From the IMG/VR virus record IMGVR_UViG_2910822364_000002, positions 16,849 through 80,848 of that record: a stretch of 64,000 nucleotides of DNA. One strand, 5' to 3'. How positions within the stretch are numbered: position 1 is the stretch's first letter; every line of letters begins with the position of its first letter. Below are positions 1 to 64,000 of the stretch, piece by piece. The notes under the pieces are model-generated. The model did not search any database. It had not been told where the DNA came from and worked only from the letters and a program-made list of their open reading frames with translations. Source of the stretch: a virus (taxonomy: Duplodnaviria; Caudoviricetes). The position numbers and the translations under genes were made by a program.

Positions 1-82
1 CACCGAATACATTACAGGGCAGTACAGTGACGGGTGGGGTGAAGGATTTGAACAGAGGGATATCAAGGTAGATGGTGGAACG

Positions 83-412
83 ATGAATGTGCATTTTTGG
101 CATCCTAATATGGAACAGCCGAAAATGTATGAAAAGAAAACAGAGCAGATTCCGACAAAGCCTGAGAAACAACGTCCCAAGTTACAGCTCCTTGGACATG
201 ATGGGAATATTTTTTCCATTATGGGCGATGCCTCAACTCTTTTGAAAAAGAATAAACAGACAGCAGAAGCAAAAGAAATGCGTAAAAGGGTATTGGAAAG
301 TGGGGACTATTACAAAGCACTTTTGATTATCAGCGAATATGTAGAAACTGAGTTGAGTCCGCCGCCCAAAGAAAATAAAAAGACAAAGAAGAAAAATCAG
401 CCGGAACGCTGA
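83..412 (+). CDS. ICE hypothetical protein
   Basis: ORF in ICE operon with upstream purine-rich RBS-like sequence; ends KKKNQPER. Confidence 0.7.
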
Positions 413-423
413 GAAAAGAAAGG

Positions 424-1236
424 ATGATGCCTATGACAAATGGCCTGAGTTTGGAAGAACTTATGAAAGAGGGAACATACCCGGAGGAATATACTGAAGG
501 GGAAAACTGGAAAATATTACATGGAGATACATTAAAACTGGTCAAAGCATTCCAGCCGGGAATCTTTGATGCAGTTATTACCGATCCGCCGTATGCATCC
601 GGTGGAACAAAACAGAATGAAAGAAATCGTACTACAAATCAGAAATACAGCAGTATGAGTGCTGCCAATGCACTTCCGGATTTCGATGGGGATAACAAAG
701 ACCAGAGATCTTGGACGCACTGGATGGCTGAATGGCTCTATGATGTGCGGAAAGCCTGCAAGAAAGGTGCTCCGATCTGTCTGTTCATTGACTGGCGTCA
801 GTATCCATCGATTACCGATGCATTGCAGTGGGCAGGATGGATCTGGCGAGGAACAGCGGTGTGGGATAAGGGAAACTCCCGTCCACAGAAAGGCCGTTTC
901 CGCCAGCAGGCTGAATATATTGTGTGGGGCAGTAACGGACCGATGCCGATCAACCGTCCGGTATCTTGTCTGCCGGGCGTCTTCCGATATGGCAATCCGC
1001 AGAACCGGATTCATGTGACAGAGAAACCGTTGCAGCTTATGAAAGATGTTATCCAGATTTGTGAACCGAGAGGGCTGATCCTGGACCCGTTTGTCGGAGC
1101 AGGAACAACTGTCCTTGCAGCGGTTATGACAGGTTATCGTGCAGTGGGAATTGAGGTAACAGATGCCTACTACAAACTGGGAAGTGACAGAGTGAAAATT
1201 GCATTAGAAGCAGAGCAGAAAGAGGATGAAAAGTAG
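424..1236 (+). CDS. Orphan amino-DNA methyltransferase (N6/N4, beta-type motif order)
   Basis: DPPY catalytic motif precedes HVTEKP and DPFVGAGTT SAM-binding motif; no adjacent endonuclease. Confidence 0.9.
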   Translation: MMPMTNGLSLEELMKEGTYPEEYTEGENWKILHGDTLKLVKAFQPGIFDAVITDPPYASGGTKQNERNRTTNQKYSSMSAANALPDFDGDNKDQRSWTHWMAEWLYDVRKACKKGAPICLFIDWRQYPSITDALQWAGWIWRGTAVWDKGNSRPQKGRFRQQAEYIVWGSNGPMPINRPVSCLPGVFRYGNPQNRIHVTEKPLQLMKDVIQICEPRGLILDPFVGAGTTVLAAVMTGYRAVGIEVTDAYYKLGSDRVKIALEAEQKEDEK

Positions 1237-1240
1237 CCGG

Positions 1241-1299
1241 GATGTCCAATTGGACATCTTGTTTTTTATAGAGAAAATGAGTGGCATCCAACTGGATGC
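1241..1299. promoter_or_regulatory. Two related palindromes (GATGTCCAATTGGACATC; GCATCCAACTGGATGC)
   Basis: Perfect 18-bp palindrome 1241-1258 and 7-bp-arm inverted repeat 1284-1299 sharing TCCAAYTGGA; the first is followed by a T-run. Confidence 0.5.
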
Positions 1300-1308
1300 A
1301 GGAAGGAG

Positions 1309-1641
1309 ATGGAGCGTATGGAACAGGCGCTGGCTTATGTGTGCTGTTCAGCAGAAGAAAGCCGGGTAAAAGTGCAGAAATATTGCAGAAAAATCTATGA
1401 ACTTGGGTATGTACCAATCTGTCCGAGATTTGTATTCTCACCATTCTTGGAAGAGTCCGATGCAGAAGATATGCAGGGATATGGAAGAATGTCACATATC
1501 CTTTTGCGGAGATGCCGGATGGTAGTCGTATGTGGAAAAGAAGTGACAGGAACAATGAATACCGAAATCAGTATGGCAGACAGACTCCATATCATTTGTA
1601 CGACACTCGATGGACTGGTACAGATAAAAGAATCAAAATAA
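1309..1641 (+). CDS. Hypothetical protein (DUF4406-like small Rossmann-type fold)
   Basis: Pattern YVC..A...YC.......GY.PICP ... L..C..VVVCG...T..M..EI..A; strong RBS GGAAGGAG. Confidence 0.55.
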   Translation: MERMEQALAYVCCSAEESRVKVQKYCRKIYELGYVPICPRFVFSPFLEESDAEDMQGYGRMSHILLRRCRMVVVCGKEVTGTMNTEISMADRLHIICTTLDGLVQIKESK

Positions 1642-1650
1642 ATCAGAATC

Positions 1651-1738
1651 GAGTCAATCCAGTGCTACAGAAACTGGCGGTACTCGTATTGCAAGCATAG
1701 CGTTTGGATATCCAAACGCACTTTGGGGAGAACCCCAA
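1651..1738. other. Candidate origin of transfer (oriT)
   Basis: Upstream of mobC/relaxase: perfect 20-bp palindrome GCGTTTGGATATCCAAACGC (1700-1719), TTGGGG/CCCCAA inverted repeat (1723-1738), and GCTTGCAA on the minus strand resembling pC221-type nic. Confidence 0.5.
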
Positions 1739-1779
1739 TCCCCCAGACACAGACGGAAATGGAAAGGAAGGATCAAGTC

Positions 1780-1956
1780 ATGTTAAGAAACGGAGTAATA
1801 ATCGTAATCGCATTGATGAGCGGAGGATTTATAGGAGTGGTAGTGACCTGTTGCATGGTTGCAGCGAAAAAATCCGATGAGGATCTTGGCGGTATGATGA
1901 AAGAGGAAGAGAAAAAAGAAGGGACGGTGATGCAATGCGAAAACGAAACCATGTGA
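1780..1956 (+). CDS. Small single-TM protein (DUF3789-like)
   Basis: MLRNGVIIVIALMSGGFIGVVVTCCMVAAKKSDE; RBS GGAAGGA upstream of ATG 1780. Confidence 0.55.
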   Translation: MLRNGVIIVIALMSGGFIGVVVTCCMVAAKKSDEDLGGMMKEEEKKEGTVMQCENETM

Positions 1957-2243
1957 TCCCGGTACGGCTTAACGCAAGGGAAGTCAGGGAACTGAATGAG
2001 CAGGTCGAAAGAAGCGGTCTGAGCCGGGAAGAGTTTATGCGTTCGTTGATTTTAGGAGCACAGGTACATGCGAAACCCTGTGAGCATCACCCAGAATTGC
2101 TCCGAAAAATTGCAGGCTTATGCAACAATGCCAATCAGCTCGCCCATGTTGCCAATGCTTCTGGAATGGCAAGTGAGCAGAGCATTCAGGAAATGCTGCG
2201 TCTTACCAAAGAAACATGGCATCTGGTAAAGGAAGAGTGGTAA
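1935..2243 (+). CDS. mobC: Relaxosome accessory protein MobC (ribbon-helix-helix)
   Basis: N-terminal RHH (VRLNAREV...SGLSREEFMR) and NNANQLAHVAN motif; directly upstream of relaxase. Confidence 0.9.
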   Translation: MRKRNHVIPVRLNAREVRELNEQVERSGLSREEFMRSLILGAQVHAKPCEHHPELLRKIAGLCNNANQLAHVANASGMASEQSIQEMLRLTKETWHLVKEEW

Positions 2244-2249
2244 TGCCGG

Positions 2250-3539
2250 ATGGCTTATACAAGTGTTATCCCCGTCCACCGCCTGGACCGTTCTATCGAA
2301 TATGTGAAAGACAAAGAAAAGACCACACAGAAAGCAGACTCTCTGGAGGCTGCCATCGATTATGCAATGAATCGGACCAAGACAGAACAGGCGGTTTTTG
2401 AAGATACCATCGGATGTACCAATGAAAATGCGTATGAAGATATGGTGGCAACGAAAAGGAGATTCCATAAGATGGGCGGTGTAGAAGGATATCATCTGGT
2501 ACAGAGTTTTGCAGAAGGTGAAGTGACACCGGAACTGGCACATCTCATCGGGCAGGAACTGGCAGACCGGCTCTTAAAAGGACAATTTGAAGTAGTCATA
2601 ACGACACATCTTAATACCAGACACTATCATAATCATATTGTCTGGAATTCTGTAAGCATGGTGGATGGACATAAGTACCATAGTAATGCCAAGAGTTATT
2701 ATACGGAGATCCGCAAGATTTCCGATGACCTGTGCAGAAAATATGGTCTGTCTATCATTGAATCCAATCAGAAAAAATCAATCCCTTATGTACAGTGGAA
2801 AGCAGAACAGGAAGGAAAGCCGACATGGAGAACGGCGATCCGTTTGGATATCAGGGAATCGGTACAGGAAAGCTACTCCTGGTCACAATTCCTAAAAGAG
2901 ATGGAAAAGCGGGGATATACATGGAAACTGAACCGGAAATACATCTCTTTAAAAGCTCCGGGAATGGAACGGTATATCCGTCTGCGTTCTCTTGGAAAAA
3001 ACTATTCCGAAGAGGAAATACGTGGGCAGATACTACAGCCCAAGGTGAAACGAGTCTATCAAAAGGCAGTACAGATTCATCCCAAAAAGAAACTGACCGG
3101 GATTCAGGCACTGTATTATTCCTATTTATATCAAATGGGGGTACTGCCAAAAAGACCGAAAAGGAGTCCATACGCTGTCAGAGAGGATATCCGGAAACTG
3201 GACCGCAGGATTGAACAGATTGAATTTCTAATGAAACATGACATCATAACCAGAGAGCAGCTTGCCGCATACCGAGAGCCATTGCAAAAGCAGATTGCGG
3301 AACTTATGAAAGAACGCAGAAGATTGTATCGGAATGGGGGCAGGGAGACTGGGGAAGAACGATTGTCCGAAATCAATGAGGAATTGAAGCGACTCCGTAA
3401 GGAAGTTCGTATGACCGTTCAGATTGAGAAACATTCCTTGGAAATCGAAGCGAAACTTCAGAAAGCAGAAGAACAGAGCCAGAATGAAAAACGTGTGGAA
3501 GATAAAGAAAGAATGCAGAAGAGTCAGGAGGTGAGATAA
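2250..3539 (+). CDS. MOBP-family relaxase
   Basis: N-terminal Tyr, GYHLVQSF motif and HUH motif THLNTRHYHNHIVWN. Confidence 0.92.
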   Translation: MAYTSVIPVHRLDRSIEYVKDKEKTTQKADSLEAAIDYAMNRTKTEQAVFEDTIGCTNENAYEDMVATKRRFHKMGGVEGYHLVQSFAEGEVTPELAHLIGQELADRLLKGQFEVVITTHLNTRHYHNHIVWNSVSMVDGHKYHSNAKSYYTEIRKISDDLCRKYGLSIIESNQKKSIPYVQWKAEQEGKPTWRTAIRLDIRESVQESYSWSQFLKEMEKRGYTWKLNRKYISLKAPGMERYIRLRSLGKNYSEEEIRGQILQPKVKRVYQKAVQIHPKKKLTGIQALYYSYLYQMGVLPKRPKRSPYAVREDIRKLDRRIEQIEFLMKHDIITREQLAAYREPLQKQIAELMKERRRLYRNGGRETGEERLSEINEELKRLRKEVRMTVQIEKHSLEIEAKLQKAEEQSQNEKRVEDKERMQKSQEVR

Positions 3540-3541
3540 GT

Positions 3542-4348
3542 ATGAATTATGGAGCAGAACCGGCTGATCAGGTGGTGCGGTACAGTCTGGAAGGAATGGA
3601 ATACTCTTTGAAGATTACCGGAAATGTGGCAAAGCACGTGGCAATCTTTATTGCGGCCGCATTAAAGGATCAGAAAAAGACAAGAGGGAAAACAAGGCTT
3701 ACCAGAATGTTAAAGGAACAGCGCCCGATGAAATTTTTTACCGTTCCGGGTGACCGTTTAAAAGAATTTGCAAAAGAAGCCAAGGCGAGAGGTATCTTAT
3801 ATGTAGTTATCAAAGATAAGGTGAATCCGGACCAGACAGAAGTCATGGTATTTGCAGATGATGCAGCGAAGATGAACCGGGTATTAGACCGGATGAATTT
3901 GGATTTTGTAAAAGCAGAATCAGGCTCTATGGTTACGGAAGCAGTGGAAAAAGAGAATGCACCGGAAAAGGCAGAAAACCAGATGGAAAAAGAAACCGGG
4001 GAGAATGTACGGACAGAGACTGTTGTCCTGCCGGAAGGCAAGATAGAATTTGAACTGGACGATGCGGAAGAAATGTTCCAGATCGGGGATGAGGCTTTTC
4101 CGGAAGGAAATTTTACACAGGCGCAGGAGGGGGAAGAAAAGAATCCATCCGAACCTTTCTCGCGCAACAGAAATACTTCTTCCGGTCGGAAAACTAGCTG
4201 GGAAGAAAAGAATGAAAAACCATCTGTGCGGAAGGAACTCGGAGATATCCGCAAGGAACAGGAAGAGAAACGTAAACGTCCGGACAGACGGAAAAATGCC
4301 AGAGAGAGCCGGAAGAAACGTAAGAATATGAAAACGAAAGGCAGGTAA
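3542..4348 (+). CDS. PcfB/DUF3801 family conjugation protein
   Basis: GKTRLTRMLK and F.K.AK..GILY motifs; position between relaxase and coupling protein. Confidence 0.8.
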   Translation: MNYGAEPADQVVRYSLEGMEYSLKITGNVAKHVAIFIAAALKDQKKTRGKTRLTRMLKEQRPMKFFTVPGDRLKEFAKEAKARGILYVVIKDKVNPDQTEVMVFADDAAKMNRVLDRMNLDFVKAESGSMVTEAVEKENAPEKAENQMEKETGENVRTETVVLPEGKIEFELDDAEEMFQIGDEAFPEGNFTQAQEGEEKNPSEPFSRNRNTSSGRKTSWEEKNEKPSVRKELGDIRKEQEEKRKRPDRRKNARESRKKRKNMKTKGR

Positions 4349-5328
4349 TGTATATGGATTTAACAGATATGATTTCAGGTGGAACGGAAGAACAGCAGGT
4401 TCCAGAACAGAAGTTGACCAAGGAAGAATATGCAGCCAAGAAACAACAGGAAAGAGAAGAGGTATGGGCTGAAGTAGATTCACAGGCACAGGGAGTTTTT
4501 CAGGATGGAGAAAAACTGAAAGGCTTTCTGGATTTTATGGCAGAGTGTAATACCCAGAGAACACCGAATCTGCTTTTGATCTATGGACAGCATCCGGATT
4601 TTAAGGTGGTAAGGTCTTATGAACGATGGAGAGAAGAACACCGTTCAGTAAAAGCAGGGGAGCATGGCATTACTTATATGATTTCCACTGAATATGAAAA
4701 AGATGGAGAAATGCGGAGAGGGTATACGATCGGAAAAGGATTTGACATTAGCCAGATGACAGGGAAGCCATTGGAAGAACGCCCTCAGCGAAGTCTGACA
4801 GAACTGATAGGAACTGTCTTAAAAGACCAGTCGGTACGTGTGCAGATTGAGGATGATCTGCCAGACAAAGTGCAGGCTCAGTACAATCCGAGATACCGTA
4901 CCATTTATATCCGCAACGGAATGAGTGAAGTAACGACATTCCATGCACTGAACAGAGAACTGGCGTGTGTAGCGATGGATCAGCATACCGGAACCTACAG
5001 CCGACAGAAAGTCAGCGCACAGGCTTATTGTGCTGCCTATGTGATTGCAAAACGTTATGGTGTGGATGTCACCGGATTCAATCTGGAGTATATTGCACAG
5101 AGGAATGAATGCGGAAAGAAAGATCCGCAGGAACTGAGAGACTTTTTAAATGATGTCCGTCAGGCTTCCTACAGTATCCGAAACCATATCGAACGCAATT
5201 TTGGTGCAAAGGAACAGGAGTATGTAACCGATGAGTTCGCAATCGGAGACCCTGTAAAAACACCGGAAACCAAGGATGAAAAAGCATCTGGAAAAGAGAA
5301 AAAAGCAAAGAACCAGCCGGAACGATAA
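4348..5328 (+). CDS. ArdC-like ssDNA-binding/antirestriction protein
   Basis: N-terminal ArdC-like segment (NLLLIYGQ...SYERW....VKAGEHGI) and degenerate metallopeptidase-like C-half (FHALNRELA). Confidence 0.6.
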   Translation: MYMDLTDMISGGTEEQQVPEQKLTKEEYAAKKQQEREEVWAEVDSQAQGVFQDGEKLKGFLDFMAECNTQRTPNLLLIYGQHPDFKVVRSYERWREEHRSVKAGEHGITYMISTEYEKDGEMRRGYTIGKGFDISQMTGKPLEERPQRSLTELIGTVLKDQSVRVQIEDDLPDKVQAQYNPRYRTIYIRNGMSEVTTFHALNRELACVAMDQHTGTYSRQKVSAQAYCAAYVIAKRYGVDVTGFNLEYIAQRNECGKKDPQELRDFLNDVRQASYSIRNHIERNFGAKEQEYVTDEFAIGDPVKTPETKDEKASGKEKKAKNQPER

Positions 5329-5369
5329 AAGTTGGACGGTTGGAGTAGCTATTACGGAGGTCTTGTGAT

Positions 5370-5714
5370 ATGGTTGGTGTAACAAAAAAGGAGGTCAGCC
5401 AGATGACAAAATACTATTTGAAGATGGATAATATTATGAAAAATATGTTCGTGGTGGCACTGAATGATGAGCTGCAGGCACAGAATGAGCAGGACGAATG
5501 TTTGGAAGAAACGAAAGCCCTTCTGAAAAAAGTAAGTGAATACGACCTCGCCCAGAAACGGCTGCAGATTACAGCCGGGGAGCAAAGGCAGATCCGTAAG
5601 GCACTGAACAGACTCAGAAGTAAATATCTTGCAGCCGGAAGATACAGTGATGGAATAGATAAAGTCATCCTTCAGGTTGCAAAACCGAATACCACCAGAC
5701 ACATGTTCTGGTAG
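5370..5714 (+). CDS. ICE hypothetical protein
   Basis: ORF in operon orientation. Confidence 0.6.
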   Translation: MVGVTKKEVSQMTKYYLKMDNIMKNMFVVALNDELQAQNEQDECLEETKALLKKVSEYDLAQKRLQITAGEQRQIRKALNRLRSKYLAAGRYSDGIDKVILQVAKPNTTRHMFW

Positions 5715-5730
5715 AGAAAGGAGTGGTTGA

Positions 5731-6009
5731 TTGGTCATTTATTCAAGAGAAAAAGTGGCACGACTTAGAGAACAGTATCCGGCAGGAACAAGAATCTGTC
5801 TGGATTCGATGGACGGAGAAGCGGGTATGCCGCAGGGACTGGAAGGAACTGTGCAGTATGTGGATGATGCAGGTCAGCTCGGCATCAGTTGGGACAACGG
5901 CAGAAGTCTCTCACTGATACCGGGAGTGGATTCCTTTCATAAGAAAGAAGGACAGGGACATCCAGAAGAAAAGCCACGAAAGAAAAGAGAATCTGACTTG
6001 CAGAGATAA
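5731..6009 (+). CDS. DUF4314 domain protein
   Basis: LREQYPAGTRI.L..M...GTV..VDDAGQL.ISWDNG.SLSLIPGVDSF signature. Confidence 0.8.
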   Translation: MVIYSREKVARLREQYPAGTRICLDSMDGEAGMPQGLEGTVQYVDDAGQLGISWDNGRSLSLIPGVDSFHKKEGQGHPEEKPRKKRESDLQR

Positions 6010-6026
6010 GTATAAAAAAGCAGGAC

Positions 6027-7757
6027 TTGGTTCTGTATCTTGTCTTTCTGCCATTTGTCTGGTGGGCGGCAGCGATTACCGCTTGTGCCATTGCACCGGA
6101 TAAGAATTTTATTCAAATCTTAGAAACGCTGAGCGAAAAACTCGAACAGCCGTTTTTTATCACGTATACACCGTATACGTTCAAATGTATTCTGATATTC
6201 ACAGCAGCCTATTTCTTAGGCATTGGTATTTATGAATCCCAAAAAAGAAATTATAGAAGAGGTGTGGAACATGGTTCCGCAAAATGGGGCAACGTGTCCG
6301 AAATCTGCAGACATTACTGCGAAAAACAGTATACGCAAAATTTGCTTTTAACACAGCATTTTCGTATGGGACTGGACGGTTATAAGCACAAACGAAATCT
6401 AAATGTGCTGGTAGTCGGAGGTTCAGGAGCAGGAAAGAGCCGGACGTATGCAATCCCAAACATCATGCAGTGCAACTGTTCGATGGTAATTACTGATCCC
6501 AAGGCAGAACTTTTGCGTAAAACCGGAGGTGTTCTGGAACGGAATGGATATGAAGTCCGGGTTTTTGATTTGATCAATCCGGAGACTTCCTGGTGTTATA
6601 ATCCGTTTGCGTATGTCCGGGATGATAAGGATGTACTGAAGCTGATCAATAACCTGATCCGCAACACAACACCGAAAGGAGCGCAGAGCTCAGACCCGTT
6701 TTGGGAGAAGTCTGAGACTGCACTTTTACAGGCACTTATGCTGTATTTATTGCATGAAGCTCCACCGGAAGAACAGAACTTCCCGATGATCATGGAAATG
6801 CTTGGAAGCGCACAGGTCAAAGAAGATGATGAGGATTACCAGTCCCCATTGGACATTTTGTTTGAAAGACTGGAAATGCGGGACCCGGAGAGTATTGCGG
6901 TCAAGCAGTATGCCATTTATAAGCAGGCAGCCGGAAAGACTGCAAAGTCTATTTTGATCTCGGTTGGTGTCCGTCTGGCAGCTTTTAACCTGAAACAGAT
7001 CGCCAATCTGACCTGTACAGACGAACTGGACTTATACAGTATCGGGGAGAAAAAAGTAGCACTGTTTTGCTGTATTCCGGATGCCGACACCAGCATGAAT
7101 TATCTGGTCGGCATGATTTACAGTAATCTGTTTCAGACACTGTATTATGTGGCAGACCGAAAGTACGGAGGAAGGCTTCCGATTCCGGTACACTGCATTA
7201 TGGATGAATGGCCAAACGTAGCCTTGCCGGATGATTTTGACAAGATTCTGGCAACCATGCGTTCCAGAGGGATTTCCTGCAGTATCATCATCCAGAACAT
7301 CGCACAGATGAAAGCCTTATTTAAAGACTCGTATGAGAGTCTGATCGGCAACTGCGATGAATTTTTATATCTGGGTGGAAATGAAAAAGAAGGACATAAG
7401 TATGTCTCGGAATTATTGGGAAAAGAGACATTGGATACCAATACCTACGGACAGACAAAAGGGCGTAGCGGCAGCTATTCGGTGAATTATCAGCAGACTG
7501 GAAGGGAACTTTTAACACCGGATGAAATACGGCTTTTAGATAACCGCAAAGCGATTTTGTTTATTCGTGGGGAGCGTCCGATTATGGACGATAAATATGA
7601 TTTAAAAAAGCATGTGAATTTCAGATACACAGAGGACGGTGGTGCATCGCCTTATGATTATGCGAAAACACCACTGGCTCACGACGACCTAAAGATTGAC
7701 ATTAACAGATTAGACGACTACGAACTGCTGTCTACCGAGGACATCCTTGGTGAATAG
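6027..7757 (+). CDS. virD4: Type IV coupling protein VirD4/TraG
   Basis: N-terminal TM segments, Walker A GGSGAGKS, Walker B MDEW, QNIAQ motif. Confidence 0.95.
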   Translation: MVLYLVFLPFVWWAAAITACAIAPDKNFIQILETLSEKLEQPFFITYTPYTFKCILIFTAAYFLGIGIYESQKRNYRRGVEHGSAKWGNVSEICRHYCEKQYTQNLLLTQHFRMGLDGYKHKRNLNVLVVGGSGAGKSRTYAIPNIMQCNCSMVITDPKAELLRKTGGVLERNGYEVRVFDLINPETSWCYNPFAYVRDDKDVLKLINNLIRNTTPKGAQSSDPFWEKSETALLQALMLYLLHEAPPEEQNFPMIMEMLGSAQVKEDDEDYQSPLDILFERLEMRDPESIAVKQYAIYKQAAGKTAKSILISVGVRLAAFNLKQIANLTCTDELDLYSIGEKKVALFCCIPDADTSMNYLVGMIYSNLFQTLYYVADRKYGGRLPIPVHCIMDEWPNVALPDDFDKILATMRSRGISCSIIIQNIAQMKALFKDSYESLIGNCDEFLYLGGNEKEGHKYVSELLGKETLDTNTYGQTKGRSGSYSVNYQQTGRELLTPDEIRLLDNRKAILFIRGERPIMDDKYDLKKHVNFRYTEDGGASPYDYAKTPLAHDDLKIDINRLDDYELLSTEDILGE

Positions 7758-7787
7758 CAGTTTTTTGATGGATTGGAGTGATGTGTA

Positions 7788-8162
7788 TTGAAGAAATTTC
7801 TCACAGGAGAAAAGAATAGAACAAAAAAGAATACAACTGAAAAAATGACAACCCCGATGCCGATGGAGAGAAAACAGAAAAAGTGGATGAGCCTTTATAT
7901 GGCGCTGGTACTGACCGTAACGGTTGGAGCAACGACCGCATTCGCAGCCGGTGATCCGTTGTCCGTTATCAATAACCTGTCTACTTTTATTTTTTCCCTG
8001 ATTCGTGCAATCGGTTTGATTTTGCTTGGATTTGGTGTTGTACAGGTTGGCCTGTCTTTAAAAAGCCATGATCCAAGCCAGAGAGCCAATGGATTCCTGA
8101 CACTGGCCGGAGGGGTCATCATTACGTTTGCTAAAGAAATCCTGGATCTGATTATGGCGTAA
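7788..8162 (+). CDS. VirB2-like pilin (Maff2 family)
   Basis: Signal-peptide-like TTAFAA followed by two hydrophobic helices and SLKSHDPSQRANG motif. Confidence 0.8.
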   Translation: MKKFLTGEKNRTKKNTTEKMTTPMPMERKQKKWMSLYMALVLTVTVGATTAFAAGDPLSVINNLSTFIFSLIRAIGLILLGFGVVQVGLSLKSHDPSQRANGFLTLAGGVIITFAKEILDLIMA

Positions 8163-8191
8163 GCCTCTTTGGAAAAGTATATCAGGAAACA

Positions 8192-8217
8192 GCAGGAGTG
8201 CCGGAAGGTACTCCTGC
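8192..8217 (+). terminator. Stem-loop after pilin gene
   Basis: GCAGGAGTGCC-GGAA-GGTACTCCTGC; no U-tract, so possibly a stabiliser rather than a terminator. Confidence 0.5.
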
Positions 8218-8249
8218 ATTCAAAAGTATGTTCAGGGAGGTGAAAGTTT

Positions 8250-9092
8250 TTGAGCGATAACTGGATTGTACAGAATCTAAACTCTGCGTTGTCTACATGG
8301 AGTGAAAAGATGGCAGAACTGTGGACTCTGCTTACTGAAAATCCGGCAACTTTTAAAGGCGGCGGCATCTGGCGGATTATGACCAATATCAATGATGCAC
8401 TGACAGCCATTGCCTATGGATTACTGGTGTTGTTTTTTGCAGCCGGAATCATTAAAACGTGTGGCAGTTTTACAGATCTGAAAAAGCCGGAACATGTATT
8501 GAAAGCATTTATCCGGTTTGCACTTGCTCAGGGAGCAATCACGTATGGAATGGAACTTATGCAGGCATTGTTTTCCATTGTGCAGGGAATCGTGACAACC
8601 GTAATGAGCGGCTCCAGTATGGCAGGAAGCGTGACAGAACTGCCAACGGAGATTGTAGATAAGATTGAGAGCGTGGGAATGCTGGAATCCATTCCGTTGT
8701 GGATTGTTACACTGCTTGGCAGTCTGCTGATCACTGTATTGTCATTTGTAATGATCCTGACAGTGTATGGCAGAATGTTCAAAATCTATATGTATACGGC
8801 AATCGCCCCGATTCCGATTTCCTCATTTGCAGGAGAACCCACGCAGTCCATTGGAAAGAACTTTATCCGTTCTTATGTAGGCGTATGTCTGGAAGGGGCA
8901 ATTATTGCACTGGCATGTATTATCTTTTCTGCTTATGCAGCAAGCCCTCCGGCTGTCGGAGATACGGAGTTGAGTGCAGTTACAATCGTGTGGAACTATG
9001 TCGGAGAACTGGTATTTAATTTACTGGTGCTGGTTGGAGCAATTAAGGCATCTGACCGTATTGTCAGAGAAATGATGGGACTTGGAGGTTAA
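8250..9092 (+). CDS. VirB6-like conjugation membrane protein
   Basis: Polytopic hydrophobic protein with GRMFKIYMYTAIAPIP motif, typical position after the pilin. Confidence 0.85.
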   Translation: MSDNWIVQNLNSALSTWSEKMAELWTLLTENPATFKGGGIWRIMTNINDALTAIAYGLLVLFFAAGIIKTCGSFTDLKKPEHVLKAFIRFALAQGAITYGMELMQALFSIVQGIVTTVMSGSSMAGSVTELPTEIVDKIESVGMLESIPLWIVTLLGSLLITVLSFVMILTVYGRMFKIYMYTAIAPIPISSFAGEPTQSIGKNFIRSYVGVCLEGAIIALACIIFSAYAASPPAVGDTELSAVTIVWNYVGELVFNLLVLVGAIKASDRIVREMMGLGG

Positions 9093-9096
9093 AAAT

Positions 9097-9528
9097 ATGG
9101 ATATAAAGAAAACATTAAGATATAACTGGGAATTTGGACGTGAGACAGTAGCAATACGAGTGAGCTCTTATCGGAACAATGGAAATTTATATGTAGGACT
9201 CTGCCATAAGGAAGGGAGAGAATGGGAAGATTTTGGAGATGTAACCATTAATCTGCCCTATCAGTTCTTAGAGCCAAATGAGGCTTTTATAACAGGAGAT
9301 TTTACCAAGGATATGCTTCATTTTATCAAGGAACATAAACTAGGAAAAGTGTTGAATGAAACAGGAAGATCAGGATATGCAACCTATCAGAAGGTAGCGT
9401 TTGATCTAGCAAGACTTGCGGAATTTGATCCGGAAGGCGTTGCAGAACACTGTAGATTTGCCGGGATAGAAGTACCGAAAGAAAAACCACAGAAAACGAA
9501 GAAACAAAGCAGAGGAAAGGAGCGATAA
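9097..9528 (+). CDS. DUF4313-like protein
   Basis: Y.NNGNLYVGL...E.FGDVTINL...G.SGY..Y pattern. Confidence 0.65.
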   Translation: MDIKKTLRYNWEFGRETVAIRVSSYRNNGNLYVGLCHKEGREWEDFGDVTINLPYQFLEPNEAFITGDFTKDMLHFIKEHKLGKVLNETGRSGYATYQKVAFDLARLAEFDPEGVAEHCRFAGIEVPKEKPQKTKKQSRGKER

Positions 9529-9531
9529 GTT

Positions 9532-9972
9532 ATGGAAGTCAAGATGAATAAAGAAATCCGGGACTATCAGGAATCCATGTTTATGGGACTGGACCTGAGA
9601 CAATGTGTGTGTTCTGTTCTTGCGATTCTTACAGCAATCGGAATTTACTTTGGAATGCGTGAAATTACCGGACAGGAAATAACCGGATGGCTGTGTGTGC
9701 TTGGTGCTACTCCATTTGCTGCCTGTGGCTTTTTCAAATATCATGGTATGACAGCCGAACAGTTTTTATGGGCAGTGATCAAATCCGAATTGCTGTATCC
9801 GAAGAAACTGGTGTTTCAGTCGGAAGATATCCACTACTCCTGCATGCAGGAGACCATCTCGCTGGGAGAAAAGAATCAAAAGGATGGAGCGGAAATCATA
9901 AAAGAGCGGGAGCAAAGAGCAGAAGCAAAACAGAGAAAGAAACGCAAGGGAAGGAGTGATGCCTTTGATTAA
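9532..9972 (+). CDS. prgI: PrgI family protein (VirB3-like)
   Basis: EIRDYQES.FMGL.LRQ motif, two TMs, immediately upstream of virB4. Confidence 0.88.
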   Translation: MEVKMNKEIRDYQESMFMGLDLRQCVCSVLAILTAIGIYFGMREITGQEITGWLCVLGATPFAACGFFKYHGMTAEQFLWAVIKSELLYPKKLVFQSEDIHYSCMQETISLGEKNQKDGAEIIKEREQRAEAKQRKKRKGRSDAFD

Positions 9973-12295
9973 AACCTTAAGTCAGGCACTTCGGATGGAT
10001 AAGGAACGCTTCAAAGTTCCGAAATCAGTCCAACAGGCAATTCCCATCCAGCGAATCTGGCCGGATGGAATTTTTCAACAGGGAACGAAATTCTCAAAAA
10101 CATATCGTTTTACAGATATCAACTATTATATTGCGAGTAAGGACAATAAGACAGAAATGTTTCTGGATTATTCCGAACTCTTAAATTCACTGGATTCCGG
10201 CATTTCTGCCAAAATTACCATCAATAACCGGAGAATCAATAAAGAAGAATTTGAAAAATCAATCCTGCTTCCAATGAAGGAAGATGGACTGGACCACTAT
10301 CGGGAAGAATACAACGAAATGCTCCTGTCTAAGATTACAGGAACAAACAACAGCATCTATCAGGAACGGTATCTGACTGTCAGTGTACATAAAAGATCGA
10401 TTGACGATGCAAGAACCTATTTTGCACGTATCGGAACAGACATCGTAACACATCTGGCAAAGTTATCGTCCACAGCAGAAGGACTGGACGCAGAGAGCCG
10501 GCTCCAGATTTTCAGGGACTTCTTCAAGGGAGATGTCCCACAGGCATTTCCGTTTGATCTGAAACAATTTGCCAAGAAGGGAACAAGTTTCAAGGACTGG
10601 ATGTGTCCGGATTCTATGGAATTTGAACGTGACCATTTTAAAATCGGTGACAGGTACGGAAGAGTCCTGTATATGCAGGATTATGCAAGTTATGTTAAAG
10701 ATGACATGATTTCAGAACTGTGTGACTTCAGCCGGAATCTGATATTGTCGATTGATATCCTGCCAGTCCCTACGGATGAAGCGGTAAGGGAAATCCAGAA
10801 CCGACTGCTTGGTGTGGAAACCAACGTGACCAACTGGCAGAGAAGGCAGAACGCTAATAATAACTTCTCGGCAATCGTACCATACGATATGGAACTTCAG
10901 AGAAAAGAAACCAAGGAAATGCTCGATGATCTGACAACCAGAGACCAGCGTATGATGTTCGGAATTTTGACAATGGTACATCTGGCAGACAGTAAAAAAC
11001 AGTTGGATTCCGATACGGAATTATTATTGTCGATAGCAAGAAAGCATCTGTGCCAGATGGCAACATTAAAGTGGCAGCAAGTGGACGGACTCAATACAGT
11101 GCTTCCTTACGGACTGCGAAAGATCAATGCCCTGCGTACATTGACAACGGAATCAACGGCTGTTTTAATCCCGTTCCATACACAGGAAATCCTGCAGCCG
11201 GGCGGTATCTATTATGGGCAGAATGCAGTCAGCAAGAACCTTCTGGTAGCCGACCGGAAGAAACTGATGAATGGAAACAGTTTCCGGTTGGGCGTCAGTG
11301 GATCAGGAAAGAGCTTTTCGGCAAAAGAAGAGATTGTGCATCTGGCATTGAGTACCGATGACGATATCCTGATTCTTGATCCGGAGTCCGAATTCACAAA
11401 ATTAGTAGAGGCTCTGGGTGGACAGGTTGTAAAAGTATCTGCGACATCAGACAATCACCTGAATGCAATGGATATGGACGCAGCCTACGGCAATGAAAAG
11501 AATCCACTGATTGAAAAATCGGAGTTTATTCTGTCTGTATTTGAACAGTTGGTTGGAGCAGGAAACCTGTCAGCAAAAGAAAAGTCAATCCTGGACCGCT
11601 GTGCTGCAGATGTGTACCGGGATTATATCCGAAGTGGTTATACCGGAGAAGTTCCGACATTGAAAGATATGTACCGACAGTTGATGTTACAGCCGGAAGA
11701 AGAGGCAAGGGGACTTGCACTGTCATCCGAACTTTTTATCAATGGAAGCCTGAACACCTTTGCACAGCCGACCAATGTGAATAAGAAGAACAGGATCATG
11801 GATTATGATATCCGGGAACTGGGGGAACAGCTTATGCCACTGGGAATGCTGGTTACCTTAGACAGTATTTTCAACAGGGTAATTCAGAACTGGAAAGAAG
11901 GAAAAACGACATGGATATTTGCCGATGAGTTCTATCTGTTATTCCGCTATGAATACAGTGCAAATTTCTTCTACCGACTGTACAAGAGAATCAGAAAATA
12001 CAATGGATTCGTGACAGGTTTAACCCAAAATGTTGAGGAACTTCTGAAATCGGACACTGCAAGACTGATGTTGGCAAACAGTGAGTTTTTGATTCTTTTG
12101 AATCAGGCAAGTACAGACAGGGAAGAATTGGCAGCTCTTTTGAATATTTCCGAAAACCAACTGTCCTATATTACAAATGTATCGGTTGGCAGTGGCCTAA
12201 TCCGTTGCTCTGGGAATATCGTACCATTTGAGAATACGTTCCCAAAGAATACAGACCTTTATAAACTAATGACAACAAAACCGGGAGAATCATAA
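9956..12295 (+). CDS. virB4: VirB4-like conjugation ATPase
   Basis: Walker A GVSGSGKS, Walker B FADEF, RKYNG..TGLTQN. Confidence 0.95.
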   Translation: MMPLIKTLSQALRMDKERFKVPKSVQQAIPIQRIWPDGIFQQGTKFSKTYRFTDINYYIASKDNKTEMFLDYSELLNSLDSGISAKITINNRRINKEEFEKSILLPMKEDGLDHYREEYNEMLLSKITGTNNSIYQERYLTVSVHKRSIDDARTYFARIGTDIVTHLAKLSSTAEGLDAESRLQIFRDFFKGDVPQAFPFDLKQFAKKGTSFKDWMCPDSMEFERDHFKIGDRYGRVLYMQDYASYVKDDMISELCDFSRNLILSIDILPVPTDEAVREIQNRLLGVETNVTNWQRRQNANNNFSAIVPYDMELQRKETKEMLDDLTTRDQRMMFGILTMVHLADSKKQLDSDTELLLSIARKHLCQMATLKWQQVDGLNTVLPYGLRKINALRTLTTESTAVLIPFHTQEILQPGGIYYGQNAVSKNLLVADRKKLMNGNSFRLGVSGSGKSFSAKEEIVHLALSTDDDILILDPESEFTKLVEALGGQVVKVSATSDNHLNAMDMDAAYGNEKNPLIEKSEFILSVFEQLVGAGNLSAKEKSILDRCAADVYRDYIRSGYTGEVPTLKDMYRQLMLQPEEEARGLALSSELFINGSLNTFAQPTNVNKKNRIMDYDIRELGEQLMPLGMLVTLDSIFNRVIQNWKEGKTTWIFADEFYLLFRYEYSANFFYRLYKRIRKYNGFVTGLTQNVEELLKSDTARLMLANSEFLILLNQASTDREELAALLNISENQLSYITNVSVGSGLIRCSGNIVPFENTFPKNTDLYKLMTTKPGES

Positions 12296-12645
12296 TGAAG
12301 AAAAAAGAAGAAGTAACGATAACTTTTTATGCTGCAGAGTGCGGTGAGTTCCATGATTTAGGAGAATATACAAAATGCAGAACGCTGGAAGAGGCATATA
12401 AAAAGTACCAGAAATATTGTAGAACATCTGCCAATATGTGTCCGGCTATTGAGTTTTCTATTCATGATCCAGAATCAATTTATTCAGACATGGAATATCC
12501 ATTACCGTTGTCATCAAAAGACAGGGGAGACTTGGAACTTGTGCCATATTACAACGAACATCCACTGGTAAATGAGGCAATCAGACAGGTGGAGCAGTTG
12601 CAGAAACAGCAGGAAAAAAAGAAACATCGGGATGTTGCCCGATGA
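12295..12645 (+). CDS. ICE hypothetical protein
   Basis: ORF coupled to the virB4 stop; ends KKKHRDVAR. Confidence 0.65.
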   Translation: MKKKEEVTITFYAAECGEFHDLGEYTKCRTLEEAYKKYQKYCRTSANMCPAIEFSIHDPESIYSDMEYPLPLSSKDRGDLELVPYYNEHPLVNEAIRQVEQLQKQQEKKKHRDVAR

Positions 12646-12674
12646 GATAAGAGATACGGAAAGAGGGTGACCGG

Positions 12675-14366
12675 ATGAAAGATATCAAGGAACGGGTAAG
12701 GGATAAGAATCCGAAGATTCGAAATCCGGCTGCCCGACTTCCGAAAGAACTGGTTCGCTCAGCGGTTCTGGAAGCAAAAGAAAAGCCAAGGGAACTACAT
12801 GAAAAAAGCAGTGGGCAGTCAGAATCCCCAACACAGTATGGAACTGAAAAAATAGAATCCGTACAGTACAGAGCGGCGAGTGTGGCAGGAAAAAGTATAG
12901 GGAAAACCACATATCAAGGTGGAAAAAAACTTGCTGGAGTGACCTACAGGAAGATAAAGGAAAGAAAAAGCAGACAGGAAGAAGCGAAAGCTGCCGAAGA
13001 AGCAATGGAGCAGGGGGCAGAAAGCGGAAAGAAATTAATCAAGTTGAAACCGGAGCAGGCAGCACTTGCCAAGGAGAATGGTAAACGGCAGGTGAAAGCA
13101 GCACCGAGAGTGGTAAAAGTATCCGGTCTGTCTCAAGAAAAAATAAAGACACAGGCATCCATGCAGAAACAGCAGATGGAAAAAAGTCTTCAGGCGATGC
13201 AGAAAGCAAGAGCAGCCCAGATGGCAAGAAAGTCAGCACAGGCATCGGCAGAAAGTGGAAAAGCAGTCCTTCAGGTAACTGGAAAGGGTTCAAAGTTATC
13301 CGTACAGGGAATTACAGCAGCGATTCAAAAAGGGGTAGTAGCTCTTGAAAAAATGGGAAAATGGATTGCTGCCGGAGGTAGTGCATTTCTTCTGGTATTT
13401 ATTCTGATTGTGGGAATCATTGCAGGAGCAGCTTTCAGCAGTAATTCGGAAAGCTCCGAATCCCTAAGTGAAGAAGTGCTTGCGTATACTTCTGTGATAC
13501 AGCAGTATGCATCCCAATACGGCATTCCGGAATATGTGTCTGCGATACAGGCCATCATGATGCAGGAATCTGGAGGCAGGGGAACAGACCCGATGCAGTG
13601 TTCGGAAAGTCCATATAATACAAGATTCCCACACACTCCTGGTTCTATTACTGATCCGGATTATTCGATAGAGGTTGGAGTACAGACCTTTGCAGACTGT
13701 ATCAGACAGGCAGGATGCAGCAGTCCACAGGATCTGGACAAGCTGAAACTTGCATGGCAGGGATATAACTATGGAAATGGCTACATAGGATGGGCATTGC
13801 AAAGAGGCGGTTATACAGAAGCCAATGCATTGCAGTTTTCACAGGAACAGGCAGCTTCGCATGGATGGAGCAGTTACGGAGATCCCCAATACGTTCCCCA
13901 TGTGATGCGGTATTATTCCGGTGGCAGCCTGTTTGCTGGTTTGTTTGGTAATCAGCAGATTGTGTCGGTTGCAATGGGGCAGCTTGGAAACAGTGGCGGT
14001 CAGAAGTTCTGGAGCTGGTACGGATTTGACAGTCGGGTAGAATGGTGTGCCTGTTTTGTAAGCTGGTGTGCGGATCAGAGCGGTCTGATTGCAAGTGGGA
14101 ATGTTCCTAAATTCTCATTGTGCAGTGATGGAGTGTCCTGGTTTCAGGGAAAGAATAAGTGGCAGAGTGGCGGAACAACTCCGACAGCTGGAATGATCAT
14201 CTTTTTTGACTGGGATCATGATGGAACATCGGATCATGTAGGAATAGTAGAAAAGTGTGAAGGTGGAAGAGTTTACACGATTGAGGGAAATTCCAGTGAT
14301 CAGGTACGGCAGAGAAATTATGCAGTAGATTACAGTTCTATAATGGGATATGGGGTGATAAATTGA
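12675..14366 (+). CDS. CwlT-like conjugative peptidoglycan hydrolase (lysozyme-like + CHAP)
   Basis: AIMMQESGGRGTDPMQ lysozyme-like domain; WCACFVSWCA ... HVGIVE ... TIEGNS CHAP domain; central TM. Confidence 0.9.
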   Translation: MKDIKERVRDKNPKIRNPAARLPKELVRSAVLEAKEKPRELHEKSSGQSESPTQYGTEKIESVQYRAASVAGKSIGKTTYQGGKKLAGVTYRKIKERKSRQEEAKAAEEAMEQGAESGKKLIKLKPEQAALAKENGKRQVKAAPRVVKVSGLSQEKIKTQASMQKQQMEKSLQAMQKARAAQMARKSAQASAESGKAVLQVTGKGSKLSVQGITAAIQKGVVALEKMGKWIAAGGSAFLLVFILIVGIIAGAAFSSNSESSESLSEEVLAYTSVIQQYASQYGIPEYVSAIQAIMMQESGGRGTDPMQCSESPYNTRFPHTPGSITDPDYSIEVGVQTFADCIRQAGCSSPQDLDKLKLAWQGYNYGNGYIGWALQRGGYTEANALQFSQEQAASHGWSSYGDPQYVPHVMRYYSGGSLFAGLFGNQQIVSVAMGQLGNSGGQKFWSWYGFDSRVEWCACFVSWCADQSGLIASGNVPKFSLCSDGVSWFQGKNKWQSGGTTPTAGMIIFFDWDHDGTSDHVGIVEKCEGGRVYTIEGNSSDQVRQRNYAVDYSSIMGYGVIN

Positions 14367-14536
14367 TGGTTTCTTTCATAATTTGTTAAGGATTTTATAA
14401 GGGAGTTAATGAATCCTTTGGAAAATAGTCACAAAATAGACACAGTTGATTGATAAATTGTTATTGTAACTTTTAGTGATAGACATATAAAGAGTTAGAA
14501 ATCTTTATAATTGACTTGAATTAGGAGGTAGTGAAT

Positions 14537-16798
14537 ATGAGTGATCAGAATGTAAAAGCAGCACAAAAATATTTAAATGCGATGTTTGGTGGACATAAGG
14601 ATTGAGTAAAACTGGATGAAGATGGAAAGACCGGAACAGCCGTGATGCAGGGAATCATTCGTGCATTTCAGATTCAGAATGGAATCTCAACGATTACAGG
14701 AACGGTTGGACCACTTACTATTAATACCATGAAGAAGTTAGCCATTATTACAAAAATGGATCCGAATGATACTCCGCAGGTTAATGTATGCTTGATTCAG
14801 TGTGCTCTGTTTTGCAAAGGATATGCTGCTGGAGGAATTACTGGAATTTATTATACATCAGGAGTAAATGCAGTTAAAAAGATGCAGGAAAATGCAGGAC
14901 TGGAAGTTACGGGCAAAATTGATTGGAAAGTTTGGTCTGGATTGTTATCCCTAAACTGGTTTACAAAGGTTTCTGGTGGGGATTCCAATATTGTTCTTAT
15001 TCAACAGCAATTAAATAGTGACTGGTCAGATGTTATTGGTGTTGGACCTTGTGATGGAATTGCCTCAAGACAGACAATTTTGTCTTTAGTTGGTGCATTG
15101 CAGGCGGCTGAAGGAGTTACAACTGAATTAATTACAGATTTGAATTCAGTTAATTTTGGCGATGCAACAACAAATGCGTTTCCGGGTACATTACAGAACG
15201 GACAGAACTCGACGAAATATGTTCCATTTAATAAGATTGCTCAATACGGACTATATTTTAACGGATATAATCCGGGAAGATTCGATGGCGTGTTTGATTC
15301 GACTACAGAGTCAAAGGTGTCAGAATTTCAGGAGTTTTATGGTCTGACAGGAATTGGACTTGTAACAAAAGGAAAAGTAAATGTTTCTACTATGAAATCA
15401 TTGCTTACGAGTAAAGGCGATACAAACAGGGCAGCAAAAGCGTGTGACTGTGCAACAGTATTAAATAAACAACAGGCATTAGATATAAAAAATGCAGGGT
15501 ATACTCATGTAGGACGTTATCTGACAGGTTCTGTTGGAAAAGAACATACACCGAAATATTTGACATCAACAGAAGTGAAAAACATTGAAAATGCAGGATT
15601 ATCGGTATTCCCGATATATCAGGATGGAGGATATGAATTAAACTATTTTAAGGATCCGTCCCAGGGAAGTGTTGATGCACAGACAGCAATTTTAGCAGCC
15701 GAGAGAATCGGTATACCAAGTGGAACGACTATATACTTTGCAGTGGATTTTGATTGTTATTCATATCAGATTGATACATTTATTATACCTTATTTTGAAC
15801 AGATTCACATGATCTTTTTCAGTTCGACAAATGATAAAAATTATAAAGTCGGCATTTATGCACCAAGATATGTATGTACTAAAGTTTATGAAGCAGGATT
15901 GGCAAGTAAATCATTTGTGGCAGATATGTCAACTGGATTTAGCTGTAATTTGGGATATTCGATGCCGAAGAACTGGGCATTTGATCAATTTTGTGAGTTG
16001 AACTCATTTTCTTCATCACCTTCGTTCCCACTGGATAAAGATGCATATTCAGGGAGAGATACTGGATTTAAAAAGTTCGATGCCGTATCGACAAAAACAG
16101 ATGAGGAAATAGCGCAAGAAAATCTTCGGGCAAAGGTAAAAATAGCACGAAATCAATATGTCTATAATGTAATGGAGCCGCTTGGTTATCTGAATAAAAT
16201 TATGGATGTGGGTGTGGAGTATGATAAGGAAATTTCACTGGGAACAATGATGAGTCCTCAAGGAGCAATTGATATTTCTACTAAAATATCCACATCGCTT
16301 GAAAGTTCAACTGGTAAAATTTATAATATAAAAGTGGATATAGGAAATGATGGAGAATTGACACAAACTTGCAAAAATCAAATTATGGAGATTTCATCAA
16401 ATTTATCAGATACAGGTATAGAGGGAGCAGATAACTTTGGAAATACGATAGAAAAAATTGCTTTATCGGTTAAATCTGGTAATATTGCTTTTGAAATAAA
16501 TAATGTTTTTGCCAATAGTGTAGAGTTTTCCATTGTATTTAGTACATCAGATTTGCTGCCAGAAGAGGAAAAAGAGTGGACAATATCGGTTGCTTTGATT
16601 TTTACAATGACATTAAATTCTAATAGTGGTCTTGAATTTAATGTTGTAGAATTCACAAAAGAGCATAGTAATATACTGGCAGGAGCCGTAATATTAGTTC
16701 TTGCGGGTGCATTAGTTGTAAATGCAATTCCGTCAATTATTGCTTTATTTTCAGCTGGAGCAGGTACTGTTTTTGGTTTGTTGATTCAAGCGCTGTAA
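14537..16798 (+). pseudogene. YbfG/YkuG/BacA-like protein (peptidoglycan-binding repeats + DUF1906 glycoside hydrolase + C-terminal TM) with in-frame TGA at codon 23
   Basis: RBS AGGAGG then ATG 14537; MSDQNVKAAQKYLNAMFGGHKD-TGA(14603-14605)-VKLDEDGKTG continues in frame into ORF 14642-16798; VGRYLTG and IYFAVDFD DUF1906 motifs. Confidence 0.75.
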
Positions 16799-16824
16799 AT
16801 TGTAAAAGAATAAAAGAGACAATG

Positions 16825-16859
16825 GCCAGAGGTTCGATTTTATAAAGAGGACCTCTGGC
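16825..16859 (+). terminator. Stem-loop after the hydrolase gene
   Basis: GCCAGAGGT...ACCTCTGGC inverted repeat. Confidence 0.5.
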
Positions 16860-16878
16860 AAAAGGGGGATTAAGAAGA

Positions 16879-17439
16879 ATGCATATTAAATCAATTGTGT
16901 CAGATGAGGATAGGGAAGAATTAGAAAGAATGCTTTCGCTTGGGTTTATAATTCCTAATCAATTATTTAAAACAAGACAGAAAAGTAGAATGATTATCTA
17001 TATTTTTACACCTGTAGAATTTTTACTGTCGATTAATTGTTATCTGTCGGAAAGTTATTTGATGTTTGGAATAGGGATTGGAACTTGTGTGGCTTGTGTG
17101 GCTTGGATTATTTGGTATCAAATGATTGGTAAAAATTTTGAAAAAAATGTTCATGAATTTGTCTGGGGTAGATCAGGATATGAAACGGTGGATATCGATG
17201 AAAACGCAATTAAAATAGATGAAGATCAAATTTATGAATTTAAAAATATTGATAGAATGTTCTTATATAAAAACTTCTTTTTTTTCATAACAAATGAAAA
17301 GAAAATATTTATATTTAAAACGACAGATATGGAGTCGGATGAACTTATAAAAATTATTAAAACAACAGGGATTTTATTTGAAAAAAAAGAAAAACCATTT
17401 AATATTTATAAGTATTGTAAAAAAGGAAAAAGTTTTTAA
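16879..17439 (+). CDS. Two-TM membrane protein (YcxB-like C-terminus); candidate immunity protein
   Basis: Two N-proximal TM helices, AT-rich, directly downstream of the hydrolase. Confidence 0.6.
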   Translation: MHIKSIVSDEDREELERMLSLGFIIPNQLFKTRQKSRMIIYIFTPVEFLLSINCYLSESYLMFGIGIGTCVACVAWIIWYQMIGKNFEKNVHEFVWGRSGYETVDIDENAIKIDEDQIYEFKNIDRMFLYKNFFFFITNEKKIFIFKTTDMESDELIKIIKTTGILFEKKEKPFNIYKYCKKGKSF

Positions 17440-17842
17440 AAATAAGCAGAGGATGGTGGATTTATCATCCTTTTAGAGAAGAGCATGTATTTTAAAGGGA
17501 ATCTGGTTTTGCAGGTTCCCTTTTTGCCATCAAAAACGTTGATGTTTTATCAAATGACGCTAAAAATAAAAAGAATAATGCAGGGGGTGACATTATTAGT
17601 TATCGCTGTAATATTTGGATAAAATATAAATAAAACATAAAAAATATAAATAAATTATAAAATGGCGACAGTTTTTTCTTGTTCAAGTGTTTATTATATA
17701 GAGGACAAAATAAGACAGCAAAGGAAGTGGTGCTGTTGCATCGGAAAAATGACACAAAATTAGTGATGTCCATTCGGGAAAAGAATTGAAGGGGATTCTT
17801 TTCCCCATTTGTCGTGTTACGAAAGACTGAGGGTAAGAAAAT

Positions 17843-18556
17843 ATGCTAGAACTTGCAATCTGTGATGATGACATCATCCTATGTAATTGGTTAGAACAGA
17901 AGCTGCTCCATTATGGGAAAGCGAATGACTGTCAGATATCTATAGAAATATACTATTCTGCGGAGCAGCTTCTTAACAGGCTGGAAGAAGAATCCTACGA
18001 TATGTTATTCCTTGATATTTGTCTGGAACATGAGAATGGAATTGATATCGGAACGGAGATACGAAAGAAAAATTATGGAAAAGAACTGCGGATTACCTAT
18101 ATTTCAACATATCAGGAATATGCTATGAAATTATTCCGTATTCATCCATTTGATTTTCTTGTAAAGCCAATCCGAGAGGAAGAACTTTTCCGGGTGATAG
18201 GTGAATTACGGGAACTGTTAAAAGAACGGAAGAAAATATTTGAATATACGGATACAAAAGGAATCCACAAGATTTCTTATGACAAGATCCTGTATTTTTA
18301 TAGTCTGGGAAAAAGAGTACATATCGTGACATCGGAAAAAGAATATGAATATCGAGGAAAATTAAAGGATGTAGCGGATGTAACAGAAGAATATTTCTTA
18401 CTGATTCACAAGTCCTATCTCATCAATATGGAACACGTGGAGCATTACGAATATGACAACGTGGTTATGAAAGACAAGACACGTCTCAGTATCAGTAAAG
18501 CAAATCGCAAGAAGGTCAGGGAAAGACTATTACAAACGGAGAAGAAAAGATTATGA
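17843..18556 (+). CDS. LytTR-family response regulator
   Basis: ICDDD receiver start, FLDI phospho-Asp, FLVKP, C-terminal IHKSYLINM LytTR motif. Confidence 0.93.
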   Translation: MLELAICDDDIILCNWLEQKLLHYGKANDCQISIEIYYSAEQLLNRLEEESYDMLFLDICLEHENGIDIGTEIRKKNYGKELRITYISTYQEYAMKLFRIHPFDFLVKPIREEELFRVIGELRELLKERKKIFEYTDTKGIHKISYDKILYFYSLGKRVHIVTSEKEYEYRGKLKDVADVTEEYFLLIHKSYLINMEHVEHYEYDNVVMKDKTRLSISKANRKKVRERLLQTEKKRL

Positions 18557-19827
18557 ATATCCATTTGATCACTTATCTGACAAGTAAATTATTCTGGATT
18601 TATACTGTGTTCCGTTACAATACCATCCTGTATCCAAAAAATGAGGATACACAAAAGCTATTTGCATATTTTTGTGCATATCTGCTTTCATGCTGGGGAA
18701 GCATGCAGTGGGGAACGATGTACGGAGATCTGATCTTTGAGCTGATAGCTCTGTTAATTATAACAGTGGCATATCAGGCAGACTGGCAACATCATGTCTG
18801 GAATACACTTATGGTATATATTATGGGAATTTTATGTGATGGGATTCCAATCGTGTTCTTTCAACGGTATGCGGTAGCAAGAAATCCGGTGCATCATCAC
18901 ATGGGACCGGGAACTATTGTAATGGGAAATTTTATATTCTTTTTACTGGAAGTCATTATTGAAAGAAAAGTAGGTGTAAAGAGAAGTTATTATATAAAGA
19001 ACCGTCATTGGCTTGCTATGCTTTCTGTCCCGGTGATCAGCATTATAGTCTGTATCAGGATATTGCTGCCAGACAGAAGAGGTGTGCGGTCTACGATTGT
19101 ATTATTCTTACTGTTTATCAATGTGTTTATTTTCTATCTGCACGATGAGGTTCAGAAAAGTTATATTGAAACAGCAAAACAGGAAGAGATGAAAATTCAG
19201 ATGAGCCAGTATGCAAAAGAACTGGAGATGATGATGAAATCACAGGACAGGCTGAATAAGATACATCATGATTACAAGCACCATCTTACAACAATAGGGG
19301 CAATGGCAAAAACGGGAGGAAATGAAGAGATTCTATCGTATCTGAAACAAATGGAGAATATAGCCGGAACAGCCTTATGTCATCATTTATATACAGAAAA
19401 CCGTAATATGAATAATCTGCTGAATTATATTTTGGAAGATTCGAAATCAGTAATTGAAAATCCGGAGATTTCTGTAGAAATACCGAATCATATAGGGGAA
19501 GAATTATTTGATATAAGTATAATAGTGGGAAATCTTATGGATAATGCTATTCGTGGGACAGCAGCTTCAGATGAAAGGAGATTATCGTTTCAGATGTATT
19601 ATGGAAAAGGAATCATGAATATCCAGATTGAGAATAGCATAAAAGATACACCAAAAGTGCGGAATGGAATTTATCTGACAACGAAAAGCAGGAAAGAAGG
19701 ACATGGAATAGGATTACAAAATGTGAAACTCGTAGTAGAAAAATATCATGGTCAGATGGAGATCTGCCATACGGAGAAATCCTTTCAAGTGAAAATATTA
19801 TTATATATGAAATTAGATGAAAAATAG
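18553..19827 (+). CDS. GHKL sensor histidine kinase (AgrC/VirS-like)
   Basis: Multiple N-terminal TMs, HHDYKHHL H-box, GNLMDNAI N-box, HGIGL G-box; overlaps the regulator stop. Confidence 0.92.
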   Translation: MNIHLITYLTSKLFWIYTVFRYNTILYPKNEDTQKLFAYFCAYLLSCWGSMQWGTMYGDLIFELIALLIITVAYQADWQHHVWNTLMVYIMGILCDGIPIVFFQRYAVARNPVHHHMGPGTIVMGNFIFFLLEVIIERKVGVKRSYYIKNRHWLAMLSVPVISIIVCIRILLPDRRGVRSTIVLFLLFINVFIFYLHDEVQKSYIETAKQEEMKIQMSQYAKELEMMMKSQDRLNKIHHDYKHHLTTIGAMAKTGGNEEILSYLKQMENIAGTALCHHLYTENRNMNNLLNYILEDSKSVIENPEISVEIPNHIGEELFDISIIVGNLMDNAIRGTAASDERRLSFQMYYGKGIMNIQIENSIKDTPKVRNGIYLTTKSRKEGHGIGLQNVKLVVEKYHGQMEICHTEKSFQVKILLYMKLDEK

Positions 19828-19849
19828 TAAGGCGATGGTGTCTTACTAT

Positions 19850-19901
19850 TTTTTTCGACCGATTTCGTCTATTTTTGCCACCTCAAGGGGCATTTTTACC
19901 A
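19850..19901 (+). promoter_or_regulatory. Candidate LytTR-binding direct repeats (21-bp period)
   Basis: ATTTTTGCCA (19871), ATTTTTACCA (19892) and weaker TTTTTTCGAC (19850) upstream of the 20019 gene. Confidence 0.35.
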
Positions 19902-20018
19902 TTTATGAAAATTTTGTGATTTTTTAGATTATAGTAGTGCCAAAGTCAGAAAAAAGGAGGGTAGCGGTTATTTTGTAAAGGAATTATAGAAAAAGATTAC
20001 AAGAGGGAGAAAGAGACT

Positions 20019-21308
20019 ATGAAGAGATTTCGAAAGTCGGCTATAGCCTTAGTACTTGCACTCCTGATGGCACTACAGGGAACAGAGCCTATTTTTGTAC
20101 AGGCAAAAGAGGCCATTGAGGATGTACAGAAGAATGCAGATTTCTCCAGACCAGAGGCTTTGACGGAAGAGGAAGCAGGGATTACAGATTCCACATCTGG
20201 AGAACAAGATAAGAGTCAGCAGTCTGATGCGGACGTACAAAATGAAACGACGCCATCAGAAGATACAGAGACGCAGGAAGAACAGACAACTCCAGCGGAA
20301 GAAACAGAAGAAAATCCGCAGGAAAAAGAAGTGGAGTTGAAAGAACCACAGGATTACTATCCGATTCCAGAAGAACCGGAAGGTGAACTGATTGATTATG
20401 ATGCCATTTCCAAGACTTATAAGACAGGGGACAAGCAGTATACAACCGTTTATGGAGGTTATGTCGGAACTTATAAGAATGAGGATGGAGATACCGAGCT
20501 GGTTGATAATACACTTGTAAAACCAGAAGAAGCAGATACTCCGGCATCCGAAGAAGCACAGGAAGCCAGCAGTGTAGTGGCAACTGAAGAAAAGGAAGAG
20601 AAAACAGAAGTTTATCAGAACAAGGCAAACGATTATGCTATCCTTCTTCCGGAACAGATGTCAGAAGAGAATGGTGTAACGATTGAAAATGGAAAGACCA
20701 GAATCGGGATCATTCCGGTAGATGGAGATTATACACATTCCGTTATTAAAGACAATGCGATCCTTTATAATGAAGTTTACGAGGGCGCAGATGTTCAGTA
20801 TACAGTACTGGATTCCAGCATTAAGGAAGATATCGTACTTCAGCAGCCAACAGACAGGGAAGTCTATGAATACGAGCTGCAGATTCCGGGGTATCAGGCA
20901 GAAGTAAAAGACAATCAGGTCTATATCTATCCGGAAGGGAAGACAATCAAAGATGCGAAGTATCTTCTGGAGACGCCATCAATGGAAGATGCTGCCGGGG
21001 AAATCAGTTTCCTGATCACATTGGAACTTCGGGAAGAAGATGGAAAAACAATCCTGACCGTAAAACCAGATAGGGATTGGCTTTCGGCAGAAGAACGTCA
21101 GTATCCGGTCAGGATCGATCCGACACCAGTAGAGATTCAGAAGAGTTCCTTTAACATGATCGGTGTGGAAGAGGGAAGTCCTACCAGTCAGATTGGTGAC
21201 AACAATTATCCGTATGTCGGATTTGATGATGGTATTAAGTCTGGGAACCTTGCAGGATTTGGTACTGCACACCAGAACTGCCGGACTTATATGGATATAT
21301 TTTTGTAG
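20019..21308 (+). pseudogene. 5' part of a large secreted protein (RHS/WapA-like N-terminus), truncated at the prophage junction
   Basis: Sec signal peptide, acidic linker, IKEDIVL and YPVRIDPT motifs typical of RHS/WapA N-termini; stop supplied 3 codons after the att core. Confidence 0.7.
21287..21299 (+). repeat. attL core TTATATGGATATA
   Basis: Identical to 62018-62030; lies just beyond the integrase stop and truncates the 20019 gene. Confidence 0.85.
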
Positions 21309-21310
21309 CA

Positions 21311-21342
21311 TGAGAGAATGTCCATTTTAAGCCATTCTCTCA
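21311..21342. terminator. Stem-loop downstream of integrase
   Basis: TGAGAGAATG / CATTCTCTCA 10-bp inverted repeat. Confidence 0.55.
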
Positions 21343-21348
21343 TTTATT

Positions 21349-21366
21349 TGTTACTAATCTGTTACT
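21349..21366 (+). repeat. Integrase arm-type site (left)
   Basis: TGTTACTAATCTGTTACT, tandem TGTTACT; matches 61908-61925 with one mismatch. Confidence 0.75.
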
Positions 21367-21383
21367 TGTTGAATATAAAATTA

Positions 21384-22409
21384 TTATTTCAACAAAAGAA
21401 TTGTCTCTCTTAATTGTTTTACTGTTTTATGATTATAAACTCTGTTTCCGATATCTTTAGATTTATGTCCCATCAGCATATCAATGCATTTTCTATTACC
21501 GCCTGCATTATCCAAAAATGTTTCAAAAGTATGCCTTGCCTCATGAGGCGTTTTCTTTTTCTTTGTTATATAGGCAATAACAACCTTCCATTCTTCATAA
21601 AAATCCCATTTTTTAAACTTGGAACCTTCATCATTTTCTAAAAAATATTCATTACTTTTCTCTAACCGTTTTTTTACAAACGGCATGATACGAGGATGAA
21701 TTGGAACAATTCTGTTTTTTCCAGAATCAGATTTACTTCCACCTTTAAAGTATTGTTCTTCTAGGTTTACTTGATCACATGTCATATCTAATAATTCCAT
21801 TAATCGGAATCCCGTATAAATATAGATTAAAACAATATCAACATTTTTTTGATCAGATATTTTCCATAGAGCTTCAACTTCTTTTTCGGTAAATGGTGCG
21901 CGTTTTGACTCTTCCTGCTTGGCACTTACAGACGTTAATTGTGAATACATTTTATCTATGATATCTAATTCAAACGCAAAACTGTCTAAATGTCCCCATA
22001 GAACTTTGATATGAGCTTGCGTGGCATAACTGCGTTCACAGTTATCTATAGTTTCTTGCATTTGATAAGCTTTTATTTGTCTGTATTTCATTCCGTAGAG
22101 TTTTTGACAATGTTTATAAGCTGATTTGAGTGAGCTTAAACGAGAGGTTCCAAGTTTGGGACCTTTTATTTCAAGCCATCTCGTATATAAATCTGCAAGC
22201 GTCACTCGGTTACGATCAATGTTCCACGGATTGTCGTTGTACTTGGCCAAAATGATGTTTGCTTCTTCACGAGTAGCAGCATAGTCCACTGGGACCTGTC
22301 TTCCGTGTCCGTCTTCATCATATGTAGTAACTTTTACAACGTATGGGCGTGATCGGTTGCCTTTCAATTTAGTTACACTTCCATATCCGTTTGGATTTCT
22401 TCTTGTCAT
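21384..22409 (-). CDS. Prophage tyrosine integrase
   Basis: RRNPNGYGSV arm-binding N-terminus, YTGFR, HEARH, MGH, VYNH catalytic residues. Confidence 0.95.
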   Translation of the reverse strand: MTRRNPNGYGSVTKLKGNRSRPYVVKVTTYDEDGHGRQVPVDYAATREEANIILAKYNDNPWNIDRNRVTLADLYTRWLEIKGPKLGTSRLSSLKSAYKHCQKLYGMKYRQIKAYQMQETIDNCERSYATQAHIKVLWGHLDSFAFELDIIDKMYSQLTSVSAKQEESKRAPFTEKEVEALWKISDQKNVDIVLIYIYTGFRLMELLDMTCDQVNLEEQYFKGGSKSDSGKNRIVPIHPRIMPFVKKRLEKSNEYFLENDEGSKFKKWDFYEEWKVVIAYITKKKKTPHEARHTFETFLDNAGGNRKCIDMLMGHKSKDIGNRVYNHKTVKQLRETILLLK

Positions 22410-22551
22410 ATACCATCATTCCTTTCCTAAAAAAGGGTACAAAAAATACACCCTTATCAAATTGTGTTTTTGCAGGATGTATGATATAATTCTCTTGTCT
22501 AGGGAGAAGTAATATCATATGCTGCAAAGTGGTTGATAAACTTCTGAGATT

Positions 22552-22581
22552 CCGTCCAGTTGGTAGCTGGGCGGTTTTTTG
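22552..22581. terminator. Stem-loop between ltp-like gene and integrase
   Basis: CCGTCCAG-TTGGTAG-CTGGGCGG followed by T-run on the + strand. Confidence 0.5.
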
Positions 22582-23505
22582 TTATTTATAAGCTTTATTT
22601 GCTCCGTATTTAGCTTGACTATTGGTAAATCCTTCGTATTCCAATTGTTTTATGAGACCAGATTTTGAAAAAGATTGACTTTCTAAATAAGATGTTGCTT
22701 TTTTGTAGGCCTGATCTTTCCAATTAGCGTTGCAATTATTTGCAGCATATTTGGCTTCTTTAGTTGTAAATCCCTCATATTTAAGCTGTTTTATTAATCC
22801 GGACTTAGAAAATGCATCATAATCAAGATAGTCGAAAGCTTTATTTAGAGCATTTTCTTCTCCCGTTGTAGGCGCGTAAGCCTCTGTAGTTTTTTCTGTA
22901 GTTGCTTCAGTTGTAACCTCTGTGGTTGTTGGTTCTTCTGTAGTTGCTTCAGTTGTATCATAAGCAGATGTGATTTCTATAGATTCAAAGATCTTATCAA
23001 ACTCCGAAGAATAATCATTTTCGGGCGAGCTCATTGCACAAACTACAAAATATCCGCTTTTTACAGGAAATACGAGCATTTCATTTTTATAAGTTTTTCC
23101 ATCAATAGATTTATTATAATATAACTTCTCTACATCAATACTATTTATTTGTGCATATTCGCCTTTTAAATCATCTTTATAATCTTGAGATTTTTTAATA
23201 CTATCCTTTACCTTTTCAACATTTTTAGAATCCAGTACATTACCATTGAATTTATGATAAACTACACTCAATAATCCATCATTATCTCCGAGCTCATTCT
23301 TATAATAAAGGGATGTATCATCTGAGTTGGAATCGGCAGCGATCCATGATTTTGGAATTTTATATTTTATCCCATATGAACTTTCTGTTTGCTCGAAATC
23401 TTTATATGGATCATCAGCTGTATCATCCTTTTTTGATGCACAAGCAATTAAAAAAATACAAATTAGTGATAATATTATCCCTAATGATATAAATCTTTTT
23501 TTCAT
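22582..23505 (-). CDS. ltp: Ltp-family host-surface lipoprotein (superinfection exclusion)
   Basis: Lipobox LIAC, Thr/Glu linker, two C-terminal repeats A...YL....FSKSGLIKQL.YEGFT...AKY.AN. Confidence 0.85.
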   Translation of the reverse strand: MKKRFISLGIILSLICIFLIACASKKDDTADDPYKDFEQTESSYGIKYKIPKSWIAADSNSDDTSLYYKNELGDNDGLLSVVYHKFNGNVLDSKNVEKVKDSIKKSQDYKDDLKGEYAQINSIDVEKLYYNKSIDGKTYKNEMLVFPVKSGYFVVCAMSSPENDYSSEFDKIFESIEITSAYDTTEATTEEPTTTEVTTEATTEKTTEAYAPTTGEENALNKAFDYLDYDAFSKSGLIKQLKYEGFTTKEAKYAANNCNANWKDQAYKKATSYLESQSFSKSGLIKQLEYEGFTNSQAKYGANKAYK

Positions 23506-23604
23506 AAATTTTCCTCCTGATATAAAAATATGTTATAATCAATTTGTATAGTTTACATATTTTATACACTAGAGGTAGCGGTGGCTTATTGCAGTAGGTC
23601 ATCG

Positions 23605-24027
23605 CTATTTTAATCTTAGTTTAATCAACTCTTCATTATATCCGAGTGCATGCGCGATCTGATCGGTAGTAAATTCTTGAAATTCAAGAAAAACTTCGTC
23701 GTCAATTAGAAGCTCAGTTGCAAACTTATCTGCTTCGATTTCCATTTTACTTACAAGAAGTCCAGTTCGTTTTCTTAAAAATGGAGTATTAGCATCAGGA
23801 TGCATAATTGCATGACCTAATTCATGTGCACATGTAAATAGCTGATCGTGATCAGAAAGATCATGATTTATATGTATTTGCTTCATACGAAGCTGTTTAT
23901 TGTAGTATCCACTAATGGATCCCAATGGTTCAAATATAACCTTTATCCCTAAATACTTAGCAATGTCAAAAGGATTATCCGTACCATATCTTTTCTTTAG
24001 TGAGTTTGTTTTTTTACGAATATCCAA
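23605..24027 (-). CDS. immA: ImmA/IrrE-family metallopeptidase (anti-repressor)
   Basis: AHELGHA zinc motif, E.EADKFA; TTG start with AGGAAG RBS; adjacent to repressor. Confidence 0.9.
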   Translation of the reverse strand: MDIRKKTNSLKKRYGTDNPFDIAKYLGIKVIFEPLGSISGYYNKQLRMKQIHINHDLSDHDQLFTCAHELGHAIMHPDANTPFLRKRTGLLVSKMEIEADKFATELLIDDEVFLEFQEFTTDQIAHALGYNEELIKLRLK

Positions 24028-24040
24028 TGAATCACTTCCT

Positions 24041-24481
24041 TTATTTTCTGTATTTCTTTGGTGTGAATTTTTGCTTAGCATTTATTTTTGCGATGGTTAT
24101 ACTGTTTTGGAGACTCGCTTTTAATAATTCTCTTGTTTCATCATCTAAAGGTTCTCCGGAGAACATCAGTCCATCTTGATCGGATTCTAACTGATCAAGG
24201 GTTTGTTCTAATCGTTTTGCGATATCTTTTTCATCTTTCTTAGTTAGCTCAATGGCTTGATCGGATTTTTCTTCTATTAAATCAGATTTTCCAATTCCAA
24301 AATAATCAGCGAGAGCTTGTACGCTTCCCATTCTAGGAATGGATTGTCCCGTACACCAAGTATTAAATGTTTGTGGAATAACTCCAATAGCTTTAGCCAC
24401 CTCTTTTTGGCTTTTTCCTGATTTCTCTAAATAGAAAGATAGATTTTTAGAGAATATTTTCTTTTGCTTTTCATCTGACAT
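24041..24481 (-). CDS. CI/ImmR-like XRE repressor
   Basis: N-terminal HTH (SQKEVAKAIGVIPQTFNTW); divergent from cro. Confidence 0.9.
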   Translation of the reverse strand: MSDEKQKKIFSKNLSFYLEKSGKSQKEVAKAIGVIPQTFNTWCTGQSIPRMGSVQALADYFGIGKSDLIEEKSDQAIELTKKDEKDIAKRLEQTLDQLESDQDGLMFSGEPLDDETRELLKASLQNSITIAKINAKQKFTPKKYRK

Positions 24482-24565
24482 TAAATCACCTCACTTCGTT
24501 ATTAATATAGTACAATAAAAATTGATTTTTTGCAACTAAAAGTCAAAAATAAATTGATTTTAGTA

Positions 24566-24594
24566 TTGACATCCATTTAAAATGGATTTATAAT
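24566..24594 (+). promoter_or_regulatory. Lytic promoter with palindromic operator in the spacer
   Basis: TTGACA (24566)-17 nt-TATAAT (24589); ATCCATTTAAAATGGAT palindrome 24571-24587. Confidence 0.85.
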
Positions 24595-24626
24595 AAATAC
24601 AGAAATTAAAGAAAGGCGGTGATGAC

Positions 24627-24860
24627 GTGACAAAGATGAACGAAGGTAAAGCAGTACCATTTCAAATTTCTTTAGCTTCAGCACGAGTTAATGCAGAAAT
24701 GACACAAGAAGAGGTCGCAAAACATATGCATGTTGGAAAACAGACTATCGTTAGCTGGGAAAAAGGGACTTCTGAACCGAAAATGTCGCAAGGAAGAGAA
24801 CTTAGTAAATTATATGGTATTCCAATTGACTATATTTTTTTACCTAAGAAATCCAATTAA
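24627..24860 (+). CDS. Cro-like XRE HTH protein
   Basis: SARVNAEMTQEEVAKHMHVGKQTIVSWEKG HTH. Confidence 0.9.
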   Translation: MTKMNEGKAVPFQISLASARVNAEMTQEEVAKHMHVGKQTIVSWEKGTSEPKMSQGRELSKLYGIPIDYIFLPKKSN

Positions 24861-24882
24861 AATGGATTTAAATAACCAGGAG

Positions 24883-25191
24883 GTGAGAAAGACGAAAGTA
24901 TTGAAAGATATACAGCCCGATGAAAAATTAGCAGAGGAAATCCAAAGTAATCTAGATAAGCAGTTAAAAGAAAAACAGCTAGAAGAATCAGAAGAGTTAA
25001 AAACTATTCTGCATGGAGTAACAGGTAAAGAAATGAGATGGGCGATCTATTCTGCGATTTCTAAGCAAAAAGAAAAACAGCGTTGCCAGGAACAAAAAAT
25101 ATCATCCCTGCAAATAGCTGTTATATTGCAGGGAATAGCTGTAATTATTTTAGGCATTGGTGGAATCATTTTAAAAAAATATCTACCATGA
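24883..25191 (+). CDS. Hypothetical protein with C-terminal TM
   Basis: GTG start after AGGAG; hydrophobic C-terminus. Confidence 0.55.
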   Translation: MRKTKVLKDIQPDEKLAEEIQSNLDKQLKEKQLEESEELKTILHGVTGKEMRWAIYSAISKQKEKQRCQEQKISSLQIAVILQGIAVIILGIGGIILKKYLP

Positions 25192-25573
25192 CAGAGGCTG
25201 TTGCAACAATCAAAGAAAGAATAGAAATAGTTTTAGAGAGTTTTGAATCCGCCTCTGCAGATAATGCATTTTGTTTGGCGGTCTCTGCAATAGATGTAAT
25301 GGCATCTATTTGCTGTTGATATTTTGCTTCTCGTTCCTTTTCTATTTTTCGTTGAAGCTCAAATTCAGCCAAATGAGCGCGGCCTAATTCAGTGATAGAA
25401 ACTTCATCAGATTCGTTTATGGATACGAGATTTGCATTTAAAAACATTTCTACATATCCATCAATAGACGGAAAATCGAAAAAGAAATCACCAGGATTTT
25501 GCCCAGGACATTCTAATATTGCCGTTAGAATTTCATATTGATATTCGGTAAGTTTAAATAACAAATTTTCCAT
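25166..25573 (-). CDS. Antisense moron-like protein with C-terminal TM
   Basis: Protein-like composition with wHTH-like N-terminus (SITELGR), AGAGGAG RBS, opposite to the early operon. Confidence 0.65.
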   Translation of the reverse strand: MENLLFKLTEYQYEILTAILECPGQNPGDFFFDFPSIDGYVEMFLNANLVSINESDEVSITELGRAHLAEFELQRKIEKEREAKYQQQIDAITSIAETAKQNALSAEADSKLSKTISILSLIVATASVMVDIFLK

Positions 25574-25778
25574 TAAGAATACTCCTCTCTTAAGACTCGG
25601 ACATGGCAGTGTCCTGTGAATTAAGTATAGGAGATATATGAAAGAAAGACAACAGAATAATAGCAGATGGCTTAATTCCCTGCCCGATGCACAGAATCCT
25701 GAAATCCTACCTAAATTGGTTAATTAAAAATAGCACTCAATCGTCGGGCAGGGAATTAAGCCATCTGAAGAAAGGTAG

Positions 25779-26174
25779 GTGATGAAAGTGTTCAAGGACA
25801 GGCTTAAAAAAGTAATGGTAGATCAAAATATCAACCAAGTAGAGTTGTCCAGGATCTGCGGTGTGAGTAGGTCAACCGTTAGCAAATGGATGTCTGGAGA
25901 TTCAGAACCGACAAAAGCAAGAAGAAATGAGATTGCAGAAGCATTTGATCTTCCAGAGAATTACTTTGAAGAGATAGTAATTCCTAAAAAGAGAATAGAG
26001 ACATTAACCCCGAAAGAAGTTGCGTATTTGATGGGAATGGGTGTTTCAACAATCGAAAAAGGACTGATTCAAGGAACTTTTCCATGGGGATATGCAATCC
26101 GGACAAGTGAAAATACGCATAGATATTTCATAAATGCAAAAAAGTTTTTTGTGACTGAAATGATAAGCGTATGA
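25779..26174 (+). CDS. XRE HTH fused to excisionase-like HTH
   Basis: N-terminal INQVELSRICGVSRSTVSKW; C-terminal LTPKEVAYLMGMG....GL..G.FPWGYA. Confidence 0.7.
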   Translation: MMKVFKDRLKKVMVDQNINQVELSRICGVSRSTVSKWMSGDSEPTKARRNEIAEAFDLPENYFEEIVIPKKRIETLTPKEVAYLMGMGVSTIEKGLIQGTFPWGYAIRTSENTHRYFINAKKFFVTEMISV

Positions 26175-26313
26175 GAAAGGAGCATAAAGATGCACACAGA
26201 AACAAAAGCGATGATCTGCACAGCAGCAGTGCTGATCGCAATGGGAATCTTTAAAGAGTTAGCTGCGGTATGTTTGATCACAGCAGTAGTATTTGAGGAA
26301 GGAGTGAAGAAAT

Positions 26314-27013
26314 TTGATAAATAAGAAAGAAAAAAGTGCCCACGGAGCGGCAACTCCATTAGGCACATTGCTAAACAAGCAAGATCAGTATAACACAGAT
26401 CGTCAGAAAAGTGAAATCAGAAAAATAGCAACTGAGATCTTTGATCTATCTCTGCAGCTGCAAGAAATGACAGATGGAACTATAGACTGGATAGATTGGC
26501 GAGAGCCAGGTGTTCCGTGCGTATACGTTGAATATCATGGAGCCACCGCAGTGCTAAGCGTTAAGATCTGGGAAAATGGATTTAGTGCAGAACAGCGACC
26601 TGATTACAGTACAATGCTGTTTCTCGACAATCCGAACTGTATGATCGAAGCAGGGTATCTTAAAGAAAAATTGATGGGATTATTAGAAGAAAGAAGAGGA
26701 AGCGACAATGAAGAGTGAAACAACGAAGAAAGTAACAGAAGGAATCGTAAGAGGTCATGTTTTAGATACAGCAGGATGCACAGACAAGGCAGCTGATGAA
26801 CTAGAAAAAGTGTTGGAAACCATTTTGTTCGAAATTAGTGATTGCGTAAATCCGGTTCCAGAAATTGCAAGTGATCTTACAGTGGGCGTTCTTAGATTTA
26901 TTGCAGACACTTTAGAAAAGAATCTGGATGATAAAGAAAAAGAAACTGCAGAACTTGCAAGAGACACTTTACGAATGAAATATAAGACGTTAGTAGTGAG
27001 AGCAAAAGCTTAA
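26314..27013 (+). CDS. Two phage early hypothetical proteins (26314-26718, 26708-27013)
   Basis: Coupled ORFs in operon orientation. Confidence 0.6.
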
Positions 27014-27028
27014 GAAGGAAGACGGACT

Positions 27029-27700
27029 ATGCAAACAATCGAAATCAGCAAAGGAATCAAACGGATCCAGTTCGATTCCTTTGATTCCTGGCTAAATGCC
27101 AGACATGGAATCGGTGGTTCTGATGCATCTGCAGTATTAGGACTCAATCCATATAAAACTAATACAGAACTGTATTTAGAAAAGACAGGACAGCGAACGG
27201 CTCCTGATATTTCAGATAAGGATTATGTGAAGTATGGACATGATGCGGAGCCATTACTTCGATCACTGTTTGCACTTGATCATCAAGAATACAAGGTCGA
27301 ATACTTCGGAGACAACATGATCCGAAACGAAAAATATCAATGGGCACATGCATCTTTGGATGGAGAACTAACCGATCAGGATGGTCGCAAAGGAATCTTA
27401 GAAATCAAGACAACTAACATCCTACAAAGTATGCAGCGTGAAAAATGGAGAGATCAGATTCCAGATAACTATTACATACAGGTGCTACATTACCTGCTAG
27501 TTACCGAATATGAGTTTGTGGAGCTAAGGGCACAGCTGAAATCAGTGTGGCAGAGTCAGATCAGATTAGAGACAAAAGATTATCACATTGAGCAATCAGA
27601 GGCAGAAGAAGACATCGAGATATTAAGACAAGCGGAAGAAGAGTTCTGGCAGAATGTCGTAAAAAGGCAGCAGCCGAACTTGATTCTTCCGGAAATATAA
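27029..27700 (+). CDS. YqaJ-like lambda-exonuclease-family protein
   Basis: WL..R..GIGGSDA, ASLDG, LEIKT, YYIQV.HY motifs. Confidence 0.92.
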   Translation: MQTIEISKGIKRIQFDSFDSWLNARHGIGGSDASAVLGLNPYKTNTELYLEKTGQRTAPDISDKDYVKYGHDAEPLLRSLFALDHQEYKVEYFGDNMIRNEKYQWAHASLDGELTDQDGRKGILEIKTTNILQSMQREKWRDQIPDNYYIQVLHYLLVTEYEFVELRAQLKSVWQSQIRLETKDYHIEQSEAEEDIEILRQAEEEFWQNVVKRQQPNLILPEI

Positions 27701-27910
27701 AAAGGAGAAATTGTCATGAATCGATACGATGAATATATGAAAGAGGTTCAGGAAAAGAAAAAAGAAAATCAGGCTATTGTAAATAAAATTGTGGAGATTT
27801 TAAAAGGCAATAACCTGACTGTTGAACATATTGAAGTCATCTTAAATATGACTCGTGAAGAAGTGATTAAAAAGGCGCACTTATAACAGAAATCAATAAA
27901 GGAGAAATAC

Positions 27911-28801
27911 ATGGAATTTAAGATATACAATCCGCAGGAAGAAGGATTCCTGAAAGAGATTGACTGGAACTATGAAGAGTTAAAAACAGAGATCCAGGGA
28001 AAAGCGAATGATTACATGAATCTGGTTTATACAGCAGATCAGGTAAAAGATGCCAAAAAAGATCGTGCAAATCTTAATAAATTTGTGGAAGTTTTAGAGA
28101 GCAAGCGAAAAGAAATTAAAAAACAGATTACAGAACCATATTCAGCATTCGAGAAACAAGAGAAAGAACTGGTTGGTATTGTTAATAAAGCGATTGCAAA
28201 TATTGATACGCAGATCAAAGGATATGAAGAAGCAACAAGACAGGAAAAACTTGAAAAGGTCAAAGAAATCTATGCAAAAACAATCGGTGGACTTGCTGAT
28301 GTAGTAACGTTTGACAAAATTTTTAAAGAATCCTGGCTGAATGTATCAACAACGTTTAAATCGATCACAAAGGAAATCACAGAAATTCGTGACAAGGTTG
28401 ACAATGATTTATTTGTGATCAATGCAGACACGAGTTCCTTTGCTTATGAGATGAAAGAAGAGTATCTAAAGAACTTTGATCTCACTGCAGCGATTAATAA
28501 AAAACAAAAATTAGAAGAGACAGCAAAGCAGAAAGCAATATATGAAGAACAACTAAAAGAGGAAGAGGAACAAAGAAAACAACGATCACAAGAAGAAGCA
28601 AAGAAGGTAGTATTTGCATGTAAAAGCACAGAAAAGCCAGTAAAAGCACAGGAGCCAGTGAATACAGGAGAAAAAATATCAACGATCACATTCCGATGTA
28701 CTGTAAAAGAACATAACTTTAAAGAAGTTAACGCAAGACTCAGTCTAGTACAAAAAGTATGTGAAGAATTTAAAATCATAGATCCAGAGGAGGAATTATA
28801 A
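27911..28801 (+). CDS. DUF1351 family phage protein
   Basis: WNYEELK...AKKDRANLNK coiled-coil signature between yqaJ and recT. Confidence 0.75.
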   Translation: MEFKIYNPQEEGFLKEIDWNYEELKTEIQGKANDYMNLVYTADQVKDAKKDRANLNKFVEVLESKRKEIKKQITEPYSAFEKQEKELVGIVNKAIANIDTQIKGYEEATRQEKLEKVKEIYAKTIGGLADVVTFDKIFKESWLNVSTTFKSITKEITEIRDKVDNDLFVINADTSSFAYEMKEEYLKNFDLTAAINKKQKLEETAKQKAIYEEQLKEEEEQRKQRSQEEAKKVVFACKSTEKPVKAQEPVNTGEKISTITFRCTVKEHNFKEVNARLSLVQKVCEEFKIIDPEEEL

Positions 28802-28802
28802 A

Positions 28803-29678
28803 ATGGCAGTTGGAAACAGTTTAGCAAACAGACAACAGAAAACAGGATTAACGGCATATCTTACAAATGATGCTGTGAAACGTCAGATCAATAATGTAGT
28901 GGGTGGCAAAAACGGAGATCGTTTTATTGCCTCTATTGTATCTGCAGTACAGGTTAATTCAGATTTACAGGAGTGTACAAACCAATCAATTTTAAGTGCT
29001 GCATTACTTGGAGAGTCTTTAAAACTTTCTCCATCACCACAGCTTGGACAGTATTATATGGTCCCATTCAAAAATAACAAAAAGGGATGCAAAGAAGCAC
29101 AGTTTCAGCTTGGTTATAAAGGATACATTCAGTTAGCAATCCGTTCAGGACAGTATAAAAAACTAAACGTTTTGGCAATCAAGGAAGGGGAACTGGTTCG
29201 ATTTGATCCACTGAATGAAGAAATCGAGGTAAATCTGATCGATGATGAAGAAGCAAGGGAAGAAGCAAAGACAATCGGATACTATGCAATGTTTGAATAT
29301 ACAAACGGTTTCCGAAAAGCTATGTACTGGTCCAAAAAGAAAATGGAAGCACATGCATTAAAGTATTCCAAAGGGTATGCAGCAAAAAAAGGATATACAT
29401 TCTGGGAGAAAGATTTTGATGGAATGGCTTATAAGACAATGCTTCGCCAGCTGATCAGTAAATGGGGAATCATGAGCATTGATATGCAGAATGCAATGGA
29501 ATCTGATATGGCGGTGATCCATGAAGATGGAACAAAAGATTATGTAGATACAGTTTCAGAAGAAAATATTGTAGCAGATCAGGATCTGCAGGAAACGGCA
29601 GAGGAAACACCTGAACCAGAAAAACAGGAACTACAGGAAGAAACAACAAAAGAAGAACCACAGCAGTTCTTTAAATAA
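28803..29678 (+). CDS. recT: RecT-family ssDNA annealing protein
   Basis: LSPSPQLGQYYMVPF, AQFQLGYKGYIQLAIRSG, MAYKT.LRQL motifs. Confidence 0.92.
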   Translation: MAVGNSLANRQQKTGLTAYLTNDAVKRQINNVVGGKNGDRFIASIVSAVQVNSDLQECTNQSILSAALLGESLKLSPSPQLGQYYMVPFKNNKKGCKEAQFQLGYKGYIQLAIRSGQYKKLNVLAIKEGELVRFDPLNEEIEVNLIDDEEAREEAKTIGYYAMFEYTNGFRKAMYWSKKKMEAHALKYSKGYAAKKGYTFWEKDFDGMAYKTMLRQLISKWGIMSIDMQNAMESDMAVIHEDGTKDYVDTVSEENIVADQDLQETAEETPEPEKQELQEETTKEEPQQFFK

Positions 29679-29695
29679 AAGAAAGGAGCAACACG

Positions 29696-30887
29696 ATGAA
29701 ACATATTAACTTAGAACAGTTTGCAGGAGGGAAACTTTCAGTACAGCTTAATAAGGCATTAGAAAAGATCACTGAAAATGTTCAGGATCCGAACACTGAT
29801 GCGCAGAAGGTCAGAAAGATCAATGTATCAATCAGTTTCCGGCCAAACGATGAAAGAAACTTTGTGGCAACTACGGTAGAAACAAAGTTAAGTCTTGCAC
29901 CAGAACTTGGAGCTACAACAGCACTGAGTATGGGCAGAGATCTTCGCACCGGAGAGGTTGAAGCGGTTGAAATCTTTAACCAGATTCCTGGTCAGATGAA
30001 TGTTGATGATGTGATCGACCAGGAAGAAGATGAAACACCGAAAGCTTTTGATCCGGATACTGGAGAGATCTACGAACCAAGCAACAAAGTGATTGATTTA
30101 AGAAAAGCAAAACAGGCATAAAACAGGAGGATACATAACAATGGATAATACATTTTTAAGAGAAGCAATCGAAAAGATCGAAGAATTGACAGACAGTGCA
30201 AGAGAGCCACACGTTGTAAAAATCGCAGGAAAGACTTATTGCGATAAATCTATGTCACGATATGACAGAGAAGAGTTTGCAGAACCATTGACAGCTACAA
30301 GTCTTAATTCTCTGATCGATTATATCAGTGGAAAGAGTGAAGAGTTAAGAGAATCTATGATCATTCATGTAGAATCTCCAACAAAAGTAAGATTACTATC
30401 TGGTCTTACAAATGAAAGAAATCGAGAAGAATTATTCCGCGTAGGTACAAATCCAAATGGTTTTGATTTCGATCATTACTATGATCAGGAAGCGTTTGTA
30501 ATTAATATGCAGACTGCCTTTAAACAGAGTGATGAAACAGAACTGATTCTTTCAGTTGCTGGAAACGTAGAAAATAAAACAGTGGCCAACTATGGAGATG
30601 ATGGAGTCAGCCAGAAAGCTACGATCACAAAAGGTATTGCAGGAAAAGAAGATGTGATCGTACCAAATCCAGTAACACTTCGCCCATATCGTACCTTCCT
30701 GGAAGTAGAACAGCCAGAAAGCAAGTTTATCTTTCGAATCAGAGAAGGTTCTGATGGGCAGCCAATGTTTAAATTGGTAGAAGCTGATGGTGGTCTCTGG
30801 AAGTATGAAGCTGTAGATGCTATCAAGAAATATTTAACAGAGAATTTACCGGAAGAACTGTTAAAAGTGATCACGATCATCGGGTAA
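29696..30887 (+). CDS. Two conserved phage early proteins (29696-30121, 30141-30887)
   Basis: Long ORFs with RBS; second has V.VPNPVTLRPYRTF.EVEQP motif common in Firmicute phages. Confidence 0.7.
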
Positions 30888-30892
30888 CAGTT

Positions 30893-31321
30893 ATGGAGAC
30901 AGTTAGATTTACAGTCCCTGGTGAACCGAAAGGAAAAGCCAGGGCAAGAACTGTCCGTAGTAAAAAAGGTGGAACTTTCTCATATACGCCAGAAGGTACT
31001 ATGTTGTATGAGAATCTGATCAAGTGCTGTTACAGGCAGGAATCAAACAACATCATTTTTAATGACGGACAGCCCTTAAAAGTAACGATCATAGCTTATT
31101 ATCCGATCGTTAAGAGTACAAGCAAGAAAAAGAAACAACAGATGTTGGAAGACCTTATGTTTCCAACGAAGAAACCAGACATTGATAACATTGCAAAAAG
31201 CATTCTGGATGCGTTGAATAAATTAGCATACAGGGATGATACGCAGGTTGTAACGCTGCATATGGAAAAGCATTATGCAGAGAACCCACGAGTTGAAGTA
31301 GAGATAGAAGAAATATTATAG
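30893..31321 (+). CDS. rusA: RusA-family Holliday junction resolvase
   Basis: GEPKGKARAR, KKPDIDNIAKSILDALN...Y.DD.QV. Confidence 0.92.
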   Translation: METVRFTVPGEPKGKARARTVRSKKGGTFSYTPEGTMLYENLIKCCYRQESNNIIFNDGQPLKVTIIAYYPIVKSTSKKKKQQMLEDLMFPTKKPDIDNIAKSILDALNKLAYRDDTQVVTLHMEKHYAENPRVEVEIEEIL

Positions 31322-31339
31322 AGGAAAGGCGGTGTTCTA

Positions 31340-32206
31340 ATGGGCCGTAAACCCAAAACAGGACTAGATTACTTTCCTAAAGATGTCGATTATTACGACG
31401 ATTTTAACATCATGGATCTGATGAACGAGTATGGTCCATTAGGGCAGACCATCTATGATGTTGTTCTATGCATGATTTATCATGAAGGATATTACCTGGA
31501 AGTGCCTAAAATGGAGCAGTTAGCGGTAAAAATAATCAAAACCATTGGTAACCGCTGGGTAAAGAAAAAGGACTTTGTGTTACAAGTAATTCATTATTGT
31601 GCGGAGATAGGTCTTTTCGATCAAGACCTCCTGAATCAAAATGTTATTACCTCTGTTGGAGTTCAGCGACGCTATAAAGAAGTGACTGTTAGGAACAAAG
31701 TCGATAGAAGTAAATACTGGTTGATTGATGAAAACGGTCAACCTTTATTAAATGCACCACAAAATAGCATTTCCGTAACAGAAACAAGCATTTCTGCAAC
31801 AGAAAAAGATATTTCTGCAACAGAAAAACGACAAAAGGAAAGTAAAGTAAATAAAAATATATATTATAGCAATCCAGATCTGAACAGAGAGTTCTGTCTT
31901 TACCTTGATATGAGGAATCATACTGGACCAACATTATCTGCAGAACAGATCAATGCCTTGAAAGAAGAACTTGATTCTCTGGCTGAGAACGATTCTGATA
32001 AGTTGGGTATTGTAAGAAAAGCATTTGGTGGAGGTTATAAGAGCTTCTTCCCTACATCAAAGAAACGGAAGAAATCAACACCGAAGCCAAAGAAAGAAGA
32101 AACTATACACAATTTTACCCAAAGAGAAGTAGCAGATCGTGATTATGAGAATCTGGAAAGACAGTTATTAAAGAAACAATTAGGAGGTGACATAACGTAT
32201 GGATAA
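31340..32206 (+). CDS. Replication initiator (DUF4373/Lin1244-like)
   Basis: MGRKPKTGLDYFP.DV...; ITS.GVQRRY; internal low-complexity repeats (ISATE). Confidence 0.8.
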   Translation: MGRKPKTGLDYFPKDVDYYDDFNIMDLMNEYGPLGQTIYDVVLCMIYHEGYYLEVPKMEQLAVKIIKTIGNRWVKKKDFVLQVIHYCAEIGLFDQDLLNQNVITSVGVQRRYKEVTVRNKVDRSKYWLIDENGQPLLNAPQNSISVTETSISATEKDISATEKRQKESKVNKNIYYSNPDLNREFCLYLDMRNHTGPTLSAEQINALKEELDSLAENDSDKLGIVRKAFGGGYKSFFPTSKKRKKSTPKPKKEETIHNFTQREVADRDYENLERQLLKKQLGGDITYG

Positions 32207-32930
32207 TTTGATTCCTGTTAACTATGAAACAGAAGAACCAACAGTTTCAGCAAGAGATTTGCATAAAGCATTGAACATTCAATCCAGATTTAGCAGATGG
32301 TTTGAAAATAATAAGAGACTATTTGTTGAAGGTGAGGATTATAACAAATGTACATCAAATACAGTTGTTAATAATGGAGCTGTTAGGGAACTAGAAGATT
32401 ATCAAATAACAATGATAATGGCAAAACATTTGGCTATGATGTCTAGGACAGAAAAAGGAAAAGAAGTTAGGGATTATCTTATTAATCTTGAAAGAGCTTG
32501 GAATAGTCCAGAGCAAGTATTTGCAAGAGCTTTGAAGATGGCAGATAAGACAATTGATAAATTAAAATCTGATAATGTAATTTTAATTGAAGACAATGAA
32601 AGAATGAAACCAAAAGAAATTTTTGCAGATGCAGTAACAGCAAGTGACACATCTATCCTAATCGGAGAACTGGCCAAGATTCTTAGACAGAATGGAGTTC
32701 AGACAGGGCAGAATAAACTGTTTGAATGGCTGAGAAATAATGGATATCTGATCAAGAGAAAAGGATCAGACTGGAATATGCCAACACAGAAAGCGATGGA
32801 TATGGATCTGTTTGAAATCAAAGAAACGGTAATCAACAATCCAAACGGATCAACAAAAATCAGTAAGACTACAAAGGTCACTGGTAAAGGGCAGCAGTAT
32901 TTTATTAATAAGTTACTTGCTGCAAGCTAA
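32199..32930 (+). CDS. Antirepressor (AntA/AntB + KilAC)
   Basis: VSARDLHKAL N-domain; LIGELAKILRQNG..GQNKLFEWLR and TKVTGKGQQYF C-domain. Confidence 0.9.
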   Translation: MDNLIPVNYETEEPTVSARDLHKALNIQSRFSRWFENNKRLFVEGEDYNKCTSNTVVNNGAVRELEDYQITMIMAKHLAMMSRTEKGKEVRDYLINLERAWNSPEQVFARALKMADKTIDKLKSDNVILIEDNERMKPKEIFADAVTASDTSILIGELAKILRQNGVQTGQNKLFEWLRNNGYLIKRKGSDWNMPTQKAMDMDLFEIKETVINNPNGSTKISKTTKVTGKGQQYFINKLLAAS

Positions 32931-33193
32931 GTAAATAAAGGCATCCGGTTGATCTCTGTCCGTAGCAACCAACAACCAAAGATTGTTGTTAAAAAGTCGT
33001 AGTAATAGTCGTGGTAGTTGTGGGTTTCGGGATGATCTTAAGCGACAGGACGTAAAAAGATGATCACATGCGGACAGAGATCAGCCGGATGGACTGAATT
33101 ATATACCACAGTAACTATTAACATGCATAAGAAACAAGCCAATGTATAAGCCATGAGCCTGCTGCTTAAGGCAGTGGGCAGAAAGGAGAACTG

Positions 33194-33412
33194 ATGGCAG
33201 ATTACAGCAAAGGATTTAAAAGACGTGTTGTACAGTTATGGATCCAACATGGTATGTCCACAAATGAGATCAGCAGAACATCAGGCATCGATCATAAGAC
33301 ATTGATGAAGTGGTATAAGCGTTTCTACCCTGAGTTAACAGGGGGGGGCGAGACAAAACACGAAAGTTTGCAGTGGCATTATGTAGGCAATTGTTCCGGA
33401 TATCATAAGTAA
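33194..33412 (+). CDS. Small HTH protein (transposase-like HTH fold)
   Basis: YSKGFKRRVV...STNEISRTSGIDHKTLMKW; no catalytic domain. Confidence 0.6.
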   Translation: MADYSKGFKRRVVQLWIQHGMSTNEISRTSGIDHKTLMKWYKRFYPELTGGGETKHESLQWHYVGNCSGYHK

Positions 33413-33671
33413 AGGAGTATGATCAGACAGCTTAACTTTCTATCTGATTAAGATTTTTCGAGTAACTATTAACGAAGCAAGCAAACGTAAACATATTTTT
33501 CAGGTTTTTTGTATTTTTATTTTTCACAAACTAGATTTGGTATTACAATTTTTCAAATCACAGGAGAAGAATCACGGCAGTTTATATGATCGGGCAAGAA
33601 ATTATAGAAATGTGATCAGTATAAATGCTGTTTCAGGTAGAAAGTTAAGCTGTCTGAGATAGGTAGATAGT

Positions 33672-35812
33672 ATGAGTAAACAAGATTATATCATGCAGGG
33701 CAGAAATGAAGGAATTGCGTTCTGTGACAAAATAGCAAAAGAAAAAGGATTAGAAGAGCTACAGAGAGTAACAAGACAGAGAAATCTTGCAGGGCTTCGA
33801 ACACTAATAGATCCAAGAGAACTTGATCAGGATTTTAGAGATGCAACACTACAGATTTTAGATACTGTGTTGATCATGAGTCTTATAGTCTTGAAAGATG
33901 AATTTGATTTCGGAACTAAGAGATTAGATCGATTCAAAAAAAGATTCAATGACAAAACAGAGTGTTTAGAAACAGGAAATGTGACATGGATCGATATGAT
34001 CGAGCAGGTCAGAGAAGAAAACAACATTAAATTAGATCTTAGAAAGAACGATGTAGTGATGGCATGGAGGAGAAAATAATGGTAAACAAGAAAGAATTTG
34101 AAGGTTACATCTGTGAGATCACCAATAAGCCAATCAGAGAGATGAGATTATGTCCGGACAAGCAACAGAAGTTAAAGGTTCGGATCAAGTGCGATAAGGG
34201 ATGTGTCTGGTGTGAAAAGGAAAGGAGATAATGGAGATCTATGTTAATACAAGTCGAAGATAAAACGATTGTAAATATGCAATATGTCAGAAGTATATGG
34301 ATTTGTGAACATCAATACAAGATAGGAGAAAAGGAGTACAGTGTCGAATGTGAGATGACAGAACAAACATCTGAAACTGTTAAGAGATGCAAGACAAGAG
34401 AAGAAGCTGAAAACGTATTAGAACAGATACTTAATCAGTATGACAGAGGGCAGAGAGTCATCAAGATCAGCAATTGTTAAAGAAAGTTAAGGAACAACTA
34501 ATATATCAACTAATACATCAACTAATAGAACAATACAACAGTTGATGTATCAGCTGGAAGGAGAAGAGAATATGATTACAAAGGCACAATTCAAGGACGC
34601 ATGCAAAAAGGCAGCTATTTATACAATTATGAGCCATCCAGAAAGAATCAGCGATAATTGTATAAACGACGAAGAGGTAGTAGCAATCTTAGTAAGATTT
34701 TATGAAAAGATTTTTAGAAAAGTATATAGAGACAAAGAGGAATCAAAAGAATGTATAGATATAAATGAGGTAGATGAAATATACGTTATCGCATTTGATT
34801 GTCTGTACAAAGATGATGGAATAACACCAAATTATGTAATATATCAAGAAAATATGTTGTGTTTAACAAGTATAAATGCTTTATATGAAATTTTAAGAAG
34901 CAAAATCGAAGATGATTATTACGAATTAGAAAGAGACATTGACGGCTTATTAAATATGTGGAGCGACTAACAGTATGCGAGAAAGGAGACCAGAGAATAT
35001 GGAAAATACAAGAGAAAAAATAGAGGTAGTGGCAAAAATGTTAAATGGAAGACACATGCCGAAACCTTACGAAGTGTACAAACACTTTAAAGGGAACTTA
35101 TATGTTGTCCTTAATGTTGCTCGCCATACAGAGACAAATGAATTGCTTGTAGTATATGCTGCTACAAAAGAAATGCAAAGAATCTATGCAAGACCATTAG
35201 AAATGTTTATGAGTGAAGTAGATCACGAAAAATATCCTGATGCAAAGCAAAAATACAGGTTTGAAAATATAATGGAGGGTTAATCTATGATTATTGGATT
35301 TATAAGTGGATTATTTATCGGAGCAGTTGCAGGAGTGGCAGTGATGTCACTCTGTGCTGCAGCGAAAGAGAGGGATGAGTTATGACAATAACAGAGAATC
35401 TTACAGGTGTCGTGAAAGAAGATCATAAGAGAGTGAAGACAGTAACGGACATTCTGGAAGAAGTTAGAACTGAGATGTGCGATGGTTATTGCGTATATCC
35501 AAGAACAACGCCGAATGATTATGAAAAATATAAAAGGATATGCGATGAAGAATGTCCACTGAACAAATTATAAGGAGTGATACATAAATGGGATATCAAG
35601 ATTGTCCATGTTTCAAGTGTGATCATGGCAAAGAAAGAGAAAAGCGAGTTGAATGTCGAAGAAAATGCACTGAATTTACTGCATGGAAGTTAAGTATGCA
35701 GGCAATAAGACAAAAGAAAAAAGAAGATAAAGACAAATACTATTCGACAACCAAAGGGAAGTTTTACAAAAGAAACCTGATGAAGCAAAAAGGTGGAAGA
35801 AAGATATGGTAG
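33672..35812 (+). CDS. Cluster of small phage accessory ORFs (33672-34079, 34241-34480, 34542-34970, DUF1653-like 34975-35283, DUF3789-like 35287-35385, 35382-35573, 35588-35812)
   Basis: Tightly packed + strand ORFs; YKHFKG.LY.V...A.HTET.E..VVY identifies the DUF1653-like one. Confidence 0.65.
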
Positions 35813-35944
35813 ATCCATGCAAAGCCTGTGCAGAGATAATCTGCATGGGCATTTGTGCCGATCGGGCGCAATACAAGCAAGAGTACCAGGAGATGACAGA
35901 TCGGATAAGGCAGCAGATAATAAATCGTAACAGGAGGGGAGAAC

Positions 35945-36400
35945 GTGGACAAGAACGTACTGATCCAATACGCAGACATGATTGAAGAAGTAAAAGATAT
36001 AAGAAAACGAATCCTACAGACAGAGAAGCAGATCAGCAGGATTGAGGAAGAAGGAACTGTAAAAGACACAGTAAGCGGCGGCATGGGTGGAATCCAGCAT
36101 TTTGTAGTGGAGGGTATGCCAGTACCAGAGTTAAGACGAAAGAAGCTGCTGCTTAATAAACGAAAAGCAATGCTGATTGAGAAAGAAAACGAGCTCTTGG
36201 AACTTATGAATCAGGTAGAAGAGTACATAAATAGCATTGAGAAGAGCGAACTAAGAATGATGTTTAGATTTTATTACATTGATGGCATGACGTGGCTGCA
36301 GGTAGCACATAAGATGAATCAGTTACACCCTAAAAGGCGAGTAGCTTATACAGAAGACAGCTGCAGAATGAGAAATACAAGATTTTTTCAAGAAAATTAG
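35945..36400 (+). CDS. Late transcriptional regulator (ArpU/sigma-70 region 4-like)
   Basis: Coiled coil then FRFYYIDGMTWLQVA HTH; last early gene before packaging. Confidence 0.7.
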   Translation: MDKNVLIQYADMIEEVKDIRKRILQTEKQISRIEEEGTVKDTVSGGMGGIQHFVVEGMPVPELRRKKLLLNKRKAMLIEKENELLELMNQVEEYINSIEKSELRMMFRFYYIDGMTWLQVAHKMNQLHPKRRVAYTEDSCRMRNTRFFQEN

Positions 36401-36500
36401 AAAATGTTCGGTCACGTTCGCAAAAAATAGGCTAATATATAGGCTAGAGCGATTAGATGAAGCGATACTTCATAAATGTTCCTTTTTCTTGCTAATAAAA

Positions 36501-36555
36501 ATACGTACAAAATACGCATAAAATTATTGACTTATACGCATTTTGTACGTATAAT
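36501..36555 (+). promoter_or_regulatory. hicAB promoter with overlapping inverted-repeat operator
   Basis: TTGACT (36527)-17 nt-TATAAT (36550); 21-bp arms 36501-36521 and 36532-36552 with 2 mismatches. Confidence 0.8.
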
Positions 36556-36587
36556 GAACATATAAATTAAAAAAAGGAGAGTTTTTC

Positions 36588-36758
36588 ATGAAGAGAAGAG
36601 ATTTGATTAAACTCCTTGAAAAAAATGGATGGTATTTAAAACGGAATGGTGGGAACCATGATCTATATACAGATGGTAACAGAATTGAGCCAATTCCAAG
36701 ACATCCAGAGATTAAGGAGCGATTAGCTAAATCTATTATCAAGAAACTGGGGCTTTAA
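36588..36758 (+). CDS. hicA: HicA mRNA interferase toxin (56 aa; below ORF-track cutoff)
   Basis: Hand translation MKRRDLIKLLEKNGWYLKRNGGNHDLYTDGNRIEPIPRHPEIKERLAKSIIKKLGL; GNH motif; AGGAG RBS. Confidence 0.92.
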   Translation: MKRRDLIKLLEKNGWYLKRNGGNHDLYTDGNRIEPIPRHPEIKERLAKSIIKKLGL

Positions 36759-36835
36759 GCCCCAGACTTGGTGGATTCATGAAAAACAAAAATGAAAAAA
36801 GGATCAAACGGCAAGATTTTAGGAGGAACGGAAAC

Positions 36836-37243
36836 ATGGCAAAGAAAGTAGCGTATCCGGTTATTTTAAAACCGGATCAAGAAGGGTATTATGTAGAAAT
36901 CCCTGATTTTGATATCGCTACAGAAGGCGATACAATAGCAGAGGCTATGGAAATGGCCAGAGATGCTATTGGATTGATGGGGATTGATATGGAAGATGAG
37001 AAAAAAAGTCTTCCAGAACCAAATTCAAAAGCTCAAAATGTAGAAGCAGGAGACACAGTAACACTTGTAGATGTAGACTTTACAGAGTACAGAAAGAGAG
37101 TGGATAATAAAGCAGTTAAGAAAAACTGTACAATTCCATATTGGATGAGTGTAGAAGCCGATAAAGCGGGAATTAATTATTCACGAGTATTACAAGATGC
37201 AATTTCTAATATATTAGGAGTTGCGCGTACAACAAAAGGTTAA
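36836..37243 (+). CDS. hicB: HicB antitoxin
   Basis: YPVIL...GYYVEIPDF...TEG.TIAEA.EMARDA; C-terminal VKKNCTIP.W RHH; AGGAGG RBS. Confidence 0.92.
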   Translation: MAKKVAYPVILKPDQEGYYVEIPDFDIATEGDTIAEAMEMARDAIGLMGIDMEDEKKSLPEPNSKAQNVEAGDTVTLVDVDFTEYRKRVDNKAVKKNCTIPYWMSVEADKAGINYSRVLQDAISNILGVARTTKG

Positions 37244-37267
37244 TCAAATCTCAAAATATATTGAATT

Positions 37268-37289
37268 AAGCACCTTCGGGTGCTTTTTT
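37268..37289 (+). terminator. Rho-independent terminator of hicAB
   Basis: AAGCACC-TTCG-GGTGCTT then T-run. Confidence 0.85.
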
Positions 37290-37304
37290 CGTGCATAAAT
37301 TTAA

Positions 37305-37378
37305 GGACCTCTAGCTCAGCAGGTCAGAGCAGTCGGCTCATAACCGATCGGTCCAGGGTTCGAGTCCCTGGTGGTCCA
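37305..37378 (+). tRNA. tRNA with CAT anticodon, most like tRNA-Ile2 (lysidine, AUA-decoding)
   Basis: Cloverleaf GGACCTC / D-arm / GTCGG-CTCATAA-CCGAT / CAGGG-TTCGAGT-CCCTG / GTGGTCC-A; acceptor GGACC and anticodon arm resemble Bacillus tRNA-Ile2; CCA not encoded. Confidence 0.9.
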
Positions 37379-37402
37379 TTTGAAATATAGGAGGGAAAAC
37401 AT

Positions 37403-37585
37403 ATGATCAGATTACAAGCAGAAGATTACTGCCAGAACTGTGAAGAGCTCAAACCAGAAACACAGGTTATGAGCAGAGGATATGTAGGGACTGGTTGTAA
37501 AGTGGATACAACAATTCGATGCAGTGATGCTCAGAAATGTGAAAGACTATGCGAGTACCTGAAGAAGGAGGGCGGTAATGTGTGA
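37403..37585 (+). CDS. Small Cys-containing hypothetical protein
   Basis: CxxC plus C-terminal Cys residues; RBS AGGAGG. Confidence 0.55.
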   Translation: MIRLQAEDYCQNCEELKPETQVMSRGYVGTGCKVDTTIRCSDAQKCERLCEYLKKEGGNV

Positions 37586-38460
37586 ATGAAGAAAAAAACT
37601 ACATATTGGCAGAATCCGATTACGTGGCCGGAATGAAGTATAAAGACATTGCTGCCAAGTATGAAGTTTCGATAAATACTGTGAAATCGTGGAAGAAACG
37701 ATACGCATGGTCGAGGAACAAAAAGACAGGATGCATCCAAAAGGGGTGCACACAAAATAAAAAGGGTGCACACAAAAAAGAAGCCGTTGCGGAGGATGTA
37801 AGTCAGGTCGTGATCAACGATGAACTTACCGATCAGCAGCAGCTTTTTTGTTTGTACCAATCCAGAATGTTTAATTATACGAAAGCTTACATGAAAGCTT
37901 ATCCAGGATGTACTTATGCATCTGCTGCCGTATTAGGAAGCAGGCTTATGAAGAATCCAGTGATCAGAAAAGAGATTGAACAGCTAAAGCAGAATCATAT
38001 GAACAGGGAACTGTTAAAGCAGGAAGATATCTTTCAAAAGTACATGGATATTGCGTTTGCAGATGTGACAGATTATGTATCGTTTGGGCGAGAAAATATT
38101 CAAGTTATGGGTGCTTTTGGTCCAGTAATGGTAGAAAACAAAGAAACTGGAAAAAAAGAAGTTCTCGAAAAAGAAGTCAATACTGTGAAATTCAAACAAT
38201 CTGAAGATGTTGATGGAACGTTGATTATGGAAGTGAAGCAAGGAAAAGACGGAGCGAGTATTAAGCTGGTTGATAAGATGAAAGCTTTACAATGGCTTGC
38301 AGATCATATGGATATTGCTACAGTTGAACAGAAAGCTAAGATTGAGCAGATCAGAGCTAAGACAGCGATCATGTCCGGAACATCCGAAGAAGAGACAGAA
38401 GACGATGGATTCATCGAAGCCTTAAAAGGTGAGGTGGCAGATGTATGGGAAGAAGAATAA
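37582..38460 (+). CDS. Terminase small subunit
   Basis: N-terminal HTH (KYKDIAAKYEVSINTVKSWKKRYAW), QQLFCLY...NYTKAY.KAY, KL.DKMKAL. Confidence 0.88.
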   Translation: MNEEKNYILAESDYVAGMKYKDIAAKYEVSINTVKSWKKRYAWSRNKKTGCIQKGCTQNKKGAHKKEAVAEDVSQVVINDELTDQQQLFCLYQSRMFNYTKAYMKAYPGCTYASAAVLGSRLMKNPVIRKEIEQLKQNHMNRELLKQEDIFQKYMDIAFADVTDYVSFGRENIQVMGAFGPVMVENKETGKKEVLEKEVNTVKFKQSEDVDGTLIMEVKQGKDGASIKLVDKMKALQWLADHMDIATVEQKAKIEQIRAKTAIMSGTSEEETEDDGFIEALKGEVADVWEEE

Positions 38461-39710
38461 AGAAAGCTGTCTTTAAGTTTCGGCCGTTCTCTAAGAAGCA
38501 GAAAAAGATACTTACCTGGTGGCTGCCAAATTCTCCAGTACATGATCAGGATGGAATCATAGCAGATGGAGCAATCCGATCGGGAAAGACAGTTTCTATG
38601 TGCTTATCTTTTGCAATGTGGGCAATGGAAACATTCAACGGCCAAAACTTCGGTATGTGTGGGAAAACGATCGGTTCTTTCCAGAGAAACGTACTTTTTT
38701 GGTTAAAGCTTATGCTTAAGAGTCGAGGATACCACGTTGAAGATCACAGAGCTGATAACTTAGTTGTTATCCGAAGAGGTGGCAAAGAGAACTATTTCTA
38801 TATCTTCGGTGGAAAAGACGAGCGATCACAGGATTTGATACAGGGTATTACTTTAGCAGGAGTCTTTTTTGATGAAGTTGCATTGATGCCTGAATCTTTT
38901 GTCAACCAGGCAACAGGACGTTGTTCCGTTGATGGATCAAAATATTGGTTTAACTGTAACCCAGATGGACCTTATCACTGGTTTAAGACTAATTGGATTG
39001 ATCGTGCAGATGAAAAGAAACTTGTCTATCTACATTTCACAATGGACGACAATCTGAGTCTATCTGAGCGAATTAAAGCAAGATATCGGGCGATGTATAC
39101 CGGAGTGTTTTACAAGCGCTATATCCTAGGTCTGTGGGCCGTAGCCGAGGGAATTATTTACGATATGTTCAATACAGAAAAGCATGTTGTAAAAGACCAG
39201 CAATCAGTAGTAGGCAGTAAATACGTCAGTGTCGATTATGGTACACAGAATGCGACAGTATATCTTCTGTGGGAAAAGAATCACAAGGGACAGTGGGTTG
39301 CTACAAAAGAATATTACTATTCTGGCCGAGATGAGACCACGCAGAAGACCGATGGAGAGTATGCAGATGACATGGAAGAGTTCCTGGAAGGAATCAATGT
39401 TGAATCAATCATTGTCGATCCGGCAGCCGCATCCTTTATCGCAGAACTTAAGAAACGAGGATTTAAGGTTAAGAAAGCAAAGAATGATGTACTTGATGGT
39501 ATTCGATTTGTCGGAAATCTGTTAAATCTAAGTGTATTACAGTTCTCTGAATGTTGTAAAGAAACAATCAAAGAGTTCGGTTCTTATATCTGGGATGACA
39601 AGGCATTGGAACGTGGAGAAGATAAACCAATTAAGCAGCATGATCATTGCATGGATGCGGTAAGATATTTCGCTTACACAATTGTGCGACGTGAACGAAA
39701 ATGGAGTTGA
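38445..39710 (+). CDS. Terminase large subunit (PBSX family)
   Basis: GAIRSGKT Walker A, FDEVA Walker B, VDYG and DHCMDAVRY nuclease motifs. Confidence 0.95.
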   Translation: MGRRIKKAVFKFRPFSKKQKKILTWWLPNSPVHDQDGIIADGAIRSGKTVSMCLSFAMWAMETFNGQNFGMCGKTIGSFQRNVLFWLKLMLKSRGYHVEDHRADNLVVIRRGGKENYFYIFGGKDERSQDLIQGITLAGVFFDEVALMPESFVNQATGRCSVDGSKYWFNCNPDGPYHWFKTNWIDRADEKKLVYLHFTMDDNLSLSERIKARYRAMYTGVFYKRYILGLWAVAEGIIYDMFNTEKHVVKDQQSVVGSKYVSVDYGTQNATVYLLWEKNHKGQWVATKEYYYSGRDETTQKTDGEYADDMEEFLEGINVESIIVDPAAASFIAELKKRGFKVKKAKNDVLDGIRFVGNLLNLSVLQFSECCKETIKEFGSYIWDDKALERGEDKPIKQHDHCMDAVRYFAYTIVRRERKWS

Positions 39711-39715
39711 TATAA

Positions 39716-41110
39716 ATGATAAAAGAAATTATTGAGCGAATAAGGCAGGTGATAAGAAAAATGCTTGGAAAAGAAAATATCAGGGATGCGATCGGAGTTG
39801 ATGTTGCCGTATCAGACAAGATGGCAAGAGAAATTGATCTCTGGTCGAAGATGTATAAAAATCAACCGCCGTGGAAAAGAAAAGAACTGAAACTTTGCGG
39901 ATTACCTGCAGCTATTGCCGGAGAATTTGCAAGGCTTGTCACACTGGAATTAAAAACAGAGATCACAGGGAATAAGTTTCTCAACGATGAATACCAAACT
40001 GTGATTGATAATATACGAACCTATACGGAATATGCCTGTGCAAAGGGTGGACTTGCAATGAAGCCTTACGTGTCGGATGGGCATATAGAAGTGGACATGG
40101 TTCAGGCCGATCGGTTCTTTCCTGTAAAATTTAATTCCAGAGGAGAAGTTATTGCAGCAGTATTTATGGAAACTGTCACGATAGGAAAACAGGTATATAC
40201 AAGACTGGAATATCATCGACACGATGAAAAGACGGCTACATACTACATTATCAACAAAGCTTTTGTAAGGCAGGACCTTGATAACGTTGAGGTGTTAGGA
40301 AAAGAAGTACCGCTTAGTGCTGTACCGGAGTGGGCCGATCTTGAAGAAACTGTCACAATCATAAATGTGAAGAAGCCGTTATTTGCATATTTCAAGATTC
40401 CGAATGCAAATAACGTTGATGATTCATCTCCGTTGGGAGTATCTGTATATTCCAGAGCGGTAGATGACATCAAAGAAGCGGATTATCAATGGACGAGGAT
40501 ATTATGGGAATTTGAGGGATCTGAATTAGCAATTGATGGAGACGTTAGCTTATTTAAGCGAAAAGAAAACGGAGAATTTGACCTTCCAAAAGGAAAAGAA
40601 AGACTTTTCCGAATGATGGATTTTGACGATGATAAGGAGCAGTACAAGGTATTTGCACCGCCGATCCGTGATAAGAGCCTTATCAATGGATTTAATGCGA
40701 TTCTTCGTAGGGTAGAGTTTAATTCTGGATTGGCATATGGAACTCTGAGCGATCTGAACACAGTTGATAAGACTGCAGAAGAGATTAAGACAAGTAAACA
40801 ACGATCATACAGCACAGTATCTGATATTCAAAAAGCTTTGCAGAAAGCATTAGAACAATTGATCTATGCAATGGATGTGATCGCACAACTTTCAAATCTA
40901 AATGGCGGTAAGAAGTATGAGGTCAGTTTTGACTGGGATGATTCGATTGTGATCGACAAAGAACAGGAACTGCAGAGTATGCAGCAGGATGCAACAGCAG
41001 GACTGATCCGAAAAGAAATATACATTGCGGCCAAGTATGGCGTATCTGAGGAAGAAGCATTGAAAATGATGCCGGTACAGGATGATCGTTTTACCATCCA
41101 GGAAGAGTAG
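39716..41110 (+). CDS. Portal protein (A118/SPP1-like)
   Basis: Follows terminase; SPLGVSVY, GLAYGT, KTAEEI motifs. Confidence 0.9.
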   Translation: MIKEIIERIRQVIRKMLGKENIRDAIGVDVAVSDKMAREIDLWSKMYKNQPPWKRKELKLCGLPAAIAGEFARLVTLELKTEITGNKFLNDEYQTVIDNIRTYTEYACAKGGLAMKPYVSDGHIEVDMVQADRFFPVKFNSRGEVIAAVFMETVTIGKQVYTRLEYHRHDEKTATYYIINKAFVRQDLDNVEVLGKEVPLSAVPEWADLEETVTIINVKKPLFAYFKIPNANNVDDSSPLGVSVYSRAVDDIKEADYQWTRILWEFEGSELAIDGDVSLFKRKENGEFDLPKGKERLFRMMDFDDDKEQYKVFAPPIRDKSLINGFNAILRRVEFNSGLAYGTLSDLNTVDKTAEEIKTSKQRSYSTVSDIQKALQKALEQLIYAMDVIAQLSNLNGGKKYEVSFDWDDSIVIDKEQELQSMQQDATAGLIRKEIYIAAKYGVSEEEALKMMPVQDDRFTIQEE

Positions 41111-41120
41111 GTGATCACAG

Positions 41121-42884
41121 ATGCTTGATCCGAAGTATTTGGAAAAGTTCTCCGATCAGTTACTTGGCATCATTGACACTCTGACAATAGCGATCATATC
41201 TGATATGGCAAAAAGAATCGTAAAGATGGGAAATGTATCAGAGTCAACAAAACATCAGGCTGAAGTTTTACAGAATGCAGGTCTTGTTTATAAAGATACG
41301 ATCAAGCGAGTAAGTCAGGTATCGGGGTACCAGAATCGAGAAGTTGAGCGGATGTACCAGGAAGCAGGAGTCAGAAACTTAAAAAATGAAGCTGTCTATT
41401 ACAAACAGGCAGGGAAAGAAGCCATTGTTAAACTTGAACAGTCAAATGGTATGCAAAGGATTCTGCAGGCAAACGTCAGAAAGACATGCCAGGAATTAGA
41501 TAACCTGACAATGACAACAGCTGTTAAAACACAATCTGCTTTTATCCAGGCATGCAATAAGGCACAGATGAAAGTAAGTACCGGAGCGTTTAGTTATGAC
41601 AAAGCCATTGCAGATGCGATCAAAGAGGCAGCAGTGCAGGGAACAGAAGTCTTATATCCGTCACAGCATGTCGATAAATTAGATGTCGCAGTAAGAAGAG
41701 CTGTACTTACCGGAGTAAACCAGACTGCAGCAGAAATGAACTTGCAATACGCAAAAGATCAGAATTGTGATTATGTTGAAACAACTGCACATGAAGGAGC
41801 AAGACCGGAACATGCCGTATGGCAAGGGAAGGTCTTTTGTTTATCTGGGACTGATCCGAAGTATGAAAACTTCTATGAAGCAACAGGATATGGAACAGGG
41901 CCAGGTTTATGTGGTTGGAATTGCCGCCATAACTTCCATGCATTTTTCCCAGGAATATCGACGCTAGCATATACGCAAGAGATGTTAGATGATTATTCTG
42001 CAAAGAATGTTGAATACAATGGAAAGCAATTTACAGAGTATGAAGCGGGTCAGATGCAGAGAGGTCATGAACGACAGATCAGAGAGACAAAGAGGAAACT
42101 TGCTGGATATAATTCAGCGATCAGTGAAGCGAAAGATGATTTAAAAAATACTTTACAGAATCGGTTTAATGAAGAATCTGTGAGATTAAAGAAACAGGAA
42201 GCAGCATTAAAAGTTTTCTGCAAAGAAACAGGAAGGCGATATGAGTCTGCAAGAGTTCAGATCCATGCGGTGAAGAACAAAGCAGGAGATATCGTTGGAT
42301 TCAACCGAAGTGTAGCACAGAAGGCTGTATGGCAAGATCGAAAGAATATCTTTAAGAATCAAATGTCTAAACAGTTAGAAAAACTGGCAGAAGAAGAAAA
42401 GAAGGCAATCTGGCGATATACTGGTAATGCAGCGAACCGAGTGAACAGTGCAATATATTCTGGAAAACAGCAAAGAATTGATCAGGAAAAAGGATTTATG
42501 GATCTGTTGGATTCTGCATTAAGTAAAGGTACTGCAGAACATAAAATGGTAGTTCATCGTGATACGATTCCAGAATATTTAAATGCATTTCCAAAAGGTT
42601 TTCAATATTCCGAAGAGGATATAAAAAGAATGAATGGAATGACCTTAACGAATAAAGGTTATACATCTACATCTTTTCATGACATAATGTATCAGGGGAG
42701 AAATGTTCATCTTGAAATTGAGATCCCTAAAGGGTATAAAGGCTGTTTATATATAAAAGATGTCGCAACTGAAAAATACAAAAATCAAGAAGAAGTGTTG
42801 TTTAAACGAGGATTTCAGTATAAAATAAAAAGTGTAAATAAAGAAAAGGACAGATACTATATCAAAGCGGAGGCTGTTTTATGA
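41121..42884 (+). CDS. Minor capsid (MuF-type) protein with C-terminal ADP-ribosyltransferase domain
   Basis: N-part with H.GARPEHAVWQG and GWNCRH; C-part with VHR, YTSTS and QEEVL (R-STS-E triad of VIP2/C3-like ARTs). Confidence 0.88.
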   Translation: MLDPKYLEKFSDQLLGIIDTLTIAIISDMAKRIVKMGNVSESTKHQAEVLQNAGLVYKDTIKRVSQVSGYQNREVERMYQEAGVRNLKNEAVYYKQAGKEAIVKLEQSNGMQRILQANVRKTCQELDNLTMTTAVKTQSAFIQACNKAQMKVSTGAFSYDKAIADAIKEAAVQGTEVLYPSQHVDKLDVAVRRAVLTGVNQTAAEMNLQYAKDQNCDYVETTAHEGARPEHAVWQGKVFCLSGTDPKYENFYEATGYGTGPGLCGWNCRHNFHAFFPGISTLAYTQEMLDDYSAKNVEYNGKQFTEYEAGQMQRGHERQIRETKRKLAGYNSAISEAKDDLKNTLQNRFNEESVRLKKQEAALKVFCKETGRRYESARVQIHAVKNKAGDIVGFNRSVAQKAVWQDRKNIFKNQMSKQLEKLAEEEKKAIWRYTGNAANRVNSAIYSGKQQRIDQEKGFMDLLDSALSKGTAEHKMVVHRDTIPEYLNAFPKGFQYSEEDIKRMNGMTLTNKGYTSTSFHDIMYQGRNVHLEIEIPKGYKGCLYIKDVATEKYKNQEEVLFKRGFQYKIKSVNKEKDRYYIKAEAVL

Positions 42885-43186
42885 GTGGAATAGGATATTA
42901 TTATGATGAAAATGGTGTGAAACAAGAAATGGAAATAGGTCCGAGTTTTGATGACTTTCCTGGAATGGCAAAAGTGACAAGTCCTATACCAATATGCCAT
43001 GCATGCAGAAAAGCAGATTTTGATGAAAAAGGTTACGAAACTTTATGTAAAGTGTATGGTAAGATACCAAGCAAACATTTAAAAGCAAAAGATTATAATT
43101 GCCCATATTTTGATAACGAAAATAATGGGTGGTATCAGTTGATAAAAGATAAAGTAGAAAAAGCAAAGGGTGAGAACAATGGATAA
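42881..43186 (+). CDS. Small protein coupled to MuF-ART; candidate immunity
   Basis: ATGA overlap with the toxin stop; CxxC...C...C residues. Confidence 0.55.
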   Translation: MSGIGYYYDENGVKQEMEIGPSFDDFPGMAKVTSPIPICHACRKADFDEKGYETLCKVYGKIPSKHLKAKDYNCPYFDNENNGWYQLIKDKVEKAKGENNG

Positions 43187-43499
43187 CTTTAAAGCAGTAT
43201 ATAAAATCTTATCAGCATTGGAAAAAGCAATGGATTATCCAGAATTTGATATCAACGATGTTGGATCAGAAGCATTAGGAGTTTCTGAAGAACGTTGGGC
43301 ACGATATATAGAGATGATGGTTGATGTCGGATATATTAAGGGTGTAAGTATAAAACGTGATATCACAGGAGCAACAAGGATTAATGCAAGCGATGTCAGA
43401 ATTACGTTAAAGGGTCTTGAGTATCTGCAGGAAAATTCAATGATGAAGAAAGTATATAATGCCGTAAAAGGAATCAAGGATATAACACCAGGTTTATAA
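43179..43499 (+). CDS. YjcQ-family protein
   Basis: MDNFKAVYKIL..LE...; ITLKGLEYLQENSMMKK. Confidence 0.8.
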   Translation: MDNFKAVYKILSALEKAMDYPEFDINDVGSEALGVSEERWARYIEMMVDVGYIKGVSIKRDITGATRINASDVRITLKGLEYLQENSMMKKVYNAVKGIKDITPGL

Positions 43500-43504
43500 A
43501 TATG

Positions 43505-43535
43505 TACCATCTGATCGACGTCAGGTGGTATTTTT
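43505..43535 (+). terminator. Rho-independent terminator
   Basis: TACCATCTGA-TCGACG-TCAGGTGGTA then TTTTT. Confidence 0.7.
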
Positions 43536-43767
43536 ATACGAAATTTTAAGAAAGGAGCAGCGAAACATGAAGTCAACAGAATAGAAAGGACGGTAATCCA
43601 AATATCTCCCGGCAGCAGGGTTAAGCTGCAGAAGACACGCAGAGAGATCTGGGTGTTATTTTTATGCAAAGAAATAACATTGGTCAGCTGATCAGACCTT
43701 AAACAGTCGGTTCGTGGCGGTCGGTTACACGCCTAAAACAACCTAATACGAAAGGAGAACGAGCAAC

Positions 43768-44364
43768 ATGAAAACAGAATTTTTAAAAGAGCTAGGACTT
43801 ACCCAGGAAGTGATCGATAAGATCATGGCCGAAAACGGGAAAGACATCGCAGCAGAACAGAAGAAATCAGAAAAGATCACTCAGGAGCGAGACAGCTACA
43901 AGCTGAAATCAGAAAGTCTTGAAACTCAGGTAAACGATGCAAATGAAGAAATTCAGAAGTTTAGGGACATGGACATTGACGGCATCAAGCAGGCAGCAGA
44001 TGACTGGAAAGAGAAAGCTGAGAAAGCAAAGAGTGATGCAGATGCCCAGATTTCAGAATTGAAATTTGATTATGCATTATCTGCAGCATTGACAGGAGCG
44101 AGAGCTAGAAATAGCAAAGCGGTCAAGGCATTACTTGATATGGATGGACTGAAATTAAACGATGGAAAGATCATCGGTTTAGATGAACAGCTGTCACAGA
44201 TCAAGGAAGAAAACGGCTTTTTGTTCGAAAGTGATGAACCTGCACCAACGATCGTTAAAGGAACAAATGGTGGTTCTGGCGGTATTGGTGGAAAGAAACC
44301 AAGTGAAATGACATATTCGGAACTCTGTGACTATATGGAACAGAATCCCGGAGCAGAGATTTAA
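43768..44364 (+). CDS. Capsid scaffold protein (GP20-like)
   Basis: MKTEFLKELGL...IM.ENGKDI; GARNSKAV.ALLD; GLDEQL..IKE...FLF. Confidence 0.88.
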   Translation: MKTEFLKELGLTQEVIDKIMAENGKDIAAEQKKSEKITQERDSYKLKSESLETQVNDANEEIQKFRDMDIDGIKQAADDWKEKAEKAKSDADAQISELKFDYALSAALTGARARNSKAVKALLDMDGLKLNDGKIIGLDEQLSQIKEENGFLFESDEPAPTIVKGTNGGSGGIGGKKPSEMTYSELCDYMEQNPGAEI

Positions 44365-44379
44365 ATAAAGGAGTAAAAA

Positions 44380-45507
44380 ATGGCAGGAGAAAAATTTGAT
44401 TCTAAATCATTCAATCCTCAGGCATTCGGTGCCTACACAGAGAGGATTCCAAATTTAAAAAAGAACGAGCTGATCAAGTCCAGAGCCCTAAAAGGTAATC
44501 AGGATATCAAAAACACGTTCAGTTCTCAGACAGGAACAGTATATGCAGTATTGCCAATGCATGGTCTGATCGGTGGAGCAGCACAGAACTATGATGGTGA
44601 GACAGATCTTAAGTCTGAAAACACAGACACATTTGAAAGAGGTGTTGTTGTAGTTGGTCGTATGAAAGGATGGACTGAGCGAGACTTTTCAGAAGATGTT
44701 ACAGGTGGTGTAAGTTTTATGGACAATGTTGCAGCACAGGTCAATGATTACAAAGCTGATCTTGATCAGACAACATTAGTAAAGATTCTGGATGGTGTCT
44801 TTGCAATGACCGGAAAAGAAAACAAAGTCTTTGTTGATAAACATACATCTGATATCACAGAAGTAACAGCAACTGACAAAGATGGAAACGTAAAGAACGT
44901 TGTACAGGCTGACACGTTAAATACAGCTTTACAGAAAGCAGCAGGAGATAATAAGTCTAAGTTTACGATCGCGATCATGCACAGTGCGGTAGCAACAAAC
45001 CTTGAAAATCTGAAGCTGTTAAAATACATGACACAGACAGATGCAAATGGAGTTGAAAGAGACTTAACTCTTGCGACATGGAATGGTCGTCTGGTTCTGA
45101 TCGATGATTCCATGCCAGCAGAAGAAGTTGCTGCAGTAGAAGAAAGTGGAACAAAGGGAGAGTCTGGTTATGTTGCAGCACAGGAAGCTTACACAAAATA
45201 TACAACTTATGTATTAGGTGATGGGGCTTTTGACTATGAAGATATCGGCGCAAAGGTGCCATATGAAATGCATCGTGATCCAAAAACACATGGTGGAGAA
45301 GATACTCTGTATATGAGACAGAGAAAAGTATTTGCACCATACGGAATTTCGTTTACTAGAAAATCTATGGCTGCAAAATCCCCAACAGATGCAGAACTTG
45401 CTGATGGATCTAACTGGACACTGGTTGATAACGGAAAAACAAATTCCGATAAGAAAGTGATCGATCACAAAGCAATTCCAATCGCAAGAATCATTTCCAG
45501 AGGGTAG
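44380..45507 (+). CDS. Major capsid protein
   Basis: 375 aa after scaffold; FDSKSFNPQAFG..; NW.LV...IPIARIISRG terminus. Confidence 0.85.
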   Translation: MAGEKFDSKSFNPQAFGAYTERIPNLKKNELIKSRALKGNQDIKNTFSSQTGTVYAVLPMHGLIGGAAQNYDGETDLKSENTDTFERGVVVVGRMKGWTERDFSEDVTGGVSFMDNVAAQVNDYKADLDQTTLVKILDGVFAMTGKENKVFVDKHTSDITEVTATDKDGNVKNVVQADTLNTALQKAAGDNKSKFTIAIMHSAVATNLENLKLLKYMTQTDANGVERDLTLATWNGRLVLIDDSMPAEEVAAVEESGTKGESGYVAAQEAYTKYTTYVLGDGAFDYEDIGAKVPYEMHRDPKTHGGEDTLYMRQRKVFAPYGISFTRKSMAAKSPTDAELADGSNWTLVDNGKTNSDKKVIDHKAIPIARIISRG

Positions 45508-45520
45508 GCGGTGATCCGGT

Positions 45521-47073
45521 ATGGTGGAATATGCAGACAGGGATTTTTATGAAAATACATTTCATGGCGAGATCATACCGGAGAAAGCTTTCCCTAGTAT
45601 GATCTTAAAGGCGAGTATCTTTGTGAAGTTTCTTACTTTTTCCAGAGTCGATGATATGACAGAGATTCCAGAAGAGGTAAGCTTGGCCACATGTGCGATA
45701 GCAGATGTGATGTATCAGGATGGAATGAGAAAAGATGATGCAGGAAGGGAGATTGCAAGTGAGAACAACGATGGATACAGCGTAAGTTTTGTGACGAGTC
45801 AGAGCAAAACAACAGGCACTGTGGAGCATCGTTGTAAGAAAGCAGCATATCCTTATCTTGCACATACGGGACTCTTGTACAGGGGGTGTGGACCATATGA
45901 TGACAAATGCAGATCTGACGATCTATAACAATCGTGGAGTTGATAAAAAGACAGCACGAAAGCTTTATTTAAAGACTCAGATCAAAGGTGTCAGTTTTTA
46001 CACAAAGCAGCAGACAACTGTTACCGATCAGGGACTTAGTTCTGCAGATATGTATCAGATCCGCATTCCTTTATCTGCAGATACGGAAGGGAAAGAATAC
46101 ATTGATGCTGATAAGTATCGGGAATTATCTGCAGAAGAAGCAGAAAAATACTGGACGATCAATAACGGAGATCTGTTTGGAAAAGGATTGTTAGAAGATT
46201 TTGAGAAAGAATCAGAATTTTTAAAGCAGCAGCACACAGGAAAAGTATTATCGTTTTCGGATAACCGGAGAGGAAGTTTGCCACATTGGAGAATCGGAGG
46301 TGCTTAAATATGGGAACACAAGTTAAAGTCGAACTTTCGCCCGATCAGATCTTAAAGACAAGAGGTCTTCAAGTTGGTGGACCCGCACAAAGATTTTTTA
46401 CCGGAGAGTTCCGAAGAAAGATGGATCCATATGTTCCATTTTTAACCGGAGTATTAAAAGATACTGCAATAGAAAATGTGGACTCAATCCAGTTTGTAAC
46501 TCCATATGCACAAAAGCAATATCACGAGAACAAAGGGAATGGACTTCGTGGCAAAGAATGGGATCAAAGATGTTGGGCAGACAATGGAGATCAGATTGTT
46601 CAGTCTGTTGCAGATTTTGTAGGAGGTAAAGCAGAATGAGTGTGATCGCAAGTGTGAGAGCATTTATCCAGGACTATCCAGGATTATCAGCATTCGATGA
46701 TCTGGTGGGCGTGGAACATCTTCCGGAGGATACAAAAAGTTATGCGATTGAAGCATCTGTAACATCACAGCCAATCAAAAGGCGGTATATTAACGGTGAC
46801 ACAGAACGCCGTTTTAATTTTGTCCTGGCAAGCCGTGAGTACTTCGGGGCAGACGTTGCAGAGAATATTGACGTAGCAGAGTTTTACGAAGATTTCTCAG
46901 ACTGGTTGGAACGATGCACAATCAATAACGAACTTCCGGAAATGGATAAAGGAAAAAGAGCAATTAAAATACAGGCACTGACAAATGGCTATGTGTTTAA
47001 CGCAGATGCGACTAAAGCACAGTATCAGATTCAGTGCCAATTAATTTATTATCAGAAATTAGGAGGAATATAA
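45521..47073 (+). CDS. Head-tail joining genes (45521-45928, 45897-46307, 46310-46639, 46636-47073)
   Basis: Four coupled 110-145 aa ORFs between capsid and major tail protein. Confidence 0.8.
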
Positions 47074-47074
47074 A

Positions 47075-47581
47075 ATGGCAGAAACAGCAAGCAAAACAGT
47101 AAAACAGCGTTATCAGGAAGCATCTTATTTAAAGGTGTCTGAAGCGTTTGAATTAATGGGAACTGGTTTTACAGAGTTGAACGAAGATCCAGGAGCACAG
47201 ACAACGAGCAAAAAATATATCAATGATAAATCATCCACATCAAGCATTACAAGTTATGAAGGTGAGCACGGATTTACAGCCGATCAGATTCCAAGCGAAA
47301 AGGTCATTAAAGATCTGGTCAGTATTGGTAAAGAGAGAAAAACAGGAGCAGATGCAGAACGTGAATTTGTTCGCGTTGATCTGGATGAAAAAGTAGAAGG
47401 AGATACCACTGGGACAGTATTCAAAGCACGTATGTTTACCGTAGCTGCTGAAATTTCAAGTTTCTCTGATAATGACGGAGAATTACAGGTTGAGGGAACA
47501 CTTCACGACAAAGGAGATCCTGTTATGGGTAAATTTGATACAAAGACAAAGACATTTACACCGGATTCAGCGACAGAGTAA
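47075..47581 (+). CDS. Major tail protein
   Basis: Position and MG.GFTELNE.P.A.T..KKYIND motif. Confidence 0.8.
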   Translation: MAETASKTVKQRYQEASYLKVSEAFELMGTGFTELNEDPGAQTTSKKYINDKSSTSSITSYEGEHGFTADQIPSEKVIKDLVSIGKERKTGADAEREFVRVDLDEKVEGDTTGTVFKARMFTVAAEISSFSDNDGELQVEGTLHDKGDPVMGKFDTKTKTFTPDSATE

Positions 47582-47627
47582 ACGAAAGCGAAGCGAAGAT
47601 TGGAATTAGAATTAAGGAGTAAGATAT

Positions 47628-48625
47628 ATGTTTATTTGGAATGGAGAGAAGCTTGCATTTAATTTTCTGGATGCAGATATGATGAAGAAGTTTAATGATG
47701 CAAGCAAAGAGATGTGGAAGGAACTTGGAGAGTACGAAGAAAAGAATGTAAAAGATGGAATGATGGGTCCAGAAGGCGTTGCAAACGAGTCAGAAATCAT
47801 GAGTAGGTTTTTTGATGCAGTATTTGGAGAAGGTTCTGCAGATAAAATCTTTACTGCTAAACATGATCTGACAGAAAGAACGAAAGCAGTTAAGAAGCTT
47901 TATTCTATCAGAGATTCACAGTTAGCAGATCATGAAAAGAGAGTCAATGAACTGTCTAAGTTGTTAGGAGCTGAATGATCAGAAGAGAACTCCCGGTGTC
48001 AGTAGATATCGGGAGTGAAACATATAAGATTGATGCTGATTTCAGAACAATCATGAATGTTGAAGGGATTATCTTTGGAAAAAAAGTTACAGATGATCAA
48101 AAGAAGTTTGCAGCAGAGATGATGAAAGAGATCGATATTGAAGAAAAAGATGCGATTCAAAATGCAAAATATTATGATGCGCTAAAGCTCTTTTACAAAG
48201 ATAATGTTCCGGATGATCTGGAAGAAGCTATGGAAAAAATGCTGTGGTTTTATTCCTGTGGTAAGGAAGATAAACAATCAAAAACAAAAACAAAGAAAAA
48301 AGTGATCAGCTTTGAATATGATTTTGATTATATCAATGCAGGGTTTATGCAGGATTATAAGATTGATCTGTTTGAAGTTGATTTCTTGCATTGGTGGAAG
48401 TTCATGTCATTATTTAGTGCCCTGCATGATGATTGCAAAATCTGTGAGATCATTGGATATCGCGGGGCAGAGTTAAAGAATTTTGACAAAGAACAGAGAA
48501 AAAGGATAAGGGAGATGCAAAAAATCTATGCACTTCCGGATGAGATAAGCAAAGAAGAAAAGAAGAGGCAGGATGAGATAACACAGATACTGCTAAATGG
48601 CGGTGATCTGTCAGGAATATTGTGA
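47628..48625 (+). CDS. Tail assembly chaperones (47628-47978; Gp15-like 47975-48625)
   Basis: Second ORF has I.ADFR and Y.IDL....LHWWKF Gp15 motifs; upstream of TMP. Confidence 0.85.
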
Positions 48626-48728
48626 TAAGAGAAGCGAACAGGCGAGAGCTTGGATCTGCAGGTTGAGCACCCAGGACGTCAAATAGCTTAGAAACTTTAG
48701 AATTTTAGTTATTTGACGAGGTGAAGAC

Positions 48729-51700
48729 ATGGCAGATGGTACAGTTACAATAGAAACCAAACTGGATAATTCTGGTGCAGAAAAAGGATTAAACGATCTT
48801 AAGAAAGAAGTTGAGTCTTCTTCTAAGAGTACAGCACAGGAGATAGATAAAGCTTCTGATCAGGCACAAAAGAGTGTAGAAGAAGTTGCTAAGTCAGCAG
48901 AGAAAACCGGAAAACAAGTAGAAAAGAGTGCAAAGGATTCAGCATCGAAAGCAGGACAGGCAGCCAAACAAGGAGCTGATTCAGCAGCAAAAGGAACAGA
49001 ATCCGCATCTACGAAGATGCAGCAGTCTCATAAAAAGGTAAAGGATACTGCAAAAGAAAGTGCAGATGGCGCAAAAAAGTCTTGGGAAGAATCTAATCAA
49101 AGTACAGTAGCAAGTACAGAGAGTGCAACATCAAAGATGGCCGGATTGATGAAAAAATCTGCAGCAGTAATTGGAGTTGCATCTGTGGCGGCCGCAAAAA
49201 AGACGATCGATGTAGGCAAGTCTTTTGAAGCAGGAATGAGCGAGGTCCAGGCGATCTCCGGAGCATCTGGAAAAGACCTGAAAAAGCTATCTGCAAAAGC
49301 AAAGCAGATGGGAGCTACAACGAAGTTCTCTGCTACAGAGTCAGCTACAGCACTAAAATATATGGCTATGGCAGGGTGGAAAACAAATCAGATGGTTTCT
49401 GGATTGTCCGGTGTCATGAACTTAGCTGCAGCATCTGGAGAAGACCTTGGAACAGTATCCGACATTGTAACGGACTCAATGACCGCTTTCGGATTGAAAG
49501 CAAAGGATTCTGGACATTTTGCAGATGTACTGGCTAAAGCATCGAGTAGTTCTAACACCAATGTTGCAATGATGGGAGAAACATTTAAGTATGTTGCCCC
49601 TCTGGCCGGATCTATGAAGTACAGTATCGAAGATACAGCTACAGCCGTTGGATTGATGGCAAATGCCGGAATCAAGGGATCACAGGCAGGTACAGAGTTA
49701 AGATCTATCCTGACACGACTTGTAAAACCGCCAAAAGATGCAGCGGCAGCATTGAGTGCTTTGGGTATCAGCACAACAAAAGCTGATGGATCCATGAAGC
49801 CAATGAGACAGACGATGGCGGAATTGAGAGAAAAGTTCTCTAGATTAACAGACAGCCAGAAATCCCAGTATGCTGCAGCTATTGCAGGACAGGAAGCAAT
49901 GTCTGGTCTGTTAGCAATCGTAAATGCATCTGATTCCGATTTCAATAAACTGCAAAAGGCAATTGATAATTCTTCCGGTGCAGCCAAGAAACAGGCAGAT
50001 GTCATGAACAATAATCTGCAGGGAGCATTGTATGATCTTGGATCGGCAGCAGAAGCGGTGGGGATTGGTATCTATGAAGATATTAAGACACCTTTAACAA
50101 AAGCCGTTGGTGTTGGGACAAAACAGTTAAGGATTTTATCTAACAAATTGAAAAAAGGTGGAATAAAAGAGATTGTTCCGAAGGAAGCTATAAATACGGT
50201 TGAAAATCTTGGAAAAGTGGCTATGGTAGCTGGCAAAGGTGGAGTAAAAGTATTGGCCACTTCTACAAAACTGCTTGGGGACAACATGGGTGTAGTTATT
50301 CCACTTGCAACATCATTCATGGGTGCCTGGGCCGGAGTTAAGGTTTTCAACACTGCATCTAAAGGAGTTACAGCATTAACTACAGCTTTTAGTGCCTTAA
50401 AAACAATGGAGCAGGCAAATGCAATCACCTTAGTGGCACAACAGGGTGGTTTGACCGCATTGCAGACAGTTGTTGGAATCTTTACAGGTAAGATTTCTCT
50501 TGCGACAGTAGCAACAGGAGCTTTTAATGCAGCATGTACAGCACTTGGCGGTCCAGTAGGTTTAGGAGTTGTTGCAGTAGGTGCTTTAGTAGCAGGAGTC
50601 GCAGCATACACACTGACACAGAAAAAAGCAGTTACAAAAGCAGATCGATACTATTCTTCGTGCACAAAACTCAAAAAGAAACAAGAAGAGATGGCAGCAT
50701 CGATCAAGAGCTTACATAAAGAAAATCAGAAAAATGTAGATTCTGCACGTGCAAATGGTGTTCAGGCAGATCAGTTGTATCAAAAATTGACAAAACTGAT
50801 GAATGTTGAGCATAAGAGCGCTGGGACAAAAGCACAGATTGTAAGTGTAGTTAAACAATTAAATGAATTATTACCAGGGCTGAATCTTGAGTATGACAAA
50901 GAAGCAGATAAGCTAAATAAGTCTACTTCTACGATCAAGAAAAACATCGCAGCATTGAAAGAACAGGCAATGGCCAAGGCTTATCAAAAAGGCATGGAAA
51001 GTGCAGCATCTAAAGTAGCCAAAGCCGATATTGAGAATGAAAAAGCTATCAAGAAAAAGACGGAAGCAACAAACAAATATAATGCCGCTGTTGAAAAAAT
51101 GAATCAGGTTACCGCAAAGGTAAATCAGGGAAAGATAACAACAAGCAGTGATGAATATAAGAAAGCTTCTAATGATCTGACAAAATACTATGATGCAATG
51201 ATGACAGCCAATAAGGCGGTTGAGCAAAGTGGTAAAAACTTAAATGCAGCACAAAAAGAACTGACTGCATACACAGACAAATATACAGCACAGGCAAATT
51301 ATACAGAGTATCTGAAATCTTTAGATGATCTGGCCAAACAGGCAAAGATTAAAGCGAGTGTTATTCCAAAATCTGTTGGAGAGGGAATCAAACAGGGTGT
51401 TTATGCAAATCCAACATCTGGAAAAGAATTAAAGAGCTTGATCAAATTAGATGATCTAGTTAATTCCGATCAGTTGGCCAAGATGCAAGAACAAGGTATG
51501 AAGATACCACAGTATCTGTCAAAAGGGATTTCTGATGGATCTATATCATTTAAGAGTGCTGCAAAACAGATGCAGAATGCGATCAATTGGACCGATCTGA
51601 TCCAAAAGGCAAAGGATGCAGGTGTTAAAGTTCCTGATAGCGTAGCGCAAGGAATTAGTTCCGGACAATATGCGGTCCCTACGTCTGTGCAGGCAGTAAA

Positions 51701-54167
51701 AAATCTTGTCACGTTCGAAGATCTGAAAGCTAAGGCACAGCAAGGTGGTATACAGGTACCGGACTATTTAGCAAATGCGATCACATCTGGTAGTGGAAAA
51801 CCGAAAGAAGCAGCGGCCGCATTAAGTCGTATGATTTCTTTCCAGGAAGCAATAACAAAAGCAGGAATTGATGGATCTAAGATTCCAACAGAACTTGCAA
51901 CGAAAGTTGCACAAGGAAAGACGCCGGTTCAAGATGCAATCAAAGAACTAACAAAGATAGACTTATCCGGAGATCAGAATGCATTTGGTCTTACAAAAGC
52001 TATTGATAGTACGGCACAAAAGACAAAAAGCCAGGCAACAAAGATAAAAAACAGTTTAAAAATCGGCAAGGTAGATAATTCAGCTGCAGCAAGCTCATTT
52101 GATGCTATTGCAACCAAAACAGGAAAAGCGGCTACTACAGTTAAGAAAAATAGTACAGCAATCAAAAAAGCAAGTAAGATTACTGCTACGAATAATTCAA
52201 GTGCCGGAGTTCAATCGTTTAATAGTTATTTATCTTCTTTTTCAAAGGGATCTGGTAAAGCAAAATCAGCCGCAGATAAAATCAGCAAAACAACCGCAAC
52301 AGGGCTTGCTTCTGGTTCAGGAAAAGCAAAAACAGCCGGCGGAAAGATGACATCGGAATTTTCTAAAGGAATTGCATCGAAGTCTGGAACAGCAAAATCT
52401 GCCGGTTCAAAAGTATCTAAAGCAGGTTCTTCCGGAGCAAGTGCGCAGAAATCTTCTTTTGTATCCGTTGGTGGTAATTTATCTCTTGGATTAGCATCTG
52501 GCATCAGATCAAACTCTGATGCTGTATCAGCAGCCGCAAGAGAAGCAGTAAGAGCTGCAGTTGCAGCCGCAAAAGCAGAAGGTAAGATCCATTCCCCATC
52601 CCGCGTCATGGAGTCTGACGTAGGAAAATGGATGCCGTTAGGAATGGCAGCAGGTATCAGAAAGCATATAAAAGATGTGGAAGATGCTTCTGGAGAGATG
52701 GCTAACGCATCGGTAGAAGCTACAGCAACAGCTTTAGGAATCCATTCTCCATCTCGTGTATATAAAGATGCGATTGGCAAGAATATTCCAAAAGGTGTGG
52801 CAAAGGGTGTTAGAGAAGGGCAGACAGAACTCAATGCAGAAATGAAGTTATCTGTAAATGAAGCATTATCTGCAGCTAAGAGTGCGTCGAAAAAAGGAAA
52901 TTATTCCGATATTGGGAACAACTTAGTATCTGGTATATCCGAAGCACTCAACACAGCCAAGTCAAGATCATCAGAAACTGTACAAGAGATTATTGATCAG
53001 CAAACAAGTAAAGTTTCTTCGAAGCACGATACAACAGAGAAAAATCTTCAAGATAAGATCAGTAAGACAAAAAATAAAAAGAAAAAAGCAAAACTAAAAA
53101 AACAGCTGAAAAAGTTAAAGAAGCAGAATGCTGCAGAAGAAAAGCAATTAAAAATTGCAGGAGAAAAAACGGCAGCAGCTTACAATGATGCTTTTGAGAA
53201 AGAAGCTGATCGATTAAACAAGATTGCACAGGAAAAGTTACAAGACTTATCTGATGAATATCAGGAAGCGTATAACAACATCAAGAGCAAGATGGACAGT
53301 TTAACTGATAAACAGCAATCTTGGGGAAATATCTATAACCTTGATCAGAATATCATGGACATTGAAAAGTATCAAAAGAACTTGAAGTTGCTAGAAAACA
53401 AGATTCCTGAGTCTATGATGGAAAAGATTCTCGGAATGGATATTGATGCAGGAAACGCTTATATGGCATGGTTCCAGCATATGTCAGAAACTGAACAGCA
53501 GGCTTACATTAATAAGTGGAATCAGCAGCAGAATATGTCCAAAACATTTTCTGAAAACTTCTTTGGAGATGATCTCGCAAAACTTCAGGCAAATTATGAA
53601 TCTGAAATGAAAACAGTAACGGATGATCTGCAGAAAGAGATGAAACAGGCAGGAGTTAATATTGCCAAGGGATTAACTGCAGGTATGGAAAGCGAAACCA
53701 GAAACCTCAGCAAATCCATGAAGAAAATCTGTCAGAATATTATTAAGACAGCCAAAAAGACACTTAAGATTCATTCCCCATCTCGAGAATTTGCAAAGAT
53801 TGGTTCTTATGATATTCAGGGAGCAATCAAAGGACATGAAAAAGAAGCGCCAAATCTGTATAAACAAATGGGAACGATTTCTCAGAACATGGCACAGAAA
53901 TTTGCGAAAGCGAAGTTGAATGTTCAAGATATTCAGTCAAGGATGCAGGATGCGATCAACCTGCAGATGCAGACGATCACAACAAGGATGCAGCCAGTTG
54001 TGCAGGCAGATTCATCTGATGGAGCGCCATCAGTAGTTTATACTGGACCAGAACGAATTGAAGTTCCAGTGATCGTAGATGGACGAGAAATTACAAGAAT
54101 GATTGCTCCGTATATGGATACAGAGCTGAATACGATTGCAACCAGAAAATCAAGAGGAGGTGTGTAA
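48729..54167 (+). CDS. Tail tape measure protein
   Basis: 1812 aa Ala/Lys-rich; TP901-type core (GATTKFSA.E.A.AL.YMAMAGW), IHSPSR motifs. Confidence 0.95.
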   Translation: MADGTVTIETKLDNSGAEKGLNDLKKEVESSSKSTAQEIDKASDQAQKSVEEVAKSAEKTGKQVEKSAKDSASKAGQAAKQGADSAAKGTESASTKMQQSHKKVKDTAKESADGAKKSWEESNQSTVASTESATSKMAGLMKKSAAVIGVASVAAAKKTIDVGKSFEAGMSEVQAISGASGKDLKKLSAKAKQMGATTKFSATESATALKYMAMAGWKTNQMVSGLSGVMNLAAASGEDLGTVSDIVTDSMTAFGLKAKDSGHFADVLAKASSSSNTNVAMMGETFKYVAPLAGSMKYSIEDTATAVGLMANAGIKGSQAGTELRSILTRLVKPPKDAAAALSALGISTTKADGSMKPMRQTMAELREKFSRLTDSQKSQYAAAIAGQEAMSGLLAIVNASDSDFNKLQKAIDNSSGAAKKQADVMNNNLQGALYDLGSAAEAVGIGIYEDIKTPLTKAVGVGTKQLRILSNKLKKGGIKEIVPKEAINTVENLGKVAMVAGKGGVKVLATSTKLLGDNMGVVIPLATSFMGAWAGVKVFNTASKGVTALTTAFSALKTMEQANAITLVAQQGGLTALQTVVGIFTGKISLATVATGAFNAACTALGGPVGLGVVAVGALVAGVAAYTLTQKKAVTKADRYYSSCTKLKKKQEEMAASIKSLHKENQKNVDSARANGVQADQLYQKLTKLMNVEHKSAGTKAQIVSVVKQLNELLPGLNLEYDKEADKLNKSTSTIKKNIAALKEQAMAKAYQKGMESAASKVAKADIENEKAIKKKTEATNKYNAAVEKMNQVTAKVNQGKITTSSDEYKKASNDLTKYYDAMMTANKAVEQSGKNLNAAQKELTAYTDKYTAQANYTEYLKSLDDLAKQAKIKASVIPKSVGEGIKQGVYANPTSGKELKSLIKLDDLVNSDQLAKMQEQGMKIPQYLSKGISDGSISFKSAAKQMQNAINWTDLIQKAKDAGVKVPDSVAQGISSGQYAVPTSVQAVKNLVTFEDLKAKAQQGGIQVPDYLANAITSGSGKPKEAAAALSRMISFQEAITKAGIDGSKIPTELATKVAQGKTPVQDAIKELTKIDLSGDQNAFGLTKAIDSTAQKTKSQATKIKNSLKIGKVDNSAAASSFDAIATKTGKAATTVKKNSTAIKKASKITATNNSSAGVQSFNSYLSSFSKGSGKAKSAADKISKTTATGLASGSGKAKTAGGKMTSEFSKGIASKSGTAKSAGSKVSKAGSSGASAQKSSFVSVGGNLSLGLASGIRSNSDAVSAAAREAVRAAVAAAKAEGKIHSPSRVMESDVGKWMPLGMAAGIRKHIKDVEDASGEMANASVEATATALGIHSPSRVYKDAIGKNIPKGVAKGVREGQTELNAEMKLSVNEALSAAKSASKKGNYSDIGNNLVSGISEALNTAKSRSSETVQEIIDQQTSKVSSKHDTTEKNLQDKISKTKNKKKKAKLKKQLKKLKKQNAAEEKQLKIAGEKTAAAYNDAFEKEADRLNKIAQEKLQDLSDEYQEAYNNIKSKMDSLTDKQQSWGNIYNLDQNIMDIEKYQKNLKLLENKIPESMMEKILGMDIDAGNAYMAWFQHMSETEQQAYINKWNQQQNMSKTFSENFFGDDLAKLQANYESEMKTVTDDLQKEMKQAGVNIAKGLTAGMESETRNLSKSMKKICQNIIKTAKKTLKIHSPSREFAKIGSYDIQGAIKGHEKEAPNLYKQMGTISQNMAQKFAKAKLNVQDIQSRMQDAINLQMQTITTRMQPVVQADSSDGAPSVVYTGPERIEVPVIVDGREITRMIAPYMDTELNTIATRKSRGGV

Positions 54168-54168
54168 A

Positions 54169-54882
54169 ATGGCAGGCGGAGCATTAGGAGTAATGATTGG
54201 AGAAAAACATACATTGAGAGATTGGAACCTTGGATGGACTGCGATCACTCTTGGTTTTCCAGAGCCAAAAACTTATGAACAGGATATTCCAGGGGCAGAC
54301 GGAACACTGGATATCACAGAAGCAATTACTGGTGGAGATGTGAAGTATAAAAACCGAAACATCTCTTTAGAGTTTGAAACTCCGGACGAAGATTTCTTTC
54401 AGTGGGGAATGTGTATTTCTGAAATTGCAAATTATCTTGTGGGTAAGAGGGTGAAGATCATATTCGATACAGATCCTAGTTTTTATTATATTGGAAGACT
54501 CACAATTGATGTTGAAAAAACTGACAGAGTAAATGGAAAACTTGTGATTTCAGGAGATGTCGATCCGTATAAGTATGAAAGATATTCATCCCTTGAAGAC
54601 TGGAAATGGGATACCTTTAATTTTGAAACAGATATTATAAGAGAATATAAGGATATTAAAGTCGATGGAGAGTATCAGTTATGTATTTCAGGAAGAAGAA
54701 AACGAGTCATTCCAGTGATTGAATGTAATACGGCAATGAAAGTCAGTTTCAATGATACGGAATATTCACTTCTCGCAGGTAGAAATAAAGTATTTAACAT
54801 CTGGTTGACGGAAGGAGATAATATTTTAACGTTCAAAGGAACTGGCGTTATTTCAATCGATTATCGAGGAGGCAGTTTGTAA
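54169..54882 (+). CDS. Distal tail protein (Dit)
   Basis: After TMP; IPGADG.LD.TE; WDTFNFE. Confidence 0.8.
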   Translation: MAGGALGVMIGEKHTLRDWNLGWTAITLGFPEPKTYEQDIPGADGTLDITEAITGGDVKYKNRNISLEFETPDEDFFQWGMCISEIANYLVGKRVKIIFDTDPSFYYIGRLTIDVEKTDRVNGKLVISGDVDPYKYERYSSLEDWKWDTFNFETDIIREYKDIKVDGEYQLCISGRRKRVIPVIECNTAMKVSFNDTEYSLLAGRNKVFNIWLTEGDNILTFKGTGVISIDYRGGSL

Positions 54883-56100
54883 ATGTATAGAATATTGTGT
54901 GATGGGAAAGTGCTGCATGATATTCGTGATCCGGATTATCAAGTGCTTTCACCGAAAATTTCATTGGAGTTAAACAAAACGGGGAATCTAGATTTTGGTA
55001 TGCTTTCAACACATCCTCATGTAAATGGCATAAACAAATTAAAATCTAAGATCGAAGTGTATGAGGATGATGAATTATTGTTTTCTGGAAGAAGTCTGAC
55101 AAATGAACAAGACTTCAAAAACACTGGCCAGATTTCCTGTGAAGGGGAGCTTGCTTTTTTGTTAGATTCAGTACAACGTGCACATGATTATGGTACCGAA
55201 ACAACAGAAATAGGTCAGGCAGATACAAATGTCAAAATATTCAAAAGGCTAATTGAAGAACATAACGCGCAGGTAGAAGAAGAAAAGCGTTTTACAATTG
55301 GAGTAATTGATATAGATAGCGTAACCATTACAAAATTGTCTACGAACTATGAAAAGACATGGGATTTTCTTAGTTCTAATTTTTTAGGTAAATATGACGG
55401 CTATCTTCGAGTAAGGCATGAAAACGGAATCCGATATCTTGACTATGTAAAACAATATGGGAAAGTAAGTAATCAAGTGATCCGCTTTGGAGAGAATCTG
55501 CTTGATCTAAAGAAGTATTCGAAGGCAGAAGATATTAAAACAGCGATCATCCCGCTGGGAGCAGTTGTTGATAATAAAAATGTCGATATTAAAGCGGCAA
55601 ATGGCCATGATGGGACAGATTATGTATATAACCAAGAAGCGGTAAATTTATATGGATGGATTTATGATAAGGTTGATTTTTCGGATATTTATGATCCAGA
55701 CACATTATTAGAAGAAGCCAAGAAATATCTGCAAACGTGTATCAATCTGGCAATTACAATTGAACTTACTGCAGTGGATCTTCATATGATTGATGTAGAT
55801 ATAAATTCTATCAGGTTGGGAGATCTTGTTCCTTGTATTTCGACACAACACGGAATCATGAGTACGTTTGGAGATGTGAGTACGTATTATCTTGTAAGTA
55901 AATATGAACTAGATCTTGAGAATCCAACAAATAATAAAATAACTCTTGGAAGAACAATCAGTACATTGACAGACAAACAGGTAAACGATTCTGTAAATTT
56001 AAAGGCTCAGATAAGTGAAGTTAGAACAGAAATGTACAACCTTCCAGGATTAAGCCTGGAACCAATCACAAATGAAGTTTTAGAGGGAATCTTAAATTAA
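54883..56100 (+). CDS. Tail-associated protein (Tal/prophage endopeptidase-like)
   Basis: After Dit; FG.NLLD...TAIIPLG...YGWI. Confidence 0.8.
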   Translation: MYRILCDGKVLHDIRDPDYQVLSPKISLELNKTGNLDFGMLSTHPHVNGINKLKSKIEVYEDDELLFSGRSLTNEQDFKNTGQISCEGELAFLLDSVQRAHDYGTETTEIGQADTNVKIFKRLIEEHNAQVEEEKRFTIGVIDIDSVTITKLSTNYEKTWDFLSSNFLGKYDGYLRVRHENGIRYLDYVKQYGKVSNQVIRFGENLLDLKKYSKAEDIKTAIIPLGAVVDNKNVDIKAANGHDGTDYVYNQEAVNLYGWIYDKVDFSDIYDPDTLLEEAKKYLQTCINLAITIELTAVDLHMIDVDINSIRLGDLVPCISTQHGIMSTFGDVSTYYLVSKYELDLENPTNNKITLGRTISTLTDKQVNDSVNLKAQISEVRTEMYNLPGLSLEPITNEVLEGILN

Positions 56101-56111
56101 AGGAGAAAACA

Positions 56112-56882
56112 ATGGCAGATAATAATTATCTTGATCAAAACGGAGTCTTATATCTCTGGCAGAAGATAGTAGCAAAGATAACGAATATGATCGCAAATAA
56201 AGTAGACAAAGTAGATGGCAAAGGATTATCTACAAATGATTATACAACAGCAGAAAAAACAAAGCTTGCAGGAATCGCAGAAGGAGCGAATAAATATACG
56301 CACCCTACGACAAGCGGAAACAAACATATTCCATCTGGTGGTAGTGCTGGACAGATCTTAAGATGGGATTCGGATGGTACTGCAGTATGGGGTGCAGATA
56401 ATAATAATACCACGTATAGCGATATGAAAGGAGCAACCACATCCGCAGCAGGTACACACGGATTGGCACCAGCACCTGCAGCAGGTGCAGCTAATAGGTA
56501 TTTAAGATCAGACGGAACATGGAGTGTTCCGCCTGATAACAATACGACATACAATGATGCGACGCAATCTTCACATGGGCTTATGACTGCGGCAGATAAA
56601 AAGAAGATCGATGAGTTACCAACAAATGCAACGCTATCAAGTACATATGCAAAGAAATCTGAAATCACAGGTGTTTATAAATACAAAGGATCCGTGGCAA
56701 CAGAAGATAAATTACCAACATCTGGACAAACAACAGGAGATGTTTACGATATTGCAGCAGCATCATCTTATGGAGCTGCAGGGATGAATGTTGCATGGAA
56801 TGGAAAAGCGTGGGATGCTCTAGGGGAAAAATTTCAGATTGCTGCAATTACAAATACATGGATGGACGCAAATCTTACATAA
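56112..56882 (+). CDS. Fibre-like minor structural protein
   Basis: KVDKVDGKGLSTNDYT..EK.KL.GI; YTHP; repeated TTY.(D/N)..AT motifs. Confidence 0.7.
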   Translation: MADNNYLDQNGVLYLWQKIVAKITNMIANKVDKVDGKGLSTNDYTTAEKTKLAGIAEGANKYTHPTTSGNKHIPSGGSAGQILRWDSDGTAVWGADNNNTTYSDMKGATTSAAGTHGLAPAPAAGAANRYLRSDGTWSVPPDNNTTYNDATQSSHGLMTAADKKKIDELPTNATLSSTYAKKSEITGVYKYKGSVATEDKLPTSGQTTGDVYDIAAASSYGAAGMNVAWNGKAWDALGEKFQIAAITNTWMDANLT

Positions 56883-56888
56883 AGGACG

Positions 56889-57272
56889 GTGTTTAATGTG
56901 GCAAGTTATTTAGATGAAACAGGGCTTTTAAAGCTGTGGAATAAAATAAAAAACTATGTGAGTAATCACACAGGAAACAAAAACAATCCTCACGGAGTCA
57001 CAAAGTCTCAAGTAGGATTAGGAAGTGTTGAAAATAAATCCAGTGCAACAATCAGAGGAGAAATAACGGCATCAAACGTAAACACAGCGTTAGGTTATAC
57101 GGCTGCAAAACAGACAGACGCAAATAAGGCGATTACAGGAATTTCTGCGAGCGGAACAACTCTTGTATTGACACAATTAGATGGAACAACAAAATACGTA
57201 ACGGCAGAGCTTGTAAAGGGACAGATGATCTATTGCTGCAGTAACAGTGAGGATCAGATTTATTGCTGTTAA
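56889..57272 (+). CDS. Fibre-like minor structural protein
   Basis: H.GNKNNPHGVTKSQVGLG.VENKS repeat typical of phage fibres. Confidence 0.7.
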   Translation: MFNVASYLDETGLLKLWNKIKNYVSNHTGNKNNPHGVTKSQVGLGSVENKSSATIRGEITASNVNTALGYTAAKQTDANKAITGISASGTTLVLTQLDGTTKYVTAELVKGQMIYCCSNSEDQIYCC

Positions 57273-57290
57273 ATGAAAGGAGAAATAATA

Positions 57291-57695
57291 ATGGCATACA
57301 CAAAGAAAACATGGGTAAAAGGAAATACGCCTTTATCCGCAGAAAATTTTAATCATATGGAGCAGGGAATTGCAGATGCACACACAGATATTGCGCAGCT
57401 AAATTCTGAAAGAGCATTTTTATCAAAAGTATTTTCTGGAACAAGCAACAAAATGATTTACTGGCAAAGATGTCAGTCTGAAATTGCAAAAGCATTAGGC
57501 ATGCAAATATCAGACATAAATAACGAAAAGTTATATATAGCAGCTTGCAACGGTGATTGGAATGCGTATCAAGGTCTGGTAACAGGTGCTGCTTTACAAT
57601 GGGATAATACAAATTTAAATATAAACATAGGATTATCCAGTGATACAAACGGTGCTGTTAGGATTAATTTTATGATTTATCGTAAATTAAATTAA
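57291..57695 (+). CDS. Expressed tail-fibre/receptor-binding gene: 35-aa constant part + cassette A
   Basis: AGGAGA RBS; N-terminus MAYTKKTWVKGNTPLSAENFNHMEQGI; site 1 at codons 36-40 (QLNSE); cassette A 57396-57695 (99 aa). Confidence 0.85.
   Translation: MAYTKKTWVKGNTPLSAENFNHMEQGIADAHTDIAQLNSERAFLSKVFSGTSNKMIYWQRCQSEIAKALGMQISDINNEKLYIAACNGDWNAYQGLVTGAALQWDNTNLNINIGLSSDTNGAVRINFMIYRKLN
57396..57409 (+). repeat. Shufflon site S1 CAGCTAAATTCTGA
   Basis: Identical 14-mer at four places in 2.5 kb; in frame as QLNS. Confidence 0.9.
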
Positions 57696-58030
57696 TCTAT
57701 ATCATATACTATGGAGGTATATACACATGTTGAGTACACTGTAGGAAAATATATTGTTATATCACCATTTGTGTCAATTTTAACAGCACCAATATTATTA
57801 AAATTAACATCATCATCGGTATAGCAAGCCGATCCGCATTTTATTTTAGGTCTAAAACCTTCTGGAACAAAAAAACAAGTTGTAATCCCAACACTAGGAG
57901 AATTGCAATGGAAATATCCATTTATATATACTTTTCCATTATGTTTATAACTGTTTCCGGTGAATGCATATTTTGAATCTATGCTAGTAATTGTAAATTC
58001 TATTCTGTTATTTAAGTCAGAATTTAGCTG
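57692..58030 (-). other. Silent cassette B (112 aa, QLNSDLNNRIEF...VYDID)
   Basis: Open frame from S2 to a TAA overlapping cassette A stop (shared TTAA 57692-57695); GKVYINGY...VPEGFRP...IDTNGDI resembles fibre/RBP head domains; no own RBS/start. Confidence 0.85.
58017..58030 (-). repeat. Shufflon site S2
   Basis: TCAGAATTTAGCTG = reverse complement of S1. Confidence 0.9.
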
Positions 58031-58100
58031 CGGAAGTCTACGAATCCTCCGCAGCGGAAAAGAGTATAATGCACACATAACACACAAAGGAGAAAGTATT

Positions 58101-59096
58101 ATGCGTGACAGAATTATAAGTAACGTGCTAATCAAAATGGGCAATAGAATCAAGAAAAAAGAGCTAGATTATCTTGAAAATGTGTTGGTAGAAGAGTTCC
58201 AAGATGTACAGATTAAGAAAGAATCGACGGAATTGACGGAATACAATGACAGTTTAAGGAAGCTGAAAGATACGTTCCTTGCGACGCTGATTGTAGAAAA
58301 TAAATCCAACAGAACGATTGAACAGTATAATTTACATCTAACGCAGTTTGTAGATTATTTCACTGGAAAAGAAGCAAAAGACATAGATGCAACCGATATT
58401 AGGGGATTTCTATATGCGTATAAGCAAAGCAGAGGCATATCAAATTTATCATTAAACAATAAGCGATCAGCGATATCCTCGTTTTTTAGTTGGCTGGCTG
58501 ATGAGGAGTACATCGACAAAGATCCAACTCGAAAAATTAAGAAGATCAAAGTAACAAAGAAAAAGAAGAAGGCGTTTACAGTTGATGAAATGGAACGTAT
58601 GCGTATAGCATGTACGGATATTCGTGATCGGGCGTTGATAGAGATGTTAGCATCCACAGGTTGTCGTGTCTCAGAACTAAGCAGTATAAAGCTAAACGAT
58701 ATAGATTTTATTCGAAAGAAAGTGCGGATCACTGGTAAAGGAGATAAAGAGCGAACGGTGTTTATATCAGATCAGGCAATGATTTATCTGAATAGATATT
58801 TAGAAGCCAGACAAGATAATAACATTTCACTTTTTGTTTCTAAGAGGCATCCATATGATCAATTAAGAAAAGACGGAATCGAGCGAATTGTAAGAGATTT
58901 AGGAAAATTATGTAATGTATATGCACATCCGCATAAATTCCGACGGACGTTATGTACGCAATTGATTAAGCGAGGCATGCCGCTTCAGGATGTTGCGATC
59001 TTGTTAGGTCATGCAGACATTAATATGACTGCCGGTACATACTATGATGCTTCAGACGATATGATTGAATATGAATATATTCGTTATGCAGCTTAA
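58101..59096 (+). CDS. Tyrosine recombinase (XerD/Rci-like), putative shufflon invertase
   Basis: AAGGAGA RBS; SAM-like N-domain; TGCRVSEL, GKGDKER, HPHKFRR, LGHA, TYY catalytic set; 331 aa. Confidence 0.93.
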   Translation: MRDRIISNVLIKMGNRIKKKELDYLENVLVEEFQDVQIKKESTELTEYNDSLRKLKDTFLATLIVENKSNRTIEQYNLHLTQFVDYFTGKEAKDIDATDIRGFLYAYKQSRGISNLSLNNKRSAISSFFSWLADEEYIDKDPTRKIKKIKVTKKKKKAFTVDEMERMRIACTDIRDRALIEMLASTGCRVSELSSIKLNDIDFIRKKVRITGKGDKERTVFISDQAMIYLNRYLEARQDNNISLFVSKRHPYDQLRKDGIERIVRDLGKLCNVYAHPHKFRRTLCTQLIKRGMPLQDVAILLGHADINMTAGTYYDASDDMIEYEYIRYAA

Positions 59097-59235
59097 AGAA
59101 TAATAATCAATCTAATATAAACTATTAAATCTGCTTAAAAGGGAAGGAGATTTTATTTTTATGCAAAAAATTAAATTTAGGAGCAGATCTCCGTGCATTT
59201 ATTTCGAAAAAGACAAAAAATAAACAGCAACAGCA

Positions 59236-59249
59236 CAGCTAAATTCTGA
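59236..59249 (+). repeat. Shufflon site S3
   Basis: CAGCTAAATTCTGA; shares 23 bp (GCAACAGCA + core) with S4 in inverted orientation. Confidence 0.9.
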
Positions 59250-59562
59250 TAAGGCTTGGAAAAGAATTTTTGATGGAAAAATATCCGAATCTTTTATCAT
59301 TCCGAGTAAATATAGAGAGATAGTAATCCAGATAACAATTGGATATACGAATTCTACGGATATTACGCTTCCTGAAATATACATTAATGATTTGAACACA
59401 TGGTGGAATAAAATTACATCTTATCGATATAATGATGCTTACAACGCTTGTATTTTAATGAATTATAACAGTGGAAATAAACAACTTAGAATGAACGAAA
59501 CATGGTTTGTTTGTAATCCGTCAAGTGATAATATATCCTATATCGTCTATGGACGTCAGTAA
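59236..59562 (+). other. Silent cassette C (108 aa, QLNSDKAWKRIFDGK...YIVYGRQ)
   Basis: Hand-translated stop-free frame from S3 to TAA 59560-59562; in-frame TAA at 59221 upstream, so no start of its own; absent from the ORF track. Confidence 0.85.
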
Positions 59563-59569
59563 ACATTTT

Positions 59570-59845
59570 TTAATTCCACAAGAAGTTTTCTTTGATCCAT
59601 ACAAGATCACAGCCAATTTTTTGGTTTTGTGGATAACTATTATTTGTCCATAATACATAACAATTCTCGTTGTTAACCTCCTGAGATATTGCTTCAACAC
59701 GTATGTAACCAGTGTCATATACATGCAATATCGCAGAACTCAAGCGATAACCTTGTTTACGATCAACATAAAAATAGTTGTTTCCAGTACCGTTCAATTC
59801 GGCATATTGAGTTACAAATGCATTTTTTAAGTCAGAATTTAGCTG
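59570..59845 (-). other. Silent cassette D (91 aa, QLNSDLKNAFVTQY...KENFLWN)
   Basis: Open frame from S4, tail-to-tail with cassette C (7-nt gap). Confidence 0.85.
59832..59845 (-). repeat. Shufflon site S4
   Basis: TCAGAATTTAGCTG; shares CTTAAA downstream flank with S2. Confidence 0.9.
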
Positions 59846-59868
59846 TGCTGTTGCGGAAAGGAAAAAAT

Positions 59869-60144
59869 ATGATTGATATAACAAAAGTTTTAAACGATAT
59901 ATTGAAAGCTGTTCTGGGAAAGGATGTACGGCAGGCAATTCATGACGGTATTAAAAGAAGCAATGAGATTGCAAACGATTGTGATAAAAGACAGAGTGAT
60001 CTCGAGAATCAATATGAGCAATTAGTTAAAAACTTTAGCTCTTCATCTCCATCAGATGTAGAAATTGTTGATGCGAGAACAGGACCAGATGGAACTGTAT
60101 ATGGAACTCTCAGAAAACGATTAGAAGATCCAAGATGTTCATAA
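59869..60144 (+). CDS. Short tail-protein-like ORF (91 aa)
   Basis: I..AVLGKDVRQAIHDGI and EIVDAR...DG.VY.TLRKRL motifs, normally N-termini of longer tail proteins. Confidence 0.7.
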   Translation: MIDITKVLNDILKAVLGKDVRQAIHDGIKRSNEIANDCDKRQSDLENQYEQLVKNFSSSSPSDVEIVDARTGPDGTVYGTLRKRLEDPRCS

Positions 60145-60226
60145 AGGAGCTGAATATGGAAATCAGAGCAAGACCCACAGCGGTCTTATTTTTGTGCAAC
60201 AATTGTAATCCAGAAAGGAGCAGATA

Positions 60227-60754
60227 ATGAAAAAAGGGATTATCACAACACTGGTTGTAACAATCTGCATGATGTTAACAGCAACATATGCATTCGCAGC
60301 ATCATCAAAAACAGAGAAGAAGGAGGTTAAAAAAGAAGTTACAACAACAGAAAAGCAGAAAGAAACAACTACAGCAGAAAAGCCTAAAACAGAAACCAAA
60401 GAATCAGAAGAACCTAATATAGAAGAAACAGAAATTTCAACGGAAGAAGAAAGTGATATCGAAAATGCAGAAGAGGTTTCGGACGATCAGGAAGAATCAG
60501 ATGATTCAGAAGAAGAGATTGATGATGAAGAAATGGATCATTGTAATCACGAATGGGTTCAAACTGGTTATGCTGCTGATCCAGATTTTCAAACAGGTTA
60601 TGCGATCGAGCAGGAGTGTAAAAAGTGTCATCTATGTAAAGGTATTGAAATTTCCCAAGAAGAATTTGAAGAAGCCACGAAAGAAGACCAAGAGTCTTAT
60701 GCTGATGAAGGCTGTGAATATGAGGATAGTGAAGATGCAGAGGTAGTTGAATAA
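60227..60754 (+). CDS. Secreted acidic hypothetical protein
   Basis: Signal peptide ending AFA; K/T- then D/E-rich linker; CNHEW...CKKC motif. Confidence 0.7.
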   Translation: MKKGIITTLVVTICMMLTATYAFAASSKTEKKEVKKEVTTTEKQKETTTAEKPKTETKESEEPNIEETEISTEEESDIENAEEVSDDQEESDDSEEEIDDEEMDHCNHEWVQTGYAADPDFQTGYAIEQECKKCHLCKGIEISQEEFEEATKEDQESYADEGCEYEDSEDAEVVE

Positions 60755-60773
60755 AAGAAAGGAAAGTGAGGGC

Positions 60774-61235
60774 ATGAAGAAAATGACAAACAATGTAATT
60801 AATACATACAATGTAGTGACCGGGTCAATTGTTGCAGTATTGAGTTATATCTTAGGAGAACACTGGATTTTATTTGTTGCTTTTCTTGCGTTAAACATTG
60901 CAGATTGGTTAACAGGGTGGATGAAAGCAAGTATGGCAGGCAAAGAAAATTCTGGAGCAGGTTGGAAAGGTGTTTTAAAAAAATTGGGCTATTGGATTAT
61001 GATCATGGTTGCATTTGGAGCATCTGCGGTATTTGTAGAAATCGGAAAGGTAATTGGAGTAGATCTTGGAGTTACGACATTGCTTGGATGGTTTGTATTG
61101 GCATCGTTACTGATCAATGAAATTAGATCTATTGTAGAGAATTTTGTAGAAGCAGGATTCAATGTACCAGCAGTCCTGGTAAAAGGATTAGAAGTAGCAG
61201 ACAAAGTAGTAAACAAAGATCAGGAGGAAGAATAA
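60774..61235 (+). CDS. Holin (Phage_holin_4/TcdE-like)
   Basis: ADWLTGWMKA...S..GWKGVLKK; NEIRSIVEN....G..VP..L.K.L. Confidence 0.92.
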   Translation: MKKMTNNVINTYNVVTGSIVAVLSYILGEHWILFVAFLALNIADWLTGWMKASMAGKENSGAGWKGVLKKLGYWIMIMVAFGASAVFVEIGKVIGVDLGVTTLLGWFVLASLLINEIRSIVENFVEAGFNVPAVLVKGLEVADKVVNKDQEEE

Positions 61236-61780
61236 TGGTATATAATATTCATGGTGGTCATAATCCAAGTGGCAAGATCGCGTGTGGAGCAAGCGACTTA
61301 TTAGACGAGAGCAGAGAAGACAGAAAAATCTGTAAAGAAGTCGTAAGGTTATTAAAGAAAAAAGGACATAAGGCATATAATTGTACAGTCAGCAACGGAA
61401 CTAGTCAGACGGACGTTCTCAGAAAGATCTGTACTAAGTGCAACAAAAGACAAGCAGCATTAGATGTTTCGATTCATCTTAATTCTGGTCGAAACGATCA
61501 CAAAGGAGACAAGAAAATTGCAGGTACAGAAATCTGGTGCACTCAGAGTGTAGGGATTAAGAAAACTGTTGGAAACAGAATCTTAGCAAACATGAAAAAG
61601 CTAGGATTTACAAACAGAGGAATTAAAACAACAGGAAATCTGTATTATCTTAATCATACGATCAATAAAGCAATCCTAATCGAGGTATGTTTCGTTGATG
61701 ATCGAGATGATTACAATCTTTACAAAAAACTTGGATACAAGAAGATTGCAAAAGCGATCGCAGACGGAATCGCGGGATAA
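61235..61780 (+). CDS. Endolysin, N-acetylmuramoyl-L-alanine amidase (Amidase_3), catalytic domain only
   Basis: HGGH, E, SIHLNS, ILIEVCFVD zinc ligands. Confidence 0.92.
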   Translation: MVYNIHGGHNPSGKIACGASDLLDESREDRKICKEVVRLLKKKGHKAYNCTVSNGTSQTDVLRKICTKCNKRQAALDVSIHLNSGRNDHKGDKKIAGTEIWCTQSVGIKKTVGNRILANMKKLGFTNRGIKTTGNLYYLNHTINKAILIEVCFVDDRDDYNLYKKLGYKKIAKAIADGIAG

Positions 61781-61786
61781 TGATTT

Positions 61787-61814
61787 GACCAGGGAGAAAT
61801 CCCTGGTCTTTTTT
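61787..61814 (+). terminator. Rho-independent terminator after lysin
   Basis: GACCAGGGA-GAAA-TCCCTGGTC then T-run. Confidence 0.88.
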
Positions 61815-61907
61815 ATTGCAAAAATAAACCAAAAAAGTTTAAAGAAACATTTGACAATAAGCCAAAAAAAAGTTTATTGTAAAGACAGTAAAAATATAGA
61901 ATTATTC

Positions 61908-61925
61908 TGTTACTAATTTGTTACT
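61908..61925 (+). repeat. Integrase arm-type site (right)
   Basis: TGTTACTAATTTGTTACT, same orientation as 21349-21366. Confidence 0.75.
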
Positions 61926-61984
61926 AAATACAGTGATTTAGAGATAGTTTACATATATTAAAATATTCAACAAACCGCTTAAAT

Positions 61985-64000
61985 GTGATGTTTTTGATAT
62001 TTATTATTTATTTAAATTTATATGGATATAAAACTGCAACATATTTTGATGAAAAATTGTTTAATATAGGCGCACAACTGGCAGATAATCATAGCAATCT
62101 ATATGATTATTGTAAGAGCACAAATCAAAGTTCTTGTTATCAGTCAATGACTGGAAGAAAAGCCACATTTCTGGAATATTTTTACCCTAATCCATTGGAA
62201 TTTGCGGAAAATGCTAGAAATTACGAGTGCCCAAAAGGAAATGCAATAAGCTTTATGTATTATCCAACAGGAGAAGAAAATGATGATTATTGGATTATGG
62301 AGGGGTTTGTAAATAAAGAATTATTGGCAGATTGGAAGGCTGTTGCATATACAGAAAGAGAAAAAGAGTTATTGGAAAATTCTAGAAAATATTATACAAA
62401 CTCAGTAAACACAGTTAATTCTATGAAATCATATTATGAGATTAAACCTTCTTACGATTCAATTAAGAATATAGAAGGTGGAAAGTTAAGTAAAGAAGTT
62501 GCAAAAGGAGCAGTTGATTATTTAAATGCAATTCGTGTGGGAGCTGGACTAAATCCATTGGAATATTCAGAACAATTGTCTATGGATGCACAGTGCAAAT
62601 CTACGTACACGGTATATTTGGCAAAAAATAATATAAAAAATTCATCACCTCATAATCCACCAAAGGTAGAGGGATTAAGCGATGAATATTATTCAAAATG
62701 TCAAAGTGGCAATGGAGAAAATTTATACTCATGTGGAATAATAAGTACGAGTATCATAGACAGTATTAGTAGTGCATTAGATGATAGTCAAGGGACAGGA
62801 CAATATTATAATAGAGGTCATAGATATAATCTGTTAAATCCTGAATGGAAATATATTGGAGTAGGAAATACGTTGCAACAAGCATGTCATAAATTGTCAG
62901 GAACGCAGAGTTCTAATGTAGATGTTGTTGCATGGCCACCAAAAGGAATTACTATTTCAGAAAGTGGATTTTCGCCATCAGGAATGTGGACATGTCAGTT
63001 TTATAATAAGTTAAAACCGACAGCTGATACTACAATAACGATTGAATGTCTCAATAGCAATAAGAAATGGAAGATTGATCCGAATAATCTTTTAGAAAAT
63101 CAAAATTATGAAAGAAGTGGGGATCTTATTTCCTATAGCGATGATTCTATTGTTTTTAAAATAGGAGGAGTTTATCAAATAACATATGATCATCTTACAG
63201 ATGCAAATGGGAATGAAACAAGTTATTCTTATAGAACAGTGTATAAAAAAGCTTATATTGGATCAGAAGAGGAGAAAGTACCACAATCTATAAAATTAGA
63301 TAAAACATCAGAAAAAGTTTTGCTTGGTACAACGAGTAAGTTGATTGCCAAAGTAAGCCCAGATAATATAAAGAATAAAAGAATTTATTTTGCAAGTAAT
63401 AACAAAGAAGTGGCTACTGTAAATGAATGTGGTGAGATTACAGCCCATTCGTTAGGAACAGCTGATATAACAGCTACAAGTGAAAATGGAAATATAACAG
63501 CTACATGCAAAATAATAGTAGTAAAAACTTTAGATCAGACAGATGATCAGCCAGAAAAGGAACCAACAAAGGAACCAGAAAAGGAACCAACTGGAGCAAT
63601 AACAAATGGAAATGTTAATAATAGTAATAACAAGTCTGATTTATCACAAGGACATAAAACAAATAACAGCAAAAAAGAAAATATAACCATTAGTAAAGCA
63701 AAAATTAAAAGTGCGAAAAAGAAAAAATCCTCAAAGTCCTTAACAATAATATTATCAAAAGCAGTACCTAAGGTAACTGGTTATCAAATAAAAATATATT
63801 CATCCAAAAAGAAAGCTAAGAAGAATAAGGGTGCTATTTGGACAAAGGTTGTACAGACAAATTCCAAGAAAATAGTTATTAAAAATAAAAAATTAAAAAA
63901 CAAAAAAACACTTTATATTCAGATACGTGCTTATAAGAGAATCAATAGAAAGAATAAATATAGTACGTGGTCAGAGATTAAGAAAGTAATTGTTAATTAG
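61985..64000 (+). CDS. CAP (SCP)-domain surface protein with Ig-like group 2 domain; probably 5'-truncated by the prophage
   Basis: YLNAIR...GLNPL, ENL, GHRYNLLNP.WKYIGVG CAP motifs; SIKLDKT...SNNKEVATV..G.ITA...G.A.ITAT Big_2; first 11 codons lie in the phage arm. Confidence 0.8.
   Translation: MMFLIFIIYLNLYGYKTATYFDEKLFNIGAQLADNHSNLYDYCKSTNQSSCYQSMTGRKATFLEYFYPNPLEFAENARNYECPKGNAISFMYYPTGEENDDYWIMEGFVNKELLADWKAVAYTEREKELLENSRKYYTNSVNTVNSMKSYYEIKPSYDSIKNIEGGKLSKEVAKGAVDYLNAIRVGAGLNPLEYSEQLSMDAQCKSTYTVYLAKNNIKNSSPHNPPKVEGLSDEYYSKCQSGNGENLYSCGIISTSIIDSISSALDDSQGTGQYYNRGHRYNLLNPEWKYIGVGNTLQQACHKLSGTQSSNVDVVAWPPKGITISESGFSPSGMWTCQFYNKLKPTADTTITIECLNSNKKWKIDPNNLLENQNYERSGDLISYSDDSIVFKIGGVYQITYDHLTDANGNETSYSYRTVYKKAYIGSEEEKVPQSIKLDKTSEKVLLGTTSKLIAKVSPDNIKNKRIYFASNNKEVATVNECGEITAHSLGTADITATSENGNITATCKIIVVKTLDQTDDQPEKEPTKEPEKEPTGAITNGNVNNSNNKSDLSQGHKTNNSKKENITISKAKIKSAKKKKSSKSLTIILSKAVPKVTGYQIKIYSSKKKAKKNKGAIWTKVVQTNSKKIVIKNKKLKNKKTLYIQIRAYKRINRKNKYSTWSEIKKVIVN
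62018..62030 (+). repeat. attR core TTATATGGATATA
   Basis: Identical to 21287-21299; follows lysin terminator and arm repeat. Confidence 0.85.

Follow-up and report, generated by a model that had tools for sequence, protein, structure and literature searches.

Can a set of short inverted repeats in the tail module of a temperate siphovirus serve as a switch for the part of the tail that recognizes the host, and has this switch been at work in nature? The locus that raises this question lies in a 64-kb stretch of DNA (the window) taken from an 80.8-kb provirus record, where a short constant N-terminal coding region (N1), four alternative C-terminal cassettes (A to D) and a tyrosine recombinase gene are found side by side. 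Based on our analysis, the locus is very probably an active multiple-inversion shufflon whose target is a small TP901-1-like receptor-binding protein (RBP), the head domain of which is swapped by inversion.

The 14-mer CAGCTAAATTCTGA has exactly four exact copies in the window, with orientations +, -, + and -. Site S1 (57396-57409, +) carries the 14-bp core coding for QLNS, while S2 (58017-58030, -), S3 (59236-59249, +) and S4 (59832-59845, -) are the head sites of cassettes B, C and D, respectively. This exact-match scan reproduces the count and the strands reported in the first-pass annotation of this DNA. No fifth site was found in the window even at up to 2 mismatches, a tolerance at which shuffled controls gave a mean of 0.82 matches and reached four in only 1 of 100 shuffles. 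The whole 80.8-kb record contains the same four copies and no others, and the reversed CAGCTAAATTCTGA, used as a control pattern, had zero matches across it. The repeats are longer than the core, with S3 and S4 forming a perfect 23-nt inverted repeat and S1 and S2 a 19-nt inverted repeat (95%). Each site consists of a left half bound to its slot, the 14-bp core and a variable right half which moves with the cassette.

N1 (57291-57395, +) forms the expression slot. It comprises 35 codons (MAYTKKTWVKG...DIA) starting with an ATG at 57291 behind the ribosome binding site (RBS) AAAGGAG, and its residues 1-35 match phrog_2012 ('minor tail protein') in PHROG. In the arrangement of the window, N1 runs into cassette A (57396-57695, +; 99 aa), so that A is expressed as part of a 134-aa protein (57291-57695). 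Cassettes B (57692-58030, -; 112 aa), C (59236-59562, +; 108 aa) and D (59570-59845, -; 91 aa) are silent in this arrangement. Translation confirmed that all four frames are free of stops from the site onward and open with QLNS, as annotated. The accompanying claim that the cassettes are unrelated to each other held at the level of BLASTP, which found no significant similarity among A-D beyond QLNS, but A and B have the C-terminal motif N-x-N-(x)-I-G...DTNG..I.F in common. Inspection of the upstream sequence supported the further claim that an RBS, a start codon and the 35-aa N-terminus are joined to S1 only and thus to cassette A. Separate starts for B to D, which the annotation had named as evidence against a switch, were not found: a stop codon lies 15 nt ahead of the frame of C, those of B and D extend upstream only as antisense of adjoining genes, and direct reading of the sequence revealed no Shine-Dalgarno motif before the TTG codons of the latter two. 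Promoter- and terminator-like sites at the locus were no commoner than in shuffles.

The genes around the cassettes place the locus in a tail module. The fibre- or shaft-like genes at 56112-56882 (+, 256 aa) and 56889-57272 (+, 127 aa), both with PHROG matches to tail and tail-fibre proteins, are preceded by TMP, Dit and Tal, and Pfam assigned Sipho_tail (54136-54882) and Prophage_tail (54883-56100) upstream of them. The motif GLGxVENKSSATIRGE occurs in these fibre-like genes and also in N3, the long constant region found in related loci. On the right, a conserved, non-inverting 91-aa gene (59869-60144, +) with weak PHROG tail-protein matches lies beside S4 in almost all relatives and forms a fixed border. 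Pfam and NCBIfam returned nothing above threshold for this gene or for cassettes A-D.

Between the two cassette pairs lies the second segment (58031-59235, +) with the gene for an intact Xer-like tyrosine recombinase (58101-59096, 331 aa). It combines a Pfam Phage_integrase domain (PF00589, 4.9e-37) with SAM-like N-domains (SAM_1/SAM_4), matches XerA/XerC/XerD-like NCBIfam models and finds its best PDB matches in XerA and XerD (XerA 4a8e, 5.4e-31). It has no arm-binding domain, unlike the separate prophage integrase (21384-22409, -; 341 aa), which has an arm-type N-terminus; the two enzymes are therefore distinct, as had been proposed. No serine invertase (PF00239) was detected in the 80.8-kb record by a search that was positive in 12 of 14 control genomes. 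The recombinase is common in public data: 91 contigs carry its exact protein, and the cluster around it at 90% identity counts 1,333 members. More distant Xer-like genes (33-36% identity) are located between the tail and lysis modules of the cultured Clostridia phages TPELB_ph1 and phiCp-D; we rejected these as shufflons because no convincing inverted repeats lie near them.

To find out whether the segments have moved, assembled contigs of isolates and sequencing runs were used, and 44 related loci were compared. Two isolate loci, L068 (GCA_013302605.1) and L065 (GCA_013302595.1), have 0 mismatches to the window over about 10.8 kb, a comparison that covers the 4.3-kb left flank, segments of 607, 1205 and 582 nt and a right flank of 4,055 nt. 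L068 has the arrangement of the window, while in L065 the C/D pair occupies the expression slot and the A/B pair the distal position, at least four inversions away. Contigs of run X1 contain a third isomer, N1-D> <C REC> A> <B, again with 0 mismatches, and its four new joints all lie inside the core with an ambiguous overlap of 14-20 nt. Locus L004 shows the first two segments and the S3-B junction of a fourth arrangement, N1-D> <C REC> B> <A, its contig ending 20 codons into B. Further, L027 starts with N1-B> <A, the whole S1-S4 block is inverted between L067 and L069, and three loci (L069, L010 and L020) have the recombinase segment inverted with respect to both of its flanks. Products of all four predicted inversions (S1xS2, S1xS4, S2xS3 and S3xS4) are thus seen in near-identical prophages. 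Isomers of otherwise identical DNA exist with their breakpoints at the sites, and the switch has clearly operated.

The four annotated tip variants all occur in these data: among the 44 related loci and public proteins, the constant N-terminus is seen in fusion with every one of A, B, C and D. The exact 134-aa N1+A protein occurs on 106 contigs, N1+B fusions are represented by P0197 and P0072, the N1+C fusion P0039 is found on 40 contigs including isolate GCA_013302595.1, and N1+D occurs in L004 and the X1 contigs. Cassette order is not fixed among the related prophages. Across the 44 loci, 24 cassette families circulate among the slots; five families (A, B, D, E and F) are represented in every one of the four slots. 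The recombinase is anti-oriented to the constant region in only about 4-5 of the 44 assembled loci; with free shuffling, a share closer to one half would be expected, which may mean that some inversions are less frequent or counterselected.

Could these arrangements be a fossil mosaic, created by rare homologous recombination at the QLNS-coding stretch, with a recombinase that serves dimer resolution or integration and no programmed switching today? We consider this very improbable. Mosaicism at the locus is real, as illustrated by L066, in which the same recombinase and lysis module are combined with a myovirus tail. The Xer-like genes of TPELB_ph1 and phiCp-D without nearby repeats would also fit such an origin, as would the fact that the evidence of heterogeneity comes from assembled contigs. 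However, isomers two to four or more inversions apart have 0 mismatches over about 10.8 kb, and all junctions fall within a 14-bp core, a length insufficient for efficient homologous recombination. The strict alternation of the four site orientations in dozens of related loci is likewise not expected from a mosaic. Finally, sequence variants of the core point to a single precise crossover point. The variant CAGT is limited to S1 (6 of 41 sites) and CAAC to S2-S4 (40 of 111 sites), with each spread over many cassette families. Positions 1-4 of the core, including the variable positions 3-4, therefore stay with the slot, and exchange takes place in positions 5-14.

Heterogeneity within single runs is a separate matter. 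In isolate run X7, the N1-B junction contig has a mean depth of 200 and a 43-nt contig joining the left flank of S3 to B has a depth of 46.7. Contigs of run X2 hold both an N1-B junction and a junction of the right flank with A, a pair that is not possible in one isomer if the recombinase and C/D lie between. In run X4, the recombinase has about 2x and cassette D about 4x the flank depth. The junctions in X7 and X2 hint at mixed populations. The heterogeneity in X2, X4 and X7 could also stem from co-resident prophages or strains with fixed arrangements and no switching within a lineage, a reading we regard as less likely than switching while giving it real weight. A second prophage copy could explain X4 and X7, the X4 depths pointing in this direction, and the recombinase and cassettes are common to siphovirus- and myovirus-type prophages. 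Set against this, the minor junction in X7 lies at 23% of flank depth rather than 100%, and fixed co-residents leave the isomers of identical sequence in different isolates unexplained. We favor active inversion, which may also take place within clonal cultures at a useful rate. Assembly breakage was left out of the evidence because contig ends are not concentrated at the sites (3 of 34 within 120 nt of one). As a separate observation, the body of cassette A was covered in run X1 at a low depth of 4.6, compared with about 26.

We propose the following mechanism for the shufflon. The four alternating sites delimit three invertible segments, namely the A/B pair, the recombinase gene and the C/D pair. 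The adjoining armless Xer-like recombinase, the likely catalyst judging from its linkage to the sites, would act on any pair of a + and a - site, exchanging strands inside TAAATTCTGA. Due to this + x - pairing, segments 1, 2 or 3 could be inverted alone or all three together, which would make 16 isomers possible, four per expressed tip. Only the cassette beside S1 would gain the RBS, the start codon and the 35-aa stem with its helical neck. As only the S1-adjacent cassette is expressed, each genome would produce one RBP variant, resulting in a phage population with several host-recognition specificities.

What, then, is being exchanged? A model of N1+B reached a pLDDT of 77.7 (85-92 in the head), and its best structural matches are phage RBPs: Listeria PSA gp15 (Z 10.3), lactococcal TP901-1 ORF49 (Z 9.8, rmsd 2.5 over 99 residues), p2 (Z 9.6) and bIL170 (Z 9.3). 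Foldseek also matched it to phage RBPs (E 2e-4). According to this model, cassette B is an RBP head-domain fold. For N1+A, single-sequence modelling with AlphaFold gave a result too poor for use (pLDDT 42.6). An exhaustive HMMER search with cassette A yielded 12 proteins only and no informative remote homologues, and an Atlas search viral clusters only; with hardly any remote homologues, a deep alignment of A could not be built. The head fold of A, C and D is consequently assigned from their position and from the motif common to A and B. The annotated 'tail-fibre tips' are thus upheld as receptor-binding in fold by the model of cassette B, but the protein is a small TP901-1-like RBP and not a long fibre. 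The tips would presumably differ in the receptors that they bind.

The switch could instead be active on a decoration or accessory adhesin that binds mucus or glycans, or serve escape from antibodies or surface variation within the same host species. At 126-147 aa the variable protein is very small, with two larger fibre-like genes upstream and the tail-like 91-aa gene downstream, all of which would suit an accessory role. Yet the N1+B model matches the RBPs of TP901-1, p2 and PSA. These proteins are comparable in size, and each of them is all that its phage uses for host recognition. In myovirus relatives, moreover, the same cassettes form the end of a 401-aa fibre whose gene follows Baseplate_J and Mu Gp48. 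An accessory role is in our view improbable, if somewhat less so than a fossil origin, and we retain the RBP assignment.

The host is probably Anaerostipes, as indicated by one named member of the amidase cluster, which also makes the annotated host family, Lachnospiraceae, plausible. A scan of species-representative genomes with the recombinase found relatives at 35% identity or less only and gave no host assignment. The recombinase travels with cassettes behind three to four constant regions and with siphovirus and myovirus tail modules alike. It is conceivable, though we hold it only tentatively, that the recombinase, its sites and a pool of at least 24 RBP-head families constitute a portable host-range module for unrelated tail machines, those of siphovirus and of myovirus prophages in the same host species, with the sites also acting as points of exchange in trans. 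If so, co-resident prophages would trade cassettes between phage morphotypes in addition to shuffling them within one genome.

Several known inversion systems resemble this locus. In the R64/IncI shufflon (Rci, pilV), the sfx sites have one conserved and one non-conserved half. Multiple inversion by a tyrosine recombinase, a constant N-terminus with alternative adhesin C-termini and half-conserved sites are found in both systems. However, PilV is the tip adhesin of a conjugative pilus and the R64 sites differ in sequence, while the present target is a phage RBP in a tail module and its recombinase scores as XerA/C/D-like without assignment to the Rci family. The Gin, Cin, Pin and Min systems of Mu, P1, e14 and p15B use serine recombinases with a Fis-dependent enhancer on the long fibres of Proteobacteria myoviruses. 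They too switch the C-termini of phage tail fibres by DNA inversion, Min also with multiple segments, but the 80.8-kb record has no resolvase-family gene. In type I restriction-modification hsdS shufflons such as pneumococcal ivr, a tyrosine recombinase lies amid inverted partial genes and moves half-genes onto one expressed 5' part; in those systems the target is a DNA-specificity subunit and recombination is not phage-borne. Both hsdS and tail fibres are among the listed targets of inversion (Milman 2023, PMC9881135).

The closest precedent is the Rin shufflon, a phage tyrosine-recombinase system with TP901-1-like tips described in 2018 for prophages of Bifidobacterium breve and longum (Mavrich et al., PMC6109161) and in 2022 for Eggerthella lenta prophages (PMC8778435). 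Its elements are an armless tyrosine invertase of XerD type, an RBP with a fixed N-terminal part and variable TP901-1-like C-termini of 95-100 aa, and a crossover site that is short and asymmetric (PMC6109161, PMC8778435). The mechanism proposed in the first-pass annotation holds, but the novelty suggested there, with only R64 and the serine systems Gin and Cin named as precedents, does not stand. Both systems have a phage-encoded armless XerD-like recombinase apart from the arm-type prophage integrase, a constant RBP N-terminus with alternative TP901-1-type C-termini of ~90-120 aa (here modelled for B), short asymmetric sites, several mutually dissimilar cassettes and isomers between related prophages. 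The likeness is one of design; among 50,697 phage records searched by tblastn with the recombinase, no Bifidobacterium phage came up at E<=1e-20. Differences concern the host phylum (Actinobacteria for Rin; here Firmicutes, probably Anaerostipes) and the site, the 11-bp rix TTCCCTAACCC (PMC6109161) being absent as a core from the present locus with its 14-bp CAGCTAAATTCTGA. In Rin systems, rin and the constant N-terminal gene lie at opposite ends of the array of variable cassettes, whereas here two tail-to-tail cassette pairs enclose the recombinase as an invertible segment of its own. The constant part has 168 aa in Rin and can be just 35 aa here, where one cassette pool moreover serves three to four constant regions and both tail types. 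Within literature coverage that left most subscription journals outside, no report of a Firmicutes or Anaerostipes phage shufflon was found. The host phylum and some architectural details may accordingly be new, in particular the recombinase as an invertible segment and the cassette pool common to siphovirus- and myovirus-type prophages.

In conclusion, the match to the Rin design makes the locus a new and well-supported case of a principle already known. Anaerostipes and other Lachnospiraceae are butyrate producers that abound in the gut, and the host-range determinants of their phages are little known. The locus constitutes a naturally switchable set of receptor-binding heads that is very common in public data, and its function is directly testable because cultured isolates are already in different switch states. 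Silent cassettes are missed or mis-called by gene callers, and since assemblies give one arbitrary isomer, host predictions based on RBPs can be wrong for such phages. The extension of the Rin-type RBP shufflon from Actinobacteria to Firmicutes suggests that RBP shuffling by tyrosine recombinases is a general strategy of gut temperate phages.

The 14-mer CAGCTAAATTCTGA occurs as four exact copies in the window, termed S1 (57396, +), S2 (58017-58030, -), S3 (59236, +) and S4 (59832-59845, -). At up to two mismatches, no further copies were found in the window (shuffled-sequence control: mean of 0.82 matches), and the whole 80.8-kb provirus record holds the same four copies and no others. Both repeats are longer than the core, with a perfect 23-nt inverted repeat at S3/S4 and a 19-nt inverted repeat at 95% at S1/S2. 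From each site, a stop-free frame starting with QLNS opens, giving the variable cassettes A (99 aa), B (112 aa), C (108 aa) and D (91 aa). A ribosome binding site, an ATG (57291) and 35 upstream codons, which encode the constant N-terminus N1, are found at S1 only. Recomputing exact copies and frame lengths confirmed the four sites with their cassettes and the single expressed cassette proposed in the first-pass annotation. An intact recombinase gene is located at 58101-59096 (PF00589, 4.9e-37, and SAM-like N-terminal domains). Its best NCBIfam matches are XerA, XerC and XerD models and its closest solved structure is Pyrococcus XerA (4a8e, 5.4e-31), with which the conserved catalytic motifs align. 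An arm-type integrase is encoded separately at 21384-22409 (-), in agreement with the earlier claim of a tyrosine recombinase distinct from the prophage integrase; the whole provirus record contains no serine recombinase.

Further tyrosine recombinases were observed elsewhere. One, with an open frame of 414 aa, lies outside the window at the extreme start of the provirus record (G000:C1:40-543, -), part of which may therefore be host DNA or another element. In the cultured Clostridia phages Terrisporobacter phage TPELB_ph1 (L072, 17645-18640) and Clostridium phage phiCp-D (L074, 21639-22616), a gene between tail genes and holin encodes a related Xer-like 'integrase' at 33-36% identity; TPELB_ph1 has a further, separate integrase. 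The surroundings of the two Xer-like genes showed no convincing inverted repeats.

An IMG/VR search with the recombinase yielded 33 related loci (86-100% identity) and an exact-sequence look-up added 10 more, including two NCBI isolate assemblies. In all of these, sites were located and cassettes translated and clustered, resulting in 24 families. Loci L068 (GCA_013302605.1) and L065 (GCA_013302595.1) share 100.000% identity with the window across five pieces: left flank (4.3 kb), A/B (607 nt), recombinase (1205 nt), C/D (582 nt) and right flank (4,055 nt). L068 has the window's segment order; in L065, the C/D segment occupies the expression slot, N1 is fused to C, and A/B lies at the distal end. 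As site orientation alternates, only four moves are possible, inversion of the A/B, recombinase or C/D segment singly or of all three together, and L065 and L068 are thus at least four inversions apart without any point mutation between them. Reading from the expression slot rightwards, L004 is arranged as N1-D> <C REC>, followed by an S3-B junction on a contig that stops 20 codons into B, while L027 reads N1-B> <A. Between L067 and L069, the whole S1-S4 block is inverted and the L069 recombinase opposes both flanks. Each of the window's four cassettes is seen in the expressed position among related loci, and public protein sets contain N1+A on 106 contigs, N1+C (P0039) on 40 and N1+B (P0197) at the head of a 253-sequence cluster. 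The inversion-driven swapping suggested earlier is thus reflected in all four cassettes joined to N1 and in isomers of identical DNA, and the proposed comparison of related prophages revealed differing cassette orders. As judged from these sequence comparisons, the switching mechanism is well supported.

Two loci (L034 and L035) are decayed, with the recombinase cut off after residue 280 and fused straight to the right flank. The distal cassette pair is missing along with S3 and S4, the deletion is not at a recombination site, and the choice of receptor-binding protein (RBP) looks locked.

We classified 152 sites, 41 in the expression slot and 111 in the other three slots. Core variant CAGT was restricted to the expression slot (6 of 41) and CAAC to the other slots (40 of 111), each scattered over many cassette families. 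Such slot-bound variants indicate that positions 1-4 remain with the slot and that strand exchange takes place in positions 5-14 (TAAATTCTGA). Left flanks are slot-specific (ATT[G/A]CG at S1, CTTCCG or ACTCCG at S2, CAACAGCA-like at S3 and S4) and the sequence right of the core is cassette-specific and non-conserved, so that a site consists of one conserved half with the spacer, followed by a half that is not conserved. R64 sfx sites have the same half-conserved asymmetry. This asymmetry may bias the system to inversion over deletion between direct repeats.

Sequencing runs were examined as Logan contigs, and four runs were aligned to 56000-61000. Run X1 matched with 0 mismatches and has joints at 57409/59831, 58017/59250, 58010/59826 and 59235/57396; all four are placed inside the core, since a 14-20 nt overlap at each fits either side. 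Combined, they give the isomer N1-D> <C REC> A> <B. In run X2, N1-B and right-flank-A junctions occur together, a combination incompatible with any single isomer in which C/D and the recombinase separate the two. In isolate run X7, the contig with the N1-B junction has a mean depth of 200, and B is also linked to the S3 left flank on a 43-nt junction contig (depth 46.7); in isolate run X4 the recombinase-side flank is joined to both members of one cassette pair. Recombinase depth in X4 is twice that of the flanks, making a second prophage copy likely. Taken together, the contig junctions suggest coexisting isomers within samples. In X1, the body of cassette A (57410-57700) was found only on a contig of depth 4.6, with a contig break at 57700 and B and all else at ca. 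26; this may result from a second strain where B has another partner.

Remote homologues of cassette A are almost absent; relatives of B reach down to 62% identity. A and B have a C-terminal motif in common. The N1+B model (14 sequences; pLDDT 77.7, head 85-92) consists of short strands at the N-terminus, a long helix (residues 17-42) spanning the QLNS junction and a beta-sandwich. In two independent structure searches, the nearest folds were siphophage RBPs: Listeria PSA gp15 (Z 10.3 over 129 residues), TP901-1 ORF49 (Z 9.8, rmsd 2.5 over 99 residues) and the heads of phages p2 (Z 9.6) and bIL170 (Z 9.3), with a Foldseek E of 2e-4. Based on these matches, the product would be a 126-147-aa stem-neck-head RBP whose head is swapped by the switch. 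The switch is embedded in a siphovirus tail module with the gene order tape measure (48729-54167), Dit (Sipho_tail match), Tal (Prophage_tail match), two fibre-like genes, switch, holin and amidase.

Within this module, the fibre-like 127-aa protein before the switch (56889-57272, +) has a Cys-rich C-terminal tail, IYCCSNSEDQIYCC, and run X7 carries 811 additional letters inside its gene, at 56951/56971. The gene directly past the amidase (61985-64000, +) encodes a large product that weakly matches the CAP domain and has a Big_2 domain followed by a Lys-rich tail. Its position is kept in nearly all related loci, in siphovirus and myovirus contexts alike, and it may represent a moron or cargo gene located where the prophage ends.

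The same cassettes also form the end of a 401-aa fibre in related prophages, where it is placed after Baseplate_J and Mu Gp48. In locus L066, a myovirus tail of this kind is joined to a recombinase, A/B segment and lysis module that, from S2 onwards to the right, share 99.5-99.8% identity with the window. In L066:1-4600 and L070, compared with window 58013-63900, Sheath_initiator, Baseplate_J, Mu Gp48 and the 401-aa fibre are joined at the shufflon to these near-identical parts, with the mosaic boundary at or near S2. In the public protein P0025, cassette A follows a fourth type of constant N-terminus (ca. 70 aa, with the end ...SDISVLNSE), and VLNS replaces QLNS at the junction.

The first-pass annotation compared only R64 Rci and serine systems and named no characterised four-cassette tyrosine-recombinase fibre shufflon in Lachnospiraceae phages. 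The locus, its switching and the RBP-like fold and position of N1+B hold; the novelty implied there does not, as the Rin shufflon was already described in Bifidobacterium (PMC6109161) and Eggerthella lenta prophages (PMC8778435). Rin is an armless XerD-like tyrosine invertase separate from the integrase, claimed as the first phage-encoded tyrosine DNA invertase, with an 11-bp asymmetric rix site, a constant 168-aa RBP N-terminus, variable C-termini (95-100 aa) weakly similar to the TP901-1 RBP, and variants seen between prophages and in virion reads (PMC6109161). Tail fibres are among known inversion targets in general (Milman et al. 2023). Set side by side by published features, every functional feature is common to both systems. 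They differ in host phylum (here, an Anaerostipes sp. protein belongs to the 90%-identity cluster of the amidase) and core sequence. Further, the recombinase here lies between two cassette pairs as its own invertible segment, the constant part is very short, and two tail types and several constant regions draw on one cassette pool. In the literature searched, we found no report of a shufflon in phages of Firmicutes or Anaerostipes. We infer that this recombinase is the catalyst, that switching occurs within clones and that the four heads bind distinct receptors. In conclusion, the closest known system is the Rin shufflon, not R64 Rci or the serine systems, and the locus is a further instance of an already known type of system; the predicted fold and the position of its product support a role in switching host recognition.
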